Shown: positions 1-64,000 of the stretch, piece after piece
Layout of the letters: each line of letters begins with the position of its first letter
Numbering within the stretch: position 1 is the stretch's first letter
Assembly (NCBI GenBank): GCA_963841735.1
Contig: CAWJDT010000004.1
Location: 383,395 to 447,394 of the forward strand
Length of the DNA stretch: 64,000 nt
Source: an uncultured Actinomycetes bacterium
GTDB lineage: Bacteria; Actinomycetota; Thermoleophilia; RBG-16-64-13
Reading direction: 5' to 3'
Program-made: the position numbers and the translations under genes
Notes under the pieces: generated by a model
Database searches by the model: none
What the model saw: only the letters and a program-made list of their open reading frames with translations
What the model was told of the DNA's origin: nothing

Positions 1-1101
1 GTCGAGGCCTTGAGCCAGCTGTCGCGCTTCAACGAGGGCGACCTGAACGCGTGGATCGCCAAGGCCCTGCGTGTCGGTGAGGTCAACTACAAGGTCATGG
101 AACTACTCGACAAGGCCAACACCGAGACCTACGGGACTCCGGTGCCCACGGAGGTGCCTTTGGGGGTCAAGACAGGCAAGGCCATCTTGGTCTCCGGCCA
201 TGACTTCGCCGACCTGGAAGCCCTGCTCAAGCAGACCGAAGACAAGGGCATCAACATCTACACCCATGGAGAGATGCTGCCGGCCCACGCCTATCCCAAA
301 CTCAAGGCCTATCCCCAGCTCTACGGCAACTACGGCTCCGCCTGGCAGAACCAGAAGAAGGAATTCGCCGAATTCCCAGGCGCCATCCTGATGACGACCA
401 ACTGCATCCAGATTCCACTGGAATCCTACGCCGACAATATCTTCACCCGGTCGGTGGTTAGCGTGCCCAACGCCACCCACGTAGGAGACCGCGACTTCAG
501 CGCTGTGATTGAGCGCGCATTGGTCCTGCCCGGCTTCTCTGAGGACGTCCCCGGCAAGACGGTGCACGTAGGCTTCATGCGCAACACGGTGCTCGCCCAC
601 GCAGAGAAGATCATCGAGCTGGTCAAAGCCGGCAAGATCCGCCACTTCTTCCTGGTGGGCGGGTGTGACGGAGCCAAACCCGGCCGCGATTACTACACCC
701 GGTTCGTGGAGCAGACTCCGCCCGACACCGTGGTGCTAACCCTGGCCTGCGGCAAGTACCGCTTCTACGACAAAGACTTGGGCAACATCGAGGGCATCCC
801 GCGTCTGCTAGACATGGGTCAGTGCAACGATGCCTACTCGGCCATCCAGGTTGCCCTCGCGCTGTCCGACGCCTTCAAGGTAGACGTCAATGACCTGCCG
901 CTGTCACTGATCATCTCCTGGTACGAGCAGAAAGCCGCGGCGATCCTGCTGACTCTGCTCCACCTGGGCCTCAAGAACGTACACCTCGGCCCCACGCTGC
1001 CGGCCTTCCTAAGCCCCGACGTAACCAAGTTCATCGTCGACACCTTCGGCCTGAAGCGCATCACCACGCCGGAGGAAGACCTGGCCGCGATCCTGGGCTG
1101 A
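1..1101 (+). CDS. hcp: Hydroxylamine reductase (hybrid cluster protein), 5' end outside window
   Basis: Motifs ILVSGHD, YTHGEMLPAH, MTTNC, GGCDG, LACGKYRF, GQCNDAYS, SWYEQKA; frame open to position 1. Confidence 0.95.
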   Translation, partial: VEALSQLSRFNEGDLNAWIAKALRVGEVNYKVMELLDKANTETYGTPVPTEVPLGVKTGKAILVSGHDFADLEALLKQTEDKGINIYTHGEMLPAHAYPKLKAYPQLYGNYGSAWQNQKKEFAEFPGAILMTTNCIQIPLESYADNIFTRSVVSVPNATHVGDRDFSAVIERALVLPGFSEDVPGKTVHVGFMRNTVLAHAEKIIELVKAGKIRHFFLVGGCDGAKPGRDYYTRFVEQTPPDTVVLTLACGKYRFYDKDLGNIEGIPRLLDMGQCNDAYSAIQVALALSDAFKVDVNDLPLSLIISWYEQKAAAILLTLLHLGLKNVHLGPTLPAFLSPDVTKFIVDTFGLKRITTPEEDLAAILG

Positions 1102-1107
1102 TCGCCA

Positions 1108-1144
1108 TGGCCCCGCGTGAGGCTGCCCAGTCCCCGCGGGGCCA
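1108..1144 (+). terminator. GC-rich hairpin between convergent hcp and hisG
   Basis: TGGCCCCGCG...CGCGGGGCCA inverted repeat just after the hcp stop. Confidence 0.5.
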
Positions 1145-1188
1145 CCCAACCAAAGGAACCGGCGCGGCGCCTTGGCGACGTCCGACCG

Positions 1189-2058
1189 CTACATCACGAT
1201 CTTGTTGAGCGGATACTCTACGATGCCTTGGGCGCCGGCCTTCTTCAGCCGGGGGATGATCACCCGCACCGTAGGCTCGTCCACGATGGTGTTGACGGCC
1301 AGCCAGTCCTCGTCGCTCAGGGTCGAGATGGTGGGGTTGCGCAGAGCAGGCAGCTGAGCCAGCACCTCGGCCAGATCAGCACGACGCACGTTCAGCATGA
1401 GGCCGACTTTGCCGAGGGCCGCTATGGCGCCCTCGAGCAGCATGGTGATGTCTTCCAGCTTGTGCCGCTTCTGCGTGTCTTTCCAAGCATCCACGTTGGC
1501 GATGAGCTGGGTGTTGGACTCAAGCACCGTCTCGACGATGCGCAGCTTGTTGGCGCGCAACGAGCTGCCGGTCTCGGTGACCTCCACGATGGCATCGGCC
1601 AGTTCGGGGGGCTTCACCTCGGTGGCGCCCCAGCTGAACTCCACCTGTGCCTGGACACCCTTTTCGGCCAAGTAGCGCTTGGTGGTCGCCACCAGTTCGG
1701 TCGCGATGATCTTGCCCTGCAGATCGTGGACGCTCTTCACCGTCGAGGCCTCAGGGACCGCCAGTACCCACCGCACCTTGCCAAAACTCTGCTTTGCATA
1801 CACCAGATCGCACACTGTCTGCACGCTAGCGTCGTTCTCGCGCACCCAGTCCAGCCCCGTGATCCCAGCGTCCAGGATGCCGTTCTCCACGTAGCGCGCC
1901 ATCTCCTGGGCGCGGATCAGCAGGCATTCGATCTCAGGGTCATCGATGACAGGGAAGTAGGAGCGGCTGCTGACGGTCATGTTGAAACCAGCCCGCCGGA
2001 ACAAATCGATGGTCGCCGACTCTAGGCTGCCCTTGGGGATGCCGAGTTTAAGGATCAT
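1189..2058 (-). CDS. hisG: ATP phosphoribosyltransferase (long form)
   Basis: [46 protein letters not shown]-terminal regulatory domain; ATG at 2058. Confidence 0.95.
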
Positions 2059-2181
2059 GGCTTCAGTCTCTCCCGCTCGTACGTCGATTTCGCCCAGGGG
2101 CGGCGAGGCCGCCCGGCGCAAGATAAGTAGACGCCACCCAGATGCGCGTCTCGGCATTATAACGCGGCCGGGCCCACGTGC

Positions 2182-2211
2182 TTGACGCGGGTTTCCAGTC
2201 CTCTTAGAATG
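2182..2211 (+). promoter_or_regulatory. Sigma70-type promoter upstream of dapB
   Basis: TTGACG-17 nt-TAGAAT. Confidence 0.6.
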
Positions 2212-2462
2212 CTCTGGCACTCGTTGACCTCGGCATAGGCAAACGACAACGAGCAAGAAGAGTTCGCCCCCGGTGTCTCCGAAACAACAGGCCGCACGCG
2301 CGTCGAACAATGAGAGCCATCATTCTCCAAGCAGCGATCATCCGGCGAAACCTCTTGGCTCCAGTGATATCCAAGGCCCTCCGCTCGTCGAAGTCTCTCT
2401 GGGACAAGTGAGTCGGCGGCACGCGAGGGCCAGCGTCGTACAACCTAGTTCAGGAGGATCCT

Positions 2463-3287
2463 ATGAAGGTTGGGCTAATCGGGTTTGGCAAGACCGGAAG
2501 AGCGGTTGCCTCGATACTGCTTCTGTCCAAGGAGACCAACCTCCAGTGGGTCATAAGGCGATCGCATTTGCTCGAACATCGGTCGGTGCCTGAGTTTCTG
2601 GGAGTCCAATCCGATGAGCCAGGGCTCATATACAGCAAAGAAGAGTTCACGGCGGAGGAACTCTTCACCAAGCATCCTGTCGACATGGTCATCGACTTCT
2701 CGTCCGAGAGCGGCCTGGACTACTACGGACGCGCGGCTGCAACACGCAACGTCGCCATCATCACCGCCATCTCCAACTACCATCCTGAGCAGATGGCCCG
2801 GCTGCGCCAGTTGGCTGAATTGACCACCGTGATGCACTCACCCAACATAACGCTGGGCATCAACTTCCTGATGATCGCCGCCAAGATCCTGAAGACCATC
2901 GCGCCCTACACAGATATCGAAATCATAGAAGAACACTTCAAGGCCAAGACCGAGGTCTCCGGAACGGCCAAACTCATCGCCGAAAGACTAGGCGTCCCCA
3001 CAGACGCCATCAAGACGGTCCGGGCGGGAGGGATAATCGGGGTGCACGAAGTCCTGTTCGGTTTTCCTCACCAGACGGTGCGTTTGCGGCACGAGTCCAT
3101 AGCCCGCGAGGCGTTCGGCAACGGGGCGCTCTTTGCGGCCACCAATCTCTACGGCAAGCCCAAGGGCTTCTACCGGATGGAAGACCTCATCTTGCCTTAC
3201 TTCAGGCTGCAAGAGTCGGAGGCCGACATCCTCCAGTCCGGCCAGACTCCATGGTGGCGATTCTGGGTCAAGCGACCACCGGTCTGA
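2463..3287 (+). CDS. dapB: 4-hydroxy-tetrahydrodipicolinate reductase family
   Basis: GxGKTG Rossmann motif, VIDFS, SPNITLGIN, EEHFKAK..SGTA, RAGGIIGVHEV, HESIAREAFGNGA; AGGAGG RBS. Confidence 0.85.
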   Translation: MKVGLIGFGKTGRAVASILLLSKETNLQWVIRRSHLLEHRSVPEFLGVQSDEPGLIYSKEEFTAEELFTKHPVDMVIDFSSESGLDYYGRAAATRNVAIITAISNYHPEQMARLRQLAELTTVMHSPNITLGINFLMIAAKILKTIAPYTDIEIIEEHFKAKTEVSGTAKLIAERLGVPTDAIKTVRAGGIIGVHEVLFGFPHQTVRLRHESIAREAFGNGALFAATNLYGKPKGFYRMEDLILPYFRLQESEADILQSGQTPWWRFWVKRPPV

Positions 3288-3446
3288 TAGGCCCCAGACT
3301 CACCCACTTCTGCCCCCCGGGTGAGGATCTTTCGGTGACTGTCATTCCCACTGGACGACCCCCTGGTCTAGTGCCGCCTTTCGCGTCCGAAGGGCCGCGG
3401 CGCGCCGCATGGCGCGCGCTCGGGCCTGTTGGCCGGCGGGTTCAAG

Positions 3447-4379
3447 TCATCCCACTATCGTGGTGGCATCTCCGTACTTGCTCGCCATCCTTTGTGCGGG
3501 CAGATACTCCTCTTCCAAGGCCTTGTACTTCTTGAGACCCACGAAGTCGGTGTACTCTTCGAACGACGTCACCCACTGGGTCTGCCCAGGCATAGTGCCG
3601 GTGGGCGAAGCTCTCAGGGCGAAGAAGAACTCCATGAGCGCCTTGTGCGCCACCATGATGGAGGCCACCGGGATCGACACTCGGCCCACGCCGATAGCCT
3701 CCAGGTCGGGGACGGGGATCAGCTCGGTCTGCATGCCGCTGATGCCATCCATGAGGTTCACGGAAAGCGGCCCCCGGATCCGTCTGACCGCCTGCTCCAC
3801 GTCGGCCCGGGTCTTGATGCCGTCAATGAAGGCCAGGTCGGCCCCGGCTTCCAGATACAGGTTGCAGCGCCGCACGGCCTCATCTAGTCCCATGTCGGCA
3901 AATACGTCGGTGCGGGCGTTGATGATGAACTCCGGGTCCAACCGCTGGCGCGCGGCTGCACAGGCACTCACCTTGCCGGCCATCTCATCGGCGTCGATGC
4001 ACTCCTTGCCGGCCATATGACCGCAGCGCTTGGGAAACACCTGATCTTCTATGTTCATCCCCGCCGCACCCATGGCGATCAGTCGCTCGGTAACCCAAGC
4101 GGCGTTCACAGCGTTGCCCCCGCCGGTATCCACGTCGGCCATCACCGGGATACCCACCGCCTGTACGATGTTCCAGGTCACGTCCAACACGTCCTTCATC
4201 TGCACCAAGCCCACGTCGGGCTTGGCAAGGAGCGAGCCGGCCACCCCATAGCCCGACACCTGGATGGCCTCGTACCCACACTCCTCGATAACTCTGGCGC
4301 TTAGGGCGTCGTATGCCCCCGGCACCACCACCGCCCGCCGATCCATGATGGCGTTGCGCAAAACCGTAGTCTGCTTCAC
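3447..4379 (-). CDS. Isocitrate lyase/PEP mutase superfamily C-C lyase (PrpB/2,3-dimethylmalate lyase-like)
   Basis: PGAYDALSA, ADVDTG, IEDQVFPKRCGH, INARTD, EAGAD. Confidence 0.85.
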   Translation of the reverse strand: MKQTTVLRNAIMDRRAVVVPGAYDALSARVIEECGYEAIQVSGYGVAGSLLAKPDVGLVQMKDVLDVTWNIVQAVGIPVMADVDTGGGNAVNAAWVTERLIAMGAAGMNIEDQVFPKRCGHMAGKECIDADEMAGKVSACAAARQRLDPEFIINARTDVFADMGLDEAVRRCNLYLEAGADLAFIDGIKTRADVEQAVRRIRGPLSVNLMDGISGMQTELIPVPDLEAIGVGRVSIPVASIMVAHKALMEFFFALRASPTGTMPGQTQWVTSFEEYTDFVGLKKYKALEEEYLPAQRMASKYGDATTIVG

Positions 4380-4390
4380 GATCGCTCCTC

Positions 4391-5511
4391 TCAGAGATTG
4401 CCCGCGATGGCGTCTGCCATCTGCGCTGTCGTGCCGCTGCCCCCCATGTCGTACGTGCGCACGGCGCCATCAGCGATAACAGCGGCCACCGCGGCCTCCA
4501 AACGCGCCGCTTTCTCCTCCTCCCCCAGCCAGTCGAGCATCATCTTGGCCGCCAGAACGGTGGCGATAGGATTCACCTTGTTCATGCCCGCGTATTTGGG
4601 CGCAGACCCATGCGTGGGCTCAAAAACGGCAAGCTCTTTCCCGATGTTGCCCGAGCAACCAAAGCCGAGACCCGCCCACCATCTGAGCACAGAGGTCGGA
4701 GATGATGTCGCCGTATAGGTTCGGCGCCACCAGCACGTCATACTTGAACGGGTCTTTGAGCAGCCACATGCAGACAGAGTCGACGTTGGCGTCGTCCACT
4801 GCGAGGCCGGGGAACTCCTTGGCCACCTCTCGCGCAGTCTCCAGAAACAGTCCGTCGGTAGCGCGCACCACATTGGCCTTGTGGACGATGGTCACTTTCT
4901 CGCGGCCGAAGTCGCGGGCAAACTCGAAGGCCGACCGCGCGATGCGCTCCGACCCAGCCCGGGTGTTAATCTTGCATGACACGGCCTATTGCTCGCCCCT
5001 AAGCGACTGGAAGGGCGCGAAGCTCCTGGAGAGCCTGCCCAGCGTGGTGGCCAGTTCATCGGGCACGGGATCGAATTCCACCCCGGCGTAGAGATCCTCG
5101 GTGTTCTCTCGGAACACCACCAGATCGATGCCCTCCTTGAAGTTGAGCGAGTTGGCCGGATAGGCCTTACAGGGCCGCAGACAGACGTACAGATCAAACA
5201 ACTGCCGCATCCGCACTATCGGCGACCGGTAGACCATCCCCCTGCCTCGTAGCGCCGGCTCCAACTCGGCTTCCGCCGTCCTCGCCGGCTTGGACGTGAT
5301 GGCCCCGAACATGGCCACGTCAACGCTCTTCAGTAGGTCGATGGTGCGCTGCGGAAGAGCGTCTCCTTCTTGACACCAGCAAATCCCAACCGATGTCACC
5401 ATGAAGGTATTCCGCCTCGAAGCCCAGCCGATCAAGCACCACCCGAGCCGCGGCCAACACCTCCACGCCAATGCCGTCTCCGGGAAGCCAAGCGATCCTG
5501 GGCCTGACCAA
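4391..5511 (-). CDS. Isocitrate/isopropylmalate dehydrogenase family (homoisocitrate DH-like), split by frameshifts
   Basis: PGDGIG, FRENTEDLY, IVHKANV, NLYGDIISD, FEPTHGSAPKYAG, NPIA across several frames. Confidence 0.85.
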
Positions 5512-5514
5512 AAG

Positions 5515-5688
5515 TCAGTCCTCCTTCAAAGACAGGGGCTCACCGCAGCAGGCGAACTCCGCTATCTTGCACACCTCCTCGGCTTCCTCCCCCTCCTCGT
5601 GGCTGCACTCCTCTACCACCTCGATCTCAAGCCCACAATGCTCACAGTAGTAGACCTCACCTTCGCGCATCTCGTCACAGCGTGCCAT
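5515..5688 (-). CDS. 57-aa desulforedoxin-like Cys-rich small protein (not in ORF track)
   Basis: Hand translation MARCDEMREGEVYYCEHCGLEIEVVEECSHEEGEEAEEVCKIAEFACCGEPLSLKED; YxCxxCG...CCGxP pattern. Confidence 0.75.
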   Translation of the reverse strand: MARCDEMREGEVYYCEHCGLEIEVVEECSHEEGEEAEEVCKIAEFACCGEPLSLKED

Positions 5689-5799
5689 GGTTCGTCCCTA
5701 CCTTTCCAAAACACGTAACACCCACGCCGCCGGGCCGGTCGCACCCACCCAACATAGCATCGGCGCAAGCCGCAGTCGACGCCCGTTGTGGCCGGCGGT

Positions 5800-6321
5800 T
5801 CAACACATAGCTTCAGGATGCCCCAGCAAGTACTCCCAATGTGCTACATGGCCTGACTCGTCGGCCTGATCCTTCTCGATGACAGCCCGTGTGTCTTCGT
5901 CCCAGTCGATGTCGGCCAAGATCTCACCGTAGTCGCGGATGGCCTTGCGCTCCGCCCAGGCACTCGTCTTGAGCATGCACCTGCTACCGAACATCCGTGA
6001 GCCCAGCCCAAGCGCGTAACCCACCAGCCAGTACCTCCAGCGCAGCTTGCTGGGCTTGAAGCCGTGCTCGTACAGTTTCGTCTGGAAATCCTGCATGTGA
6101 GTCATCTCATTGCACATAGCCACGGTCAAGTCGGTGTTGAGCGCGCAACAGCCGGAAGTGATCTGACACTTGTAGATGTTCACCGCCATGATCTCGAAGG
6201 CGTGCAGGGCAAGCAGCGCCTTCCGAACCGCGGCCTTTCTTCCCGGCGACAATTCGCCGCCTCGTGCCTTGACGTTCTCCGCCCGCATCTCAGGTCTTAT
6301 CACCGAAATGTCATGGGTCAT
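5800..6321 (-). CDS. COQ7/demethoxyubiquinone hydroxylase-like ferritin-fold di-iron protein
   Basis: HAFEIMAVNIY, NEMTH, AERKA..Y, DESGH di-iron ligand pattern. Confidence 0.7.
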   Translation of the reverse strand: MTHDISVIRPEMRAENVKARGGELSPGRKAAVRKALLALHAFEIMAVNIYKCQITSGCCALNTDLTVAMCNEMTHMQDFQTKLYEHGFKPSKLRWRYWLVGYALGLGSRMFGSRCMLKTSAWAERKAIRDYGEILADIDWDEDTRAVIEKDQADESGHVAHWEYLLGHPEAMC

Positions 6322-6784
6322 GACACCACTGTCCTTTCCTCTCGTACGACCTACTTTCCGCCGTTCCGGCCCTGCCGGTTGCATACCCCTTGCGCCGGCC
6401 TTCCATGCGCGGTGATGGCACTCGTCCAAATGGCCGAATCCGGGTCGCCCGACCGACCCACGTGCTGCCCATCTGCATTGTGTAATGCAGGCCAGCCGTT
6501 CTGCTACTGTCGTTGCACCTGCTAATTAGCTTATAAGGGCGGGACACGGCCACGTATGCGGCCGCGCCTTGCTCCAAATCCCAACTCTCATTAAGCTAGC
6601 CGTTGCGTCCTCGGTATTCTGCAATCCATATTGCATGTCACCGGGCGGCGCGACCCCACTCGTTGACTCCTGGTTGCTGTAACTCCTGGCAGTTGCCGCC
6701 GCGGGCTGTTCGCGAGTATCCTCTGACTGAGGAACTAGCCATGAAACCCGTCGGTCCAGCCGGGTCAAGGAGGGTCACAGAGGC

Positions 6785-7513
6785 ATGCAATGTCCGCACT
6801 GCCGTTCGGAGATAGAGGTCAAGCAGCACACCTTTGCGCTTGGTGAAGACCCCGATGGCGCCTGGCAGGTCTCATCCACCAGGTGCAAGGTGTGTGAGCG
6901 CCTTATCGTCGAACTTTGTTCCAAGGATGGCTGTAGCTATCCCGTACGACCTCTCGGTTCAGGCCGGCCCAGGCTGTCAAGTGACGTACCTGCTGAATTT
7001 GAGAGCGAATACCACACAGCCTGCGAGATCCTCGCCATCAGCCCACAGAGTTCTGCCGCCATCAGCCGCCGGTTGCTCCAGCGCTTCTTCGCCGCCCAGT
7101 CTGGTGCTGCCGATGCAGAGCTTAGCGAGTTGATAGCCGCGGCAACTGAATCGACCGAGATGCAGCCCTACCTCAGGGGAGCCCTGCACACGCTGGTAGG
7201 CCTGGCCAATCTCGAGCCGCAGAGCGAGAAGAGCCTCCGTCCTCATACCCTCATCCCGGTCAAGCCGGGGGAAGCCGAGTGGATTCTGGACGTGCTGCAG
7301 AACCTCTTCGAGGTCCACTATGTCCAGCCGGCCCGACTCCAGCGCCTTCAGAGCGCCCTCGAAGAGAGGGTAGGCCCGCTTGCGCCGCCCGCCGTCGTCG
7401 TCGTCGAACCCGAGACTTCTACCGATGAGACTGACTCGGCTGGTGATGCGGTGACAGCCATTCAAGTCGAATCCGCAACCGGCGCGCCCCTGGTGCCCCC
7501 GCCCCTGCCTTGA
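6785..7513 (+). CDS. DUF4145-like protein with N-terminal Zn finger
   Basis: CPHC/CKVC; VP..F..EY..A..IL.ISP.SSAAISRRLLQ. Confidence 0.6.
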   Translation: MQCPHCRSEIEVKQHTFALGEDPDGAWQVSSTRCKVCERLIVELCSKDGCSYPVRPLGSGRPRLSSDVPAEFESEYHTACEILAISPQSSAAISRRLLQRFFAAQSGAADAELSELIAAATESTEMQPYLRGALHTLVGLANLEPQSEKSLRPHTLIPVKPGEAEWILDVLQNLFEVHYVQPARLQRLQSALEERVGPLAPPAVVVVEPETSTDETDSAGDAVTAIQVESATGAPLVPPPLP

Positions 7514-9252
7514 CCTCACCCGAGCACGAGGAGCTGGACCTCCGCGACCTCGAGCGCAAGTCCTCCGCTGTCACGTTGTCGGACATGGAGGTCTTCATCT
7601 TTCCCGAGTTGATGTACAGCCTACTGCTGGCCAACATCATGTCGCCTCGCATCTGGAAGTGGCGAGACGATCCCTGGTTTGCCGGCATAGAGAAGATGAC
7701 GCCCTACCGGCGCATCACCCGCCTTAAGCAATACATCATGGATCACTACGCCTTCAACCTTGACCTAGATACCTGGGGGCTCACCGACAAGACTCGCGAG
7801 ATGGCCCGCTTCAAGGACTCCGTAGCGCCGGAGGCCTTGGCCCAATCCAATGCCCTCTTCGGCTACGAAGGCGACAAGTACTACTTCGACATCGACATCC
7901 GCACGCACTTCGGCCTGGACAAATATGAGGGCGACATCATCCCCTACTGGAAGACCGAGACCGTGGAGGCCATGGATGCCTTTCGCCACAAGCCGGCGTA
8001 CGCTTCCGGAGCGGGAGAATGCGTATCTCTGGCCGCTCTCTATGCAGCTGCCCTGTTTATAGTGGGGCGCATACCTCTCAGCGACATCTTCCTCATGGCT
8101 ACCCCCCTCCACTCGCAGAATTTCGTCGACACCGGCATGGGCGTCCTCACGAACAACCGCAGACTTGTCACCAAGAACATGTGGTTCAACGGCAGCGCTC
8201 TGTCGGCCCAGGCCCGCCGGGCCCTAGAGAACGAGAGGGTCACAGTGGTGGCACACGAGAGCGGCTACATCCACATCCTCTTCCCCGGCGCAACGATCGA
8301 GCCCGAGGCCTACAAGAGATTCACCGGCAAGCTGAGGCGCTTTCTGCAGACGCAACTCACGCCCCAACTCCTGGGCAATTTCGTGCGGCACAGCGCCGAT
8401 CTGCAGACCTGCTTCCAGGTACGTTGGCGCAATTTTGGCGTCGAGCGGTACATCGCCATGGAGAAGCTCCTTGCCTACGAGGGCAGTTGCCCCTACCGCT
8501 TCAACGACGACACCCGGGAACGGCTGATGATGGAGATCGCCGGCGAAGACTTCGAGTCCCGGCCAATAGCCGGGCGCATCGTCCTTGATGACCTCGAGGC
8601 CCTGATCCACCAACGGCGCCTGGATATCCACACACAGGCGGGCTTCGAACTGCTGAGCGAACAGTTGACCTCGGAGTGCCCCAGAGCCCAGGACGCCATC
8701 GACCGACTGCGCCGCTTCTGTTGGACCGATCCCCGCCTCCCCGACCAGACCACCAAGACCTTTCGGCGCGACCAGCCCCCTTTGGGCCTTGACGTAAACA
8801 TGGAGCGCGCGGATGTGGTGGCACGCCTCGATTCCATTCGCGGCACCAACGAGCTTGCAGAGCTGGCTTTCTACGCCTATCGGGACCTGAACCGCGTCGA
8901 AGCCGTCCCCTTCCTGAAGGCGGCCTGGGAGCGATGCCCAGTGTCGATCGCAGCCTGCGCGGGCATGAGCGAAACCGAGCTGATAACAGCAGTACGGGCG
9001 CTACACGAAGAGTCCATATACGACGAGCAGGGCCGCTTGGCCCAGCCCGACGAAGTGTGGAACTACGGTCGGGGCGACGGAGTGGAGAAGGCGGTGCTGT
9101 TGGCGAACGTTCTGCACGCGCGACATCCGGATATGCCGCTCACCCTGGAAGTCACCCCTGACAGCGCCACCCTACGTATGGGCACAGAGAGCCACTCTTT
9201 TGCCAGCGGCAAGAGCCTCCGTCCCCAGACCTGGGAGTGCCCCCGCCGCTAG
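7510..9252 (+). CDS. Hypothetical protein, putative transglutaminase-like fold
   Basis: 580-aa ORF overlapping the upstream stop by 4 nt; GECVSLAALY...PLHSQNFVD and a degenerate GRGDGVEKAVLLA. Confidence 0.55.
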   Translation: MTSPEHEELDLRDLERKSSAVTLSDMEVFIFPELMYSLLLANIMSPRIWKWRDDPWFAGIEKMTPYRRITRLKQYIMDHYAFNLDLDTWGLTDKTREMARFKDSVAPEALAQSNALFGYEGDKYYFDIDIRTHFGLDKYEGDIIPYWKTETVEAMDAFRHKPAYASGAGECVSLAALYAAALFIVGRIPLSDIFLMATPLHSQNFVDTGMGVLTNNRRLVTKNMWFNGSALSAQARRALENERVTVVAHESGYIHILFPGATIEPEAYKRFTGKLRRFLQTQLTPQLLGNFVRHSADLQTCFQVRWRNFGVERYIAMEKLLAYEGSCPYRFNDDTRERLMMEIAGEDFESRPIAGRIVLDDLEALIHQRRLDIHTQAGFELLSEQLTSECPRAQDAIDRLRRFCWTDPRLPDQTTKTFRRDQPPLGLDVNMERADVVARLDSIRGTNELAELAFYAYRDLNRVEAVPFLKAAWERCPVSIAACAGMSETELITAVRALHEESIYDEQGRLAQPDEVWNYGRGDGVEKAVLLANVLHARHPDMPLTLEVTPDSATLRMGTESHSFASGKSLRPQTWECPRR

Positions 9253-9253
9253 A

Positions 9254-9336
9254 GACCATCAAGGGGTTCGGCGCGGCGCAAAAGCTCTTTGCACGAGTAC
9301 GTGTCGCAACGCGCCTCGCCAAACCCCTTGATGGTC
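9254..9336. repeat. Long intergenic hairpin with 26-bp arms (REP-like or bidirectional terminator)
   Basis: 9254-9279 and 9311-9336 are inverted with 2 mismatches; apical GCACG-AGTA-CGTGT. Confidence 0.75.
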
Positions 9337-9340
9337 GCGG

Positions 9341-10249
9341 CTACTCAAATTCCTCTGACTCATCCGACGTGTGAAACAGGTACAGCTCGGCCTCCGCCAA
9401 GCGATCCTCTTGGCCACTGAGTAGATACTGCTCGGCCCGCTCCCGGAAACGGATTGCGGCCTCCTCCATCTCCGCCAGGCGCGGTGCGACGCCCCGCTCC
9501 ACCAGCAAAGCCTTCGCGGCGTCATACAGCTCTAGACTCCCGTAGAGCAGCTCCGCTTCGTCCAGGATCTTGCACGACACCATGCTCTTGAAGCCGTCGA
9601 AGGCAACCTGCTCCACCATCCGGCCGAAGGGTTTGATCACGTAGTCGATCTCTTCCCGATAGGTGGGATGCGTTAGATGGCGGTGCTTGGCCTGATAGAT
9701 GGCTTCGTCCAGCTGCTTCGTCAATGCCGGCGGAGTGACGTCGTCCATGATGACCACCAGATCGAGGTCCGAACCACGCACCATCCGCCCGGTACTCCTC
9801 TCCGGGCGTGGAGCGTCATGGGCCATCTCGTACACGATGTCACCTGCCAGAAGCACACAGAAGCGCTGCTCCCGGCCGTTGTCGGTCTCTAGCAAGCGAG
9901 CGCCTATCTCACCGATGATCCGTTGCGCCAGCCGTAGTTTGCCCGCGCTGATCTCCCGGATGCGACGCGCCAGCTCCTCTGTCCTCGCCTCGAGAGCCGC
10001 CTGATCATCGCGTAGTCCCACCACTGAGTAGGTTAGGAACTCCCGAAAGATCGATGGAGACAGCCGCGCGTAGCCCTCCACCCTCTGATCCAACCGCAGA
10101 TACCTTCGGCCGACCCTGCGCACAGCAATCCGCTCGGAACGCATACAGGCCTTCCACTGAGCAAAACCGTCCTCCCCCAAGGAGGCATGCATCTCGGCCC
10201 CAGTCAACGGCCCTCGCTCGGTCAACAGCTGGACGATCCTGTCTTCCAT
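9341..10249 (-). CDS. wHTH plus Pol-beta superfamily nucleotidyltransferase-like protein
   Basis: N-terminal IVQLL..RGPLTGAEM; VLLAGD...GSDLDLVVI...EIDYVIK. Confidence 0.6.
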   Translation of the reverse strand: MEDRIVQLLTERGPLTGAEMHASLGEDGFAQWKACMRSERIAVRRVGRRYLRLDQRVEGYARLSPSIFREFLTYSVVGLRDDQAALEARTEELARRIREISAGKLRLAQRIIGEIGARLLETDNGREQRFCVLLAGDIVYEMAHDAPRPERSTGRMVRGSDLDLVVIMDDVTPPALTKQLDEAIYQAKHRHLTHPTYREEIDYVIKPFGRMVEQVAFDGFKSMVSCKILDEAELLYGSLELYDAAKALLVERGVAPRLAEMEEAAIRFRERAEQYLLSGQEDRLAEAELYLFHTSDESEEFE

Positions 10250-10258
10250 CGTCCGGCC

Positions 10259-11629
10259 CTACGCTTCGGCGGGGCGTCCGGTGCCGAGCGCGGCCTTCAC
10301 CGCGCCCGCCACCAGGGTGGCATATCTCTCCGTGACCTCCGTGGTAGGTCCCTCCACCATGACGCGGCACATGGTCTGGGTGCCTGAATAGCGCACCAGC
10401 ACCCGCCCCTCGCCGTTGAGCCCGGCCTCCGCCTGCCTGACCGCCTCCACTACCTCCGGCACCAAGTCCAGGTCCGGCTTCCGTACCACTTCGACGTTGA
10501 TCAGCTGCTGCGGGAACACGTCCATCAGTGCGGCCAGTTGGGACAAAGGCTTGCGTGCCTGCATCATGGCCGCCAGCAACTGGATGCCCGTGAGGATGCC
10601 GTCGCCCGTAGTCTGGTGGTCGAGAAATATCGCGTGGCCCGACTGTTCACCACCCAGCACTCCTCCCAGGCGCAGCATATCTTCGAGCACGTAGCGGTCT
10701 CCCACTTTGGCCGCATGGTTGCTGAATCCGAACCTCTTGCAGGCAGAGCTGAAACCCATGTTGCTCATGACCGTCGAAACCACCAGGTCGTCCTTCAGCC
10801 GCCCCTGTGCTTTGAGCATTCTGGCGCACGTGATGAGCAACTGGTCGCCTGTGACCTCCACCCCCTTCTCATCTACCGCGATGAGCCGGTCACCGTCGCC
10901 GTCGAACGCCAGCCCCGCCGCGGCGCCGCTCTGCACCACCGCTCTGCTCAAATCGCCGGTATGCTGCGACCCACAACCCTCGTTGATGTTGACGCCGTTC
11001 GGCATGTTATGGATCACGGTCACGTCGGCTCCCAGCTCGCCGAAGACCGCGGGTGCGGCCTCATAGGTAGCACCGTTCGCCGTGTCCAGCACTATCTTCA
11101 GTCCACCCAACGAGACAGACGTTGGAAGAGTGCTCTTGAGAAATTCGATATAGCGCCTCTCAACTCCCTCCGGCCGGACAAGACGGCCCATATCCCCGGC
11201 GAACGGCGCCCACTCCGCCAACCTTCCCCCCAGAACCAGCTCCTCCACCCGCTCTTCCTGCTCGTCCGACAGCTTGAAGCCCGCACCGGTAAAGACCTTG
11301 AGGCCATTGTCCTGAAAGGGGTTGTGCGACGCGGTGATCATCACTCCCGCGTCGGCCTGCAGGTCCCTGGTCAAGAAAGCGACCGCGGGAGTAGGCACAA
11401 CATCTACCGGCCACACCTCTCCGCCCATCGAAATGACACCCGCGGTGAAAGCGCTTTCGAGCATGTGTCCCGAAAGACGCGTGTCTTTGCCCACGAGCAC
11501 GCGGGGAGTGCGCCCCGGTGTCCGCAGTATCAGCGTCACAGCTTGGCCTACGGCCAGAGCCGTGACCGCGTCCAATGGATAGCGATTGGCCTCGCCCCGT
11601 ATGCCGTCTGTGCCGAACAGCTTGCCCAA
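10259..11629 (-). CDS. glmM: Phosphoglucosamine mutase
   Basis: LFGTDGIRG, GKDTRLSG, TASHNP, FDGDGDR, VGDRYV, GGEQSGH, VRYSGT. Confidence 0.95.
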   Translation of the reverse strand: MGKLFGTDGIRGEANRYPLDAVTALAVGQAVTLILRTPGRTPRVLVGKDTRLSGHMLESAFTAGVISMGGEVWPVDVVPTPAVAFLTRDLQADAGVMITASHNPFQDNGLKVFTGAGFKLSDEQEERVEELVLGGRLAEWAPFAGDMGRLVRPEGVERRYIEFLKSTLPTSVSLGGLKIVLDTANGATYEAAPAVFGELGADVTVIHNMPNGVNINEGCGSQHTGDLSRAVVQSGAAAGLAFDGDGDRLIAVDEKGVEVTGDQLLITCARMLKAQGRLKDDLVVSTVMSNMGFSSACKRFGFSNHAAKVGDRYVLEDMLRLGGVLGGEQSGHAIFLDHQTTGDGILTGIQLLAAMMQARKPLSQLAALMDVFPQQLINVEVVRKPDLDLVPEVVEAVRQAEAGLNGEGRVLVRYSGTQTMCRVMVEGPTTEVTERYATLVAGAVKAALGTGRPAEA

Positions 11630-11644
11630 GTCTTTCTCCTTACG

Positions 11645-12883
11645 CTAGGGCTTGCCGCCCTGAGTCTGTCTGCCAAAGAGGTCCATTGCAGCCAGCATTC
11701 CGCCGACTTCGGTGCACGCCCCGTCTACGACGTCCTGCAGCCACCGCGTGCCTCGGGCGGGGAGATCCCCTCTGAGGCCCTGGATGGTCTGGATGTAGTC
11801 ACCAAGCTCGGCGCAGTCGGGCACTTGAAGTCCGGCCACGAATGCCTCCCCCTCGGGGTCAGGCATCGGCGCCACCCGATCAAACACCGCGCATATATCG
11901 CCCACCCGCTCGCGGAACTCCCGGCCCGCCGCCTCACCATCCGGGACTTTCCCGGCCATCTCTTGGAGCCGGCTTGCCCGTTCACCCCTGGCCTGCGCCA
12001 AGACCCCGAGGGCCGCCTCGTAGATGAGCTCCCCCATCTCCTGCCGGGCAAAAAAGGGCCGCCTCACCCAGCGATACCAGGCCTCCAGCGCCCTCAGATT
12101 GGCGAGATAGAGCACGTTGTTGCGCACCACTTGAGTCAGATTGCGGTAGGCATACGCCCGATATTCCCGCTGCAGCTCCCCTGTCGGCGCAGCCAGCACC
12201 AACCGACCGTCCTCGACCACATCCTTGCGCAGTACCGACCCCGCGGCCACCACGGTGCCGTAGCCCACCCGCACCGGCCCTACCGCGCCGCCCTGACCGC
12301 CAAGAAAGATGGGCGACCGATTGAGCATCACTCCTCGGGTCACATCGCCAAAGAGCGAGGCAGTGGCCTTGTCACCGTCGGGCGTGTAGTTGAAGTGCAC
12401 GTACGAGCTACCCACTTCGCTGTGGTCTTTGCGGCTGGTGCCCCCGGCCATCAGGCAGTCGCAGAAGTTCACAAGACTGCCGAGCGTCACAAACGGAAAG
12501 AGGATGGTCTGCTTGAGGCCGACGCAATGGGCCCCCCCGGCCTCCTCTTCAACCAGACAGCCCTCGCGCACGTGGGCCTGAGGGCCCATGCCGGACTTCT
12601 CGAGAAAGACTGAACGCCTAAAACAGCCGCCCCTCAATTCCACCTCGCGGCCAAGGGCGCAGTCGTCGATGGTCACCGGACCGTCGGCTCCCAAACGGAC
12701 ACCGGCGGAGATCACCGTCTTCGCCCCATAGACGCGGCAGCCCGGGTAGATGACCACCCCGTCGCCAGCGATACGGTCGACGTCGACCTCGTCCCCGATG
12801 TCGATACTCAAGGGATTGGGGACCTTGACCCCTTTATCTAGCAGCCGGGCGACCTTCTCCTGGCAACGTGGTTGCAGATCCAT
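11645..12883 (-). CDS. GlmU C-terminal-like left-handed beta-helix protein lacking the uridylyltransferase domain
   Basis: Starts at the GlmU linker-like LLDKGVKVPNP.SIDIG; hexapeptide repeats; HFNY..DG.K; no GxGTR NTP-transferase motif. Confidence 0.7.
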   Translation of the reverse strand: MDLQPRCQEKVARLLDKGVKVPNPLSIDIGDEVDVDRIAGDGVVIYPGCRVYGAKTVISAGVRLGADGPVTIDDCALGREVELRGGCFRRSVFLEKSGMGPQAHVREGCLVEEEAGGAHCVGLKQTILFPFVTLGSLVNFCDCLMAGGTSRKDHSEVGSSYVHFNYTPDGDKATASLFGDVTRGVMLNRSPIFLGGQGGAVGPVRVGYGTVVAAGSVLRKDVVEDGRLVLAAPTGELQREYRAYAYRNLTQVVRNNVLYLANLRALEAWYRWVRRPFFARQEMGELIYEAALGVLAQARGERASRLQEMAGKVPDGEAAGREFRERVGDICAVFDRVAPMPDPEGEAFVAGLQVPDCAELGDYIQTIQGLRGDLPARGTRWLQDVVDGACTEVGGMLAAMDLFGRQTQGGKP

Positions 12884-12976
12884 ACCCGCTCCTCCGCTCT
12901 TGGGACCCGAGCAAGAGTCACTCACGGCGTGAATCTTGTCAAGCTCCCCGATCACATGGACTGTACAATCTGCACC

Positions 12977-13879
12977 ATGGCCGCCGAATCAAAGAGAGCC
13001 GTCATCGCCGCGATAATCGGGAATGCGGCTATCGCCGCCATCAAGTTCGTGGCCGGCGCCATGACCGGCAGCTCGGCCATGATCTCTGAAGGCATCCACT
13101 CCCTGGTCGACACTGGCAATGGTGGTCTGCTCTTCCACGGCCTCCGCCGCGGCGCTCGACCACCCGACGGCGCACACCCGTTCGGCCACGGCATGGAGCA
13201 GTACTTCTGGAGCCTCATCGTGGCTGTGAGCATCTTCGGCATAGGTGGAGGACTCTCTATCTACGAGGGCGTAGCCCACATCCAGCACCCGTCGCCTCTC
13301 GAGAGTCCCGTCATCAACTACATAGTGCTCGCCGCCGCGGTGGTGTTCGAGTCGCTCTCCTTCAGCGTCGCCTGGAAGGCCTTCAGCAAGCACAAGAAGG
13401 GAAGGCGTACGTTCTCTGCCATCCATCACGGCAAAGACCCCAGCCTCTTCACAGTGCTATTTGAAGACACCGCCGCTCTCCTTGGCTTGGTGGTCGCGTT
13501 CCTGGGAGTCTTCTTCAGCCATCTGTTCGACTCCCCTGCGATAGACGGTGCCGCCTCGGTGGTCATCGGCGTGATCCTCATATGCGCCGCCCTTTGGCTG
13601 GCCCGCGAAAGCCGCAGCCTACTAGTGGGAGAGGCGGCCGACCCCCAGTTGGTAGCCGCCGTGCGAGAGATCGCTCTGGCAGATCCAGCTGTCATAGGCC
13701 TGGGATCTGTGCTGACCATGCATCTGGGCCCCGAAGAGGTTCTGCTCAACATCGAGGTACAGTTCACGCCCGGCCTGCCGGTGGAAGGGGTCCATACGGC
13801 CATTCACCGCATCGAGGCCGCGATCGCCAAGTCGTTCCCGGAGGTCACCCGCATCTTCACCGAGGTACACGCCGAGTAG
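12977..13879 (+). CDS. Cation diffusion facilitator transporter
   Basis: SEGIHSLVD, HPFGHG, FEDTAALLG, transmembrane helices, TMHLGP C-terminal domain. Confidence 0.92.
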   Translation: MAAESKRAVIAAIIGNAAIAAIKFVAGAMTGSSAMISEGIHSLVDTGNGGLLFHGLRRGARPPDGAHPFGHGMEQYFWSLIVAVSIFGIGGGLSIYEGVAHIQHPSPLESPVINYIVLAAAVVFESLSFSVAWKAFSKHKKGRRTFSAIHHGKDPSLFTVLFEDTAALLGLVVAFLGVFFSHLFDSPAIDGAASVVIGVILICAALWLARESRSLLVGEAADPQLVAAVREIALADPAVIGLGSVLTMHLGPEEVLLNIEVQFTPGLPVEGVHTAIHRIEAAIAKSFPEVTRIFTEVHAE

Positions 13880-13955
13880 CCAGAGAGTGCGTACGCGTTT
13901 CCGCGAAGCACTGCGAGTACGCAACGCTTCGCTCCAGCGCGCACGCACTCTCTGG
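13880..13955 (-). repeat. REP-like extended hairpin, copy A
   Basis: 18-bp outer stem; core GGAGCGAAGC..TGCG-TACT-CGCA.GTGCTTCGCG on the minus strand. Confidence 0.7.
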
Positions 13956-14039
13956 GCGCCCTACAGCTACGGAAAATTCACGCATCCTTCTGGTGGCCCG
14001 GGAGCATAGACGTCAGGATTCCCCCATCAGCGCAGTCTC

Positions 14040-14117
14040 ACCGAGGGGACACGGGGGTAGGAGCGAAGCTTTGCGGTACTCCGTTGTGCTTCGCGTAAAC
14101 CCCTGTGTCCCCTCGGT
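14040..14117 (+). repeat. REP-like extended hairpin, copy B
   Basis: 19-bp outer stem; core GTAGGAGCGAAGC..GCGG-TACT-CCGT.GTGCTTCGCG. Confidence 0.7.
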
Positions 14118-14129
14118 CACTGAGTGCGG

Positions 14130-16163
14130 CTAGCAGGCTTCGTCCAGCGCCTCAGCGAACTGGCTGCTGTACAGGTCATAGTAGAAGCCGCCTTTGCACA
14201 GCAGCTCATGGTGCGTACCCTGCTCGACGATAGCCCCCTCGTTCATCACCAGGATGACATCGGCGTCGCGGATGGTGGACAGCCGGTGCGCGATGACAAA
14301 GCTCGTGCGTCCCTTGAGTAGCTTCGCCATGGCCCGCTGGATGAGAACCTCGGTACGCGTATCCACCGAACTCGTTGCTTCATCCAAGATGAGGATCTGC
14401 GGATCGGCCAAGAACGCCCGGGCGATGGTAAGAAGCTGCCTCTCCCCCTGAGAGATGTTGGTGGAGTCGTCCTCAACCTTCGTGTCATAGCCGTCGGGCA
14501 GAACCCGCACGAAATGGTCTGCGTGGGCCGCCTCGGCAGCCGCTGCGATCTCCTCCTTGGTGGCATTCTCCCGCCCGTAGGCGATGTTCTCCCGTATGGT
14601 GCCGGAGAACAGCCAGGCGTCCTGGAGCACCATGCCGAACAGCCTCCGGAGGTCATCGCGGGCCATGGCGCGAGTGTCCACGCCGTCGATCTCGATACTG
14701 CCCTCATCAAGCTCATAGAAGCGCATCAGCAAGTTGACCAGGGTGGTCTTGCCCGCACCGGTCGGGCCCACGATGGCCACCGTCTGCCCAGGGAGGACCT
14801 CCAGGTTGAGCTTGTCGATGAGCGGTGTTTCGGGCAGATAGCGGAACGAGACGTCCCGCAGCACGATACGCCCGGTCGACTCCTTGAGCACCACAGGCTG
14901 AGCCGGGTCGGCCGACTCCTCCTCTTCGTCGAGCATCTCGAACACCCGCTCAGCAGAGGCCACCGCCGACTGCATGACGTTGGCAACGCTGGCGACCTGA
15001 GAGATGGGCTGGCCGAACTGCTGGGTGTACTGGATGAAGGCGAACACGTCGCCCAACGACATCGTACCGCTCGCCACCCGCAGGCCGCCCAGACACGCAG
15101 ACGGCCACGTAGTTGAGGTTCGATACGAAGAAAGTGGCCGGCATGATGATGCCCGAGATGAACTGCGCCTTGAAGCTGGCCTCGTACAGGCCGGCGTTCT
15201 GCTTGTCGAAGATGGTGATCGCCTCTTTTTGACGACCAAAGATCTTCACGATGTTGTGCCCCGTGAACATCTCTTCCACGTGGCCGTTCAGATCACCAGT
15301 CCGTTCCCACTGCCGCGCGAACTGCTTCTGCGAGCGCTTCGCGATGACCATGGCCAGCGCCGCGGAGACCGGCACGACGACCAGCGAGATAAGCGCAAGC
15401 AGAGGGCTGATCCAGAACATCATGGCCAGCACACCTATCAGCGTGAGAATGCTACCTGATGATCTGGGTGAGCACCTGTTGCATGCGTCTGCTGGATGTT
15501 GTCGATGTCGTTGGTCAGCCGGCTCAGGATGTCGCCGCGGGCGTGACTGTCGAAGTACTTCAGCGGCAGACGTGCGATCTTCTGTCGACGTCACGCCGCA
15601 GCCTGTAGACCGTGCGCTGCACGACGCCGGCCATGAGAAAGCCCTGCATCCACGAAAGCAGCGCGCTGAGTAGGTAGATCGCGCTGACGATCAACAGGAC
15701 CTTGTTCACGGAGGCGAAGTCCACTCCCTGGCCGGGCCGCAGATCCATTCCGGCCAGCATCTTCGCCCTGTCGGTCTGGCCGGCCGCCTCCAACTGCGCG
15801 ATTATCTGCTCTTTGGTCCAGTCACCCTCCGGAAGGCCAAGAGCTTTGACCTGAGCGTTGATCTCTCGGCTCATGGCTCCTGCGAAGATGTCGTTGGTAG
15901 CACGGACCATGATCTTCGGGGCCGCCGATCTGGCAGATCAGTGCTGACAAGCGCCAGCAGGATGACCACGATGATCGAGCGTCCGCTCGAGACGCAGCGT
16001 CCGCACCAGGCGCTTGAACGAGCCCTTGAAGTTCTTGGCCTTCTCGCCCGTCCCGATCAGCCCGGGAGGACCAGGGGTCTGCTGCGCTCCGCCTGGGCCC
16101 TGCGGGCGCGCCTCGCCGCCGTCGGTGCCTCCCGCTCTCCGACGCTCTCCGGCGCCCGCTCAT
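14130..16163 (-). CDS. Heterodimeric ABC exporter subunit B (TMD+NBD), frameshifted
   Basis: [35 protein letters not shown]; TMD pieces in adjacent frames. Confidence 0.88.
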
Positions 16164-17906
16164 GCCGCTTCCTCCGCCGACAACTGCGAGTACACGATCT
16201 CTTGGTAGGTCTCGCAGGTCTTCATGAGCTCCTCATGCGTGCCCAGGCCCACGATGGTGCCCTCGTCGAGCACGATGATCTGCTCGGCGTGCATGATGCT
16301 GCTGACCCGCTGAGCCACTACAAGCACGGTGGCGTCGGTGATCTCGCGCTTGAGAGCCGCGCGGAGCAACGAGTCGGTCTTGAAGTCGAGAGCGAGACAG
16401 ACTGTCGTCGAAGACGTAGACGCTCGCCTTCTTCACGAGAGCGCGGGCGATGGCGAGCCGCTGTCGCTGGCCCCCCGACACGTTCGTGCCTCCCTGCATG
16501 ATGGGTTCCTCCAAGCCGTCCGGCATGGCCTCGACGAACTCCTTGCCCTGGGCGATCGCGAGCGCGCGCCAGAGATCTTCGTCGGTGGCCGTCTCGTCGC
16601 CGTAGCGTAGGTTGCTCGGCGACCGTGCCCGAGAACAGGAAGGCCTTCTGCGGCACGAAGCCTATGTGCTTCCACAGATCGCGCCCGCTCCATCTCCCGG
16701 ATGTCGACCCCGTCGATGGTTATGGAGCCGGAGGTGACGTCGTAGAGACGGGGGATGAGACTGATGAGCGTGGACTTGCCGCTGCCCGTGCTCCCGACGA
16801 TGGCCGTGGTCTGCCCAGGTCGTGCCGTGAAGGAGATGTTGGTGAGCACCGCCTCCTCAGCGCCCGGATAGCGGAACTCCACGTCCTTGAACTCCACGAC
16901 CCCTCTCGCACCACCGTCGGAACTGGGAATCGGTACGGGGCTCTTCGCGATCGCCGATGCTGGGCTCCACGTCGAGCACTTCCTGGACGCGTGTGGCCGA
17001 TGCCGCCGCCCTAGGGATGAACGAGGCCAGCATCGACGCCATCAGCATCGAGAAGAGGATCTGCATGACGTACATGATGAAGGCGGTGAGATTGCCGATG
17101 GGCATCTCCAGGCTGTCCACCCGCATAGCCCCGTACCACATGATGGCGACGGTGGAGAAGTTCATGATGCCGAAGAGCACCGGGAACATGATCGCGAAGA
17201 GGCGCATGACCTTCAGCCCCACGTCGGTCAGGTCCTGGTTGGCCTCCTCGAAACGCCGCGCTTCATAGTCGGTCCGGGCGAAAGCCCTGATGACACGCAC
17301 CCCGCTCAGGCTCTCGCGCATGACCTGGTTGATGCGGTCGATCTTCTTCTGCATGGAGCGGAACAACGGGAGGGCGCGCCACAGGATCAGCCCAAGGACC
17401 GCGATCATCACCGGCAGGATGACGGCCAGCGTCAACGACAGAGGCGCGTCCTGGCGCAGGGCCAGGATGAGTGCCCCGACGAGCATCATGGGCGCGAAGA
17501 TCATCAAGCGAGAGCCGATGGCGACTACCATCTGGATCTGCTGCACGTCGTTGGTGCCGCGCGTGATGAGGGACGGCGTGCCGAAACGGTTGATCTCGCC
17601 CTGGGAGAAGCTCTCCACCTTGCGGAAGAGCGCGCTTCGCACGTCGCGACCGAAGGCCATCGCCGCTTTCGCCCCCAGGTACGCCGCGACGATGGTGCAG
17701 ATGATCTGCAGCAGCGTCACCCCGAGCATGTAGCCGCCCACCCGCCAGATGTAACCGGTGTCGCCCGTGGCAACGCCCTTGTTGATGATGTCGGCGTTGA
17801 GAGTCGGCAGATAGAGGGTGGTGACGGCCCGCACAAGGACCAGGAAGAAGACCACCGCGATCGATTTCCAGTATGGCTTGAGATAAGGGCCGAGAAGCCG
17901 CTTCAT
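16160..17906 (-). CDS. Heterodimeric ABC exporter subunit A (degenerate NBD), frameshifted
   Basis: GSTGSGKST, NVSGGQRQR, YVFDDS, VAQR. Confidence 0.88.
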
Positions 17907-18429
17907 CGACTCGAATCCTCCGTCTGGGTTTTGCCCTGCGATTCCTCGTCCAGCACTTCCTGCGTTCGCGCGGCAAGCTCGCCGAGAATGCGCTCCAACT
18001 CCAGTCGGTCGGCTTCGGAGAGCGCCCCGATCGTCCGATTGACGTAGCTCTCGAGGACGGCGCGCTGCTCTCTTCTCGCGCGCTCGGCCCGCGGGCGTCA
18101 CGAAGATCCGAGTGAGTCGCCGATCATCGTCGTCGGCGCTGCGTCATCACCGCACCGGCCTTCTCCAGCGAACGCACCAACGCGCTCACCCGTGGAGGCT
18201 GACAGATGAAGAATGGCGGTCAATTCCCGCTGGCTGACGCCCTCGTTTCTGCAGAGCAGCGGAAGAGCGAAAGCCTCACCGTGCTGGATGCCCCGCTGAG
18301 CCGAATATCCGACCCATGGCGAGACGATTGAGATGCAGGGCCCTGCCCAACGCGTGGAACACACGAGCCGTCACCGGGTCGACGTTCTCGAACTCCGGCC
18401 TCGGCGGCTTGGGATTCTGGCATGGTCAT
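17903..18429 (-). CDS. MarR-family regulator, frameshifted
   Basis: GVSQRELTAILHLS wHTH, D.RLTRIFVTPAG; stop overlaps the ABC ATG. Confidence 0.75.
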
Positions 18430-18514
18430 TCTCAAGTATCACGTTCTAATAAGCGTCCTCTACTAACGGGATCAAGGCGCATGGCCACAGAGGGCCATCC
18501 TTGACTCGTGTTGC

Positions 18515-18550
18515 GCAAAATAGTTTTGCACGAAACGATTTCCCTGTCAA
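18515..18550 (-). promoter_or_regulatory. Probable MarR operator and -35 box
   Basis: ATAGTTT-tgcacg-AAACGAT imperfect palindrome (18520-18539) next to TTGACA on the minus strand. Confidence 0.5.
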
Positions 18551-18610
18551 GTGGTCGCTGAGCTGTGCCTCACGGTTGACGACTCGACGCCCAGCCGATA
18601 CAGTCCTCGC

Positions 18611-20402
18611 ATGGATTCATCGATACACGCCCGCTCCGCGGACGCTGAGTGGAACAGACTGAGAACTGAGGCAGCCTCCCTCTACGAACAGGGGGAGTAC
18701 GACCGGGCTTTCGGCGGTGGCGGAGCAGGCGGCCGCGGCGGCGGAAGCCGACTTTGGCCCCGAGGATCACGCGGCTTGCCGACAGCTTGGGCGACCTGGC
18801 CGTCATCGCCGAGGATCGCGGGCGGTACGCCGCGGCGGAGTCCTCCCTACAGCGCGCCCTGGCCATCAGAGAGCAAGCCCTTCCGCCCGGTCATCCCGAC
18901 CTGACGCTCAGCCTGGACAACCTTGCCAGCATGCAGTCGCTTTTGGGACAACATGCGGAAGCAGGCCGCCTATACCAGCGCTCGCTTGAGATCCAGGAAC
19001 GACTCTGCGGCTCCGACCACCTCACGGTCGCGCGGGTGCTGGACTCCCTTGCCGAAGCCCGTGCAGCCCTACGCGCCTACTCTGAGGCCGAGCAGTTGCA
19101 TCAACGAGCTCTGGCCATCCGCGAGAAGGCTTTCGGTCCCGAGCACCATCGGGTCGCTACCAGTCTGGACCACCTAGCCCGGCTCAGCCTTCTGCAGGGA
19201 GATCTCGACCGGGCCCAATGGCTCAGCGAGCGAAGCCTTGCTATTCGTGAGCAATCACTGGGTCCCGGCAACCCACAAGTCGCCGACAGCCTGGACGGTC
19301 TTGCCGCGGTCTTGCGCGCCCAAGGCAAAGCCGCCGAAGCTGAGACGGCCCTGCGGCGGGCTCTTGCGCTCAGAGAAGCAGACCCTCGGCGACGCGATGC
19401 ATCCGTGGCCGCCGCTCTCTACGACCTCGCCATACTTTCTCCACCAGGAAGGCAGGCTGGCTTTGGCCGAACCGCTCTATCGAGCAGGCGCTGTCTGCTC
19501 GGAGAGAAGGCTCATGGCCCCGACCATCCGTCGTGTCGCCGAGACTCTGGCCGCATTGGCGCGGCTACGAGCCGCGGAGGGTAGATATGACGAGGCCCAC
19601 CCGCTCTGCCGGAGGGCCCTTGCCATCCGAGAAGCGGCCTACGGGCCCGAACACGCCTTGGTCGCGACCGCTGCCGCGGAACTCGCCGATTGCCTTCGGG
19701 CCCACGACCGCTACGCCGAAGCCGAACCTCTCTACGAGCAGGCCCTCGAAGTGCGGCGCAAAGTGCTCGGCCCAGATCACCCGGACGTGGCCGTCAACCT
19801 GGCCAATCTGGCTGAGTTGTACTACGTCCAGGGCAAGTACGAGCAGGCCGAGACCATGTACGAGCAGGCCCTTGCTCTGGGCGAGACCGCCCTGGGCCCG
19901 GAGCATCCGCAGATCGCCCAAATGCTGAACAATCTTGCGGTCTTGCTCTCGGTGCAGGGCCGGTATCAGGAGGCGGAGCCTCTCTACGATCGTTCGCTGG
20001 CCATCCGGGAGAAGGTCCTTGGGCCCGACCATCCCGACGTAGCCGCCAGCCTGGGCAATCTCGCTGTCATGTACGACGACCAGACCCGCTACGAGAAATC
20101 CGAGCCGCTTCACCGCCGGGCCCTGGCGATACGCGAGACCGCTCTGGGACCCGCCACCACCTGGTCGCCACCAGTCTGCAGAACCTTGCCGAGGTGTATC
20201 TCGCCCAGCGCAGAAACGCCGAGGCCGAGCCGCTCTTCGACCGAGCCCTTGCCATCACCGAGACCACGCTGGGCGCGCAGCATCCCGACTGTGGCCCTCA
20301 TCCTCGAAGACCTGGCGCTCATCTACAGAGAGACCGAGCGCCCAGACCAGGCGGCAGACCGCCGAAGACAGGGCTGAGGAGATCCGAGCCGCCGAGCGCT
20401 AG
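18611..20402 (+). CDS. Tetratricopeptide repeat protein (42-aa kinesin-light-chain-type repeats), frameshifted
   Basis: Repeated AL.IRE..LGP.HP.VA.SL.NLA. Confidence 0.85.
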
Positions 20403-20455
20403 ACACCCGGCGCGGCCCGTCCGGGCCGCCATCCCACGGAGTCCGAGCCACCGCC

Positions 20456-21021
20456 CTACTCGAAGGCGACCAGCAACTGACCGCGCTCGGCCTGGTCTCC
20501 CTTCTTCACAAGCACGGCCGCGACCGTCGCCTTCTTGGTGGCGTGCAGCTCGTTCTCCATCTTCATGGCCTCAAGGATGAGCACCAGATCGCCTTCGGCC
20601 ACCGTGTCGCCCACCTTGACCCGCACGTCGACGATCTTGCCCGGCACCGGAGCCCAGATGCCGTCCTTGACCTCTTCCGGAGCCGCGACGGATGGCAGCC
20701 GTCGTGCCGGCGTCGCCGTCGCCGGCAGCGGGCGCCGCTCCGGCGGCCGCCGCGGCGGCCTCGCCTGCCGGCCCCCTTGGTCACGCCGGTCACCGTCACG
20801 GGGATGCGCTCACCCGCCAGCTCGAGGACCGCGATGCCCGTGTCGGTGCAGTCGTCGACCGTGCGGATCTCGTAGGTGGTGTCGCCCACCTGCACCATCC
20901 TGCGATCGGTCCCGGGGTTGCTCACCTTGGCCGCGAAGGTCTCGCCGTCGAGGACCACCGTCCCGTCGGCCCTCGCCTCCACCTGGTGCTCTTTGCTGTC
21001 GATGTTGATCTTGAACTTCAC
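20456..21021 (-). CDS. Biotin carboxyl carrier protein (1.3S-like), frameshifted
   Basis: PVPGKI, LEAMKMENE biotinylation motif, Ala/Pro linker. Confidence 0.88.
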
Positions 21022-21023
21022 CG

Positions 21024-22609
21024 TCAGTACCTCCGCGGGCCCGAGCGGGCGGCGATGAGATCGCGGCGCCCGGCTGCGGCCCAGGCCGACCCGGGCCCCG
21101 CGAACGGGCACGTCCGCTGAGCGGTGTCCGGCCTGCGCAGGCTCGGGGAGCAGCTGCCACGACCACTGTCTGCCGAGCCGCGCAGCGCCTCGTCTTTCAC
21201 GCCCAACAGGTCGGCCAGCGGCCGCCGCCAGCGCGGCGATCTCCGCACGCGGCCTCTCGGCCCGGTCGCGGCGAGCGAAGAACTCCAGCGCCACCTGCGG
21301 GAAGAGGGCGTACGAGAGCAGGTCTTCTTCGCTGAACTTGATCCCTTGCTCCTCAAGCTCGGCCCTCCGCTTGGGCAGCTCCGGCTCGAGCGAGTCGGCC
21401 GGGCGGGTGGTGATGGGGGTCTCGTCCCCGATGCACAGCTTCTGCACCTCGAGGTCCACGGGACCCGGAGGCAGGCCGTAGAAGCCCTGCATGTAGGCCT
21501 TGGACTCCTTGGTGATCATCTTGTAGCGGCCCATCAGCACGTTCAGCGTCGCCTGAGTGCCCACGATCTGCGAGGTGGGCGTCACCAGCGGCGGGTAGCC
21601 GAACTCCTGCCTCACCCGCGGAACCTCGGCCAGCACCTCGGGCATGCGCTCAAGCTGCCCCTGCTCCTTGAGCTGAGACGAGAGGTTCGAGATCATGCCT
21701 CCCGGGATCTGCCACAGCAGCACCGCCGGATCGACCGCCGTGAAGGCGCTTTCGTAGGCCACGTACTTCTTGCGCACGTCGCGGAAGTACTCCGAGATGT
21801 CCTCCAGCAGACCGATATCCATGCCCGTCGCCCGGTCGGTGCCGGCCAGCGCCGCCACCATCGACTCCGTCGGCGGGTGCGAGGTGCCCATGGACATCGA
21901 CGAGATGGCGCAGTCCAGGATGTCGGCCCCAGCCTCGACCGCCTTCAGGTAGGCCATGGAAGCCATGCCCGACGTGTAGTGCGAGTGCATGTGCACGAGC
22001 ACGTCCGGATAGGCAGACTTGAGCGCGCTCACCAGCTCGTAGGCGTCCTGGGGGTCCAGCAGGCCGGCCATGTCCTTGATGCAGATGCTCTGGGCACCCA
22101 TCTCCGCGAGCTTGCCCGCGTAGGCCAGGAACGAGGGCACGTTGTGCACGGGGCTCTTGGTGTAGCTGATGGTGCCTTCCACCCACTTGCCGTTCTCTTG
22201 CACGGCCGCGATGGCAGCCGCCAGGTTGCGCGGGTCGTTGAGCGCGTCGAACACTCTGAAAGACGTCGATGCCGGCCTCCGCCGCCAGCCGGACGAACTC
22301 GCGCACCACGTCGTCGGCATAGTTGCGGTAGCCCACGACGTTCTGCCCCCGCAGGAGCATCTGCAGCCTGGTGTCGGGCATAGCCGCCTTGAGAGCGCGC
22401 ACCCTCTCCCAGGGATCCTCGTTCAAGAAGCGCATCATCGAGTCGAAGGTCGCCCCGCCCCACACCTCCAGCGACCAGTAGCCGGCCCGGTTGAGCTTGT
22501 CGGCGATGGGCAGCATGTCCTCGGTGCGCATGCGCGTGGCCAGCAGCGACTGATGCGCGTCGCGCAGCACTAGGTCGGTGATGTGGACAGGGTTCTTAGA
22601 GGTCGGCAT
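21024..22609 (-). CDS. Pyruvate carboxylase B / transcarboxylase 5S / OadA-like carboxyltransferase, frameshifted
   Basis: [58 protein letters not shown]. Confidence 0.9.
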
Positions 22610-22636
22610 ATGCTGGCCTCCCGATGTCAGGGGTTG

Positions 22637-24078
22637 TCACAGAGGGATGTTGCCGTGCTTCTTGGGAGGCCGGCTCTCGCGTTTGGAGGCGCAGGCCTCA
22701 AGCGCGTCGATCAGGCGCGACCGAGTGGCCACCGGCTCTATGACGTCATCCAGGTGCCCCTTCAGCGCCGCCTCGTAGGGCGACACGGAGTCCTGACGGT
22801 CGAGGGCGCCGTCGGGAGCCGCGGCGGCGATCTCCGCTGAGGGCCACGCGAAGTTGAAGTCGGCGCCTGTGTGCTTCGAACACATGACCTCGAAGCCCTC
22901 GGCGTAGGCACGATGGGTGACGATGGTCACTTTCGGCACGGTCGCCTCGCAATAGGCGTACATGAGCTTGGCCGCCTCGCGCACGATGCGTCCGTGGCCC
23001 TGCTCTTCGGCCGGCAGGAAACCCGGGCGTATCGACGAAGGTCACCAGCGGAAGGTTGAAGGCGTCGCAGAAGCGCACGAAACGCGAGCCCTTTGCTGCC
23101 GCGTCCTGATCGAGCCTGCCCTCGAGATGACCGGGCTGGTTGCCCACAATGCCGACGGCTCTGCCGGCCAGGCGGGCGAATCCGACCACCAGGTTCTTCG
23201 CCCACCGAGGCATGATCTCCATGAACCGGCCGTCGTCGACCACGCCCGCGATGATCGCGCGCACATCGTGAGAGCCGTCCGCGTCCACTCGAGCCAGCGA
23301 GTCCAGCGTCCTCATCCATGCGATCCACCGGATCACCGGTCCAGCGCAGGGGAGTCTCCTCCAGGTTGTTCTGAGGCAAGTACGAGAGCAGCTCGCGGAT
23401 GAGCTCAAGACATTCGGCCTCGTCGTCGCCGGCCAGGTGAGCGATGCCGCTCATCTCGCTCAGAGCCCTCGCCCCGCCCGCTTCCTCCACACCGATCTCG
23501 TCTCCGGCGCCGGTCGCGAGAGCACGCGGGTCGCCCAGCAGTACGTGGCCGCCGCCTCTCACCATGACCACGAAGTCCGTCAACGCCGGGGAGAAAACGG
23601 CCGAGCCCGTGCACGAGCCCATGACTGCCGAGATCTGCGGCACCAGACCGGAGGCCATCACGTTGCGCAAGAAGATCTGGGAATAGCCGCCCAGAGAGGT
23701 CACGCCCTCGTCCGCGCCGGAACCCCAAGACTGCCCGCCATCGTAGATGCCCACCAGCGGAGCGCCGTTCTTCGCGGCCAGGTCCATGACCTTGGCCAGC
23801 TTGCGGACGAACCCGTCGCCAAACGCCTCCACGCCGGCTTCGCCGTCCTGCGAGAAGACATAGACGTCCCTGTCTCCCACACGGCCGTGACCTGCGACGG
23901 CGCCTTCTACGAAGACGTCAAGCTCCACGAAGGTGTCCGGGTCGAGCAGCTGCAGGACGCGCTCGCGCGCGGTCCCGATGCCGTCCTTGCGCCGAGCGGC
24001 CATGCGCTCCGGCCCCCCACTCTGGCGGGCCTCCTGCTTCATCCGGCGCAGCTCTTCTGTACTGTCGTCGGCGACCAT
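22637..24078 (-). CDS. Acyl-CoA carboxyltransferase beta (12S/PccB-like), degenerate and frameshifted
   Basis: TARER..LLD..TFVE, SGLVPQIS, GIVGNQP, RFVRFCDAFNLP..TFVDTPGF, PKKHGNIPL. Confidence 0.85.
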
Positions 24079-24187
24079 GTCTTTCGCACTCCGCCCTGTA
24101 GCTGTGGGTATGACTCTCACTGCTCGTGTCCGGCAGTCGGCCGTGTTATGTTACGGTCTCCCACCACAGAGAGCAAGGGGGAGTCAC

Positions 24188-25070
24188 ATGGACCGAGCAG
24201 CGAAGAGATCCCTTCCCCTGGCGTGTCTGGCACTTTCTGTGCGCGGCCCTGCTTCTTCTTGTCGCCACTTGCTCCAGGCTGCGGCAACGAGGACTACGGC
24301 CCCGACACCACTGTCCCACCATCGTCCCCCGGCACAACCGAGGGCACAAGCACCACCGCCACGGCTCCCCACGACACGACCGCCCCCACAGGCGACGGCA
24401 CAGCCACGACCGCCGGCGGCCCATCCCTCCACCGCGGTCACCTTCACCACCGAAGACGGCATCACCCTCGGCGGGCATCTCTACGGCTCCGGCCACTGGG
24501 GTGTGGTGCTTTCACACATGTATCCCACCGACCAGACCAGTTGGACCGCCGTCGCCGAGAGGCTGGCCCAGGAGGGCTATCTCGTTCTCACGTACGACTT
24601 TCGAGGCTACGGTGAGTCCGGCGGGTCCAAGGACATCGCGCACATCGACCGCGATGTCACCGCGGCCGTGAACTACCTCAGATCCGCCGGGGCCAGCGAC
24701 ATCGTCCTGGTCGGCGCCTCCATGGGCGGCACGGCCAGCCTGATGGCCGCCACTACGTTCCAGACCATGTCGTCCTTCCGGCTGGCCGGCGTGGCCACGC
24801 TGTCGGCCCCGGTGGAGTTCGAGGGCCTGTCGGCCGCCGACTCGGTGCCGCAACTGGTGGTGCCGCTTCTTTTCATCGCTGCCGAGAACGACGGTAGGAG
24901 CTGGAAGGCGCCAGAAAGCTGGAGGAGACTCTCAGGTGGCAAGGGTGATCTCCAGATCGTCCCCGGTAGCGACCATGGCACCGATCTCTTCTCCGGGAGC
25001 GCAGGCCGATACCGTGTGGCAGTTGCTGCTCGAATTCCTGCAGCAGAATCTTCAGGTGGGCAATCTCTAG
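24188..25070 (+). CDS. Lipoprotein alpha/beta hydrolase, frameshifted
   Basis: Signal with GC lipobox, Thr-rich linker, YDFRGYGES, GASMGG, HGTD. Confidence 0.75.
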
Positions 25071-25091
25071 GGCGACGTAGCGCCGCGTAGC

Positions 25092-25141
25092 GCGGCGCCC
25101 GCGGTCCGGACCATCTGCTTGGTCCGTTCCGCGGGCGCCGC
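25092..25141. terminator. Hairpin between convergent genes
   Basis: GCGGCGCCCGCGG..CGGACCA/TGGTCCG..CCGCGGGCGCCGC. Confidence 0.6.
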
Positions 25142-25173
25142 CGGTCTTCAGGCGTTGCCGACCGTGCCGGCCC

Positions 25174-28100
25174 CTACTGGACAGTCAGGGCCTGGCTCAC
25201 GGTCTCCCCTCTCCATTGAGGGGTGTAGTAGGAGTAGACGGCCGACGCGGCGCCCTTGCCGCGCACCGGATAGAGGGCTTTCGCCTGGAAGCTGAAGCTC
25301 ACCTTCTCGCCAGGGTCCATGTCTTCGATGTACACGATCACCTTGCGACCGGCCACGTCGTATCTCTTGATGTTGGGGTTATCCAGCAGGACCGCCAGTG
25401 ACTCCTCCACCGCTGCGAACCCGGTGGGCACCGAGATATCCAGCACCGTCATGTTGGCCTTGATGGGCTCCGGCGGATTGAAGGTGATGGTGACGTCGAC
25501 GTCTACGATGTCGTTCACAGCCACCTGCTCGGTACCGTAGTCAACGTTTATGTCGAACACGTTCGCGGTCTCCTCGGGCTCCAACAGGTTGTAGCGCAGG
25601 ACTCCCTGCACCACGGCCTCGCCCTTTCCTTCCGCCGACACCTGCACGTCGGCCCCGGCGGGGATATCAACTACCTGGGTGACGTCGTAGTTCTCCGGGA
25701 GTGATCTCCACCTTCTTCGCGACGTCGCCGGCGGTGATGGTCACGGTCATGTCGGTGTCGGTAGCCGCCGAGGTGGCGAACTGGATGAGAGCCTGCAGCG
25801 CCACCACCGTGTCCTGCGTGGTACCGAAGCCGCCCTGGCTGTTCCGTTGCCCCACCATCCACCTAGCCGCCTGCGCGGCGTTCACTCTGTCATCGCCTGC
25901 GATGAGGGCCAGCGTCGCGTAGGCGGTCGCCTCTACATCTAGACTCGGAAGCATGTCGGGCGAATACATTCCACCTTCGGGGGCCATGAACGGCTGCGGG
26001 CCACCGGGCTCCGGCATGACTCCGCCGCTGCTCCAGTGCAGTCCGTTCTCGTCCTCGATGGCTTTTGCCATGAGCTTCTGCATGGCCTCCTCCGCCCGGC
26101 CGCTCTTGCCCAATTCAAGAGCGTAGGTGACCAAGGCGAGTGCGTAGGAGTCGTCCAGAGCGTCGAGCCGGCCTTCCAGGTAGGCGAGAGCCTTGGCCGC
26201 AGCGGCGTTTTCTCCCGCCTCGAGAAGGGTCACGGCGACATAGGCCGTGAGTGTCTCCTTGCCCTGCACTCCGCCCATCATGTCTTGGTGATGCACGAAG
26301 CCCACCGACTCGAAGGACCCATCGGCCCGCTGCTTGTCGACGATCCAAGCGGCCGCGCCCGAGAGCACAGCGTCGTCGATGAAGGTGAGCTCCTTGGCCT
26401 GCGCGAAGGTCTTGAGCACGAAGGCCGTCAGCCACAGGCTGCCCGACTCGTCCTGGTCGCCGAACGCCGAGAAGCTGCCGTCGGAGCGCTGATAGGTGAG
26501 CTCGCGCTGGTAGCCCGTCACCAGCAGCATCTCCGCCTTGGCTTGAATCTCGGGCTTGAGCTGCCGAGTACCTTTGAGGTAGCTCAGGATGTACGTGTCG
26601 GGAGCGAAAAGGATCATGTTCTGCTCGCCGCAGCCGAAGGGCATCTGGAGAAGCTGGTCGAGGCCCTCGATGGTCTGCGCCAGCAGGCTGCCGGTAACGG
26701 CCACGTAGGCCCGCGCTGAATCCGACACAACTCCAAGCGGAGGCAGGACCATGCTGAGTGTCCGCTCCTGCTCCGCCTCAGGTACCACAGCGTTCTCCAC
26801 GGTCTCCCGGCTCACGCCTTCGGGCTCGACGATCATGCTCTTGATCACCGCATCCGCCGCTTCGGAGCTGCGGGCGCTCACCTCGACCAGTTGCAGTGCC
26901 GATGGACTTCGGCCTGATTGCGAACTCGGCACTGCCCACGTCGCCACCGGCGACCGTCACGGTCTTCACCGAGTCGTCGAGCAGCTCGAACCAGTCGGCC
27001 CCTTCTATCTCCACCTGTATGTCTTGAGCGGTGTCGAGGTAGTTGTAGAGAGCGATCTTGATGGGGAACTCCTCTCCGCGGATGGCGGAGTAGGGCAGGT
27101 CGGCCTGCAGGAAGAACGGCTGGAACACGGTCAGCGATGCCTCCGCTATGCCCAGACCGTACTCGGGCGACAAAGCCACCGCCCGCAGGTCCCAGGTGGT
27201 GATGGTGTCGGGCGCCTCATAGCTGATGATCGCCCGACCGGCGTCGTCGGTGAGAGTCTCGTCCCAGATCCAGGTCTCGGGGAAGTACTGGCGTACCCTC
27301 TGCACCTCGGCCAGACCGCCGGTGTCGACGGCGGCGTTGGGGCCCATTGCCGGCGGCCGTGGTCGTGGCGGTGGCCTCGCCGCTGATCCTTGGGCGGCGC
27401 CGCGCCCGCCATGTCGCCCATAGCCGCCCTCAGCGGCAAACATCATCTGAGGCGTCTCGATCTCCTTGCCTTCGGGCACGTCCTTGTTGGAGAGCACGAT
27501 GAGTCCGGCATCGCTGAAGGTCTCCTGCGCTCCAGGGATGACCAGGGTGCCGCCCATCATCCAGTCTGCGTCGTGGAGCTCGGCCTGCGGCTGCATATAG
27601 AGACGCTCCAACTCCGCGAAGACCTGGGCTAGATTGAGCCGGTTCTCGGCCAGGATGAACACCGAGTGGTCCACGGCCACCAGGCCGACTTTGGCCGGGC
27701 CCTGTGTCTGCACCTGCACATCCACCGAGGCCCCGGGCTCGACTTCGCCCGCGCTGAAGGACGCGCTCACCTCTTGGGGATACTCACCTTGAACTTCGAA
27801 CGGCAGAGAATCGGCGGCCACTTCGCTGCTGGGCAGTATCTGGTAGACCAGCAACTTGGCCGACGGAGCCATCGCCGGCGTCACCTTGAAAGAGATGTCT
27901 CCGGAGGCGCTGCCGGTAAAGACCACGCGGTCACGCGCCACCACCTCGTAGTAGAAGGTGCCCGCCTCGGCCGTGGAGACCACGTCGAAGCTGACCTTGT
28001 CGCCCACGGCGATGGTAGGCGATCCGTTCTGCTGTACGTGGACGAAACTCCCCGAGGGGGAGTACGCGGTGGTCAGCTCCTTTGAGGCCCAGGAGTCACC

Positions 28101-29374
28101 CACGCTCGCGTTTATGGACATCCGCACCGCGTCCGCGGGAGGCGTGAACTGCACCATGGCCGTCCCCCGGCTGGTTTCGACCCGCTGTGTCTCGTTTCCG
28201 ACCTCTTGGTAGTTCTCGTCGCTGTAGTACACCTCCACTGTCACCTGCGCCTCCACCGGCTCGCCGCCCGGTGTCTCAGTGACCAGGACGACGCCGAAGG
28301 GAAGTCCGGGCTTGAAAGCGGTGCTCTCGGAGATGAGCCGCAGATTCACCGAGGAAGCCGCCACCGTGACCAACTCGGTGGTCTTCTGCTCGTAGCCGGT
28401 GGACTTCTCCACCAGCGGCGATGTCGAGCCTGCACGTTGCCCAGGCCACCGGCCTCAGGCACCCCGGCGACGTAGCCGGCAGGTTCGATGCTGAAGTCAC
28501 CTTCGCCGTCGATCTGAGCCGTGTAGGTGGCGTATACCTCCCACTCACCCACGTACCGCGAGGCCGTAACCCGCAGTTCGCCCTCGACTGCCCGGCCGTA
28601 GCTGTATTTGCTTGTGACATGCCCGGTGATGGGCTCGTCCACCAAGAACCAGTCTTTCGTGAGCTCAGCGGTCACCTCGTACTTGGGTAGCACGTACTTC
28701 TCCACCCGCACGTCCAGCTCGGTGGTAGCGTCGCCCGCATAGGCGGTAAGCTTCCAGACCCCCAGATTGGGCTCGGTCGATAGGGGCAGCTCGGCCGTCA
28801 CCGTGCCGTACTCGTCGGTGGCTAGGGTCTGCTTGGAGATCTTGATGCCCTTGGCATCCTGGATCTCCAGAGTGGCCTGTGTCTGCACCGGCTTCAATTC
28901 AGAATCGAGGGCCACGAGCCTTACCAGCATGGTCTGCCCTGGCTTGTAGATGGGCTTGTCGGTTTCGAGGAAGAGCAATGTCCCGGCCTGGATCTGCACA
29001 GCCGTGCTCTCGGAAAAGCCATTGCCCGTGACTCTTACCTTGTATTCCCCCGGACTCACCGGGGGGAGTTCGAGCGTGACGGTGCCCTTGCCATCGATGC
29101 CACCGGTGGCCGAGGCGATGGTCTTGCCCTTGTCGAGAACGGCCACAGTCACTCCGCTCCTGGCGGAAGCGTCACCCCTGAACAGCGTGAACGAGAACGA
29201 GGCCGATTCCCCCGACCGGAGCACCTGGGGAACCAGAGCCACGTAGCCGTCGACCTTGTCGTTCCACGACGACGAGACGTTGGTCGGCCCGGGGTCGGAC
29301 GACTCACACCCCACGACGATCGCGATGACCGCAAGCACAGCGCATAGAAGTGCAAGGACCCTACGGCGACTCAT
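25174..29374 (-). CDS. Alpha-2-macroglobulin/thioester-containing lipoprotein (CD109/C3-like), frameshifted
   Basis: Lipobox IVVGC, ETDKPIYKPGQ, YVLPKYEV, RQYFPETWIW, PDTITTW, PFGCGEQNM, SLWLTAFV, GGFGTTQDT, C-terminal receptor-binding-type domain. Confidence 0.92.
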
Positions 29375-29696
29375 GACCCACCTCCCGGTATTGGATGTCT
29401 GCTCTGACGGGGTCTGCCCCGTCGCGGTTTCCTCCACCTCAAGGCCACTGTTCTTGTTGCGCATCTCGAAACAATGCAGGCTAGCCAAGGCAGGACCGTT
29501 GGGATCCCAGGGACCAGCATGATGGCGGAGGCGCTGGTTGCCCGGCGGATACCCCACACCGCGCGACTCCACCACCTGCAAACCCATCCAAGCATTAGCC
29601 TCAGGGCTGTTGGGAAGCGAGCCAACTGGCCGGCCGCGCTACATCATCAGATGTCGCCTCGTCCTACCGCATATTGTGATTACTCTTGCGTGAGCC

Positions 29697-30074
29697 TCAA
29701 GGCTTCTTGGTCGACTCCTTCGCCGGCGCCGCCTTCTTCGCCTTCTTGGCCTGCTTCGCGTCCCGCTTCGCCTTCTTGGCCGCTAGTTTCGCCTTCTTGG
29801 CCGCGAGCTTGGCTTTCTTCGCTTCCGCCTTTGCCTTCTTGGCGGCTTTCTTCGCCATCTTCGCGGCCTTCTTCGCCCTCTTGGCGTCCTGCGCCGGCTT
29901 CTTCGCGATCTTCCTGGCGACGCTCTTCTCGGCGCCCGACGACTTCTTATTCGTCGCTGTGGCGTTGTCATCCAGCTTCTGCTCGGCGGTTGCGTACGTC
30001 TCGTCCTTAGACTTGGGAGTCTCCTTGAGCAGCTTCGCCACCATGTCGGTGATCGTCTTCAGCGAACTATTCAC
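29697..30074 (-). CDS. Lys/Ala-rich histone H1-like basic protein
   Basis: AKKAK repeats; AGGAGG RBS before GTG. Confidence 0.65.
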   Translation of the reverse strand: MNSSLKTITDMVAKLLKETPKSKDETYATAEQKLDDNATATNKKSSGAEKSVARKIAKKPAQDAKRAKKAAKMAKKAAKKAKAEAKKAKLAAKKAKLAAKKAKRDAKQAKKAKKAAPAKESTKKP

Positions 30075-30270
30075 CACACCTCCTACGACAAGGTCTCGCC
30101 CGGGCCGCCCAAGCATATCAATGCCGCGCCATCTCACAACAACGCGCGAAGCTAATTGCTCAAGGAAAGCCACCGGAAAGGCTTTTCCCTATGAAAGGAG
30201 GCGATCAGGCTTTACTATGGGTGCCGTTTGCTCACGGTCGGGAATGACCTAGCCAAAGGGAGGGGCGGGA

Positions 30271-31770
30271 ATGCCGTCAGACGAGACGCACCAGGGTGCC
30301 GGGACTGTACCGCGCCACGACGCACCAAGCGGAGAGGTGCCAATGGACGAGTCGCCCGCCACTGCAGCGGTCAAGTACTTTCTGTCGAACGGCCCCGCGA
30401 CCGTAATCTACGTGCAGGAAGCCGACAGATGGCACAGCAGCATCTCGGGTGGAGCCCTTCTGAGGCAAGAGCCCGGCACAATCCCCGAGGAATTGCTGAG
30501 CCGGCTCGAGGAGATCGACGAGACCCAAGCAAACGCACTCACGCAAGGTAGTCCGCTGGTCGAGGCGCCAGCGAGGTCCACCCTGAACGGCCCGTCGGGC
30601 CCTTCGGGGTTAGGTGGATGGATGGTCCTGCCCATAGTCATGCTCTTCCTGACGCTGATCGTGTCCGCATCGGCACTATTCGCTTCGCAGCTCCCGCTAC
30701 TACGAAGCGACGTATGGTCCGACCTCACCACATCAGGCACAGCCGCATACCACCCTCTGTGGGCGCCGACTATAGTGTTCGACACCATCGTTACCGCCGT
30801 AATGTTTGTGTTCCCGCTATTGCTCCTTGTGCTCATCTTCCGGAAGCGGCAGGCAGCAACCAATCTCGTCATCGCGTTCGCCTTCTTCATACTCATCGCC
30901 AGAGTGCTGGACTCGGTGGCCGTGATCCCCCTGGCCTTGGACTCCCTCCGCCAAGCGGGGTACCTCGACGCGGCGCACGACGCGACCATCACCGCGCTGA
31001 CGGGGCTGGTGGCAACACTGGTCCTTGCGGCCATCTGGATCCCCTACTTCTTCCTGTCGAAGCGCGTTAAGAACACCTTCACGCGGGGAAAAGCCATCGC
31101 ATCGGCGCCCACTAAGCCCGCGGCAGGGAGGTCTCGCCTAATCTTGGCATGGACCTTCGGCGTGGGCGTGACAGCCGCGATAGTACTGATTGTTCTGCTG
31201 TCCTGGGGCACCGCGACTCTTGCAGGCGAGATCGGCGCGGTCACGACTCAGTCCGGAGACATCAAGACGTACACAGACCCCGAATACGGCTACAGTTTCG
31301 ACTACCCGGCCAGCTGGGTGCTGGAGACCGGCGGAAACTCTGTGGGCGACAGCGTCGGCAATCCTCCGGGCAGCGCTGGAGTGTTTGACCCCGACGGCGC
31401 ATTCGGCGGCGCCTACGCCCTAGATATGGCCACGGCAACAGCAAGCCGCTCAGGTTTCTCCTTCGAGGAATCCATGATGCCGAACCTGAAGATCGCCCTG
31501 GAGGACTACATTGCCGACCCTTCGGGTCCGTTCGGTACCGCGACGATAGCCAAGCCTCTCTCGGAGACCACGATGGCGGGAATGAGGGGATTCTCGGTCA
31601 CCCTCGCCGACACCCTGGCGGAGACTCCGGTGACGGTGACCCTCTACTTCTTGCTCACCGGGACTCTGGAGTATGACTTGACGGTCCAGGCGGCCACCAA
31701 GGACTGGCAGGCGTACCAGGCGACCTTGGATGACTTCCTGGCCAGCTTCAAGCCCGGCCCCCAGCAATAG
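30271..31770 (+). CDS. DUF2569-like membrane protein with C-terminal PsbP-like domain
   Basis: GLGGW..L...IWIPYF..SKRVKNTF; Y.D..YGYSFDYPASW. Confidence 0.7.
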   Translation: MPSDETHQGAGTVPRHDAPSGEVPMDESPATAAVKYFLSNGPATVIYVQEADRWHSSISGGALLRQEPGTIPEELLSRLEEIDETQANALTQGSPLVEAPARSTLNGPSGPSGLGGWMVLPIVMLFLTLIVSASALFASQLPLLRSDVWSDLTTSGTAAYHPLWAPTIVFDTIVTAVMFVFPLLLLVLIFRKRQAATNLVIAFAFFILIARVLDSVAVIPLALDSLRQAGYLDAAHDATITALTGLVATLVLAAIWIPYFFLSKRVKNTFTRGKAIASAPTKPAAGRSRLILAWTFGVGVTAAIVLIVLLSWGTATLAGEIGAVTTQSGDIKTYTDPEYGYSFDYPASWVLETGGNSVGDSVGNPPGSAGVFDPDGAFGGAYALDMATATASRSGFSFEESMMPNLKIALEDYIADPSGPFGTATIAKPLSETTMAGMRGFSVTLADTLAETPVTVTLYFLLTGTLEYDLTVQAATKDWQAYQATLDDFLASFKPGPQQ

Positions 31771-31875
31771 GTCGCCGGCGTAGCCCCTATCCCCCACCGG
31801 GAATCGGCCGGCGTCAGGTTTTGGCAGCAGCTATTCCGGATACTCCTACCTCATCTACAGTAAAGGGGCGAGTCC

Positions 31876-32022
31876 ATGAGCTTGTTGCTGATCGTGTTCA
31901 TAGTGGTCGTCGTGGTCGTGGCCGGATTGGGCTTCTTGGTCAAGTGGCTGTTTTGGGTGGCGGCGGCCCTGTTCCTGATATGGATCATCACCCTTCTTTG
32001 GGACCGCATTCGTAGAAGGTAG
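31876..32022 (+). CDS. 48-aa hydrophobic small membrane protein (not in ORF track)
   Basis: MSLLLIVFIVVVVVVAGLGFLVKWLFWVAAALFLIWIITLLWDRIRRR; AAGGGG RBS. Confidence 0.65.
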   Translation: MSLLLIVFIVVVVVVAGLGFLVKWLFWVAAALFLIWIITLLWDRIRRR

Positions 32023-32099
32023 ACGCCGCCTCCTCGGCCGCCGGGCTTTCCACGAGTGGCGGCAGGCTTGGTTGGACGAAGGGAACCCGGTGTTGAGAT

Positions 32100-32432
32100 A
32101 TGGACATCCTTGAGACCTCGCTCTCCGGAGTGCCCTTGCTCACGATCGTGGGAGAGGCCGACCAAGGCCTGCAGCTTGCCCAGGCTGCTCAGCGAGCCAT
32201 GGGCGCACATGCCACCCACATCCTCTTCGACTTGGAACTATGTCCGTACCTGGACAGTGGAAGCCTGACCGCGCTCTTTGGCTTGGTACAACAGGTGGAG
32301 CCGGCGGGCTGGGTGGGCGTGGTGAACTGCCCCCGGATGGTCCTGCGCCTTATCGGATTGGTTGGCCTCACTGAATGTAGCGGCTTTAGAGTCTTCCGGA
32401 CTCTCTACGAGGCCAGTGGGGCAGTTGCCTAG
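32100..32432 (+). CDS. STAS-domain anti-sigma factor antagonist
   Basis: GEAD...FDLE.CPYLDSGSL..L. Confidence 0.75.
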   Translation: MDILETSLSGVPLLTIVGEADQGLQLAQAAQRAMGAHATHILFDLELCPYLDSGSLTALFGLVQQVEPAGWVGVVNCPRMVLRLIGLVGLTECSGFRVFRTLYEASGAVA

Positions 32433-33400
32433 TAGCCCAGTTCTTTTGCCACTACGTTCACTAGGGGCTCACCCTTGCGATAGCGGGCCACATTGTCCAG
32501 GAAGAGCTGCATGGCGTTGTCCAACCAATCGGACGTGCGGTCGGCGCAGTGTGGCGACAGAAGGACATTCTCCAGACCGTAGAACGGGTGCCCTGGGGGC
32601 AAAGGCTCACGGTCGAAGACATCTAGGGCCGCGCCTTTGATCCTGTTTTCGGATAGAGCACGGACTAGGGCTTCCTCGCGGATGACAGGACCGCGCCCCA
32701 CATTGATGATCACCGCTTCGGGCTTCAGCGCCGCAAGCTCAGCCTCTCCGATCATGCCTCGCGTTTCCGGCGTCAACGGAGCCGCGATCACCAGATAGTC
32801 GCACTGCTCGATCATGCGGATGCGATCAGACGGCGCGAAAATCTGTTCTGCCAGGTCGTCGCCCTGGTGCGCAGCCGGCCCTTGCCGGGTCAACCCGAGC
32901 ACCCGCATCCCCAGGGGACGGACGCTCCTGGCCACCGCCCGGCCGATGTCTCCATAGCCGACGATGCCCACGGTCTGGCCGGAGACGCCAACGACGCCGA
33001 AGGGATCCCAGCAACCGTAGCTCTGGTTTCGCACCAATCTCCGAAAGTCTTTCGCGAAATACAGGATGGCGCCGAGTACCCACTCCCCGAGCGACCGGCT
33101 GAATACCCCACGGCCGTTGGTCAACGCTGTCGGGCTCTGGGTGAGTTCCGGGGAGAGCAGGTGGTTCATACCGGCCCATACGATGTGCACCCAGCGCACA
33201 TTGGGACACATGAGCAGCGCCTGGCGCAGCAGATCACGGGAAGTGTCCCAACAGAGGATGATGGTCGCGCCCGGCGCGGCACGCTCAAAGTCCTCGGGGG
33301 CGGCGGCTACTACAAGATCCATGTCCGCGGTCGCTGCCTTGAGCTTCGCCAATAGCGGTTCGCCTGGCGGGCCTAGTACAAGCAGGGTCTCGTGATCCAT
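32429..33400 (-). CDS. D-2-hydroxyacid dehydrogenase
   Basis: GYGDIG, APLTPETRG, INVGRG, AALDVF..EPLP, SPH. Confidence 0.9.
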   Translation of the reverse strand: MDHETLLVLGPPGEPLLAKLKAATADMDLVVAAAPEDFERAAPGATIILCWDTSRDLLRQALLMCPNVRWVHIVWAGMNHLLSPELTQSPTALTNGRGVFSRSLGEWVLGAILYFAKDFRRLVRNQSYGCWDPFGVVGVSGQTVGIVGYGDIGRAVARSVRPLGMRVLGLTRQGPAAHQGDDLAEQIFAPSDRIRMIEQCDYLVIAAPLTPETRGMIGEAELAALKPEAVIINVGRGPVIREEALVRALSENRIKGAALDVFDREPLPPGHPFYGLENVLLSPHCADRTSDWLDNAMQLFLDNVARYRKGEPLVNVVAKELGY

Positions 33401-33476
33401 GAACAAGACGCTACCACATGTCCGAGCGCATCTTGTGGCAGCGCACCTGAGCGCGACTTGCCACGCGGCCGAACAG

Positions 33477-33614
33477 ATTATGCCCCGGCGATTTGCTCAG
33501 AGAATCCGAGAGAATGGCACATAGCTTCCTCCACCTCGGTCATGAGCTTCCGCGACCAATGTCGCCCCACTCAGACCACCCTGCAAAGCTTGATGTCTTA
33601 TCCACCACGTATCA
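33477..33614 (-). pseudogene. Possible MazF/PemK C-terminal remnant
   Basis: Fragments IR-VDK and RKLMTEVEEAMCHSLGF in different frames. Confidence 0.3.
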
Positions 33615-34736
33615 CTACCGCACGGAGCGATAGCCGCCCCTGACGCCCCTCGGGCTGAGGACGACCTGCCAGACCTGGTGCCGTCTCACCCTGAAGCTGG
33701 CCGCGCAGGAGAGCAGGTAGTACGTCCACATACGGTAGAAGCGCTCATCGTAGTCTTGCTTGACCTGGTCCCAACTGTCTTCAAAGTTCTTGCACCAGGC
33801 CATAAGAGTGGGATCGTAGTTCACACCGAAGTTATGCCAGTCCTCCAGGATGAACAGCCCTTCGGCGGCCGTGGTGATCTGCTTCGCGGAGGGGATCATC
33901 GAGTTCGGGAAGATGTACTTCGCGATCCAGGGGTCGGTGATCCGGCCCGACCTGTTGCGCCCGATGGAATGGAGCAGCATGAGGCCGTCTTGTGCGAGCG
34001 ACCTGTGGGCCACTTCCATGAAGTTGCGATAGTTGTTGACCCCGACGTGCTCGAACATGCCGATGGACACGATGCGGTCGAACGACCCGGAAATGCTTCG
34101 GTAGTCCAAGAGCTCGAAGTCCACGGGAAGCCCCGCTGCCCTCTCCCGGCCAAGTTCGATCTGTTCGCGCGAGACAGAGACGCCCGTGACGTGGGCGCCG
34201 TACTTCTCGGCCGCGTACGTGGCGAAGCCGCCCCAGCCGCAACCGATGTCGAGCACCCGCATCCCTTCGCGGACGTCCAGCTTGCGGCAGATCAGGTCCA
34301 GCTTGGCCTCCTGGGCTTGATCGAGAGTGAGGGCCGATTCCCAATAGCCGCAGGAGTAGTTGAGACCCTTGTCCAGCATCTTGACGAACAGGTCGTTGCC
34401 GATGTCGTAGTGGTGTTCGCCGATCTCGAACGCTTTGGTGAGGCGCTGCGGATTGAGCATCCTGGCCTTGAGGGCTGCCCACAGTAGAGCCTTTGAGCGG
34501 AGCACGCGCTTCTCCAGTCCCGCGGTCAGGACGCGTTCGAAGAACTGGTCCAAAGCCGGGCAGTCCCACCAGCCGTCCATGTAGGCCTCGCCGAGACCCA
34601 ACGTGCCGCCGCCCAGAACGGCCGAGTACAGCCTCGGGTCGTTCACCCTTATATCGAAGGGCCGACTGCCGTCGATCTGCACTCCGGCGATATCCAACAT
34701 GCTCTGCACGAGCATCTGCTGTGCGTCACTCTTCAA
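33615..34736 (-). CDS. cfa: Cyclopropane-fatty-acyl-phospholipid synthase
   Basis: LGEAYMDGWW, HYDIGN, YSCGYW, VLDIGCGWG, SIGMFEHVG, RMW.YYL. Confidence 0.95.
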   Translation of the reverse strand: MKSDAQQMLVQSMLDIAGVQIDGSRPFDIRVNDPRLYSAVLGGGTLGLGEAYMDGWWDCPALDQFFERVLTAGLEKRVLRSKALLWAALKARMLNPQRLTKAFEIGEHHYDIGNDLFVKMLDKGLNYSCGYWESALTLDQAQEAKLDLICRKLDVREGMRVLDIGCGWGGFATYAAEKYGAHVTGVSVSREQIELGRERAAGLPVDFELLDYRSISGSFDRIVSIGMFEHVGVNNYRNFMEVAHRSLAQDGLMLLHSIGRNRSGRITDPWIAKYIFPNSMIPSAKQITTAAEGLFILEDWHNFGVNYDPTLMAWCKNFEDSWDQVKQDYDERFYRMWTYYLLSCAASFRVRRHQVWQVVLSPRGVRGGYRSVR

Positions 34737-35030
34737 GCCGCTCCCTCCTTGGCGACGACCGGCGGAGCACCGGACGGCTGCCTCACTGCTCGATCACGAA
34801 CGATACGTTGGCTGTGGCATGACGGGCCACGCCATAACGATACACTCCGGAGCCGAACCGGTGAAACCCACGTCGGTGACGTGGGCCCTTCCCAAGATCT
34901 CCAAGACCGCTCTGTGCCGTTGTACCACCAGTCCTAGCCTGATGAACACGGTTTCGGCGCTTTTCGACCCGTTCCTCGGAAGAACAAACAGCCCGGATCC
35001 CTTTTGCTGGCCTTCTTGGGTCACAAGGAA

Positions 35031-35076
35031 AGCCGGTGAGGGGACTTGAACCCCAAACCTGCTGATTACAAATCAG
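35031..35076 (-). repeat. Distal att site, duplicated 3' part of tRNA-Thr
   Basis: AGCCGGTGAGGGGACTTGAACCCC(A/T)AACCTGCTGATTACAAATCAG, 45/46 identical to 44876-44921. Confidence 0.95.
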
Positions 35077-35121
35077 GCCCGATATGCCGATTTGCAGGCG
35101 CTTTCTCTCTGCTATTCCCGT

Positions 35122-35140
35122 CGTAAGCACGACGTAAGCA
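35122..35140 (+). promoter_or_regulatory. Putative integrase arm-type sites
   Basis: CGTAAGCA twice at 11-bp period; same pair at 44736-44754. Confidence 0.7.
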
Positions 35141-35384
35141 GTGAGGCTAGAGTACGGATGATCGTCTCGGCAAACTGGCCGACATTCAGGTCAAGCTCAC
35201 GCGGTTCACCGAGCGGGATAACTTCGGCAGCAACAGTGAGCGACGGCCCCGTAGGCTTCACAGAATCGACGCTACGGCGTTACCAGGCGGCCGGGGCAGG
35301 CTTCACCCGGAGGCCTTGCGCTGGCTTGCCATTGGGGCTACCTTCCTCTGTGAAATCTAACGAGAGACGCCACAGGGGGTCGCT

Positions 35385-35852
35385 ATGCTAGCTGGGATAG
35401 CGTTGGGGGTTGCCGCAGCCTCCCTCGGCTGGCAAGTCTACACGTGGTTGAAAGGCCGGCGGCCAAATGTCGTCGTGGAGCTCAGAGCGACAGCTGATCG
35501 CTTTCCTATCCCCAGCTTGAAGGAAATGAGTCTGCGAGAGTTGGGTCTGTCCCCCCCAAAGTCCTACAGCGGTTGGACCTTCGCCTTGACCGTACGCAAC
35601 AAGAGCAGCCTGCCCGTGCAGGTGGACGAGATCGGTCTCTGCTCCCAAAGCTCGTCACCGAACACGTACTCAGTCAAGCGAGCATTGCCTGGGGGTCTGC
35701 CCGGCCGGGTAGCGGTCCAACAGAAGGCCCATGCTGTTCTATCAGCCGAAGATGCTACGAAGGAGGGGCTCAGTCTCGCCAAACCCCTAGTTGCCTACGC
35801 TGTTCTCGCTACTGGCGAAACCGTCAGATCCAAACCCGTGGCTTTGGACTAG
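35385..35852 (+). CDS. Membrane-anchored hypothetical protein (island cargo)
   Basis: N-terminal hydrophobic helix followed by a beta-rich domain. Confidence 0.55.
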   Translation: MLAGIALGVAAASLGWQVYTWLKGRRPNVVVELRATADRFPIPSLKEMSLRELGLSPPKSYSGWTFALTVRNKSSLPVQVDEIGLCSQSSSPNTYSVKRALPGGLPGRVAVQQKAHAVLSAEDATKEGLSLAKPLVAYAVLATGETVRSKPVALD

Positions 35853-35937
35853 AGCCCCGCTTCTGGGCGGGCAGGGGACCCGCCGGCAAAGCTTGCCGAC
35901 TACCGAAGTTGAACTCGGGCCTGACTGTCTCTGGCAG

Positions 35938-36468
35938 TCACTCGGCGGCGTCGATTGCGTCAAGAATCAGGTACAAGGCATCCTCAACCTTGTACAGTTG
36001 TGCGTCAGCTTCACCGAAAGCGGTGGTAGCCGCCTCAGAGTCCTTGCGAGCCTCGGCCTGCTGGAACTGAGAGTCCAATTGACAGTAGCGCTCAAAGGCG
36101 TCCACCAGTTGCTGATGCTTCGCCGCGAGTTCTTGGGGCGGGCGCATCTGTTTGAGCTGAGACAAATCTTCGAATTCGGCTTCAACGTGTTGGCGGTACT
36201 CCGCGTCATCGAAATCTGGGTTGCCTTGCGCGTCCTCTCCAAGCTCGGGAGGAGAATTGCTCGCGAGATCGTCACCCCACGCGTATATGGCATCCTTGTA
36301 CTCAGCCAACGTCCCGCCCTTCTCAACAGATGTTGCCGGGGCAGACGTCGTCGAGACGCCTCGGGTGCTGTTCGTGCTGTCGGCTTCTTTGCTGCCACAC
36401 CCCGCCACAATGAGAGCGCAAGTGCACAGAAGCGCTAGAGCAACGACGACGAGTCTCCGTACGGTCAT
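35938..36468 (-). CDS. Lipoprotein (island cargo)
   Basis: LIVAGC lipobox, Ser/Thr linker, acidic helical domain; GAGGGG RBS. Confidence 0.7.
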   Translation of the reverse strand: MTVRRLVVVALALLCTCALIVAGCGSKEADSTNSTRGVSTTSAPATSVEKGGTLAEYKDAIYAWGDDLASNSPPELGEDAQGNPDFDDAEYRQHVEAEFEDLSQLKQMRPPQELAAKHQQLVDAFERYCQLDSQFQQAEARKDSEAATTAFGEADAQLYKVEDALYLILDAIDAAE

Positions 36469-36620
36469 GGCTTCCCCTCACGTTGGAACATTTACGCTCC
36501 CCCCACTGTAGGACATGCCTCAGACAGAGGATAGAGAACAACCCCATGCCGGAAAAGCCTGGCGCCGCCCCCCATCCTCCACCGGATCGCTCGGGAGACG
36601 ACGGAACGCGGCCGGGGTAG

Positions 36621-37004
36621 CTACCCCCGGCTGTGCCCGCACCAACCGCACGCTTCAGAGTCCGCAGGGATCAACTCGCCGCAGCCTTGGCACTTGACCC
36701 GGGGAGAAGGCAACTGCTCCCCGGTCACGGCTCTCGCGAGGCGCTCTTTGCGGGTCTTCCACCAGCGAGACAACCCAGTACCGTAGTCAAATAGCCACCA
36801 GCCCGCGTACAACACGGCCGCCCCGATTACAATGAAGACGATCCGATTCGTGCCTTCGTAGCGCTGGGCCGCCATGCCGATGCCCAGAGCAGCCAACAGA
36901 ACAAGCGCCCCACCCAGAGCCGCCAGGGACTTCGCAATGGCTTTCGATACCTTCATGGCCGCCCCCACATCAGTCAGCATGAGTACGAGGATGCCAGTCC
37001 ACAC
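36621..37004 (-). CDS. Small membrane protein with C-terminal zinc ribbon
   Basis: Hydrophobic helices, CQGC...CGWC; TTGACT-16-TATACT promoter at 37011-37038. Confidence 0.6.
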   Translation of the reverse strand: MWTGILVLMLTDVGAAMKVSKAIAKSLAALGGALVLLAALGIGMAAQRYEGTNRIVFIVIGAAVLYAGWWLFDYGTGLSRWWKTRKERLARAVTGEQLPSPRVKCQGCGELIPADSEACGWCGHSRG

Positions 37005-37119
37005 TTGGCCAGTATAGGGGCGCTTATTCCTAAGTCAAATGGTACGGACAACGCCCGGCTGGCAAAGCTTGGTAGCGGCCGATTCGGGGGGCTCTCGCAG
37101 CCACAGAACAGCCCTAGCC

Positions 37120-37761
37120 TCACGGATTGGGCGAGTACCCCCACGTGGCTGCTAGCCACTCGGGCGTCCCGTAGCCTTCAAAGTCAGGGAAATAGTCCAC
37201 ATAGGCTGGTGTCGAATCCAGCGGCATTTCGAAGGGAACGGCTCCCTTCACGATGCGGCCCGCCTGGAGAACGCCTGACTCTAGCCTCGGTTCGCTGCAC
37301 AGTGTGGACATTGTGAAGACCTGCCCCTCGGAATCGGTGAGGCGCAATTGAATAGGGCTGTAGGAGAACGCCTCATCGGTGTCGTTCCTGATAGCCACGG
37401 TCACGTAGAACACGCCATAGCCATCGTCCAGGAATAGCTTCTCGGTATCGCTCAGGGCGGTGTCAGCCTGAGGCTCAGAAACCCGTACGATCACACCCCC
37501 CAAATCGAGTTCCGATTCCCACACATACATCGGAGGGGGCAGAACCGATGTGGTCGTTAGAAACGCTTCTATGTCTTCCAGCGGGGGATACGGCTGAAGG
37601 GGCGTGATGGTTGTTGTGGTAGGCGCTTCAGTAGTTGTTCTGGCGGCGGCAGGCTGCTGGATAGTGGAGTTGGGCGCAGCACCGCCGCCACACGCTGTCG
37701 CAAGTAGAGCACAAGCGTAGACAAGCACGGCGGCAGCGAGCACGAGCTTCCGACAAGTCAT
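37120..37761 (-). CDS. DUF4352-like lipoprotein
   Basis: LATAC lipobox; V.VAIRN......SY.P....L.DSEG...L.SG.L..G...KG.V.FE.P. Confidence 0.7.
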   Translation of the reverse strand: MTCRKLVLAAAVLVYACALLATACGGGAAPNSTIQQPAAARTTTEAPTTTTITPLQPYPPLEDIEAFLTTTSVLPPPMYVWESELDLGGVIVRVSEPQADTALSDTEKLFLDDGYGVFYVTVAIRNDTDEAFSYSPIQLRLTDSEGQVFTMSTLCSEPRLESGVLQAGRIVKGAVPFEMPLDSTPAYVDYFPDFEGYGTPEWLAATWGYSPNP

Positions 37762-37885
37762 ACTTCCCCCTATCGTTCGCACTCGAGATCTGGGCCTCTT
37801 CATTGTAGAACAAAGGGAAGGCCCAGGATGGTCGCCCGGTACGGCGGCATGAGCACCGCGTACAGGTCAGCCTCGGAAGAGAGCT

Positions 37886-38374
37886 TCACTCCGCGTTGAT
37901 TTGATCTTCTGCGGTGTGTCCATCCTCCACCGGGCCTCGGTCTGCTTGGTCATTCGCCCTCCTGAGAATCCCCTCGTCGATGTCGTCGAGCACCGTGTGC
38001 TCGCGGGCCGGGCCTCGCGCTATCCAGAGGGGCTCCTGCCCGCTCAGGATCGCCTTCACCGCACCCCACGCCCGGCCCTGGGGTGCAGGCGCCCGGTAGC
38101 CCTCACGGATGATCTGACGGTAGCGGTCCCATCGAGCCCGGCCGTGGTGCCGGCAGTGGAGCATCATGTGGCACACGTAGCAAAAGCCGTAGGCGCCGAT
38201 GTGGTCACCAAAGGGCGCGGAGTAGTCTTCGCTGTGGGCCTCGACGATGCCCTCGGTTTGGCCGCAGGCCTCGCAGACTTCTGGCGGGCGGCGGCGCCCG
38301 GCCGCCACCTCGCCTTTCAGCCAACGTAGAGCCCGGTAGCGTTGCCCGGGCTCGAATCCGTTGTAGGAATTCAC
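37886..38374 (-). CDS. HNH-like Zn-binding endonuclease
   Basis: CEAC...AHSEDYS.P...FCYVCH...H; GGGGAG RBS before GTG. Confidence 0.6.
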   Translation of the reverse strand: MNSYNGFEPGQRYRALRWLKGEVAAGRRRPPEVCEACGQTEGIVEAHSEDYSAPFGDHIGAYGFCYVCHMMLHCRHHGRARWDRYRQIIREGYRAPAPQGRAWGAVKAILSGQEPLWIARGPAREHTVLDDIDEGILRRANDQADRGPVEDGHTAEDQINAE

Positions 38375-38685
38375 ATCAAACTCCCCACTTTTTGGGGCTT
38401 TATTGCACTGTTTTCGCCCCTTTACTCTAGCGCCCTCACCCGGCAATGCAAGCCGCAACAGGCTTGTTTGCAGGTCTTTATCTCAATCCGGGGTGACTGC
38501 AGGATCGTCTCCCAGGCGTTGGGGACTTTTGGCTATTTACGAGGCTAGTAAGGCGGGGGTGGGCGAGCGGTTCAAAATCACGTGACGACCCCCCCGCCCC
38601 TCTGCTTGCCGGGCTCCTCGATACAGAAGATCCTCCACACCGGGGAAGGAGAAGAGCGGGCAAGGCGGCCACGGCTCACTCTCCC

Positions 38686-39255
38686 TTAGAGCCCGATGGC
38701 ATCCCGGAGCTTGTCCACTACACCAGGGCCGCAAGCGTCGGCGCGGCAACCAGCGGCGGTGCGCTCCATCTGTAGCCTATGCAACTCAACCCGCACCCGC
38801 TTCAGGGCTTCAAAGGCATCCTCTCGGGCGATGAGGCTACGCGCGATACGCTTCTTCAACTCGGAGAGTTGGGCCTCCATCTTGGCGTTGGTCGGGACGA
38901 GCTCACCGATCTGGTTAATGAAGATGGCGTCGCTGTCAGCGAGTGCGTTCTTCGCTTGGATGGCCTCCCACCAGGCCAGGTCCGCCAGCTCAGCGATCTC
39001 TGCGGCTTCGCTGTCGCGGGCTACGGCCTTCTCGATCTGCCCGTCGAAGCGCTCGCGGGCGCGCCTCACATGCTCCGGCGTAGTGTCATCGGGCAGGTGG
39101 ATGTTCTCAGGGTTGACTTGCAGGCCCTCGGCCCAGCAGAAGAAGCCGAGCCGTTCCTGTCTACACAGGCCTCGACTGAGTGCACGCCCACAATACGGGC
39201 AGGTCTCTGCACCGCTCGTCGCCGTGGCCGCCTTGTTTTCCGGGGCTCTCATCAT
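38686..39255 (-). CDS. Hypothetical protein with CPYC motif and coiled coil
   Basis: ATGA-coupled to the protease gene. Confidence 0.6.
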   Translation of the reverse strand: MMRAPENKAATATSGAETCPYCGRALSRGLCRQERLGFFCWAEGLQVNPENIHLPDDTTPEHVRRARERFDGQIEKAVARDSEAAEIAELADLAWWEAIQAKNALADSDAIFINQIGELVPTNAKMEAQLSELKKRIARSLIAREDAFEALKRVRVELHRLQMERTAAGCRADACGPGVVDKLRDAIGL

Positions 39256-40163
39256 GCGAATACCTCCTTGAAGAACGTGGTTTCATACGCCTGTGCCTCG
39301 GGTTCGCCGTACCCCTTGCAGTGGCTTACCTCGTGAGCGACCACTCTGACGAGCTCGCGACCGCGCAGGTCTGCGCGAAGCCACAGCTCTCCGCCGTAGC
39401 CTTGGTACGCGCGCCCAAGGCTCTGACCCGTCCGGTCCTTGTACCAGAACACCGCGGGCGGATCGATGCCCAGGTGGTCAGCCGCGAGCTTCACAGCCGC
39501 CTCGGCTAGTTCCCGTATCCGTGCCGGGATGCGCCCCTCGGGCACGGGCTCGTGATGGTCATCTGCGTCTTGCACGGCGGAGCCGCGGCAAGACATCAGG
39601 CTGATCTTGACCATTCTGAGGTACTCGCGCTCAAGATCGCCACGTGCCTGCTCATCCCCGAAGAGGCTGCCTCGTATGGCCAGCATCTCCGCCCGGGTCG
39701 AGTCCTTCATTGCGAGGGTCCGCGTGCCGATGCTCGCGCCCTTCAGGACCGGCGAGACCTCATGCACGTCGACGCTGCTGATGATCCGGGCTCTGCGCCC
39801 TTCCCACTGTCCCTGCTTCGCCACGACGTTCTCGAGGCTGTAGCTCCACTCCCCCAGCTCCCCCAGCTCTTTCACCACAGTGAAGGTCTCGCGGCCGGCC
39901 TGGGTGTCCATGAAGAAGCGGCCGGTGAGAACGGCCTCCCGGTCGGTTGCGCTGATCGTGCCCTTGCCCACCGGGAGCGCGCCCGTCCAGCTTCCGTGAC
40001 CGTAGGCGGAGATACGGACGGGGGAGCCAGACTTGAAGGCCCCCGGCAGAATGACATCCCCGTCGCGGTCGATAACATTGAGCGTGGAGAAGACAGCAGT
40101 GACGGTCCCTTCTGCCTCGGACTTCACCTCCACCCCGCGAAGCGTCTTGTGTTCCAACTTCAT
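39252..40163 (-). CDS. HK97-family prohead protease fused to an HExxH metallopeptidase
   Basis: D.DGDVI.PGAF, YGH, EWSY, EVSPVL.GA; C-terminal VVAHEVSH...E. Confidence 0.85.
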   Translation of the reverse strand: MKLEHKTLRGVEVKSEAEGTVTAVFSTLNVIDRDGDVILPGAFKSGSPVRISAYGHGSWTGALPVGKGTISATDREAVLTGRFFMDTQAGRETFTVVKELGELGEWSYSLENVVAKQGQWEGRRARIISSVDVHEVSPVLKGASIGTRTLAMKDSTRAEMLAIRGSLFGDEQARGDLEREYLRMVKISLMSCRGSAVQDADDHHEPVPEGRIPARIRELAEAAVKLAADHLGIDPPAVFWYKDRTGQSLGRAYQGYGGELWLRADLRGRELVRVVAHEVSHCKGYGEPEAQAYETTFFKEVFA

Positions 40164-40167
40164 CACC

Positions 40168-40578
40168 TCACTTTCGTCTTGCCAATACCGAGTCCGTGCT
40201 GATCTTCCAGTGGCCGCTCTCTCGCCTGCCGAGCAGATCACCAGAGTCGAGCAGCCGGCGTATGTAACGATCCGAGCAGCCCAACACGTCCGCGGCCTGC
40301 GCAGTGGTCATGATTGCGTCCACCACTTCTGATTCTGGCAGCGGTTCCGCGGCGGCAGGTTCCGGAGTTCCGCGGCGGACCTCTTCGACCCATGCCCTCC
40401 CGGCCATCCTGATCGCGTCTGCGACGTCCTCAAGTATCAGCCGCAGGTGCGGCGGATACTCCTCTATCCGCTCTCGGATCTCCCGTTGAGCAAGCAACCC
40501 GGCGATGGCCACAGCCGGCCAGCCCTCGACAAGAGCGGCGGAGCGAATGAGACTACGGGGGGCGTCGGGACTGCTCAT
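40168..40578 (-). CDS. Protein with C-terminal excisionase-type HTH
   Basis: MTTAQAADVLGCSDRYIRRL...G.L..R...HWKI. Confidence 0.75.
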   Translation of the reverse strand: MSSPDAPRSLIRSAALVEGWPAVAIAGLLAQREIRERIEEYPPHLRLILEDVADAIRMAGRAWVEEVRRGTPEPAAAEPLPESEVVDAIMTTAQAADVLGCSDRYIRRLLDSGDLLGRRESGHWKISTDSVLARRK

Positions 40579-40599
40579 CGATCTGTCTCCCTCGATTCT

Positions 40600-40697
40600 T
40601 TGTTAGTTGTTAGCCCATATATAGAAAGGAGGGGCTAACTAACATTGCCCTGCCTCCTTTCTTAGCGGTAATGTTCCCGTTGTTAGCGGGCTAACAA
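40600..40697. other. Putative replication origin (iterons)
   Basis: TTGTTAG direct and inverted repeats around an ATATATA core, just downstream of the helicase. Confidence 0.55.
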
Positions 40698-40706
40698 GTC
40701 GGAGTC

Positions 40707-41972
40707 TCACGGTGTTGCCTCCGGGGCTAGACTCCATAGGCCACGGCTCTCGTTGACCACCAGGCCGCGGCGCTTGAGTTTCGTGAGTGCGACTCGCACC
40801 GCTCCGGGCGTGGTGCCTGTCGCCTCGGTCAGTCCCGAGACACTGAGCGGCCCGTGCTCCAGCTCCCCAAGGATCACGCTCACGGTGGCGCCCTGTTCGG
40901 TCAGCAGGTCATCGGCCGCCACGGTTTCCACCACGATGGCGTCGCGCTCGAATATGAGCCTCATCCCGACTGGCGCCGGCCGCCCCATGTTGTGTTTCCG
41001 AGGGAACATCCCCACCTGGAGCACGTGCTGGTCGCTCGTCTCCTGCGGTCGGATTTCCCACGTGGCGCGAGACAGGTTCTCAAAGTAGACGCTCCCGATA
41101 GGGAGGCGGTGCTGGTTCTCTTCGCGGCGGTCTGCCTTGGTCGTATGGGTCAGAATCCCTACCGCGGCGTTGGTGGAAGCCGTCACCTTGCGGAGCGCGT
41201 TGAAGAATTGGATGGCGAGCTCGGCACTCATGATGTCTCCCCCGCAAGCCGGGCCGGCAGAGTCGACGATAACGAGCCCTATCTCGTGCTTCGCTATGGT
41301 CTTCGCGATCTCTGAGGTCTCGTCAAGGATCGAACCTAGACAGCGGCGATAGAGCGGATACCGGAGAGTGGCGCCGATAAGTGTCTGCTCCAGGCCGTTC
41401 GCCAGTAGCGTGCAGCGCCGGTCTGCCTCTGCTTTTGTTACCTCCCAATCGAGATAGAGCACGTTTTCCCGGCGTGTGGGCTCACCTTGAAAGGGCAGGC
41501 CGTTTTGCACGAGCAGCGCGACATACATGGCCAGAAGGCTCTTGCCCGACGCGCCGGGCGCGTACCATGCCACGGGTAGGTGGTCTAGCAGTAAGGGGCG
41601 GAGCAGGTACTCAACCTCGGTGCTCGCGACCGGGCAGAGGTACTCAGCCGGGCTGCCCTCTTCCTCGCGCTCCAGGATCGTTCGACAGGACTCTTCTATC
41701 ACCCGGTCCCAGCTGTTCGCCTCAGCGGGTAGTCTCTGTTCAAGGTCGCGTGAGAGTTCGCGCCGGCTGCGGCCGGCTGCCAGGTTCAGGTTCCCGTGGT
41801 GGAGCGGGAGCTGCTCCCCGCTAGGTGTGGTGGCAGTGACTCTCACCCGCGCCTGTACGCGGCCGTCTGAGTGGCTGCGGAGGCGGTCTGCCTCAAAGAC
41901 TACCTCCGCGGTTGGTAGTGACCACTGAACGGCATAGCAGCCCGGCGCGGCTGTAACTCGCGGGGGATTCAT
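40707..41972 (-). CDS. RepA/AAA_25-type helicase with C-terminal wHTH
   Basis: APGASGKS, VLYLDWE, LVIVDS, ILTHTTK, IGS; ATGA-coupled start. Confidence 0.8.
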   Translation of the reverse strand: MNPPRVTAAPGCYAVQWSLPTAEVVFEADRLRSHSDGRVQARVRVTATTPSGEQLPLHHGNLNLAAGRSRRELSRDLEQRLPAEANSWDRVIEESCRTILEREEEGSPAEYLCPVASTEVEYLLRPLLLDHLPVAWYAPGASGKSLLAMYVALLVQNGLPFQGEPTRRENVLYLDWEVTKAEADRRCTLLANGLEQTLIGATLRYPLYRRCLGSILDETSEIAKTIAKHEIGLVIVDSAGPACGGDIMSAELAIQFFNALRKVTASTNAAVGILTHTTKADRREENQHRLPIGSVYFENLSRATWEIRPQETSDQHVLQVGMFPRKHNMGRPAPVGMRLIFERDAIVVETVAADDLLTEQGATVSVILGELEHGPLSVSGLTEATGTTPGAVRVALTKLKRRGLVVNESRGLWSLAPEATP

Positions 41973-42256
41973 CGTACCCATGCCCGCACCGGCCCCTTGT
42001 GCGACCGGGGGCGCTGTAGTCGAGCCTGGCAGCAGTCTATACGGTCGTCCGCCCACTGTTGAGCGGTCATCGGGAAGGTTCCCCGCCACACTATGGCCCG
42101 CGGGTCCCGAGCGACGATCCTAGCTGCCTGGAATATCTCGTTGAAGAGTTCACACGGAGTCAACTCTGCTAGGTCTTCGTTGTAGACCCGGAGACACTCT
42201 TCGAGGCTGACTGCGGCGTTGGGCAGTTTCGCGACCGCTCGCCTTGCCCGGGTCAC
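41969..42256 (-). CDS. Hypothetical island protein
   Basis: 95-aa ORF coupled to the helicase. Confidence 0.5.
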   Translation of the reverse strand: MTRARRAVAKLPNAAVSLEECLRVYNEDLAELTPCELFNEIFQAARIVARDPRAIVWRGTFPMTAQQWADDRIDCCQARLQRPRSHKGPVRAWVR

Positions 42257-42291
42257 TGTGCGTACCCTTGTTCGACGGGTAGCCAGGCCAT

Positions 42292-42498
42292 CTAGCGGCC
42301 CGCCACCGGCCGGCCCTCAGAGGTTGACGTCTGAGTCTGGCTGGCCGCCCACGTCCGCACTACCTCCGGATCGTAGCGAACGGCGCCGTTGATCTTCAAA
42401 TACGGGGGCCCGCAGCCTCGCCACCTCCACTGGTTTATGGTCTGCTCTGCCAGCCGCAGAAAATTGGCTGCCTCTTGCGAAGTCCATCGTGGCTCCAT
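42292..42498 (-). CDS. AlpA/excisionase-like HTH protein
   Basis: T..EAA.FL.L...T...WR..G.GPPYLK...AVRY. Confidence 0.88.
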   Translation of the reverse strand: MEPRWTSQEAANFLRLAEQTINQWRWRGCGPPYLKINGAVRYDPEVVRTWAASQTQTSTSEGRPVAGR

Positions 42499-42596
42499 GA
42501 CATATCCTCCCTAGTGTGTCCATCTAGGGAGGATTGTCCACCCCGGCCAGAGACCTATAAAATCCGACAGAAGACGACGGGTCGTGTAGTCAATTA

Positions 42597-43295
42597 TCAG
42601 TTCCTGTGACGGGGCGATGCATCTCGCGAGCCTGGCGGCCTACCAGGCGATCGGACCGCGCACAAGTCGAGCCCCACGAGCTTCGCAACTTCCTTCACGC
42701 GCTTTTGGACGTTGTCCATCTGCGAGGGTTCGGGCGCGAGATCGGTCCACTTCTCCCGCAACACCTGATAGCGGACAAGCCAGTCGAGGTGCAGGGAAAA
42801 CTGAGGCTTGGCGCGATCATGGACCCAGCCTTGTCTACGCAGCTCGCGCTCCTGTTCAAGGTAGGCTCGTTTGGTCTCCGTCAGTGACATCCGCGTCGGG
42901 TCCAAGTCAGGACTGGTGGCCGTTTCGCCATTCATATTGATGCTAGCGCCTGGAAGCATCCAGTCGCGCAGCCTCCAAGCGGGCACCCACTCCCACAGCA
43001 GCAGGGTCTCGCCCAACACAGAGAGTAACCATGGCGGCGCCGCGTTGAAGGCGTACTTTCGGGGCTCCTCTGGTTTGGCCCAGGCCCGCAGTGCATCCGC
43101 GAGGTTCCTATCCTGTGGGTTCGCCCAAGTGAGGGAACGCACCACTTCCTCGTCGACACGAGATCCGGACTCGGCCGCCACAGCGCCCAACTCCCGGAGG
43201 ATGCCGGGGACCTTTTCCCGCACCATCTCCAGGAAGGCTCTCCGGTATTGCGCGGTTTGCAGCTCCGGAAAGATGAGAGACAGGTCGCGGCTCAC
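42597..43295 (-). CDS. Hypothetical protein coupled to the integrase, possible regulator
   Basis: 4-nt overlap with int; C-terminal helical region and GRP motif. Confidence 0.6.
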   Translation of the reverse strand: MSRDLSLIFPELQTAQYRRAFLEMVREKVPGILRELGAVAAESGSRVDEEVVRSLTWANPQDRNLADALRAWAKPEEPRKYAFNAAPPWLLSVLGETLLLWEWVPAWRLRDWMLPGASINMNGETATSPDLDPTRMSLTETKRAYLEQERELRRQGWVHDRAKPQFSLHLDWLVRYQVLREKWTDLAPEPSQMDNVQKRVKEVAKLVGLDLCAVRSPGRPPGSRDASPRHRN

Positions 43296-44701
43296 TTCCC
43301 AGCCTCCTGCGAGCCTGGCATGGCCACCACTTCCCCCCCGGGCTTGCCCTCCAAGACCGCCGCAATATGGCCCGCCACGATCCCCGCGGCCTGCCGTAGT
43401 GGATCGTTGGCCAGGTGAGCGTACCTCTGTGTCGTGGCGGCTTGTGTGTGCCCCAGCAAGGCCCCGATCGTCGGGAGACTCAGACCGTCGCCGGCGCCAA
43501 CACTGGCGAAGCTATGGCGCAGGTCATGGATTCTCAGAGTGGACAGGTCGACACGGTCCTTCTTCTCCAGCTTGCCCTCGGCTTGCTGTTTGTCCTGTTG
43601 TTCATTGACCTTCGCCTTCAGCCGGCGCCAGGGACCGTTCAGGTCAGCGATATGGTCCGGGCCGCGCTCACCTGGGCACACCCACGGGCTACCCTTCTTC
43701 CGGGGCGCGTCGTCTAGCAGCTTGATAGCCGGCGGTCCGAGTACAATCACCTTTGCGCCCGTCTTGCTGTCCGGCAGGCGTAGTAGACCGCGCTGGAAGT
43801 CCACGTGCTCCCACCTGAGCGTGAGGATCTCGCCCAGCCGGGCACCGGTGAGCAGCAGTAGTCTCAGAGCCAGGATGGCCGCCGGGTGTTCGGGCTCGAG
43901 CTTGCGGCGCACTGTCCGCTCCTTGCCGTCGCGGCCGATGGTCTTCACCATCATTGTCGGTGTCGCAGGTAGTCGCTCCATCTCCCGCAGGGCCTCACCT
44001 AGCCGCGCAAGTTCCCTCTCCGACAGGTAGCGTTCGCGCTTCTTCTCTTTGAACTTGCCGAGATGCCGGCAGGGATTCGAGCCTTCAGGTCTCCAACCCC
44101 ACAGCTCGGCAAGGTTCATCATCTTCGACAACAACGCGACCGTCCGGTTCGCCTGTGTGGGCTTGTCGCGCAGCTTGTGCTGAAGGCGGGCCACATCCTC
44201 GCGGGTGATGCTGGCCACCGTCTGGCCCTCAAAGGTGGGCTTGATGTAGGTCTCCAGCTTCTGGGTATCATCGGCTATGCCCTTCGGCCCCTTGCGGACC
44301 TCAGCCCATTCGTGGAGGTAGCGCTCGGATAGATCCTCGATCGTGGGCTCTTCGGCCGCTTCCTTCTTCCGCTCGATCTTCTCTTCCGCTGGGTTCTCCC
44401 CACGGGCCACCGCCGCAAGCAGCTGTTGAGCCTGAGATCGCGCCTGCTCCGCGGTGACGACGCCGTGCCTTCCGATAGTCACCCTGCGCGTCTTGTTCGC
44501 GCCGTCACGGTACTGGACTAGGTAGCTCTTGACGCCGGACGCGGTGATGCGAACACCGAAACCTGCGAGTTGGTCATCCCATATGAGCACATCGCGGTTT
44601 GGATCGCCCGGCAGCTTGCCGAGACTTGATAGCTTGGCGTCGAGTTCTTGGATCATCGCGTCGTGCTCGGCGTGGTCTATGACCCGTTTCGTCAGCTTCA
44701 T
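43292..44701 (-). CDS. int: Tyrosine integrase with arm-DNA-binding domain
   Basis: IWD..L.GFGVRI..SG.KSY; TGAR.GEI, K, HDLRHSFAS, LLGH, TQRY. Confidence 0.95.
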   Translation of the reverse strand: MKLTKRVIDHAEHDAMIQELDAKLSSLGKLPGDPNRDVLIWDDQLAGFGVRITASGVKSYLVQYRDGANKTRRVTIGRHGVVTAEQARSQAQQLLAAVARGENPAEEKIERKKEAAEEPTIEDLSERYLHEWAEVRKGPKGIADDTQKLETYIKPTFEGQTVASITREDVARLQHKLRDKPTQANRTVALLSKMMNLAELWGWRPEGSNPCRHLGKFKEKKRERYLSERELARLGEALREMERLPATPTMMVKTIGRDGKERTVRRKLEPEHPAAILALRLLLLTGARLGEILTLRWEHVDFQRGLLRLPDSKTGAKVIVLGPPAIKLLDDAPRKKGSPWVCPGERGPDHIADLNGPWRRLKAKVNEQQDKQQAEGKLEKKDRVDLSTLRIHDLRHSFASVGAGDGLSLPTIGALLGHTQAATTQRYAHLANDPLRQAAGIVAGHIAAVLEGKPGGEVVAMPGSQEAGK

Positions 44702-44875
44702 TTGACCTCCTGATTCCTGGTCAGCATGTTAGCCGCGTAAGCAGGGCGTAAGCACAAGGCACAGAAATGCTCATATCTGCGTAGATGATAAAGGAACTTG
44801 CGAGAAGGTGCAATGTGGCGTGCAAGCCCGCTGCGCAAGCGGGTAATTGACCTGCAACCCGCTTATACCCTGAGG

Positions 44876-44947
44876 AGCCGGTGAGGGGACTTGAACCCCT
44901 AACCTGCTGATTACAAATCAGCTGCTCTACCATTGAGCTACACCGGC
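44876..44947 (-). tRNA. tRNA-Thr(TGT)
   Basis: GCCGGTG acceptor stem, GCTGA-TTTGTAA-TCAGC anticodon arm, GGTTCAAGTCC T arm; CCA not encoded. Confidence 0.97.
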
Positions 44948-45271
44948 CCGAGATGCGGTACACGCTCCGCTGCGATGCCGCGGCAGCCCCGCCGCCGCGA
45001 CGCTGTGATCCGGCGTCGCGCTGGGCGCCCGCCGGGAGATTTTACCGCGCCTAGCGACAGTCGTCGGGACGGTCTTGACTCAGCGGGCGACGGTCGTCGG
45101 CTGAGTCTTCGCGAGCCGGGCCGGGCTCGTCGGGATTCCGGCGCCGGTCGTGGCCGCTCAACGGTCACCCAGACGCACCAAGGGCCCCGCGGCTTAAGTC
45201 GCCGGGCCCTTGTCCCGCAGCATATACCTCATCCGCCGACGGCCTTGGCGCCGTCCCGCGAACTGGTAGTC

Positions 45272-45931
45272 CTACAGTAGCACCCGCCTGCTTTCTAGGT
45301 GCAATGTAACCTTGCGCTTGATGCGTTGGAGCGCGTTGTCAACTGTCTTGGTGTCGTGACCGATATGGTCGGCGATGGCCTCGTAAGAGTTGCCTTCCAT
45401 GTAGTACTTGAGCACAAGGGACTCCAGCGGGCTCAGCAGTCGCAGCAGACAGTCGGTCAGGCTGACACACTCTTCGGAGCTTATGACCTGCTGCACCGGA
45501 TCGCTAGTGCGCCCCGACGGGATGATATCGGCCAGCGTACGGCTCTCGTAGTCGGAACTGGAGGGCGAATGACTGAAGCTCAGGTACGTATTGAGCGGCA
45601 CGTGCTTCTGCCGGGAGGCAGTCTTGATAGCGGTGATGATCTGCCGCGTGACGCAGAGCTCGGCGAAGCTGCGGAAGGAGGTGCTACGGCCGTACTCGTA
45701 GTCGCGGATGGCCTTGTAGAGCCCTATGTAGCCTTCTTGAATGAGATCGTCACCATCGCCACCGGCCAAGAAGTACGAATTGGACTTCATCCGCACGAAC
45801 TGCTTGTAGCGAACCAGGATCCGGCGGGTAGCCTCCGTCTCCCCACTCTTGGCCAACGCCACCAGTTGCTCATCGCTGAGCTCCGGTGCTGCCTTATCGG
45901 CTAGCTTTAAAGCTAGTGCCGCGCTCTCCAT
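45272..45931 (-). CDS. sigH: RNA polymerase sigma factor SigH (Spo0H-type)
   Basis: SYFLAGGD.DDLIQEG, SFRSFAELCVTRQIITAIK.A.RQKH.PLN, DNALQRIKRK. Confidence 0.92.
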   Translation of the reverse strand: MESAALALKLADKAAPELSDEQLVALAKSGETEATRRILVRYKQFVRMKSNSYFLAGGDGDDLIQEGYIGLYKAIRDYEYGRSTSFRSFAELCVTRQIITAIKTASRQKHVPLNTYLSFSHSPSSSDYESRTLADIIPSGRTSDPVQQVISSEECVSLTDCLLRLLSPLESLVLKYYMEGNSYEAIADHIGHDTKTVDNALQRIKRKVTLHLESRRVLL

Positions 45932-45959
45932 CCCTATCCTCCCGCTCCGGCGTTGCGGG

Positions 45960-46502
45960 TCAGGACTCGTTTCCCGGCTTCGGCAAACTTGGTGATGCCG
46001 GCGGCGCCGCCAACCCTTCTCTTAGCGCCTTCAGCCTCTCCACCGTGCTCGAGTCGATCCTGTCCTCAATCCTGTGGTCCATTGTAATGCAATTCTTTGG
46101 AATTGCAATACTCTTTGTGTGCTCTTGCAAATCACCCACAAATTGCCTGGACGATCGCCGGATCACATTAGGGAGAAACGTGGTCTGCTGCAGCTGATAG
46201 TCGGAGGTCACCACAACGATACTTTCGCCGGTGTTTAGGGCATAAACCTCCCTCTCGATGATGCTGTCGGCCGACCGCGAGAAGGACCCAAAATAGACCT
46301 CTACGTTGGCGGTTGCACTCTCTTGCTTTTGCAACGCTTGAGCGCGCGAATCGAAAACTATGATGGCCCGATCGGAGGTGCCGCCCATGTAGCTGGCGAT
46401 GCGATCTATTAGGCGGCGCCGCTCCTCCTCCAGATCGTCTATACCCTTCTGCCCCAGAAACTGGTGCAGTACGTTATAGCCGTCGATGAGGTAGACGCTC
46501 AC
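45960..46502 (-). CDS. yacP: NYN-domain RNase (YacP/Rae1 family)
   Basis: YLIDGYN, IVFD, SADSIIE, VVTSD. Confidence 0.85.
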   Translation of the reverse strand: MSVYLIDGYNVLHQFLGQKGIDDLEEERRRLIDRIASYMGGTSDRAIIVFDSRAQALQKQESATANVEVYFGSFSRSADSIIEREVYALNTGESIVVVTSDYQLQQTTFLPNVIRRSSRQFVGDLQEHTKSIAIPKNCITMDHRIEDRIDSSTVERLKALREGLAAPPASPSLPKPGNES

Positions 46503-46513
46503 GGCGGCCGCGC

Positions 46514-47449
46514 CTACGGCCTTCGGGCCGGTTTCGCAGGCCCTGCAGGCGTTTCTCCGGGTACCTCGCCGCCTGAGCCGCGCTGGCGCAGAGCTTCGTA
46601 AAGGAGGATGCCGGCCGAGACGCTCACGTTGAGCGACTCCACCCGGCCCCGCAGCGGCAGGCCCACCATGACGTCGCATAGTGACTCCACCCGGCGACCC
46701 AGTCCCTGCCCTTCAGACCCCAATACGAAGCAGGTGGGATATTTGTAGTCTTGCTCCGCATATCCGCTCGCTGCGCCGGCCTCCGTGCCATAGACCCAGA
46801 AACCCGCCTTCTTCGCCTCTTCCAAGAAATCGGCCAGGTTGCGCACTCTGGCCACCGCGGCATGCTCGGTAGCCCCAGCGGAGGCCTTTACCACCGCCGC
46901 CGTCACCTCCGCTGCGCGGTGCCGCGGAATGACCACCCCCGCTCCGGCGCCCTCCGCGGTGCGGATGATCGCCCCCAGGTTGTGCGGGTCCTGCACCTCG
47001 TCTAGGACCACCAGCAGAGTGCGGCCCACTAGGATCTGTTCTTCCGCCACATACGGATAGGGGTCGACCTCGGCGGCGATGCCCTGATGCTCCGGGGTGT
47101 TCAGCCGCGTGGTGAGTTCGAACGACTCCATGCGCCGCACTGGGGGCACGCGTGCGGTGTCCGCCCCAGCGGCGCTCGCGGCCGGGCTCCCCTCGGTGGT
47201 CGCTGCACACCACTCAGGCAGCAGCCGCGCAAGTTCTTCCTCCCCCCGGCCGGTGGCCAACAGGATGGCGTGCACCTTCCTGCGCCCCCGGAGGGCTTCA
47301 CGCACAGGATTGCGGCCATAGACAAACTCGAGACCCACAGCCGGCTCAGCGGAATGACGAGGTGCTCCCTCGGCAACGGGGCGCGGCGGCCGCTCCGAGA
47401 CCCGCTCCGGCGCGGGACGCGGCCCCGCTCTGCTGCGCGCGCCCGGCAC
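46514..47449 (-). CDS. rlmB: 23S rRNA Gm2251 methyltransferase (start uncertain)
   Basis: YGRNPV.EAL, DPHNLGAIIRTA, GSEG.GL, VESLNVSV. Confidence 0.9.
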   Translation of the reverse strand: MPGARSRAGPRPAPERVSERPPRPVAEGAPRHSAEPAVGLEFVYGRNPVREALRGRRKVHAILLATGRGEEELARLLPEWCAATTEGSPAASAAGADTARVPPVRRMESFELTTRLNTPEHQGIAAEVDPYPYVAEEQILVGRTLLVVLDEVQDPHNLGAIIRTAEGAGAGVVIPRHRAAEVTAAVVKASAGATEHAAVARVRNLADFLEEAKKAGFWVYGTEAGAASGYAEQDYKYPTCFVLGSEGQGLGRRVESLCDVMVGLPLRGRVESLNVSVSAGILLYEALRQRGSGGEVPGETPAGPAKPARRP

Positions 47450-47480
47450 CGACGCGGTCGTCGGCCGGCGGGCGCCTTTG

Positions 47481-48885
<1,405 letters not shown>

Positions 48886-48888
48886 ACT

Positions 48889-50355
48889 CTAGTTCCTTCC
48901 CTGCTGGGCCGCGAACGCGCCCGCGGCTTCTAGACGGGCCAGGAGGCGGCTCTTGCCCAGCCCCCCGATGAGATAGAACAGTTCTGGACCGTCGGCGCGA
49001 CCACTCAGGGCCACCCGCAACGGGTGATACAAGACTTTGCCCTTGAGCCCTTCCGCCTTACCGGCCTCGGCCAGCCCACGCAGCACTTCGCGGGCCTGCT
49101 CGACTGTGAGGTATTCCGCGGGCATCGCCTGGAAGGCCTCGGTCGCCAGCCGGAGCAGCGTGTCGGTGCCCGGAGCCAACAGCTCTTCGGCGCACTCGCA
49201 GGTGGAGAGATCGGCTTCTTCGGTGAAAACGGTCGCGTACTCGGGCGCGTCCGCCAACTTCACCAGGTTGGCCTGCACCGCGGCGGCTACCAGTTCCCGC
49301 TGCGCGGGGGCGAACTCGATGCCGGCCGCCTGCAGGTAGGGGGCGATGTGCTGGTAGAGCTCAGCCGGGGCCAGCTCGCGGATGTAGAGGCCGTTGAGCC
49401 AGTTGAGCTTGTGGATGTCGAAGATGGCCGGGCTCTTGGATACGCGGCCTAGCTCGAACTCCTCGACGAGTTCGGCCAGGTTGAACTTCTCGCGCTCGTC
49501 GGCCGGGTGCCAGCTGATGAGGGCCAGGTAGTTGACCATAGCGCCGGGCAGGTAGCCCAGGCGCTGGAAGTCGCCGATGGAGGTGGCGCCGTGCCGCTTG
49601 GAGAGCTTGCTGCCGTCGGGAGCCAGGATAAGAGAGTGGTGCCCGTAGCGCGGAGCCTCCTTGCCCAGAGCCGCGAAAAGCATCATCTGCCGGGCGGTGT
49701 TGGTGACGTGGTCTTCGCCCCTTATGACGTCGGTGATCTGCATGCCGGCGTCGTCCACCACCACGGCAAAGTTGTAGGAGTAACCGCCGTCGGTGCGCTT
49801 GATGATGAAGTCGCCTATGACGTCCGACGAGAAGGTGATGGGCCCATGGATGAGATCCTCAAAGGTGACGTCACCCTCGGGCACACGGAAACGCACAGCC
49901 GCCTGGTCGCCTGCAGCCAACCGGGCCTCGACCTCGGCGGCGGTCATGGCTCGGCAGGTGCCGTCGTACTTGGGCATGTGCCCATCGGCCAACATCTGCT
50001 CCTTGCGCTCGTCGAGGAGTTCTTGCGGGCAGAAGCAGGGATAGGCCCAGCCCGTGGCGAGCAACTGCTGCACGGCGGCTTCGTAGATGTCGGCCCTCTC
50101 GCTCTGGCGATAGGGACCGTAGTCGCCGCCCATGTCGGGCCCCTCGTCGGCATGCAGGCCCAGCCAGCCCAGGTCGCTGATGATGCTGGTGTCGTGATGG
50201 CTCTTGGAGCGCTTGAGATCGGTGTCTTCAATGCGCAGCACCATGGTGCCGCCGTTGTGACGGGCGTAGAGGAAATTGTAGAGAGCGGTGCGTGCACTGC
50301 CCACGTGCAGCGAGCCTGTGGGACTAGGAGCAAAGCGTACGCGTACGTCGGTCAT
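48889..50355 (-). CDS. gltX: Glutamate-tRNA ligase
   Basis: RFAPSPTG.LHVG, LRIEDTD, IRGEDH, KLSKR. Confidence 0.95.
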   Translation of the reverse strand: MTDVRVRFAPSPTGSLHVGSARTALYNFLYARHNGGTMVLRIEDTDLKRSKSHHDTSIISDLGWLGLHADEGPDMGGDYGPYRQSERADIYEAAVQQLLATGWAYPCFCPQELLDERKEQMLADGHMPKYDGTCRAMTAAEVEARLAAGDQAAVRFRVPEGDVTFEDLIHGPITFSSDVIGDFIIKRTDGGYSYNFAVVVDDAGMQITDVIRGEDHVTNTARQMMLFAALGKEAPRYGHHSLILAPDGSKLSKRHGATSIGDFQRLGYLPGAMVNYLALISWHPADEREKFNLAELVEEFELGRVSKSPAIFDIHKLNWLNGLYIRELAPAELYQHIAPYLQAAGIEFAPAQRELVAAAVQANLVKLADAPEYATVFTEEADLSTCECAEELLAPGTDTLLRLATEAFQAMPAEYLTVEQAREVLRGLAEAGKAEGLKGKVLYHPLRVALSGRADGPELFYLIGGLGKSRLLARLEAAGAFAAQQGRN

Positions 50356-50539
50356 GCTTATATCTCTCTCGGGAGGTTCTCTCCAAGTAAGTCTTGCTGC
50401 AATCAGTCTACCCGACGGGGCCGCGAGCCGTCGGTCGAAGGCGCTCCGGGACGCGGGAACGCAGGAATCCGCCGCTCCGGAGCGGCGCGGCTTGGACCCC
50501 GACGCGGAGCGGCGCGGGCGGAGCCCCGCCGCGCGCAAC

Positions 50540-51091
50540 CTAGGTGCGGTGCCGGCCCGGCAGACGACGCCTCCGAGGGAAACCGCCGCCCGGCCCGCCG
50601 GCTGCGCGCACGAGAGCCACCGCCTGCACAGCGATGCCCTCACCGCGGCCGGGGAAGCCCATGCCCTCAGTGGTGGTGCCTCGCAGCGTCACCCTTTCGA
50701 CTTCGACGCCCATCGCCGCCGCCATGCGCGCGCGCATGGCGTCGCGGTGCGGCGCCACCCGCGGTTGCTCACAGATGACCACAGCGTCTACGTTCACAGG
50801 CTCCCAGCCTTGCTCGCGGACCAGCCGCGTCACTGAGGCCAGGAGTCCGATGCTGTCGGCCCCGGCGTAAGCCGGGTCGCTGTCGGGAAAGAGGGCGCCT
50901 ATGTCGTCGAGGCCGGCGGCGCCCAGAAGGGCGTCCACGACCGCATGGGTGAGCACGTCGGCATCACTGTGACCTGCCAAGCCGTCGTTCTCCCGCAGGA
51001 GCAGGCCGCCCAATACAAGCGGACGGTCGGAGGCGAATCTGTGGGCGTCGAAACCGACACCCACCCGCAGCCCTGGATCGGTGCCGCTCAC
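50540..51091 (-). CDS. ispF: MEcPP synthase
   Basis: G.GFDAH, GHSDADVLTHA..DALLGA, TTTE.MG..GR.EGI. Confidence 0.93.
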   Translation of the reverse strand: MSGTDPGLRVGVGFDAHRFASDRPLVLGGLLLRENDGLAGHSDADVLTHAVVDALLGAAGLDDIGALFPDSDPAYAGADSIGLLASVTRLVREQGWEPVNVDAVVICEQPRVAPHRDAMRARMAAAMGVEVERVTLRGTTTEGMGFPGRGEGIAVQAVALVRAAGGPGGGFPRRRRLPGRHRT

Positions 51092-51137
51092 TGCCGCCCC
51101 CGCCGGGAGGCGGCGCCACTTGCCGCCGAGCGGCCGC

Positions 51138-51857
51138 TCACTGCCGGCGCTCCGCCAGGATCTGCTCGGCCTGACGCAGGTCACTGCGATCGGTGACCTT
51201 GAGATTCTCCGGCGAACCCTCCACTACGGCCACCCGTCCGCCCAGCGCCTCCACCAGAGAGGCGTCGTCTGTGCTGCCCAGTAGCACGTCGTCCGGCTGG
51301 GCATAGGCCTCCATCAGCGTGCTCCAGCGAAAGATCTGGGGAGTCTGCGCCCGCCAGATGCGGCGCCTGTCGGGAGTCCCGGTGATGAGACCGTTATCAT
51401 CGACCATCTTGATGGTGTCGATACTGGGAATGGCCAACACTGCCCCATCGAGCGTGCCGTCGGCCGCCAGAGCGTCCACCACCCGGCCGATCTCAGCGCA
51501 GGTCACCAGGGGCCGGGCGCCGTCGTGCACGCCCACTAGATCCCAGGTACCGGCCTCGGCTAAGGCCCGCAGGCCGTTGCGCACCGAGAGAGGTCGCTCT
51601 TCACCCCCCGCCGTCACCGCCACTACTTTCTGGATGCTTTCGTTGTCGATCTCAGTCTCACAGTAGGCCACGTCGTCTGGACCGACCACTACCACGAGGG
51701 CGTCCACCCGGCGGCAGGAGCCAAGGGTGGCTAGGGTACGCTGCAGCATGGGGATGCCCAACAGGGGTATGTACTGTTTGGGGAGTCTGGATTCGAGGCG
51801 GGCGCCCCGTCCGGCGGCGGCTACTACGAGCGCCAAACTCATGTCACATTTGGGCAT
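51138..51857 (-). CDS. ispD: MEP cytidylyltransferase
   Basis: AAGRG.R....PKQY, HDGARP, AQTPQ, TDD, N.KVT...DL. Confidence 0.93.
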   Translation of the reverse strand: MPKCDMSLALVVAAAGRGARLESRLPKQYIPLLGIPMLQRTLATLGSCRRVDALVVVVGPDDVAYCETEIDNESIQKVVAVTAGGEERPLSVRNGLRALAEAGTWDLVGVHDGARPLVTCAEIGRVVDALAADGTLDGAVLAIPSIDTIKMVDDNGLITGTPDRRRIWRAQTPQIFRWSTLMEAYAQPDDVLLGSTDDASLVEALGGRVAVVEGSPENLKVTDRSDLRQAEQILAERRQ

Positions 51858-51869
51858 GCTCGCAGCTAC

Positions 51870-52919
51870 CTATGAGCCGACGATGCGGCCGAAGATCATC
51901 TTTCCGGTGGGATTCTGCAGCACAGAGCTCACTTCTACCTGCACATGCTCGCCCACCCGGCTGCGGCCGCCCTCGATAACCACCATGGTACCGTCGTCGA
52001 GATAAGCCACCCCCTGATCGGCCTCCTTGCCCTCACGGAGCACCCGCACACCTAGCGTCTCCCCTGCCAGCACAACGGGCTTTACCGTGTGGGCGAGTTC
52101 ATTGACATTAAGCACGTCAACCCCCTGGATCTGAGAGATCTTGTTGAGGTTGTAGTCGGTGGTGATGATACAGGCCCGCATCTCCTTGGCCAGTTTGACC
52201 AACTTCGCATCTACTTCGGAGATGGCAGGAAAGTCCCTCTCGATGATGCTGACTTGGGCGCTGCTCCCCTGAAGCTCGTGCACAGTGTCGAGGCCGCGCC
52301 GGCCCCGAGCCCGCTTGCCCGGCTCGGCCGAGTCGGCTATGGATTGCAGCTCCTCCAGCACGAAGCTGGGGATGACCATGTCTCCCTCGATAAAGCCGCT
52401 CGCCACGACCCCGCCGATGCGACCATCGATGATGGCTGAGGTGTCGAGCAACTTGGGACGCATGAACTGCTTCGCTCCGGGCTGTTGCAGCAAGCCCTTG
52501 AAGCCAAGCACCCGGGCCAAGTCGGTGTGCCGCTTGTAACCCAGATAGGCGAACAGGTAGCCGCTGACTGCGTAGAGCACGGGAAGCAGGTAGACTCCCA
52601 CCACCGGCAGATCTTTGATGGCCATCCCGCCCAGACCGGCAACGGCCAGTCCCGCCAGAAGGCCCACAGTGGTGAAGATGAGCCCGCTGGCCGTAACCAA
52701 CGAACTGGCCCTGTCGAGACCGCGGCCCAGCTTCGTGACAGCCTTGCCCAAGAAGTGGCCGACCAGACCCCCCACGAGGATGCCGCCCAACACGCACGCC
52801 GTCACCCAGAGCCCGTAGGGGTGAGATTCAAGGTTTGCCCCAGACAAGAAGCGGACGCCCAATTCGTGGGCGATGACGCCACCCACCAGAGCAAGTACCA
52901 GCCTCAGGGCGAATACCAT
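51870..52919 (-). CDS. yacL: PIN/TRAM domain membrane protein
   Basis: LDTSAIIDGRI, RGRRGLD, TTDYNLNK, YLDDGTMVV. Confidence 0.9.
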   Translation of the reverse strand: MVFALRLVLALVGGVIAHELGVRFLSGANLESHPYGLWVTACVLGGILVGGLVGHFLGKAVTKLGRGLDRASSLVTASGLIFTTVGLLAGLAVAGLGGMAIKDLPVVGVYLLPVLYAVSGYLFAYLGYKRHTDLARVLGFKGLLQQPGAKQFMRPKLLDTSAIIDGRIGGVVASGFIEGDMVIPSFVLEELQSIADSAEPGKRARGRRGLDTVHELQGSSAQVSIIERDFPAISEVDAKLVKLAKEMRACIITTDYNLNKISQIQGVDVLNVNELAHTVKPVVLAGETLGVRVLREGKEADQGVAYLDDGTMVVIEGGRSRVGEHVQVEVSSVLQNPTGKMIFGRIVGS

Positions 52920-52923
52920 GGGA

Positions 52924-53436
52924 CTAGACTCCCACCAATCGGGGCTGAGCGCAGGCCTCAGTGAGCACGCCGTCAAGGAACTTGACGGCGTCGTCCAAAC
53001 GCATCTCCTTGGCATACATCAGCTCAGACGCCAGGATCTGCTTGACCTTACTTAGCATCTGCTTCTCGCCGGTGGACAACCCCTTGTCGTGATCGCGCAG
53101 CGCCAGGTTGCGCACCACGTCGGCGATCTCAAGGGCATCGCCCGTCTTTAGCTTCTCGAGATTGTGCTTCACCCGGCGGTTCCAGTTCAGTGGCATCACA
53201 GTGGCGTCGTCGCGCAGCACACCCAGAACCTCTTCGACCATGGGCTCGGATATCACCGGGCGGATGCCGGCCTTCTCGGTGCCGTCGACCGGCACCATGA
53301 TGGTCATGTCGCTGTGGAGAATGCGAATGCGGTAGTAGCGTTGGGCTCTTCCCAAGAATTGCTGCTCGACCTCTTCCAGGATGCGGCCGGCTCCATGATG
53401 AGCGCTGAAAACTGTATCGCCTATCCTGAACATCAT
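52924..53436 (-). CDS. carD: CarD family transcription factor
   Basis: F.IGD.V....HGAG, NWNRR, GLSTGEK. Confidence 0.9.
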   Translation of the reverse strand: MMFRIGDTVFSAHHGAGRILEEVEQQFLGRAQRYYRIRILHSDMTIMVPVDGTEKAGIRPVISEPMVEEVLGVLRDDATVMPLNWNRRVKHNLEKLKTGDALEIADVVRNLALRDHDKGLSTGEKQMLSKVKQILASELMYAKEMRLDDAVKFLDGVLTEACAQPRLVGV

Positions 53437-53446
53437 CGGCGCCCCA

Positions 53447-54548
53447 TCATACTTCCCAGCCCCTTTCGAACAGGGCTCTGTCTCGCAAGCGAGCAAGACA
53501 TTCCTTGATCTCCACGGCCCTGGCTAGGTTAAGTCCGCCCACCGTGCCCAGCTCCTCCGTGGGAGCCTTGAGGACGGTCTGCAACGAGCCGAAGCGGGCC
53601 ATAAGGTTGGCTGATCTGCTGTTCTCCAAGTCGCGGGACCCGACGGAGCATACGGTAGCCCCGCGGATGCATGGGCTCCTCAAGCGTGGTGAGATCGGAA
53701 GCATAGCCAAGAATATGGGCGATGCCGTCGATGGAGATGCGCTCGTCGGAGGGAAGTGCTATCAGCGCCTCCCGGGCTTCCTCTAACCGAGCAGCACTGG
53801 GATCGGGCAGGTAGTCGGCAAGCACCGCCGTGCGTTCTTCGCGTACGTTAACCAGGAGCTCCTCCATCTGTAGCTGCACCAAACGCCCCTCGGTGCCCAA
53901 CTCGATGACATACCGTTCGATGAGGTGCGAAAGGGTCAGAACCATCTCGGTGCGTTGCAGCATGTTGATGACGTCGAAAAGAGTAACCGCGTCCTGGAAC
54001 TCCAGCGCCGAAAGCGCGCTGGTGACATGATTCAACCGGGTCTTGAACCGCTCCAATGTCTGCAGCGCTTGGTCGGCCTTGCTGAGGATTACCCTTATGG
54101 GATCCATGATGTAGCGGAGGTCGCCGTAGTAGATGGTAACCACGTCACGCGCGGCCGAGATGGAGATGGCCAGCACGTCCAGCTGCTTTGCCGCCCGCTC
54201 GGCCGTCCGGTGGCGGGTGCCTGTCTCCTGGGACTCTATGTTGGCGTCGGGCATGAGCTGCACGTTGGCGTGCATGATGTGAGAACCCGAACGGTCGAGC
54301 AGTATGGCCCCATCCATCTTGGCCAGTTCGTACAGGATCATCGGCTTGAGGGCGACATCGATATCGATGCCCCCGGAAATCATCGGCCTGATCTGCCCCT
54401 CGTCGGCGAACACCAGCAGCGCGCCGGTGCGAGCCCGCACGATGTTGTCGATCGCCTGGCGGAGGACTGTGCCAGGTGCCATCATCTGAAGGGCCGCGAC
54501 AAGTCGTTCGTCCATGTCGCCAGGCCGCTCTCCGAGCCGTTTAACCAC
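53447..54548 (-). CDS. disA: DNA integrity scanning diadenylate cyclase, frameshift near 3' end
   Basis: YELAKMDGA, ETGTRHRTA, PRGYR, HhH tail. Confidence 0.92.
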
Positions 54549-55992
54549 TGCTGCTCCTCGCTGTCACGTACTTGACGGCCTGTTCCACATCGGTGATCGG
54601 CTCCAGTCTCAGACCAGATGCCGCTCCCCCAGGGCCGCTCGTGGTGCCGGACCTCTTCCCGGCAGCGGCGCCGCCCGATCCGCCGGCCAGGAACTCCTCG
54701 ACGTTGCGCGTAGGTACAAGAATCTGCTGAAAACCACGCCGGACCAGCTCTTGGATGCGCTTGTCGCCCTGAAGCGCGTAGCGCACCTTGCCGGTGAGGC
54801 TGACCTCGCCAAAGGCCGCCACGCCCTGCCCGCCGCTGCCGTCCCGGTAGGCCGAGGCTACCGCCAAGGCTACGGCCAGATCGGCCGCGGGATCCTCCAA
54901 AGCCAGTCCTCCTGCTACGTTAACAAAGATATCGCACTTGAACAGGGGCAGTCGCGCCCTCCTGTTCAGCACCGCCACTATCATGGCCAGACGGTTGCGG
55001 TCGACTCCTCGCGCTACCCGCTGCGGCATGGCCAGGTTGCTGGGAGCCACCAGAGCCTGCACTTCCGCCAGCAGGCAGCGGGTACCTTCCAGCACCGGCA
55101 CCACCACCGAGCCCGATCGGAGCTCTCCCTCTTCCAAGAACACCGAGGCCGGATCGGGCACCTCCACTAACCCCTGTTCGGCCATCTGGAACACGCCCAC
55201 CTCGTTGGTAGAACCGAACCGGTTCTTCACAGCCCTCAGGATGCGGAACGGTTGCGCCCTCTCCCCTTCGAACGACAAAACCGCGTCTACCATATGTTCA
55301 AGTACGCGCGGACCGGCCAATTCCCCTTCTTTTGTGACATGCCCGACCAAGACCAAAGCGATGTTGTTGTCTTTCGCTACTCGCAGAAGCTGCGCGGTGG
55401 CGTCGCGGATCTGGGCAACGGAACCCGGCGAGGAGCTCACCTCCTCGGACCAGAGTGTCTGCACCGAATCGACCACACAGACGGCCGGCTTTAGGTGCTC
55501 AAGGGCGGTGACCACGGTCTCGGTCTGCGTCTCGGGCAGTAGTCGCAGCTTGCTGGCGGCACCGCCCAGGCGAACGCTGCGGAGCTTGACCTGCGGAGAC
55601 GACTCTTCGCCCGAGATCAGCAGGCTGGAGATGCCGCGCGACTCCATGCTGAGCAGGGCCTGCAGCAGAAGGGTGCTCTTGCCCACACCGGGCTCGCCCC
55701 CCACCAACACCACCGAGCCGGCCACAAGCCCACCGCCGAGCACCCGGTTGAACTCCTCGAGACCGGTGTCGATGCGGGCCTGGGCGTCCATGTCGACGTC
55801 CGTGAGGTAGATGGGCGCGGGCGCCGCCGTAGGCGGACCCGCGCGCCGCGCGGCAGGTCCCCCGGGGCCCGCGGCCCGCGGCGGGGCCGCCTCAGCGATG
55901 GTGTTCCATTGACCGCAACCCGGGCAGCGTCCCAGCCATCCCGGAGAGATGTATCCGCATTCCTGGCAGACAAAGGACTGTCTACGCGCCAC
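54541..55992 (-). CDS. radA: DNA repair protein RadA/Sms
   Basis: C4 Zn finger, GEPGVGKST, KNRFG. Confidence 0.95.
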   Translation of the reverse strand: MARRQSFVCQECGYISPGWLGRCPGCGQWNTIAEAAPPRAAGPGGPAARRAGPPTAAPAPIYLTDVDMDAQARIDTGLEEFNRVLGGGLVAGSVVLVGGEPGVGKSTLLLQALLSMESRGISSLLISGEESSPQVKLRSVRLGGAASKLRLLPETQTETVVTALEHLKPAVCVVDSVQTLWSEEVSSSPGSVAQIRDATAQLLRVAKDNNIALVLVGHVTKEGELAGPRVLEHMVDAVLSFEGERAQPFRILRAVKNRFGSTNEVGVFQMAEQGLVEVPDPASVFLEEGELRSGSVVVPVLEGTRCLLAEVQALVAPSNLAMPQRVARGVDRNRLAMIVAVLNRRARLPLFKCDIFVNVAGGLALEDPAADLAVALAVASAYRDGSGGQGVAAFGEVSLTGKVRYALQGDKRIQELVRRGFQQILVPTRNVEEFLAGGSGGAAAGKRSGTTSGPGGAASGLRLEPITDVEQAVKYVTARSSSG

Positions 55993-56126
55993 GGGCAGCC
56001 AGGCTATCCTGTGGCAAAGCGTCGTGTCGAAGCGAGCCCGTCGGCTCCACCGTCGCCACGCGCTACCCTAAGCTCGTCTCAAGATGGCGCTTCGCCGGCA
56101 GGGTGCGATAGGCACGCAAGCCTCCA

Positions 56127-58617
56127 CTATGCCGTCTCGCCGGCCACAAGCACGTCCGGCGCGCCCTGAATGACCTCGCTGATGAACAGGTGATCACCTT
56201 CGCGGTCGAGCAGTACCGTGCTGCCCCGCGGGAACTTGCCGGACAGCACCTCTTCGGCCAATAGATCTTCCACATGCCGTTGGATGGCTCTGCGCAAGGG
56301 ACGAGCGCCCATGCTGGGGTCGTACCCTTCGTTCACCAGGAGCTCCTTGGCCTCCGGGGTGAGAGCCACACCGATCTCGCGGTCCCTGAGCTGCGCCTCG
56401 ACCCGGGCCATCACCAGCGCCACGATGTCGGCGATCTCTTCGCGGGTGAGTTTGCGGAACACGATGACCTCGTCCACCCGGTTGAGGAACTCGGGCCGGA
56501 ACACCGTCTTGAGCTCGGCGGTGACCCGCGTCTTCATCTCGTCGTATTCCAGGCCGCCGTCGGCCACCGGTTCGCCGAAGCCCAGCACCTGCCCTTTGGA
56601 GATGGTGGCCGCCCCGATGTTGGACGTCATGATGATGATGGCGTTGCGGAAGTCCACCGTGCGGCCCTGCGAGTCGGTGAGCCGCCCGTCTTCGAGTATC
56701 TGCAGGAGGATGTTGAACACGTCGGGATGGGCCTTCTCGATCTCGTCGAGTAGCACGACCGAATAGGGCCGGCGCCGCACCGACTCGGTGAGTTGGCCGC
56801 CCTCGTCGTAGCCGACGTATCCGGGCGGAGAGCCCACCAACCGGCTGACTGCGTGCTTCTCCATGAACTCCGACATGTCCACCTGGATGAGAGCCGCCTC
56901 GTCGCCGAACAGGAACTCGGCCAGGGTGCGGGCCAACTCGGTCTTGCCCACGCCCGACGGGCCCATGAAGATGAATGAGCCGGCCGGACGGTGCGGGTCT
57001 TTGAGGCCCGCGCGCGAGCGGCGGATGGCCCGAGAGACGGCCTTCACGGGCTCGTCTTGGCCCACCACACGCTTGTGCAGAGCTTCTTCCATGCGCAGCA
57101 GGCGGTGCGTCTCGGCCTCGGTGAGCTTGGTCACCGGGATGCCGGTCCACATAGCCGTGACTTCGGCAATTTCTTCTTCACCGATGGAGATCTCGGCCGC
57201 CTCGTCCGACTCCCGCCATTTCTCTTCGAGCTCGTGCCGCTGGTTGAGCAGCTTGCGCTCGCGGTCGCGGAGCGAGGCCGCCTTCTCGAAGTCCTGGACG
57301 TCGATGGAGACTTCCTTCTCCTTACGCACTTCGAGGATGGCGTCTTCGACTTCGCGCAGGTCGGGCGAAGAGCACATGTTCTGGATGCGTTTGCGCGACG
57401 CGGCTTCGTCCACCAGGTCGATGGCCTTGTCGGGCAGGAAGCGGTCGCTGATGTAGCGGTCGGCCAGGTAGGCCGCGGCTTCGAGGGCCTCGTCGGTGAT
57501 GCGCACCCGGTGATGGGCTTCGTAGCGCTCGCGCAGACCGGCCAGGATGCGCCGCGTCTCGTGGACGGTGGGCTCATTGACCATGATCTTCTGGAAGCGA
57601 CGCTCCAGCGCGGCGTCCTTCGACAGATGCTTGCGGTATTCGTCCAGGGTGGTGGCGCCGATGGTCTGCAGCTCACCACGGGCCAGAGCCGGCTTGAGGA
57701 TGGAGGCCGCGTCGATGGCCCCTTCGGCCGCGCCCTGCGCCCACCAGGTTGTGGATCTCATCGATGAACAGGATGATGTCGCCCCGTTCGGCGATCTCCT
57801 TCATGACCTTCTTGAGGCGCTCTTCGAACTCGCCCCGATACTTCGACCCGGCCACCAGCGCACCCAGGTCCAGGGTGTAGATCTGCTTGTCCTTGAGCAG
57901 ACCGGGCACGTCGTTCTTGGCGATCCGCCGGGCCAGGCCTTCGACAACGGCCGTCTTGCCCACTCCCGGCTCACCCACCAACACCGGGTTGTTCTTGGTG
58001 CGGCGGGAGAGGATCTGCATGACCCGCTGAATCTCGTTCTCGCGACCGATGACCGGGTCGAGCTTGTCTTCTTCGGCGTATTTGGTAAGGTTGCGCCCAA
58101 ACTGGTCGAGCACCTTGGAGCCTCTGCGCTCCTTGGACTCGCCGGCGGAGGTGGCGGTGGTACCCCGGCTGGCCTTCCGGGTCGGCGCCGAGAGCATGCG
58201 CAGCACTTCCTGGCGCACCCGCTCGGCTTCGACTTCCAGGTCGCTCAGGATGCGGGCGGCCACGCCTTCGCTCTCCCGCACAAGTCCCAGCAGGACGTGC
58301 TCGGTGCCGATGTAGTTGTGACCCAGGGACAGGGCTTCTCTCAGGGCAAGTTCTAGTACTTTCTTGGCGCGGGGAGTGAAGGGGATCTGACCCTGCGACT
58401 CGCTATCTCCCTCGCCCACGATGCGTGTGACCTCCGCCCGCACCTCTTCCAAGGTGACGTCGAGGGTGCCCAGCACGCGCGCGGCTACACCGTCGGCCTC
58501 GCGCAACAGCCCGAGCAGCAGATGCTCGGTGCCGATGTAGTTGTGACGCAGATTCCTGGCCTCTTCTTGAGCCAGAACGATGACCTGCCTGGCCCGTTCT
58601 GTAAATCGTTCGAACAT
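56127..58617 (-). CDS. clpC: ClpC ATPase, one frameshift
   Basis: MFERFT, two Clp-N repeats, [20 protein letters not shown] domain, GARPLRR. Confidence 0.95.
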
Positions 58618-58627
58618 CGAATCTCTC

Positions 58628-59664
58628 CTATCGCCGGACGCTTGTGCCCGCGAACAGGTCGCGCAACACCTGCGCCCTGCGCTGATCTATCTCGGGGCTC
58701 TCCAGGCAGCCCGTTCTTCCATCCATATAATCGACCACGATGTGCGCAGACTGAAGCCTGCTCATCAAACCGAAGAGCCGACTCGGTAGCCAGCCCCGGC
58801 GATTCTACCAACCCAGTGTCGACACCAACCTGAATGGCCGACACTAGGTTGACCGCCTCAAGAAACGAAACCGACCAGGCCTGTTGAGCGGCTCCAAGTG
58901 CCCTCCCTATCTGATCGCGGCTCTGGATAGGATGCTCCCGCAGGAGGACCTTCCTAACCGACCGTTCCTTCTCGCTGATATCCGCGCATATCTCGCTGAT
59001 TTGCTGGACTATCTCGCTCTCGGTCTTACCCTTGTGCCCCAGATTGGAAACCTGCACCACGCCCCCGGCGCCATCCCAAAGCGGGGCGATGCCGAGCCCC
59101 TGGGCCGCCAACTCCACCGCGGTGCCGGCCAGTCTGCCCGTGAGCAGGAGTGCCGGCAGCATCAGGGTGGCGAAGGCCCGCATCCCACTGCCCGCCTGCC
59201 CTGGCTGCGCCGATAAGATAACCCCAGCGCGCGTCAAAGGCATACGAGAACACGGTCTCGAGCTTGTCGTCGAGTTGACTGAGCAGCGCCCAGATCGACT
59301 CGAGCCGGCTCCCTTGCCGAAACCCGACGATGCGCAGATGATCCAGGCCGTTGATCTCCAAGGAAGCCTGACCCTCGCCGTATACAGCGAAACCCCGGCC
59401 CTCCCCCGCCCCGTCGGCAAACGCCGGGGTCATCAGACCCTGCTCTACCAGGTGATCGACCTCCACATAGGAGAGGCCTTCGAGGTCATAGACGCGCCAC
59501 GAACGTTCCCACTGCCCGCTTTCGAGCAGATCGACCACCTCGGCCTTCAGTTCGCGCAAAGACTCAGCCTCTTCCACATGAGGGAATCGCCGGCCACTCT
59601 CGTTGCGGGCCAGCACGACCCCTGAGGAAGCCACACCAAAGGAAGCCCCGCCACGCGGCGTCAT
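58628..59664 (-). CDS. mcsB: McsB protein-arginine-kinase homologue, degenerate active site, frameshifted
   Basis: SS...LARN..G..FP, IN..DHLRI, YAFD..WGYL, QVSN; lies between mcsA and clpC. Confidence 0.8.
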
Positions 59665-60248
59665 GCCGTGCTCCCCTCAAGCCGCTGCCCCAGCTCGGTC
59701 AACCGGTCGCGCACTCCGGCCGCTTCTTCGAACCGCTCGTGGGCCACCAGCTCGCGCAGCATGCGCTGAAGCCGGAGTATCTCGTGGCGCAGTGTGTCGC
59801 TCTCGGGTCCTCGGTGCGGGATCTTGCCCAGATGCTCCACCGGTTCGGGTCCGTTTTGAAGCGACGCCTCCAGGTAGTCCGCAAAGACCTCGTAGCACTT
59901 GGCGCAGCCCACCAGTCCCGACTCCTTGATGTCGGACGAAGTTGTGCCGCACACCCCGCAGAACTTGTCGTGGATGTTGTCAGCCGAAGGCCCCATGGGT
60001 GCTTCGTCGTCGACCGGCGGCGTGCTCTTGCCCAGGTTCCGCAGAACCGAGGGCACGGCCAGCACCAGCGCCAGGCCGTCCGTCTCCTCGGCGATACCCT
60101 CAGCACATTCGGGGCACAGGTGAGTGTGGCTCACCACTCCGTCGACCACCCGCAGCAGGTGGACCGAGGCCGGCTCCTCGCCGCACCGCTCGCACGTGAC
60201 CGAGCTGCCAACCTCAAAACTCCAGTCGGGCGGCTCTTCAGCGAACAC
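59661..60248 (-). CDS. mcsA: McsA (four CxxC motifs plus UVR domain)
   Basis: CERC, CPEC, CGVC, CAKC, H.GKIP, E.FEEAA.VRD. Confidence 0.88.
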   Translation of the reverse strand: MFAEEPPDWSFEVGSSVTCERCGEEPASVHLLRVVDGVVSHTHLCPECAEGIAEETDGLALVLAVPSVLRNLGKSTPPVDDEAPMGPSADNIHDKFCGVCGTTSSDIKESGLVGCAKCYEVFADYLEASLQNGPEPVEHLGKIPHRGPESDTLRHEILRLQRMLRELVAHERFEEAAGVRDRLTELGQRLEGSTA

Positions 60249-60579
60249 CCATTCCTCCTCTATCGCCAGACCCGCGCGGCACGGTAACGACCGGCCTGCC
60301 CACCGGCACCAACGTACGAGGAATTCGGCGCACATCGTGCCGGGAAGGGTCTTGGAATTACTGCCGAAAGTTTAGCATAGGGGGCTCGGGGCGCCGCTCA
60401 CGGGGGCCCGTGGAGTGGGGCGCCGGGACCGGCGCTTTATCCGGACCTTACAGCCGCTCGCCGAGGCGCGGGCCTGGGCCCGCGGGCGCGGGGTCGGCCG
60501 ACGGGGCGCGGGCTCATGATGAAGCGCTGGGGTTTGGCGGCCGCTTGAAACCTACCTGGAAGAGCCGCACCTATTCTGG

Positions 60580-60706
60580 GGGAAGGTGCCCAAATGACTT
60601 GACGCGGAACATTCCCCGCGGTCATCAAGCCAAAGTTTCCCGGCCCATCCAACTTCGTACCCCACTTGGCTGCATTGGCCTCACTATCTGCCAAGAACTT
60701 GCCCTC
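60580..60706 (-). pseudogene. Possible orphan Rhs toxin C-terminal remnant
   Basis: EGKFLADSEANAAKWGTKLDGPGNF with no start codon, directly after the immunity gene. Confidence 0.3.
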
Positions 60707-60717
60707 TCCGTCGAGAG

Positions 60718-61110
60718 CTAGGCATCCTCGTCCACCGCTCGTTGGCGCTCCTCTTCGAAAACCTGGCGCGCCTCAACGTCGCCATCGAAATATCGCTCCC
60801 AGAAGCCATCAGCAAGCCATCGGGCCGGCGCAATCTCAAGTACACAACCGCCCCGCCATTCAATCACCCAACTCGACGGAATCCTCGGGCTGACAATCTC
60901 GAACTGGCTGAGACGATAGATGGCAGGTGTCACGCCATCATCGCCAATCATCCTTGTTTCGAGGATACTCCTCTCGTCCAGAGACACGCCCAGCGCATGA
61001 TATTGGGTTCCTACGCTCAGCCAGCGACTCCGTTGAACCGGTTGGCCTTTCGAGTCAATAAGGCGCTGCCCCGTTCTCTCTTCCACTATGCAAATGCAGC
61101 GAAGTCTCAT
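60718..61110 (-). CDS. Putative Rhs immunity protein
   Basis: ATGA overlap with the toxin stop; GFWERYFDGD..A..VF motif. Confidence 0.7.
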   Translation of the reverse strand: MRLRCICIVEERTGQRLIDSKGQPVQRSRWLSVGTQYHALGVSLDERSILETRMIGDDGVTPAIYRLSQFEIVSPRIPSSWVIEWRGGCVLEIAPARWLADGFWERYFDGDVEARQVFEEERQRAVDEDA

Positions 61111-64000
61111 CTGCCACTCCGACCTATCGCTTGTTGCGCGATCCACTTGTAGTCTAGGCCATACCAAGGCTCACCCGTGGAAGGATTCCCGTAGAAGTGG
61201 ATCTGGCCCGGTCCAGAAGGACCTTCGAAATCGTATGCGTACTTGCCAAACCCTCCGGGGATACTTAGGTTTGTCTCAAACTTCGATGGTGGCATGAACA
61301 TTCTCGAGTCGCTCAGCGCTTGGCCGGTCAACGTCCCGTCAGCATTGAACGCTTCTTCGGTGGCAAGTTGCGCACGAAGCTTCGCGCCACTTGCCGCGTC
61401 TGCCATGCCCTCCGAGATAACCGCATCCGCCGCCCCCGCCCGCGCCGCGGCCACACCGCCGGCCACCAGGCCGGCCACGGCCACTGCCGTGCTGCCGCAA
61501 TTCTTTTCACTCCAGAGCCCTGCGCCCTTTGAATATAGCCAATCCACTGGGTTATGGGTCGACTCGTACTTGTCGGCATAGTACGCGCTCGACTCGGTGG
61601 CCCATTGAACGGTCTTCTTTAGTCCAGGGGTGTGTGTGATGGCCTGCGTCGCACCCATGGTCAGTCCCTTCATGACGAGATTGCCGGCGAACTGGGCGGG
61701 AATCATCCATGGGTTCATAGCGTAGTTGACGTACTTGTGGGCTTTCCAGGCCACGCTCGCGGCCTTTTTGACGCCGTTCCACAGTGAGCCCCAAGAGAAG
61801 TACCCCGTCGGATCCACATTCCCCACCGGGTTCCCCAAACAGTACTGATAAGCACTCTGCTCCCCGTCGTTGCGAGAAAGGTCCTTGGAGAGGAACTGCC
61901 GGGTGGCGGGGTCGTAGTGGCGAGAAGACAGGTAATACATCCCGCTCTCGGAGTCAAAGCAGTAGGTGGCGTAGCGCAGAGGCTGACGGGTGGCGATGGC
62001 ATCGGCCAGAGCCTGGGTGACTGAGAGTGGTCGGTTGCGTCCAGACCCCGGTGCCGAGGTTGCCTGCGCCCAAGGGGTTGCCCCAGGCATCGTAGCGGTA
62101 GGCGGCAAAGGGGTTGCCGTTGGCGTCCAGGAGCTCCACCACGTCGCCGCGGTCGGAGACCACCATGCCGAAGAAGACCGGTATGGCGCTGGTGGCGGGG
62201 TTGCGGTAGACGCCGCCGTAGGGCCGGCCGTACTCATCGTAGAGGTAGGTGATCTTCCAGGAGTCCCCGGCCTTGCTGGCCGACGAGAGAGGTGGCCGGG
62301 TTCCGTTAGACAGCCAAAGCGGTTTCTTAGGTGATGACCTGATCGTCAGGCTGCCTGTTCTTGACGACGTAGTGTAGACCAGTAAACGTCATCAGGCGTC
62401 CGGTCTTCGAGGCCCTGGTGGCGCCGTCTTGTGTTGTAGAACTCGAAGTAGGCCGCCAGCTCTCGGCGGGCCTCGGGAATGCTCTCGTATCCCTTCAGGT
62501 ACACCTCCTCGTATTTGACGCTTCTCCACAGCCGTTCGATAAAGACGTTATCTAGCCAGCGGCCCCGGCCGTCCATGCTGATGGCTACCCCGTGAGAGCT
62601 AAGAAGGCTCGTGAAGGCCTCCGAGGTGAACTGCGATCCTTGATCTGAGTTGAAGATTTCCGGGGCCTCGTAGTGATCCAGGGCTTCTTCGAGGGCCTCG
62701 ACGCAGAACGAGGCATCAAGGGTGTTGGAGACCCGGAAGGCCAGTACCCGCCTACTGGCCCAGTCCATGACCGCCGTGAGATAGCAGAAGCCTCGGGCCA
62801 TGGGCAGGTAGGTGATGTCCGCCGCCCATACCTCACCCGCCCGGGTGATGGTTCGATTCCTAAGAAGATACGGGTAGATCTTGTGACCGGGGGCCGGCAG
62901 CGAAAGCCGGCGCTTGGGGTAGATGGCCATCATGCCCATCCGGCGCATGAGCGTGGAGGTGTGCTCGCGCCCCACGGCAAAGCCCTGGTCACACAGTTCC
63001 CCTTGCAACCTTCTGGATCCGTAGAAGGGGAGCTTCATGTGGACGGCATCCATGGCGGCCATGAGCACGAGATCGGTGTCACTTACCGGGGCCGGCTGGT
63101 AGTAGAGGCTGGAGCGAGAGAGATCCACGAGGTGTGCCTGGCGCGTGAGGGACAAGGGATGTTCCTTGTCGGTCATCGCTTTGCGCTCGGGCCGTGCACG
63201 CGACCGAGCGCACCGGACAAAAAATCATTCTCCATGGCCAGCTGGCCGATCTTGGCGTGCAGTTCGGCGATACTGGGTCCGCTCTCCTTGGCCTGCTCGT
63301 CATCTCCGAATACTGCCGCGGCGCCGTCTAGGAGCTGGCGCTTCCATCTGGTGATCTGGTTGGGATGCACGTCAAAGCGCTCGGCGATCTCGATGACGGA
63401 CTGTTCGCCCTTGATGGCTTCCAGAGCCACCTTGGCCTTAAAGGCCGGCGAGTGGTTGCGTCGTGGTCTTCTCGGCATTGTTGGTACTCCTCCTTGGGGT
63501 TCTGCCTGAAGCAGTATCACCTAAGAGGCTGTCCAATTTCACCCGGCCACTTCTGAGGTGAAACCGTCAGCGTCTACTATCTTGAGCTTCCAGCCCAGAG
63601 TGTTGTAGGTGAAGTGGGAGGTGCTCACCGAAGTGTTATCCGCATCGGGCCCGGCCGTGAGGCACCGTCCCAAGAGATCGTAGGTGAAATCGGTCACAAA
63701 ACCGTTGCCGTTGGTGGAAGACTCGCAGCGACCTCCCTCGTCATAGCTGGCGCTGGTGGTGGCGTTGTTGGAGTTGAGGGTGGCGATCACATTCCCGGCC
63801 GCATCATAGGTGGACTGGGCCCAGGTGCCGTCCGGGTTGGTCTGCCGAAGCAGGCGGTTGTCGTCGGTGTAGGTGTAGGTGGTGAACGGCCTCGCCGGGG
63901 CCGGCGCTTCTTTGTTTGCGCCCCAGAGCATCGTAAGCCGGGTTGTTGCTCGCGTCTAGGACCCGGGCGGCGTTGGTAAGGCTGTAGGAGCCGCTGCAGG
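61107..64000 (-). CDS. Rhs/YD-repeat polymorphic toxin, IS-interrupted, 5' part outside window
   Basis: YD repeats, YRYDAWG, MYYLSSRHYDP, YCLGNPVGNVDPTG core end, variable C-terminus. Confidence 0.88.
62346..63176 (-). CDS. IS3 transposase OrfB (DDE)
   Basis: WAADITY, NSDQGSQFTS, DN.FIERLWRSVKYE. Confidence 0.95.
   Translation of the reverse strand: MTDKEHPLSLTRQAHLVDLSRSSLYYQPAPVSDTDLVLMAAMDAVHMKLPFYGSRRLQGELCDQGFAVGREHTSTLMRRMGMMAIYPKRRLSLPAPGHKIYPYLLRNRTITRAGEVWAADITYLPMARGFCYLTAVMDWASRRVLAFRVSNTLDASFCVEALEEALDHYEAPEIFNSDQGSQFTSEAFTSLLSSHGVAISMDGRGRWLDNVFIERLWRSVKYEEVYLKGYESIPEARRELAAYFEFYNTRRRHQGLEDRTPDDVYWSTLRRQEQAA
63173..63478 (-). CDS. IS3 transposase OrfA
   Basis: RRNHSPAFKAKVALEA HTH; T6 slippery run near the end; ATGA overlap with orfB. 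Confidence 0.92.
   Translation of the reverse strand: MPRRPRRNHSPAFKAKVALEAIKGEQSVIEIAERFDVHPNQITRWKRQLLDGAAAVFGDDEQAKESGPSIAELHAKIGQLAMENDFLSGALGRVHGPSAKR

Follow-up and report, generated by a model that had tools for sequence, protein, structure and literature searches.

Does an uncultured, soil-type actinomycete encode a thioester protein of the animal kind, and if so, does this protein trap proteases or tag surfaces as complement does? The question is raised by a gene in the window, the whole stretch of 64,000 nucleotides that was analysed, in which a preliminary description had recognized a complement C3/CD109-like thioester lipoprotein that might covalently mark glycans or surfaces. The sequence features quoted in that description were all found on the minus strand between positions 25174 and 29374, including the motifs RQYFPETWIW, PDTITTW and FQPFFLQADLPYSAIRGE (Table 1). 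The gene is spread over four reading frames. With an intact orthologue as the query, tblastn yielded four collinear HSPs across this interval, and reading through the breaks gave a product of about 1,395 to 1,400 residues, which agrees with the length of ~1400 aa first proposed and with that of P0001 (1,395 aa), an orthologue with 90% identity.

The Pfam models MG2, MG3, MG4, A2M_BRD, A2M, TED_complement and A2M_recep all scored above their cut-offs in the window gene, and the intact orthologues P0001 and P0006 have an identical set. By this domain chain and its CXEQ motif, the predicted protein belongs to the alpha-macroglobulin/thioester protein (TEP) superfamily. The thioester motif PFGCGEQNM, a conserved segment some 110 residues further on and a C-terminal domain of the receptor-binding type had been announced correctly; the second His of that segment comes 113 residues downstream of the thioester Cys, and the C-terminal domain corresponds to MG8, which in A2M binds LRP1. 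The lipobox was also recovered as described (VVG/C, preceded by a hydrophobic stretch), and the genome encodes Lgt, in two copies, and LspA. Signal peptide, lipobox and processing enzymes identify the product as a bacterial lipoprotein, with lipidation as a prediction.

Table 1. Features of the thioester macroglobulin gene, in window coordinates.
Feature	Position	Strand	Basis or remark
Whole gene, ~1,395-aa thioester macroglobulin lipoprotein	25174..29374	(-)	Read through four frames; stop-to-stop frames, re-translation
Start codon ATG	29374	(-)	GGGAGG 7-8 nt upstream
Signal peptide and lipobox MSRRRVLALLCAVLAVIAIVVGC (MSRRRVLALLCAVLAVIAIVVG/C)	29306..29374	(-)	Predicted lipidated residue, Cys23
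MG2 domain	28724..28975	(-)	Pfam PF01835, 7e-21
MG3 domain	28487..28699	(-)	Pfam PF17791, 6.8e-12
Two 1-bp insertions shifting the frame	~28432 and ~28415	(-)	DNA alignment with four orthologues
MG4 domain	28101..28328	(-)	Pfam PF17789, 2.6e-5, barely above cut-off
Bait-region domain A2M_BRD, MG6 with insert	27651..28022	(-)	Pfam PF07703, 2.9e-25
Bait region	27291..27455	(-)	Family alignment, three-frame translation
A2M (MG7) domain with PETWIW, PDTITTW, FQPFF..DLPYS.IRGE	27009..27275	(-)	Pfam PF00207, 4e-27
1-bp insertion, frame break	26894	(-)	DNA alignment with four orthologues
Thioester domain (TED), complement type (TED_complement)	25781..26701	(-)	Pfam PF07678, 6.4e-88
Thioester motif GCGEQ (in PFGCGEQNM)	26621..26635	(-)	Re-translation
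Acyl-imidazole-position His, second His of FESVGFVHHQDMMGG	26288..26290	(-)	HMMER alignments to C3dg, TEP1, A2M N1088
1-bp insertion, frame break	25700	(-)	DNA alignment with four orthologues
C-terminal MG8/'receptor-binding' domain (A2M_recep)	25207..25461	(-)	Pfam PF07677, 1.9e-17
Stop codon	25174-25176	(-)	

The broken frames could mean that the gene is a decaying pseudogene whose frameshifts are real and whose protein is no longer made in the source genome. At least four 1-bp insertions, as well as frame slips in the bait, occur inside 4.2 kb, DNA alignment having placed further indel events at 27348-27416. The patchy occurrence of the gene also fits decay, with a match at E<=0.001 in 12 of 41 related genomes, G000 counted; G000 aside, these matches are confined to family f1 (11 of 24), and a wider phylum sample added a match in one of 300 other genomes. 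However, frame breaks also affect 8 of 32 unrelated orthologous genes of the source genome, including presumably functional ones such as clpC, which is likewise split within the window. The source assembly has 8 contigs, yet its marker completeness is only 89.7%. Fragmented copies of the gene were also found in two other same-genus assemblies of 8-10 contigs, whereas several same-genus or same-family assemblies of 80-210 contigs contain orthologues with open frames of 1,395 to 1,686 aa. In G004 and G014 the open frames are 793 and 1,023 aa long, with no internal stops, and stops are present in G010. The frame segments of the window gene are themselves free of in-frame stops and keep the high identity to P0001. 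Because unrelated genes are broken too and orthologues elsewhere are intact, the breaks are most likely assembly errors rather than gene decay, and it would be surprising if this were a pseudogene. Taken alone, the window copy is no more than an ordinary member of the family in an assembly full of errors.

Reviews up to 2026 present bacterial alpha-macroglobulins as a feature of Gram-negative bacteria, probably acquired from metazoan hosts, 'structurally quite distinct' from the animal proteins and of two types, one with CXEQ and PBP1c and the other being the thioester-less Mag type (PMC5764988, PMC9156758, PMC12874980, PMC12939704, PMC13069473). The type I proteins YfhM (ECAM) of E. coli, which likewise begins with a lipobox, and Sa-A2M of Salmonella are protease traps anchored as lipoproteins and bearing a thioester; the window protein resembles them in being a predicted lipoprotein with a thioester motif and a putative role as a protease trap. 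In contrast, YfhM has 1,653 residues, a CLEQ thioester and the Pfam domains bMG1/2/3/5/6/10, none of which was found in the window protein or its orthologues, and it matches TED_complement with 33 bits, versus 295 bits for the TED piece of the window and 287 for P0001. The two proteins share 23% identity over 268 aa (38 bits) and, across 638 aligned columns at the C terminus, 19.7%. YfhM is encoded next to pbpC, whereas the window gene, as first noted, has no PBP neighbour, its flanks encoding an alpha/beta hydrolase and a Lys/Ala-rich protein. BiPBP_C had no match in the genome, at its marker completeness of 89.7%, and the sole Transgly match is on another contig (C1). The motif, the missing bMG domains, the absence of pbpC and the low identity uphold the earlier distinction from E. 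coli-type A2M and speak against a place within canonical bacterial A2M. The type II A2M MagD of the Pseudomonas aeruginosa mag operon has the superfamily and the bait region in common with the window protein, but type II proteins lack a CXEQ thioester and belong to a six-gene operon (PMC5764988); unlike MagD and YfaS, the window protein has a thioester motif and no conserved operon partner. Among 81 loci of the family, no neighbouring gene family occurs in more than 8, and the recurrent ones are housekeeping only, each in at most 8 loci (ABC-F, sigma-70 region 2, SpoU, carboxyltransferase, RmuC, CysRS and others). PBPs are absent from the 14 most recurrent neighbour families of these loci, where neither pbpC nor Mag was found as a conserved neighbour.

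The closest solved proteins are those of animals. In phmmer searches of the PDB, the TED of the window protein matched human A2M best (1.9e-79, 270 bits), ahead of CD109 (5e-69), A2ML1 (1.4e-67), TEP1 (~1e-44), C4 (1e-40) and C3 (5e-35), and none of its 51 matches was a bacterial A2M chain. An AlphaFold model of the TED had a pLDDT of 74, with values below 50 around the thioester segment; Foldseek ranked CD109 first and A2ML1 second for this model, with A2M also among the best matches, and its TMt against C3d and C4d was 0.80-0.83. Over the C-terminal ~800 columns, identity to the compared animal A2M and TEP units, a set from which A2ML1 was absent, was 32-35%. Judged by these comparisons, animal TEPs resemble the window protein much more closely than E. 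coli YfhM does.

The relationship was analysed in a tree of 18 animal units and 34 prokaryote rows with YfhM as the outgroup; C3/C4/C5, sponge and cnidarian sequences were not included, and human A2M, CD109, A2ML1 and C3 were compared through the PDB searches only. The animal units formed one clade (SH-aLRT 100, stem length 1.47) with all 34 prokaryote rows outside it. The window protein was tried as a member of that clade, which contains A2M, CD109-like and insect TEP units, and fell outside; it grouped with P0001 and other Actinomycetota-labelled rows. An NTR-labelled fish model, P0234, was considered as a C3-type row and grouped with A2M-like units. The YfhM outgroup branch has a length of 10, and a quick tree attaches YfhM among LRR-fused prokaryote rows. 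The tree in which the 34 prokaryote rows all stay together scores better by 5.9 log-likelihood units (p-AU 0.66). Given that branch length and this p-AU value, we draw no conclusion on animals being nested within prokaryotes. The family may be the prokaryotic stock from which the animal thioester proteins (A2M, CD109, TEPs and ultimately C3) were acquired, which would make the GCGEQ-plus-His chemistry bacterial, a proposal that we put forward only tentatively and think rather doubtful.

Contamination of the bin by animal DNA, or a gene acquired very recently from an animal host, would explain why the matching Pfam models are ones built on animal TEPs, and why JGI automatically names relatives 'CD109 antigen'. 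Both are contradicted by composition, as the GC content of 63-65% and the GC3 of the four gene pieces (0.77-0.83) are similar to those of the flanking bacterial genes. The gene carries a bacterial lipobox and a Shine-Dalgarno sequence and lies on a contig with clpC, ABC transporter genes and the like. Its product has only the modest identity to animal units given above, the animal units stand in a clade of their own on a long stem, and members of the family usually have 2 Cys per whole protein, with practically none beyond the lipobox and the thioester, versus 13-15 in the compared part of vertebrate (fish, frog) A2M units. We therefore give an animal source of this DNA virtually no credence.

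The window gene belongs to a large and apparently unstudied family in uncultured bacteria. The best 80 of 472 loci in species genomes comprise 53 from Chloroflexota, 25 from Actinomycetota, one from Acidobacteriota and one unclassified, and the lineages with the family include Dehalococcoidia, Thermoleophilia-like Actinomycetota, Acidobacteriota and one Altiarchaeota-labelled MAG. A lipobox-like N terminus is present in 86 of the 99 full-length homologues with an M start. Some relatives have a C-terminal LRR or beta-propeller domain, or an N-terminal cadherin domain. NCBIfam has no family model for the window protein or for YfhM, and a look-up in the ESM Atlas returned small unnamed TED clusters only. 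The family is annotated in databases, and our search of the open-access literature and bioRxiv found no paper describing it, or any animal-type TEP, in Actinomycetota or Chloroflexota.

The chemistry of the putative thioester can be approached through its conserved residues. Both GCGEQ and the His at the acyl-imidazole position are kept in all 120 listed homologues. In HMMER alignments, the window His coincides residue for residue with that of C3d (VIHQEMIGG) and that of TEP1, ungapped around V-x-H-Q/K-[DE]-M-x-GG against C3dg and TEP1. A phmmer alignment to the PDB sequence places it opposite N1088 of human A2M, the position of the catalytic His in other TEPs as described in PMC7864068. The equivalence to the C3 catalytic His that had been proposed therefore holds in sequence alignment, and the His position matches that of the hydroxyl-reactive TEPs C3, C4B, A2ML1 and TEP1, predicting a similar reactivity. 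Concluding from this His that the protein tags glycans or surfaces is a weak step. The same His serves A2ML1, a protease inhibitor that acts as a monomer, to conjugate proteases, and its reactivity with hydroxyls gives A2ML1 a wider range of conjugated proteases (PMC7864068). Because a protease inhibitor has it as well, glycan tagging does not follow from this His.

Between the BRD and MG7 domains, where the baits of inhibitors sit, the family has a segment variable in sequence and length, with a putative trigger role. In the family alignment, conservation is lowest in this segment (0.37), and no other part of the protein varies as much in length; the flanks on both sides are very conserved. 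A low-complexity bait had been reported for the window gene, and such a bait does exist there in the family, but the reading that was quoted is largely out of frame. The frame-0 translation, 'GGYGRHGGRGAAQGSAARPPPRPRPP', is Pro/Arg-rich and is an artefact because of extra frame slips in the bait, whereas frames 1 and 2 of the region ('AAMGDMAGAAPPKD' and 'GEATATTTAAGNGP') are similar to the P0001 bait and to the family's Thr/Ala-rich baits.

A complement-like tagger or covalent adhesin would, once activated by proteolysis or otherwise, employ its His-assisted thioester to couple the anchored protein to glycan hydroxyls, whether on foreign cells, prey and particles or on the cell's own wall, serving as an opsonin-like marker or an adhesive rather than as an inhibitor. 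The invariant His aligned with those of C3 and TEP1, the predicted tethering at the surface and the binding modules of some relatives are consistent with this, and the discussion in PMC7864068 leaves complement-like membrane deposition by A2ML1 possible. However, although the window protein has GCGEQ and a catalytic-type His like C3, C4B and mosquito TEP1, no Pfam match to ANATO or NTR/C345C was obtained in the four window pieces, P0001 or P0006, and judged by these domains, as predicted from sequence, it is not of the complement C3/C4/C5 type. Nor was a convertase-type processing site found; where A2M has its bait, the family has a hypervariable one instead, as is typical of proteins that sense a broad range of proteases. 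A2M, CD109 and A2ML1, all of them inhibitors, match better than C3 and C4 in both sequence and fold, and the gene neighbourhood contains no conserved receptor or effector partner. The combination of a hypervariable bait with missing ANATO and NTR/C345C domains thus speaks against the tagging role first suggested, which we consider unlikely.

The protein is instead probably a surface-tethered covalent protease trap of the A2ML1/CD109-like, monomeric type, with an animal-like architecture and a gene broken by assembly errors. Counted in favour of a trap were the full domain set devoid of ANATO and NTR, the invariant GCGEQ and His, the hypervariable bait, the frequent lipobox-like N terminus and the inhibitors at the head of the PDB and Foldseek matches. 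Counted against it were the lack of a recurrent partner gene pointing to a pathway, the fact that the His is also a hallmark of the opsonins C3 and C4B, and the low pLDDT around the thioester segment. From motifs, conservation and analogy we infer thioester formation, bait cleavage, lipidation and the oligomeric state. After export, Cys23 would be lipidated by Lgt and LspA, as suggested by the lipobox and the presence of both enzymes, and the N-terminal lipid would hold the protein to the cytoplasmic membrane on its outer side. Within GCGEQ, given its strict conservation and the homology, Cys and Gln would form an internal thioester buried against MG8. A foreign protease would cleave the exposed bait of ~40 Thr/Ala/Gly/Pro-rich residues, whose position and variability suit this role, and by analogy with A2ML1 a conformational change would then expose the thioester to attack by the His, the resulting acyl-imidazole reacting with hydroxyls or amines of the protease. 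The protease would be fixed covalently at the cell surface, protecting an envelope that has no outer membrane.

This proposal can be compared with the animal inhibitors. A2ML1 (PDB 7q1y) has the same order of domains (MG domains, bait, MG7, CUB/TED, MG8) and the same pairing of GCGEQ with an acyl-imidazole-position His, His1084 (PMC7864068). As monomeric inhibitors require covalent conjugation (PMC7864068, PMC9156758), the window protein, too, would presumably be a monomeric trap needing covalent capture. Unlike A2ML1, which is secreted, the bacterial protein has a predicted N-terminal lipid anchor, and its family, nearly devoid of Cys, has no disulfide scaffold. CD109 (PDB 8s3o, 9fx2, 9fx3) is likewise a membrane-tethered TEP of ~1,400 residues that lacks ANA and C345C domains. 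CD109 carries glycans and disulfide bonds and is tethered by a C-terminal GPI anchor, in contrast to the N-terminal lipobox of the window protein, and it belongs to the separate animal clade, by proxy of insect units named 'CD109'. It is described as a cell-surface protease inhibitor (PMC12927315). Human A2M has its bait at the same position and its thioester in the same context, P[FY]GCGEQNM, but it is a tetrameric cage with Asn1088 in place of the His (PMC7864068).

By its sequence features, the window gene is a third kind of bacterial alpha-macroglobulin gene, with animal-type domain models, an animal thioester context and a catalytic-type His, and it is also distinguished by the lack of disulfides and of a conserved partner gene and by its occurrence in uncultured lineages. 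A disulfide-free, unglycosylated protein should be easy to express, and the family would provide a simple model of the His-assisted thioester in a minimal TEP. With proper sampling, it would make the direction of transfer between bacteria and animals testable. If the family is indeed the prokaryotic stock of the animal proteins, the textbook view of a transfer from metazoan hosts to bacteria would have to be turned round, at least where this branch is concerned, and the GCGEQ-plus-His 'complement chemistry' would have begun as a defence of the bacterial envelope.

Translation of the window revealed a single long macroglobulin gene on the minus strand (25174-29374), spread across four stop-to-stop frames. 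All the motifs quoted in the preliminary description were found in it: a lipobox in the N terminus (MSRRRVLALLCAVLAVIAIVVGC), RQYFPETWIW, PDTITTW and FQPFFLQADLPYSAIRGE, the thioester motif PFGCGEQNM and, downstream of it, FESVGFVHHQDMMGG, whose second His lies 113 residues past the thioester Cys. The four pieces match the Pfam domains MG2, MG3, MG4, A2M_BRD, A2M, TED_complement (6e-88) and A2M_recep.

A tblastn search of the window with an intact orthologue yielded four collinear HSPs in three frames, and DNA alignment with four orthologues placed 1-bp insertions in the gene at approximately 28432, 28415, 26894 and 25700. These breaks are probably assembly errors, because clpC is also split and a carboxyltransferase is reduced to a 134-aa fragment, because 8 of 32 orthologous proteins from the loci of relatives have matches in two or more frames of this genome, and because the assembly is only 89.7% complete although it has just 8 contigs. 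The same conclusion is supported by related assemblies with many contigs, in which the macroglobulin frames are open (1,395 to 1,686 aa), and by other few-contig assemblies of the genus, in which the gene is likewise fragmented. As clpC is a housekeeping gene, its frameshift points to assembly indels; one of its frames encodes Clp_N and the first AAA domain, and the other AAA_2 and D2-small. In the carboxylase region, the Carboxyl_trans match in the 134-aa frame spans profile positions 339 to 412 only, and the HMGL-like/PYC_OADA protein is devoid of the first 115 profile positions. Given the multi-frame matches, gene calls in this genome need caution.

Features of the macroglobulin gene and of other genes in the window
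Feature	Position	Strand	Remarks
Macroglobulin gene, piece 1	28346-29638	minus	stop-to-stop
Macroglobulin gene, piece 2	26778-28454	minus	stop-to-stop
Macroglobulin gene, piece 3	25667-26956	minus	stop-to-stop
Macroglobulin gene, piece 4	25174-25740	minus	stop-to-stop
Start codon ATG	29374	minus	GGGAGG ahead of ATG
Lys/Ala-rich protein	29700-30188	minus	163-aa frame immediately 5' of the macroglobulin gene; long Lys/Ala-rich tail (AKKAKLAAKKAK...); no Pfam match
DUF2569 membrane protein	30253-31767	plus	divergent from the macroglobulin gene; weak C-terminal PsbP-like stretch
Tyrosine integrase	within 38000-48000, especially 40710-44728	minus	Phage_integrase and Arm-DNA-binding domain
clpC	56130-58686	minus	two overlapping frames (overlap 57676-57800)
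Carboxylase genes	20566-23041	minus	fragmented look

Further frame slips affect the bait region (27291-27455), which reads 'GGYGRHGGRGAAQGSAARPPPRPRPP' in frame 0, 'AAMGDMAGAAPPKD' in frame 1 and 'GEATATTTAAGNGP' in frame 2. The frame 1 and 2 translations, not that of frame 0, resemble the bait of P0001, an orthologue 90% identical to the window protein, as well as baits elsewhere in the family, which are rich in Thr and Ala. Thus, a real bait is present where a low-complexity one had been described, but the reading quoted for it was largely out of frame. In a conservation profile of 103 aligned rows (102 homologues and the window read-through), mean conservation is lowest (0.37) between the bait-region domain and RQYFPETWIW, where 30 residues are spread over 63 columns, and reaches 0.75 to 0.93 in the segments that flank the bait. 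A poorly conserved, length-variable segment between conserved flanks is the signature expected of a bait at the sequence level.

Of 7,999 candidates scored in the search for longer homologues, 5,652 passed E<=1e-10. Most of the best 120 are approximately 1,350 to 1,470 aa long (18 are shorter and partial), and those with an NCBI name belong to MAGs of Actinobacteria, Thermoleophilia, Gaiellales, Dehalococcoidia and Chloroflexota; GCGEQ and a His at the catalytic position are present in 120/120. The N terminus is lipobox-like in 86 of 99 full-length members with a Met start, and the genome of the window encodes LspA and two copies of Lgt. Exactly two Cys, those of the lipobox and the thioester, occur in 67 of 102 family members, against 13 to 15 in the C-terminal part alone of A2M units from fish and frog. 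A pattern with 478 matches in species-representative genomes led to 472 loci that encode relatives, and the best 80 of them, whose titles all start with 'MAG', comprise 53 from Chloroflexota (42 Dehalococcoidia), 25 from Actinomycetota, one from Acidobacteriota and one unclassified. The distribution of the gene is patchy. It is present in 12 of 41 close relatives, the window genome included (E<=0.001); without that genome, matches are confined to one family (11/24), with 0/16 in six others. Sampling across the phylum found it in 2 of 301 genomes, again counting that of the window, and 19 of 251 genomes have it in the class of a genome titled Dehalococcoidia.

Among proteins of known structure, the thioester domain (TED) is closest to animal ones. 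Against PDB sequences, the TED piece matched human A2M (1.9e-79), CD109 (5e-69), A2ML1 (1.4e-67), frog-type A2M, TEP1 (~1e-44), C4 (1e-40) and C3 (5e-35), with no bacterial A2M among the 51 distinct sequences at E<=0.001. When the TED was modelled with AlphaFold (mean pLDDT 74, with low values near the thioester segment), CD109, A2ML1 and A2M came out as best structural matches, and the TMt with isolated C3d and C4d was 0.80 to 0.83; no bacterial A2M was among the 46 matches listed (ranks to 49). In contrast to the window protein, E. coli YfhM has a CLEQ thioester, bMG1/2/3/5/6/10 domains and a pbpC neighbour. It scores only 33 bits against TED_complement and is 23% identical to P0001 across 268 residues (38 bits). 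In the tree alignment, identity of the window protein is 19.7% to YfhM, 32 to 35% to animal units and 43 to 90% to prokaryote relatives.

The tree (53 rows, 807 columns, LG+C20 PMSF, quick search, SH-aLRT support only) included 34 prokaryote rows hand-picked for spread from 238 fetched proteins; most of the 238, P0205 (a split match) and all C3/C4/C5 were outside it. The window protein groups with P0001 (100) within a subclade of Actinobacteria- and Gaiellales-labelled rows, and a single clade (100) with a stem of 1.47 is made up of the 18 animal units, which are A2M-like from fish and frog and 'CD109'/TEP-like from Diptera. The YfhM outgroup, with a branch length of 10, placed the root among prokaryote rows. 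Prokaryote monophyly was not rejected by the AU test (p-AU 0.66), the constrained tree being 5.9 log units better, so that the tree is compatible with transfer between bacteria and animals in either direction.

The gene is flanked by a convergent alpha/beta hydrolase gene and that of the Lys/Ala-rich protein, in agreement with the absence of an adjacent pbpC noted beforehand. A profile search found no BiPBP_C domain in the genome, whose sole Transgly match sits on another contig. Across 81 loci, no neighbor family recurs more than 8 times, and those that recur are housekeeping families. Type I systems occur with pbpC and type II with the mag operon (PMC5764988). Having neither a pbpC-type nor a recurrent neighbor, the macroglobulin gene, unlike these, stands alone. 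In 8 of the 81 loci (L027, L029, L032 and others), a gene for a sigma-70 region-2 (ECF-like) protein lies upstream in the same orientation, too rarely for a partner. The Lys/Ala-rich protein looks histone-like or nucleoid-type. Elsewhere in the window, the integrase adjoins an AAA_25/MarR protein and several ORFs that matched no Pfam family; the 38000-48000 stretch has an AT skew of about -0.1 and is possibly an integrated element.

A query of 75 residues spanning the His aligned without gaps to C3dg, with window f-v-h-H-q-d-m-m-g-g over p-v-i-H-q-e-m-i-g-g, and the His of TEP1 is at the same position. In the A2M alignment, the window His falls over Asn1088, a residue mutated to His as the counterpart of the C3/C4B/A2ML1 His (PMC7864068). 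The mismatch with C3 named beforehand as counting against the proposal was thus not seen at the sequence level, and the window His probably corresponds to the C3 catalytic His. The suggested glycan tagging does not follow from this His, as A2ML1, a monomeric inhibitor, uses the same His for protease capture. Its hydroxyl reactivity extends capture to proteases without accessible amines, and covalent capture is described as essential to monomeric inhibitors (PMC7864068; PMC9156758).

The most economical reading is that the protein is a putative surface-tethered, A2ML1/CD109-like covalent protease trap. A second search, limited to proteins of >1,445 aa, identified variants with C-terminal LRR repeats (P0213-P0233), a PQQ/BamB-like beta-propeller (P0205/P0206) or an N-terminal cadherin (P0162), as well as one relative labelled Candidatus Altiarchaeota; P0236 was grouped with these proteins. 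The LRR fusions are reminiscent of the LRR partners of mosquito TEP1, and the three kinds of fusion hint at target binding, as would suit complement-like deposition or an adhesin role. Such a role is nevertheless unlikely for the window protein, as Pfam found no ANATO or NTR domains in its pieces, which, together with the hypervariable bait, would rather favor a protease trap.

Proteins of this family are already annotated in databases, where names among the best 120, if any, are 'CD109 antigen' (JGI) or 'alpha-2-macroglobulin family protein' (NCBI). No description of the family was found in open-access papers and bioRxiv. In their parts on bacterial macroglobulins, reviews to 2026 confine themselves to types I and II of Gram-negative bacteria, regard these as structurally distinct from animal ones and assume metazoan acquisition (PMC5764988, PMC9156758, PMC12874980, PMC12939704, PMC13069473). 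The window copy itself represents family membership and nothing further; the value of the family lies mainly in the evolutionary question and in its being a simple model TEP.

What the first reader, a model, noticed from the sequence alone, without database searches (positions are those of the whole stretch)
39252..40163. HK97 prohead serine protease fused to an ImmA/IrrE-like zinc metallopeptidase, with no capsid gene
Seen: the N-terminal domain retains the prohead protease His (YGH) and Ser (EWSY) plus EVSPV; a helical linker leads to GRAY...LWLRADL...VVAHEVSH...E. Known: prohead proteases normally sit beside or are fused to a capsid protein, and ImmA/IrrE HExxH proteases cleave HTH repressors. 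Inference: a dual protease acting in trans on helper procapsids (interference or defence), or coupling capsid sensing to cleavage of an HTH regulator such as the adjacent one.
Basis: partly seen in the sequence, partly recalled or inferred. Interest (0 to 1): 0.75.

Follow-up and report, generated by a model that had tools for sequence, protein, structure and literature searches.

The report
Two-protease gene in capsid-less phage satellite
A small mobile island in an actinobacterial genome carries a phage head-maturation protease fused to a zinc protease but has no capsid gene, which points to a previously undescribed way for phage parasites to tamper with the head assembly of the phages they exploit.

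Summary
Window 39252-40163 (-) encodes a 303-aa protein. It has an HK97-type prohead serine protease domain (res 1-~153), a helical linker, and a ~100-aa zincin domain with the motif HExxHxxGxxE.

- **Not an artefact.** The fusion occurs in 42 clusters (50% identity) out of 1.84 billion proteins. The zinc motif is present in 43 of 43 sequences.
- **Convergent architecture.** The same zincin is fused to the unrelated ClpP-type head protease in 3 clusters. In two other islands it is a separate gene beside an S78 or ClpP protease.
- **Context.** All 6 contexts seen are small integrase + replication islands with no capsid, portal or large-terminase gene. The window's island is 9.9 kb, at tRNA-Thr, bounded by 46-bp repeats.
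- **Origin of the protease domain.** The closest protease homologues (up to 71% identity) lie between portal and capsid genes of prophages. Fusion N-domains are interleaved with them on a tree.
- **The zincin family.** It is nearer Pfam DUF6782 than ImmA/IrrE.
- **The next gene** is a Zn-ribbon helical hairpin, not a capsid.

Best reading, with the mechanism inferred: this is a hijack or interference module of a PICI-like satellite. A copy of the helper phage's protease aims a second protease at helper head assembly.

The parts
44874..44947 (-). tRNA-Thr (TGT), the integration target. It contains attL, the 46-nt repeat at 44876-44921.
   Evidence: ARAGORN; direct repeat D1
35031..35076 (.). 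attR: a 46-nt copy of the tRNA-Thr 3' part, about 98% identical. It marks the far end of the 9.9-kb island.
   Evidence: the repeat finder, spacing 9845
43292..44701 (-). Tyrosine integrase, 469 aa
   Evidence: Pfam Phage_integrase 6.8e-18 and Arm-DNA-bind_3 1.2e-15; phrog_1 3.4e-56
42597..43295 (-). 232-aa protein with no known family; its stop overlaps the integrase start
   Evidence: ORF list; no Pfam, PHROG, PADLOC or NCBIfam hit
42292..42498 (-). 68-aa excisionase/AlpA-type HTH_17 protein
   Evidence: Pfam HTH_17 1.5e-7; phrog_66 2.7e-8
40707..42089 (-). Replication protein: AAA_25 ATPase plus C-terminal winged HTH. The true start is probably near 41978.
   Evidence: Pfam AAA_25 1.4e-19 and MarR_2; phrog_906; 60% identical to the Rep of a second island in the same genome, with the alignment starting at residue 43
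40168..40578 (-). Conserved upstream partner: 136-aa protein with a C-terminal excisionase-type HTH_17 domain
   Evidence: Pfam HTH_17 2.6e-8; TIGR01764 at 29.5 bits against a 28.8 cut-off. Homologues sit directly upstream of the zincin gene in L001, L016, L023 and the ClpP-type island L234.
39705..40163 (-). Fusion protein residues 1-153: HK97-type prohead serine protease domain. His56 is at 39996-39998 and Ser107 at 39843-39845.
39558..39704 (-). Fusion protein residues 154-202: helical linker, predicted with low confidence. It is not alignable to the C-terminal tail of the phage-type proteases.
   Evidence: AF2 pLDDT 40-56, helices 155-167 and 171-196; alignment A2
39252..39557 (-). Fusion protein residues 203-303 plus stop: zincin domain. 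HExxH is at 39321-39335 and Glu287 at 39303-39305.
   Evidence: AF2 pLDDT 92-97; zincin matches at Z 8.8-6; motif in 43 of 43
38686..39255 (-). Conserved downstream partner: 189 aa, an N-terminal Zn-ribbon-like part followed by a hairpin of two ~45-residue helices. The start overlaps the fusion's stop (ATGA). It is not a capsid protein.
   Evidence: BLAST to L001, L016 and L023 partners; AF2 model; no capsid match
37886..38458 (-). 190-aa Cys/His-rich protein; a weak endonuclease-like hit only
   Evidence: phrog_2340 'endonuclease' E 0.00099; no Pfam hit
35385..37803 (.). Accessory end of the island. It holds a DUF4352 lipoprotein (37120-37803, -), a 127-aa membrane/Zn-ribbon protein (36621-37004, -), a 176-aa lipoprotein (35938-36468, -) and a 155-aa protein (35385-35852, +).

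Best explanation
**What is shown.** The gene encodes one polypeptide with two proteases that both appear catalytically competent. One is an HK97-type (S78) prohead serine protease domain. The other is a small zincin with the metal site HExxHxxGxxE. It is the central conserved gene of a 9.9-kb PICI-like phage satellite integrated at tRNA-Thr. That element has an integrase, an excisionase-type HTH protein and an AAA_25 replication protein, but no capsid, portal, terminase-large or tail gene.

**Proposed mechanism (inferred).** The serine-protease domain is a near copy of the head-maturation protease of the helper-type phages. It gives the protein the helper protease's address: the helper's capsid protein or scaffold and its procapsids. 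The zincin is a second protease that phages of this type do not carry. Brought there, it cuts a helper head-assembly component, or is released there. The result would spoil or re-purpose helper heads for the satellite's benefit. The conserved flanking genes (an HTH_17 protein and a Zn-ribbon helical hairpin) belong to the same module.

**Status of each step.** The architecture, its conservation, the convergent ClpP version and the satellite-type setting are shown. The targeting, the substrate and the benefit to the satellite are inferred.
For: 1. **The fusion is real and conserved.** Fifteen other full-length homologues were found among the best 120 hits, with both active sites invariant. In an unrestricted profile search of 1.84 billion representatives, 42 of 132 zincin hits carry the S78 domain, and all 42 have HExxH. 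Ser107 is present in 41 of 43 fusion sequences, H277/E278/H281 in 43 of 43, and E287 in 42 of 43, the exception being His.
2. **The link to head proteases is convergent.** Three of the 132 hits (P0136, P0166, P0213) join the same linker and zincin to a ClpP-type protease, with Pfam CLP_protease E 2e-25 to 9e-29.
3. **Split forms exist.** L028 has the order zincin gene, one gene, S78 protease, one gene, small terminase. L234 has the order HTH partner, zincin, ClpP.
4. **The setting is always capsid-less.** All 6 of 6 contexts with protease plus zincin (window, L001, L016, L023, L028, L234) are islands with a tyrosine or serine recombinase. Four of the six carry AAA_25 (plus Prim-Pol in L234); none was detected in L001 or L028. 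None has a capsid, portal or TerL gene. Of 141 S78 loci without the zincin, 116 hold a capsid homologue; of the zincin loci, none does. Small-terminase genes are present in L001 and L028.
5. **The N-domain comes from phage head modules.** All 7 of 7 inspected zincin-less homologue loci have the order TerL, portal, protease, capsid. The window's N-domain is 71% identical to such proteins, against 66% for the next-best fusion outside its own close pair.
6. **Fusion N-domains are not one clade.** At least 4 label changes are forced by well-supported branches, and the AU test rejects monophyly with p 0.0077. This fits repeated re-pairing of the zincin with helper-type proteases.
7. **A sister island supports the element type.** A second island in the same genome has a Rep 60% identical and carries a lone HK97 capsid gene. 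Elements of this type therefore carry single head genes.
8. **A possible helper co-occurs once.** One genome with such an island (L001's) also holds a prophage whose protease is 57% identical to the island's N-domain.
Against: - No helper phage, no packaging and no cleavage has been observed. Every functional step is inferred.
- The window's own genome (2.8 Mb, 89.7% complete) holds no portal gene and no second S78 protease, so no resident helper is present.
- The window island itself has no recognisable small terminase.
- The helical C-terminal tail of the phage-type proteases is not alignable to the fusion's linker. From recall of HK97 work, that tail carries the capsid-targeting signal. Entry into procapsids is therefore not assured.
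- The conserved HTH_17 neighbour would fit a regulatory reading equally well.
- The tree evidence has limits. The phage-type rows were chosen as the best hits to this protein. The AU test used a quick LG+G4 tree, and I had already seen a FastTree topology before running it.
Confidence: 0.38

Rival explanations
1. **Encapsidated, injected effector (polyvalent-protein logic).** The prohead-protease domain serves as an entry ticket into helper procapsids. The ~11-kDa zincin, possibly freed by the serine protease, stays in the head. It is then ejected with the satellite DNA into the next cell, where it cleaves a host defence or regulatory protein.
For: - Iyer et al. 2017 (PMC5512222; passages read) describe the zincin-like MPTase as the commonest domain of head-packaged or conjugation-transferred polyvalent proteins.
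- Its core fold in that paper is an N-terminal helix, a three-stranded sheet, an HExxH helix and a Glu helix, which is the fold predicted here.
- The same paper notes assemblin-like proteases in some polyvalent proteins.
- A distant zincin hit in L235 is an ArdC-N + M78 protein of a ParA-bearing element.
- Fusion to both S78 and ClpP head proteases fits 'any route into the head'.
Against: - The phage-type C-terminal tail is missing.
- No homologue of this zincin was found in 50,697 phage records, in IMG/VR by pattern scan, or in 141 phage-type S78 loci.
- In the polyvalent proteins of that paper, the assemblin-like domain is 'always' C-terminal. Here it is N-terminal.
Confidence: 0.2
2. **Abortive-infection or defence cargo of the island (Lit-like logic).** The protease domain acts as a sensor that binds the incoming phage's capsid protein or scaffold. 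The zincin is then switched on and cleaves a host or phage target, stopping the infection.
For: - Modular swapping of the sensing domain (S78 or ClpP) and its tracking of phage proteases resemble sensor diversification in defence systems.
- Satellites are known carriers of defence genes (PMC10023795; passage read).
- From recall, capsid-triggered zinc proteases such as Lit are a precedent.
Against: - There is no PADLOC hit for the fusion or its two partners.
- The serine-protease catalytic Ser is kept in 41 of 43 sequences, which a pure sensor would not need.
- The gene sits in the conserved core between the replication gene and the accessory genes, with conserved neighbours, in all four fusion islands.
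Confidence: 0.18
3. **ImmA/IrrE/CapP-type switch.** The zincin cleaves the co-transcribed HTH_17 protein, or another island regulator, when the protease domain detects helper late proteins. Island induction or late gene expression would thus be coupled to helper head assembly.
For: - An HTH_17 protein is conserved directly upstream of the zincin in 5 of 6 islands, including the ClpP-type island L234.
- Some family members hit Peptidase_M78 weakly: 2 of 16 fusions and 6 of 90 stand-alone relatives.
- PprI and CapP appear among the structural matches, at Z 6.0 and 4.9.
Against: - The partner is an excisionase-type HTH, not an XRE repressor, and it lies inside a long one-directional operon.
- Sensing late head proteins would be late for a satellite to induce (inference).
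- The window protein itself has no M78 hit.
Confidence: 0.15
4. **Decaying prophage remnant or assembly artefact.** The protease is a leftover of a degraded head module, and the HExxH tail is meaningless.
For: No capsid gene is nearby, and the Pfam S78 score is below the cut-off.
Against: - The island is intact, with 46-bp att repeats, an integrase and a replication gene.
- The same three-gene cassette occurs in four genomes.
- There are 42 sequence clusters with both active sites kept.
- The fusion is present in isolate genomes of Streptomyces.
Confidence: 0.02

Closest known systems
HK97 gp4-type prohead proteases (MEROPS S78, Pfam PF04586; assemblin fold shared with T4 gp21 and herpesvirus proteases)
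   Same: The N-domain is homologous: phrog_80 E 3.5e-16, fold Z 10.0 to T4 gp21, catalytic His and Ser kept, and up to 71% identity to prophage proteases lying between portal and capsid genes.
   Different: It does not sit in a head module. The phage-type helical C-terminal tail is replaced by another linker plus a zincin. It is carried by a capsid-less island.
PICI / PICI-like phage satellites, including capsid-gene-bearing ones (de Sousa et al. 2023, PMC10085698; passages read)
   Same: The element is about 10 kb and has a tRNA att site, an integrase, an AlpA/excisionase-type HTH and a replication gene, with no virion genes. Related islands carry a small terminase. The paper notes that an HNH nuclease and a serine protease occasionally occur in PICI.
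   Different: No described satellite that I found has a prohead protease fused to a metalloprotease. The host is an actinobacterium. Helper dependence is not shown. The known Streptomyces satellites MiniFlayer and MulchRoom encode a full capsid and packaging set (PMC10690885; passages read).
Zincin-like MPTase domains of polyvalent proteins (Iyer, Burroughs, Anand, de Souza, Aravind 2017, PMC5512222)
   Same: Both share a minimal zincin core with HExxH and a Glu on the next helix. Both belong to mobile-element conflict proteins and are sometimes combined with assemblin-like proteases.
   Different: Here there are only two domains, the protease is N-terminal, and the gene sits in a satellite-like island rather than a phage late operon. 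Membership in one of their 12 MPTase clades was not tested.
Pfam DUF6782 (PF20573, putative metallopeptidase) and ImmA/IrrE (Peptidase_M78, PF06114)
   Same: There are weak profile matches over the strand, HExxH and helix region. DUF6782 is hit by 4 of 16 fusions and 45 of 90 stand-alone relatives, 7 of them above the cut-off. M78 is hit by 2 of 16 and 6 of 90.
   Different: The window protein itself reaches neither family at E <= 1. The third metal ligand has metzincin-like spacing (HExxHxxGxxE). No paper in the searched library mentions DUF6782.
Protease-scaffold and protease-scaffold-capsid fusions of phages and E. coli PICIs (P2 gpO and Gifsy-2 type from recall; earlier scan notes e1-207558 and related)
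   Same: A head protease is joined through a helical segment to another head-related module, and some of these are carried by satellites (unverified notes).
   Different: Here the C-terminal module is an enzyme (a zincin), not a scaffold or capsid protein.

Membership tests
HK97-type prohead protease (S78 / PF04586 / TIGR01543) | Match to the family profile | tested here: inconclusive
   The window protein scores 18.6 bits against Pfam (cut-off 21) and 17.6 bits against TIGR01543 (cut-off 59). However, phrog_80 gives E 3.5e-16, all 16 of 16 aligned members hit PF04586 with best E 1.4e-8, and identity reaches 71% to proteins that carry PF04586.
HK97-type prohead protease (S78 / PF04586 / TIGR01543) | Assemblin / gp21 fold | tested here: met
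   VIA-align gives Z 10.0 to T4 gp21 5jbl (131 aligned, rmsd 3.2) and Z 6.2 to the VZV protease. Foldseek lists herpesvirus proteases and gp21.
HK97-type prohead protease (S78 / PF04586 / TIGR01543) | Catalytic His and Ser conserved | tested here: met
   H56 and S107 are invariant in A1 and A2. Among 43 fusion sequences, Ser is present in 41 and His in 34, the His lying in a poorly aligned loop.
HK97-type prohead protease (S78 / PF04586 / TIGR01543) | Gene lies in a head module beside portal and major capsid genes | tested here: not met
   None of the 6 zincin-linked loci has a capsid, portal or TerL gene. All 7 of 7 inspected zincin-less homologues do.
ImmA/IrrE (Peptidase_M78) | Match to PF06114 | tested here: not met
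   The window protein has no hit at E <= 1. Two of 16 homologues hit, with best E 0.0055, below the cut-off.
ImmA/IrrE (Peptidase_M78) | HExxH plus a downstream Glu on a zincin fold | tested here: met
   The structural match to PprI is Z 6.0, which is lower than to generic zincins.
ImmA/IrrE (Peptidase_M78) | Paired with an XRE-type HTH repressor that it cleaves | tested here: inconclusive
   The conserved neighbour has an excisionase-type HTH_17 domain, not XRE. Cleavage cannot be tested here.
DUF6782 (PF20573) | Match to the family profile | tested here: inconclusive
   The window protein has no hit. Four of 16 fusions hit (best E 2e-4). Forty-five of 90 stand-alone or ClpP-linked relatives hit at E <= 0.01, 7 of them above the 27-bit cut-off.
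Metzincins | HExxHxxGxxH/D motif and a Met-turn | tested here: inconclusive
   The spacing is the same but the third position is Glu in 42 of 43 sequences and His in 1 of 43. The Met-turn was not examined. MMP catalytic domains match only at Z 5.0-5.3.
PICI-like phage satellite | Integrase with att repeats; size about 8-18 kb | tested here: met
   There are 46-nt repeats 9845 nt apart, one of them inside tRNA-Thr, and the integrase is adjacent.
PICI-like phage satellite | Replication module and AlpA/excisionase-type regulator | tested here: met
   An AAA_25 + winged-HTH protein and a 68-aa HTH_17 protein are present. This rests on annotation only.
PICI-like phage satellite | Lacks virion structural genes | tested here: met
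   No capsid, portal or TerL gene was found by Pfam, PHROGs or local HMMs. The prohead protease domain is the only head-related gene.
PICI-like phage satellite | Packaging-redirection gene (small terminase, Ppi, Cpm or similar) | tested here: inconclusive
   Terminase_4 is present in the related islands L001 and L028. In the window there is only a weak HTH-only match to phrog_57.
PICI-like phage satellite | Induced and packaged by a helper phage | not testable with these tools
   No helper is known, and none is resident in this genome.

The most novel reading that the evidence does not exclude
A family of capsid-less satellites, mainly in Actinomycetota with one island in Chloroflexota, uses 'protease mimicry'. 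A small zincin, together with its HTH and Zn-ribbon partners, is repeatedly re-joined to a copy of whichever head-maturation protease the local helper phages use, S78 or ClpP. The phage's own protease address then delivers a foreign protease to helper head assembly. This would be a satellite hijack or interference principle different from scaffold-type (CpmB, Sid, TcaP), capsid-homologue (Ccm) or terminase-directed mechanisms.
Probability: 0.33. Interest if true: 0.8.

Novelty: new variant of a known kind. Interest (0 to 1): 0.66.

Why it matters
Phage satellites are known to hijack helper heads with scaffolds, capsid homologues or terminase tricks. A helper-like maturation protease carrying a second, unrelated protease would add a new class of hijack or interference tool. 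It would also give the uncharacterised DUF6782-like zincins a biological setting.

Three features make this more than a one-off oddity:
- the convergent fusion to two unrelated head-protease folds;
- the existence of split forms;
- the complete separation from capsid genes.

The idea can be tested directly in Streptomyces strains that carry the gene. Public annotation currently calls these proteins simply 'HK97 family phage prohead protease' or 'hypothetical'.

Tried and rejected
- **Sequence search against solved structures.** With the protein and with a C-domain profile, nothing was significant (best E 0.16-0.66).
- **Foldseek on the whole model.** No match at E <= 1e-3. VIA-align was needed.
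- **Protein Atlas.** Searches for the C-domain and for the 189-aa neighbour gave scores of only 0.85-0.86, which are leads at best.
- **Pattern scans for the zincin.** No relatives in IMG/VR or in metagenome contigs. An alignment of 30 stand-alone zincins was too diverse to scan with (tool error).
- **Metagenome scan with the ClpP-zincin protein P0136.** The best 80 of 242 relatives were kept and returned only ordinary ClpP-type loci, none with the zincin. The genomic context of the three ClpP fusions therefore remains unknown.
- **IMG/VR scan with the full alignment.** The best 80 of 364 matches were examined. Three reached residue 237-250 but carry phage-type tails without HExxH.
- **Complex prediction of the fusion with its HTH_17 neighbour.** It gave no answer (score 0.00), which counts neither for nor against binding.
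- **Fold search for the 189-aa neighbour against viral models.** Only generic long-helix matches, E >= 0.04.
- **Attempt to show an empty attachment site in relatives.** Only one of 20 family genomes keeps the flanking cfa gene at 82% identity, and it has no tRNA beside it. Insertion polymorphism was not shown.
- **PADLOC.** No defence family for the fusion or its partners.
- **Considered and rejected.** An actinomycete conjugative element (AICE) is unlikely, because no FtsK/Tra-type gene was found by Pfam. A capsid fused or adjacent is ruled out.
Full report
**1. The observation**

Window 39252-40163 (minus strand) is an intact ORF.
- The longest frame begins at GTG 40241. The ATG at 40163 has a GAGG four bases upstream and follows the TGA of the preceding gene by 4 nt. 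It also coincides with the starts of homologues.
- The stop overlaps the start of the next gene as ATGA.

**2. The two domains**

Residues 1-~153 are an HK97-type prohead protease.
- phrog_80 'head maturation protease' gives E 3.5e-16.
- Pfam Peptidase_S78 covers profile positions 15-155 of 165, but at 18.6 bits it is below the 21-bit cut-off. TIGR01543 is likewise below its cut-off.
- An AlphaFold2 model built on 16 sequences (mean pLDDT 76.8) matches T4 gp21 at Z 10.0 (131 residues, rmsd 3.2) and the VZV protease at Z 6.2.

Residues ~203-303 fold with pLDDT 92-97. The elements are a helix (214-231), three strands (237-243, 250-253, 259-263), the HExxH helix (268-283) and a further helix (287-302).
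- All best matches to this part are zincins. They include M1 aminopeptidase catalytic domains and YbeY (Z 8.8-8.1), Wss1 (7.6), the minigluzincins abylysin and selecase (7.6, 7.4), HtpX (7.4), PprI/IrrE (6.0) and CapP (4.9).
- These Z values are middling and show a zincin fold, not a particular family.
- By sequence, the window protein reaches no zincin Pfam family. Among its 16 aligned relatives, 4 hit DUF6782 (best E 2e-4) and 2 hit Peptidase_M78 (best E 0.0055).

Between the domains lies a low-confidence helical linker (pLDDT 40-56).

**3. The fusion is not an accident**

- Among the best 120 of 1652 homologues, 15 besides the window's own protein cover 93-100% of the query. In their alignment H56, S107, E135, H277, E278, H281 and G284 are invariant, and E287 is nearly so.
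- A profile of the C-domain alone (4 sequences, A3) was run against 1.84 billion representatives with no length filter. It found 132 proteins at E <= 1e-3.
- Of these 132, 42 carry the S78 domain and all 42 have HExxH. The other 90 are mostly 92-250 aa, and 88 of them have HExxH.
- Over the 42 fusion representatives plus the window protein, HExxH is present in 43 of 43, G284 in 42 and E287 in 42. The exception at position 287 is His, as expected of a metal ligand. Ser107 is present in 41 of 43.
- The site therefore reads HExxHxxGxxE, which has metzincin spacing with Glu as the third ligand.
- Named members come from Streptomyces isolates and are annotated only as 'HK97 family phage prohead protease' or 'hypothetical'.

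**4. The most informative result: a convergent architecture**

- Pfam on the 90 non-S78 relatives shows that three of them (P0136, P0166, P0213) have an N-terminal ClpP-type protease (E 2e-25 to 9e-29). This is followed by a helical linker and the same zincin.
- From established knowledge (Liu & Mushegian 2004, cited in PMC5512222; not read), ClpP-like proteases are the other common class of phage head-maturation protease.
- Split forms also exist.
  - In a Dehalococcoidia island (L028), a stand-alone zincin lies two genes upstream of a 198-aa S78 protease, with a small terminase two genes further on. The zincin matches at pairwise E 5e-4 and at 3.6e-13 against the stand-alone profile.
  - In G151 (L234) the order is AAA_25, HTH partner, stand-alone zincin, ClpP protease.
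- Of the 90 relatives, 45 hit DUF6782 at E <= 0.01, 7 of them above the cut-off. Six hit M78 and four hit SprT-like.

**5. Where the gene sits**

- A 46-nt direct repeat (35031-35076 and 44876-44921, about 98% identical) duplicates the 3' part of tRNA-Thr (44874-44947). It bounds a 9.9-kb island.
- The island's genes run in one direction:
  - integrase;
  - a 232-aa unknown protein;
  - a 68-aa excisionase-type HTH_17 protein;
  - an AAA_25 + winged-HTH replication protein;
  - a 136-aa HTH_17 protein;
  - the fusion;
  - a 189-aa protein;
  - a 190-aa Cys/His-rich protein with a weak endonuclease PHROG hit;
  - lipoprotein and membrane accessory genes.
- No capsid, portal or large terminase is found in the 64-kb window, either by Pfam or PHROGs on the island genes or by HMMs built from the nearest phage relatives.
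- The cassette of HTH_17 protein, fusion and Zn-ribbon protein recurs in L001, L016 and L023. The HTH partner also precedes the zincin in the ClpP-type island.
- All six protease-plus-zincin contexts have a recombinase and no capsid, portal or TerL gene. Four carry AAA_25 (with Prim-Pol in L234); none was detected in L001 or L028. L001 and L028 carry a Terminase_4 small terminase.
No zincin locus has one. The two partner genes occur only in zincin islands.

**6. Relation to phages**

- All 7 of 7 inspected loci of zincin-less homologues have the order TerL, portal, protease, HK97 capsid.
- The window's N-domain is 71% identical to such proteins (P0010, P0005). It is 86% identical to its close fusion relative P0002, and 66% to the next-best fusion.
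- On trees of the N-domain, the fusion label needs 14-17 changes, at least 4 of them forced by well-supported branches.
  - One tree had 164 rows (FastTree). The other had 89 rows (IQ-TREE quick, LG+G4); for it, five rows were dropped (four long-branch fusions and the near-duplicate P0001) and 32 phage-type rows were sampled at random.
- The AU test rejects a single fusion clade (p 0.0077, delta lnL 154.7).
- Two caveats apply. The phage-type rows are the best hits to this protein. I had also seen the FastTree topology before running the AU test.
- The helical C-terminal tail of the phage-type proteases does not align with the fusion's linker.
- No sequenced phage in the 50,697-record collection matches the C-domain at E <= 1. 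The N-domain matches isolated phages at 37% identity or less.

**7. The genome**

- The genome is 2.8 Mb in 8 contigs and 89.7% complete. It belongs to the same phylum as an 'uncultured Actinomycetes' MAG.
- It has one S78 protease (this one) and no portal gene.
- It has one capsid gene, about 200 kb away on the same contig. That capsid (467 aa) is the only virion gene of a second small island, which has an integrase, an XRE HTH protein and a Rep 60% identical to the window's.
- Elements of this type therefore carry single head genes.
- The zincin profile was found in 6 of 401 sampled genomes of the phylum, including the window's own; two of those hits are strong.
- In L001's genome, a complete TerL-portal-protease-capsid prophage co-resides with the island. 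Its protease is 57% identical to the island's N-domain.

**8. The neighbour that could have refuted the finding**

The 189-aa protein downstream is conserved in the four fusion islands. It is modelled (pLDDT 76.6) as a small Zn-ribbon-like beta region followed by two long antiparallel helices, 61-106 and 124-167. It has no capsid match by HMM, and the fold search returned only non-specific long-helix matches. It is not a capsid protein. A scaffold-like role is possible but untested.

**9. Interpretation**

What is shown:
- a conserved two-protease protein;
- a convergent version with ClpP, and split versions;
- exclusive residence in capsid-less integrase + replication islands that look like PICI-type satellites;
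- N-domains that track genuine phage head proteases.

What is inferred: the protease domain supplies the helper protease's specificity or address, and the zincin does something phages of this type do not do to their own heads.

I rank the readings as follows.

| Reading | Confidence |
|---|---|
| Trans-acting hijack or interference at helper head assembly | 0.38 |
| Encapsidated, injected effector, as in polyvalent proteins (PMC5512222; passages read) | 0.20 |
| Lit-like defence | 0.18 |
| ImmA/CapP-like switch on the conserved HTH_17 partner | 0.15 |
| Remnant or artefact | 0.02 |

**10. Literature**

- de Sousa et al. 2023 (PMC10085698; passages) note that an HNH nuclease and a serine protease occasionally occur in PICI.
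- Eppley et al. 2022 (PMC9618062; passages) mention serine proteases in marine satellites.
- The known Streptomyces satellites encode whole capsid and packaging sets (PMC10690885; passages).
- 'DUF6782' occurs in no paper of the searched library.
- I found no description of a prohead protease-zincin fusion in searches. Those searches cover only the held open-access library, and the supplementary architecture lists of Iyer et al. were not seen.
- Earlier notes of this scan describe other satellite-borne prohead-protease fusions. They are unverified, and part of one later fell.

Noticed in passing
outside the window: G000:C4 about 212,600-220,100 (locus L067 7,600-15,100): A second small island in the same genome holds an integrase, an XRE HTH protein, an AAA_25 + wHTH Rep 60% identical to the window's, and a lone 467-aa HK97-type capsid gene with a ~195-aa N-terminal extension. 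It has no portal or protease. It appears to be a sister satellite with a different single head gene.
   Followed up: partly
L234 (G151:C64) 9,423-15,737: An island holds a serine recombinase, Prim-Pol, AAA_25, an HTH partner homologue, a stand-alone zincin and an adjacent ClpP-type protease, with no capsid. This is the split, ClpP version of the module.
   Followed up: partly
proteins P0136, P0166, P0213 (metagenomic; context unknown): These are ClpP protease, helical linker and zincin fused in single polypeptides of 360-404 aa. Their contigs are short (2.9-5.9 kb), and their neighbourhoods could not be fetched.
   Followed up: partly
L235 (G388:C5) 8,593-10,068: A 491-aa ArdC-N + Peptidase_M78 protein lies next to a ParA-type ATPase. 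It is a distant hit of the zincin profile and probably an ordinary ArdC-like anti-restriction protein of a conjugative element.
   Followed up: no
proteins P0060 and P0038: Close homologues of the protease domain have other additions. P0060 (262 aa) carries an HTH_31-type region after the protease. P0038 (329 aa) has a double zinc-ribbon inserted before a phage-type tail.
   Followed up: no
L001 7,623-8,795 (-): A 390-aa Peptidase_M10 (matrixin) gene lies directly after the Zn-ribbon partner in the related island of an uncultured Actinomycetes MAG. It is possibly island cargo.
   Followed up: no
window 35,385-37,803: The accessory end of the island encodes a DUF4352 lipoprotein, a second lipoprotein, a membrane protein ending in a zinc ribbon and a membrane-anchored 155-aa protein. 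They are possible surface or exclusion functions, and none has a defence-family hit.
   Followed up: no
window 37,886-38,458 (-): A 190-aa Cys/His-rich protein (CxxC ... CxxCH) has only a weak endonuclease PHROG hit (E 0.00099). It could be a degenerate HNH of the kind used with cos packaging.
   Followed up: no
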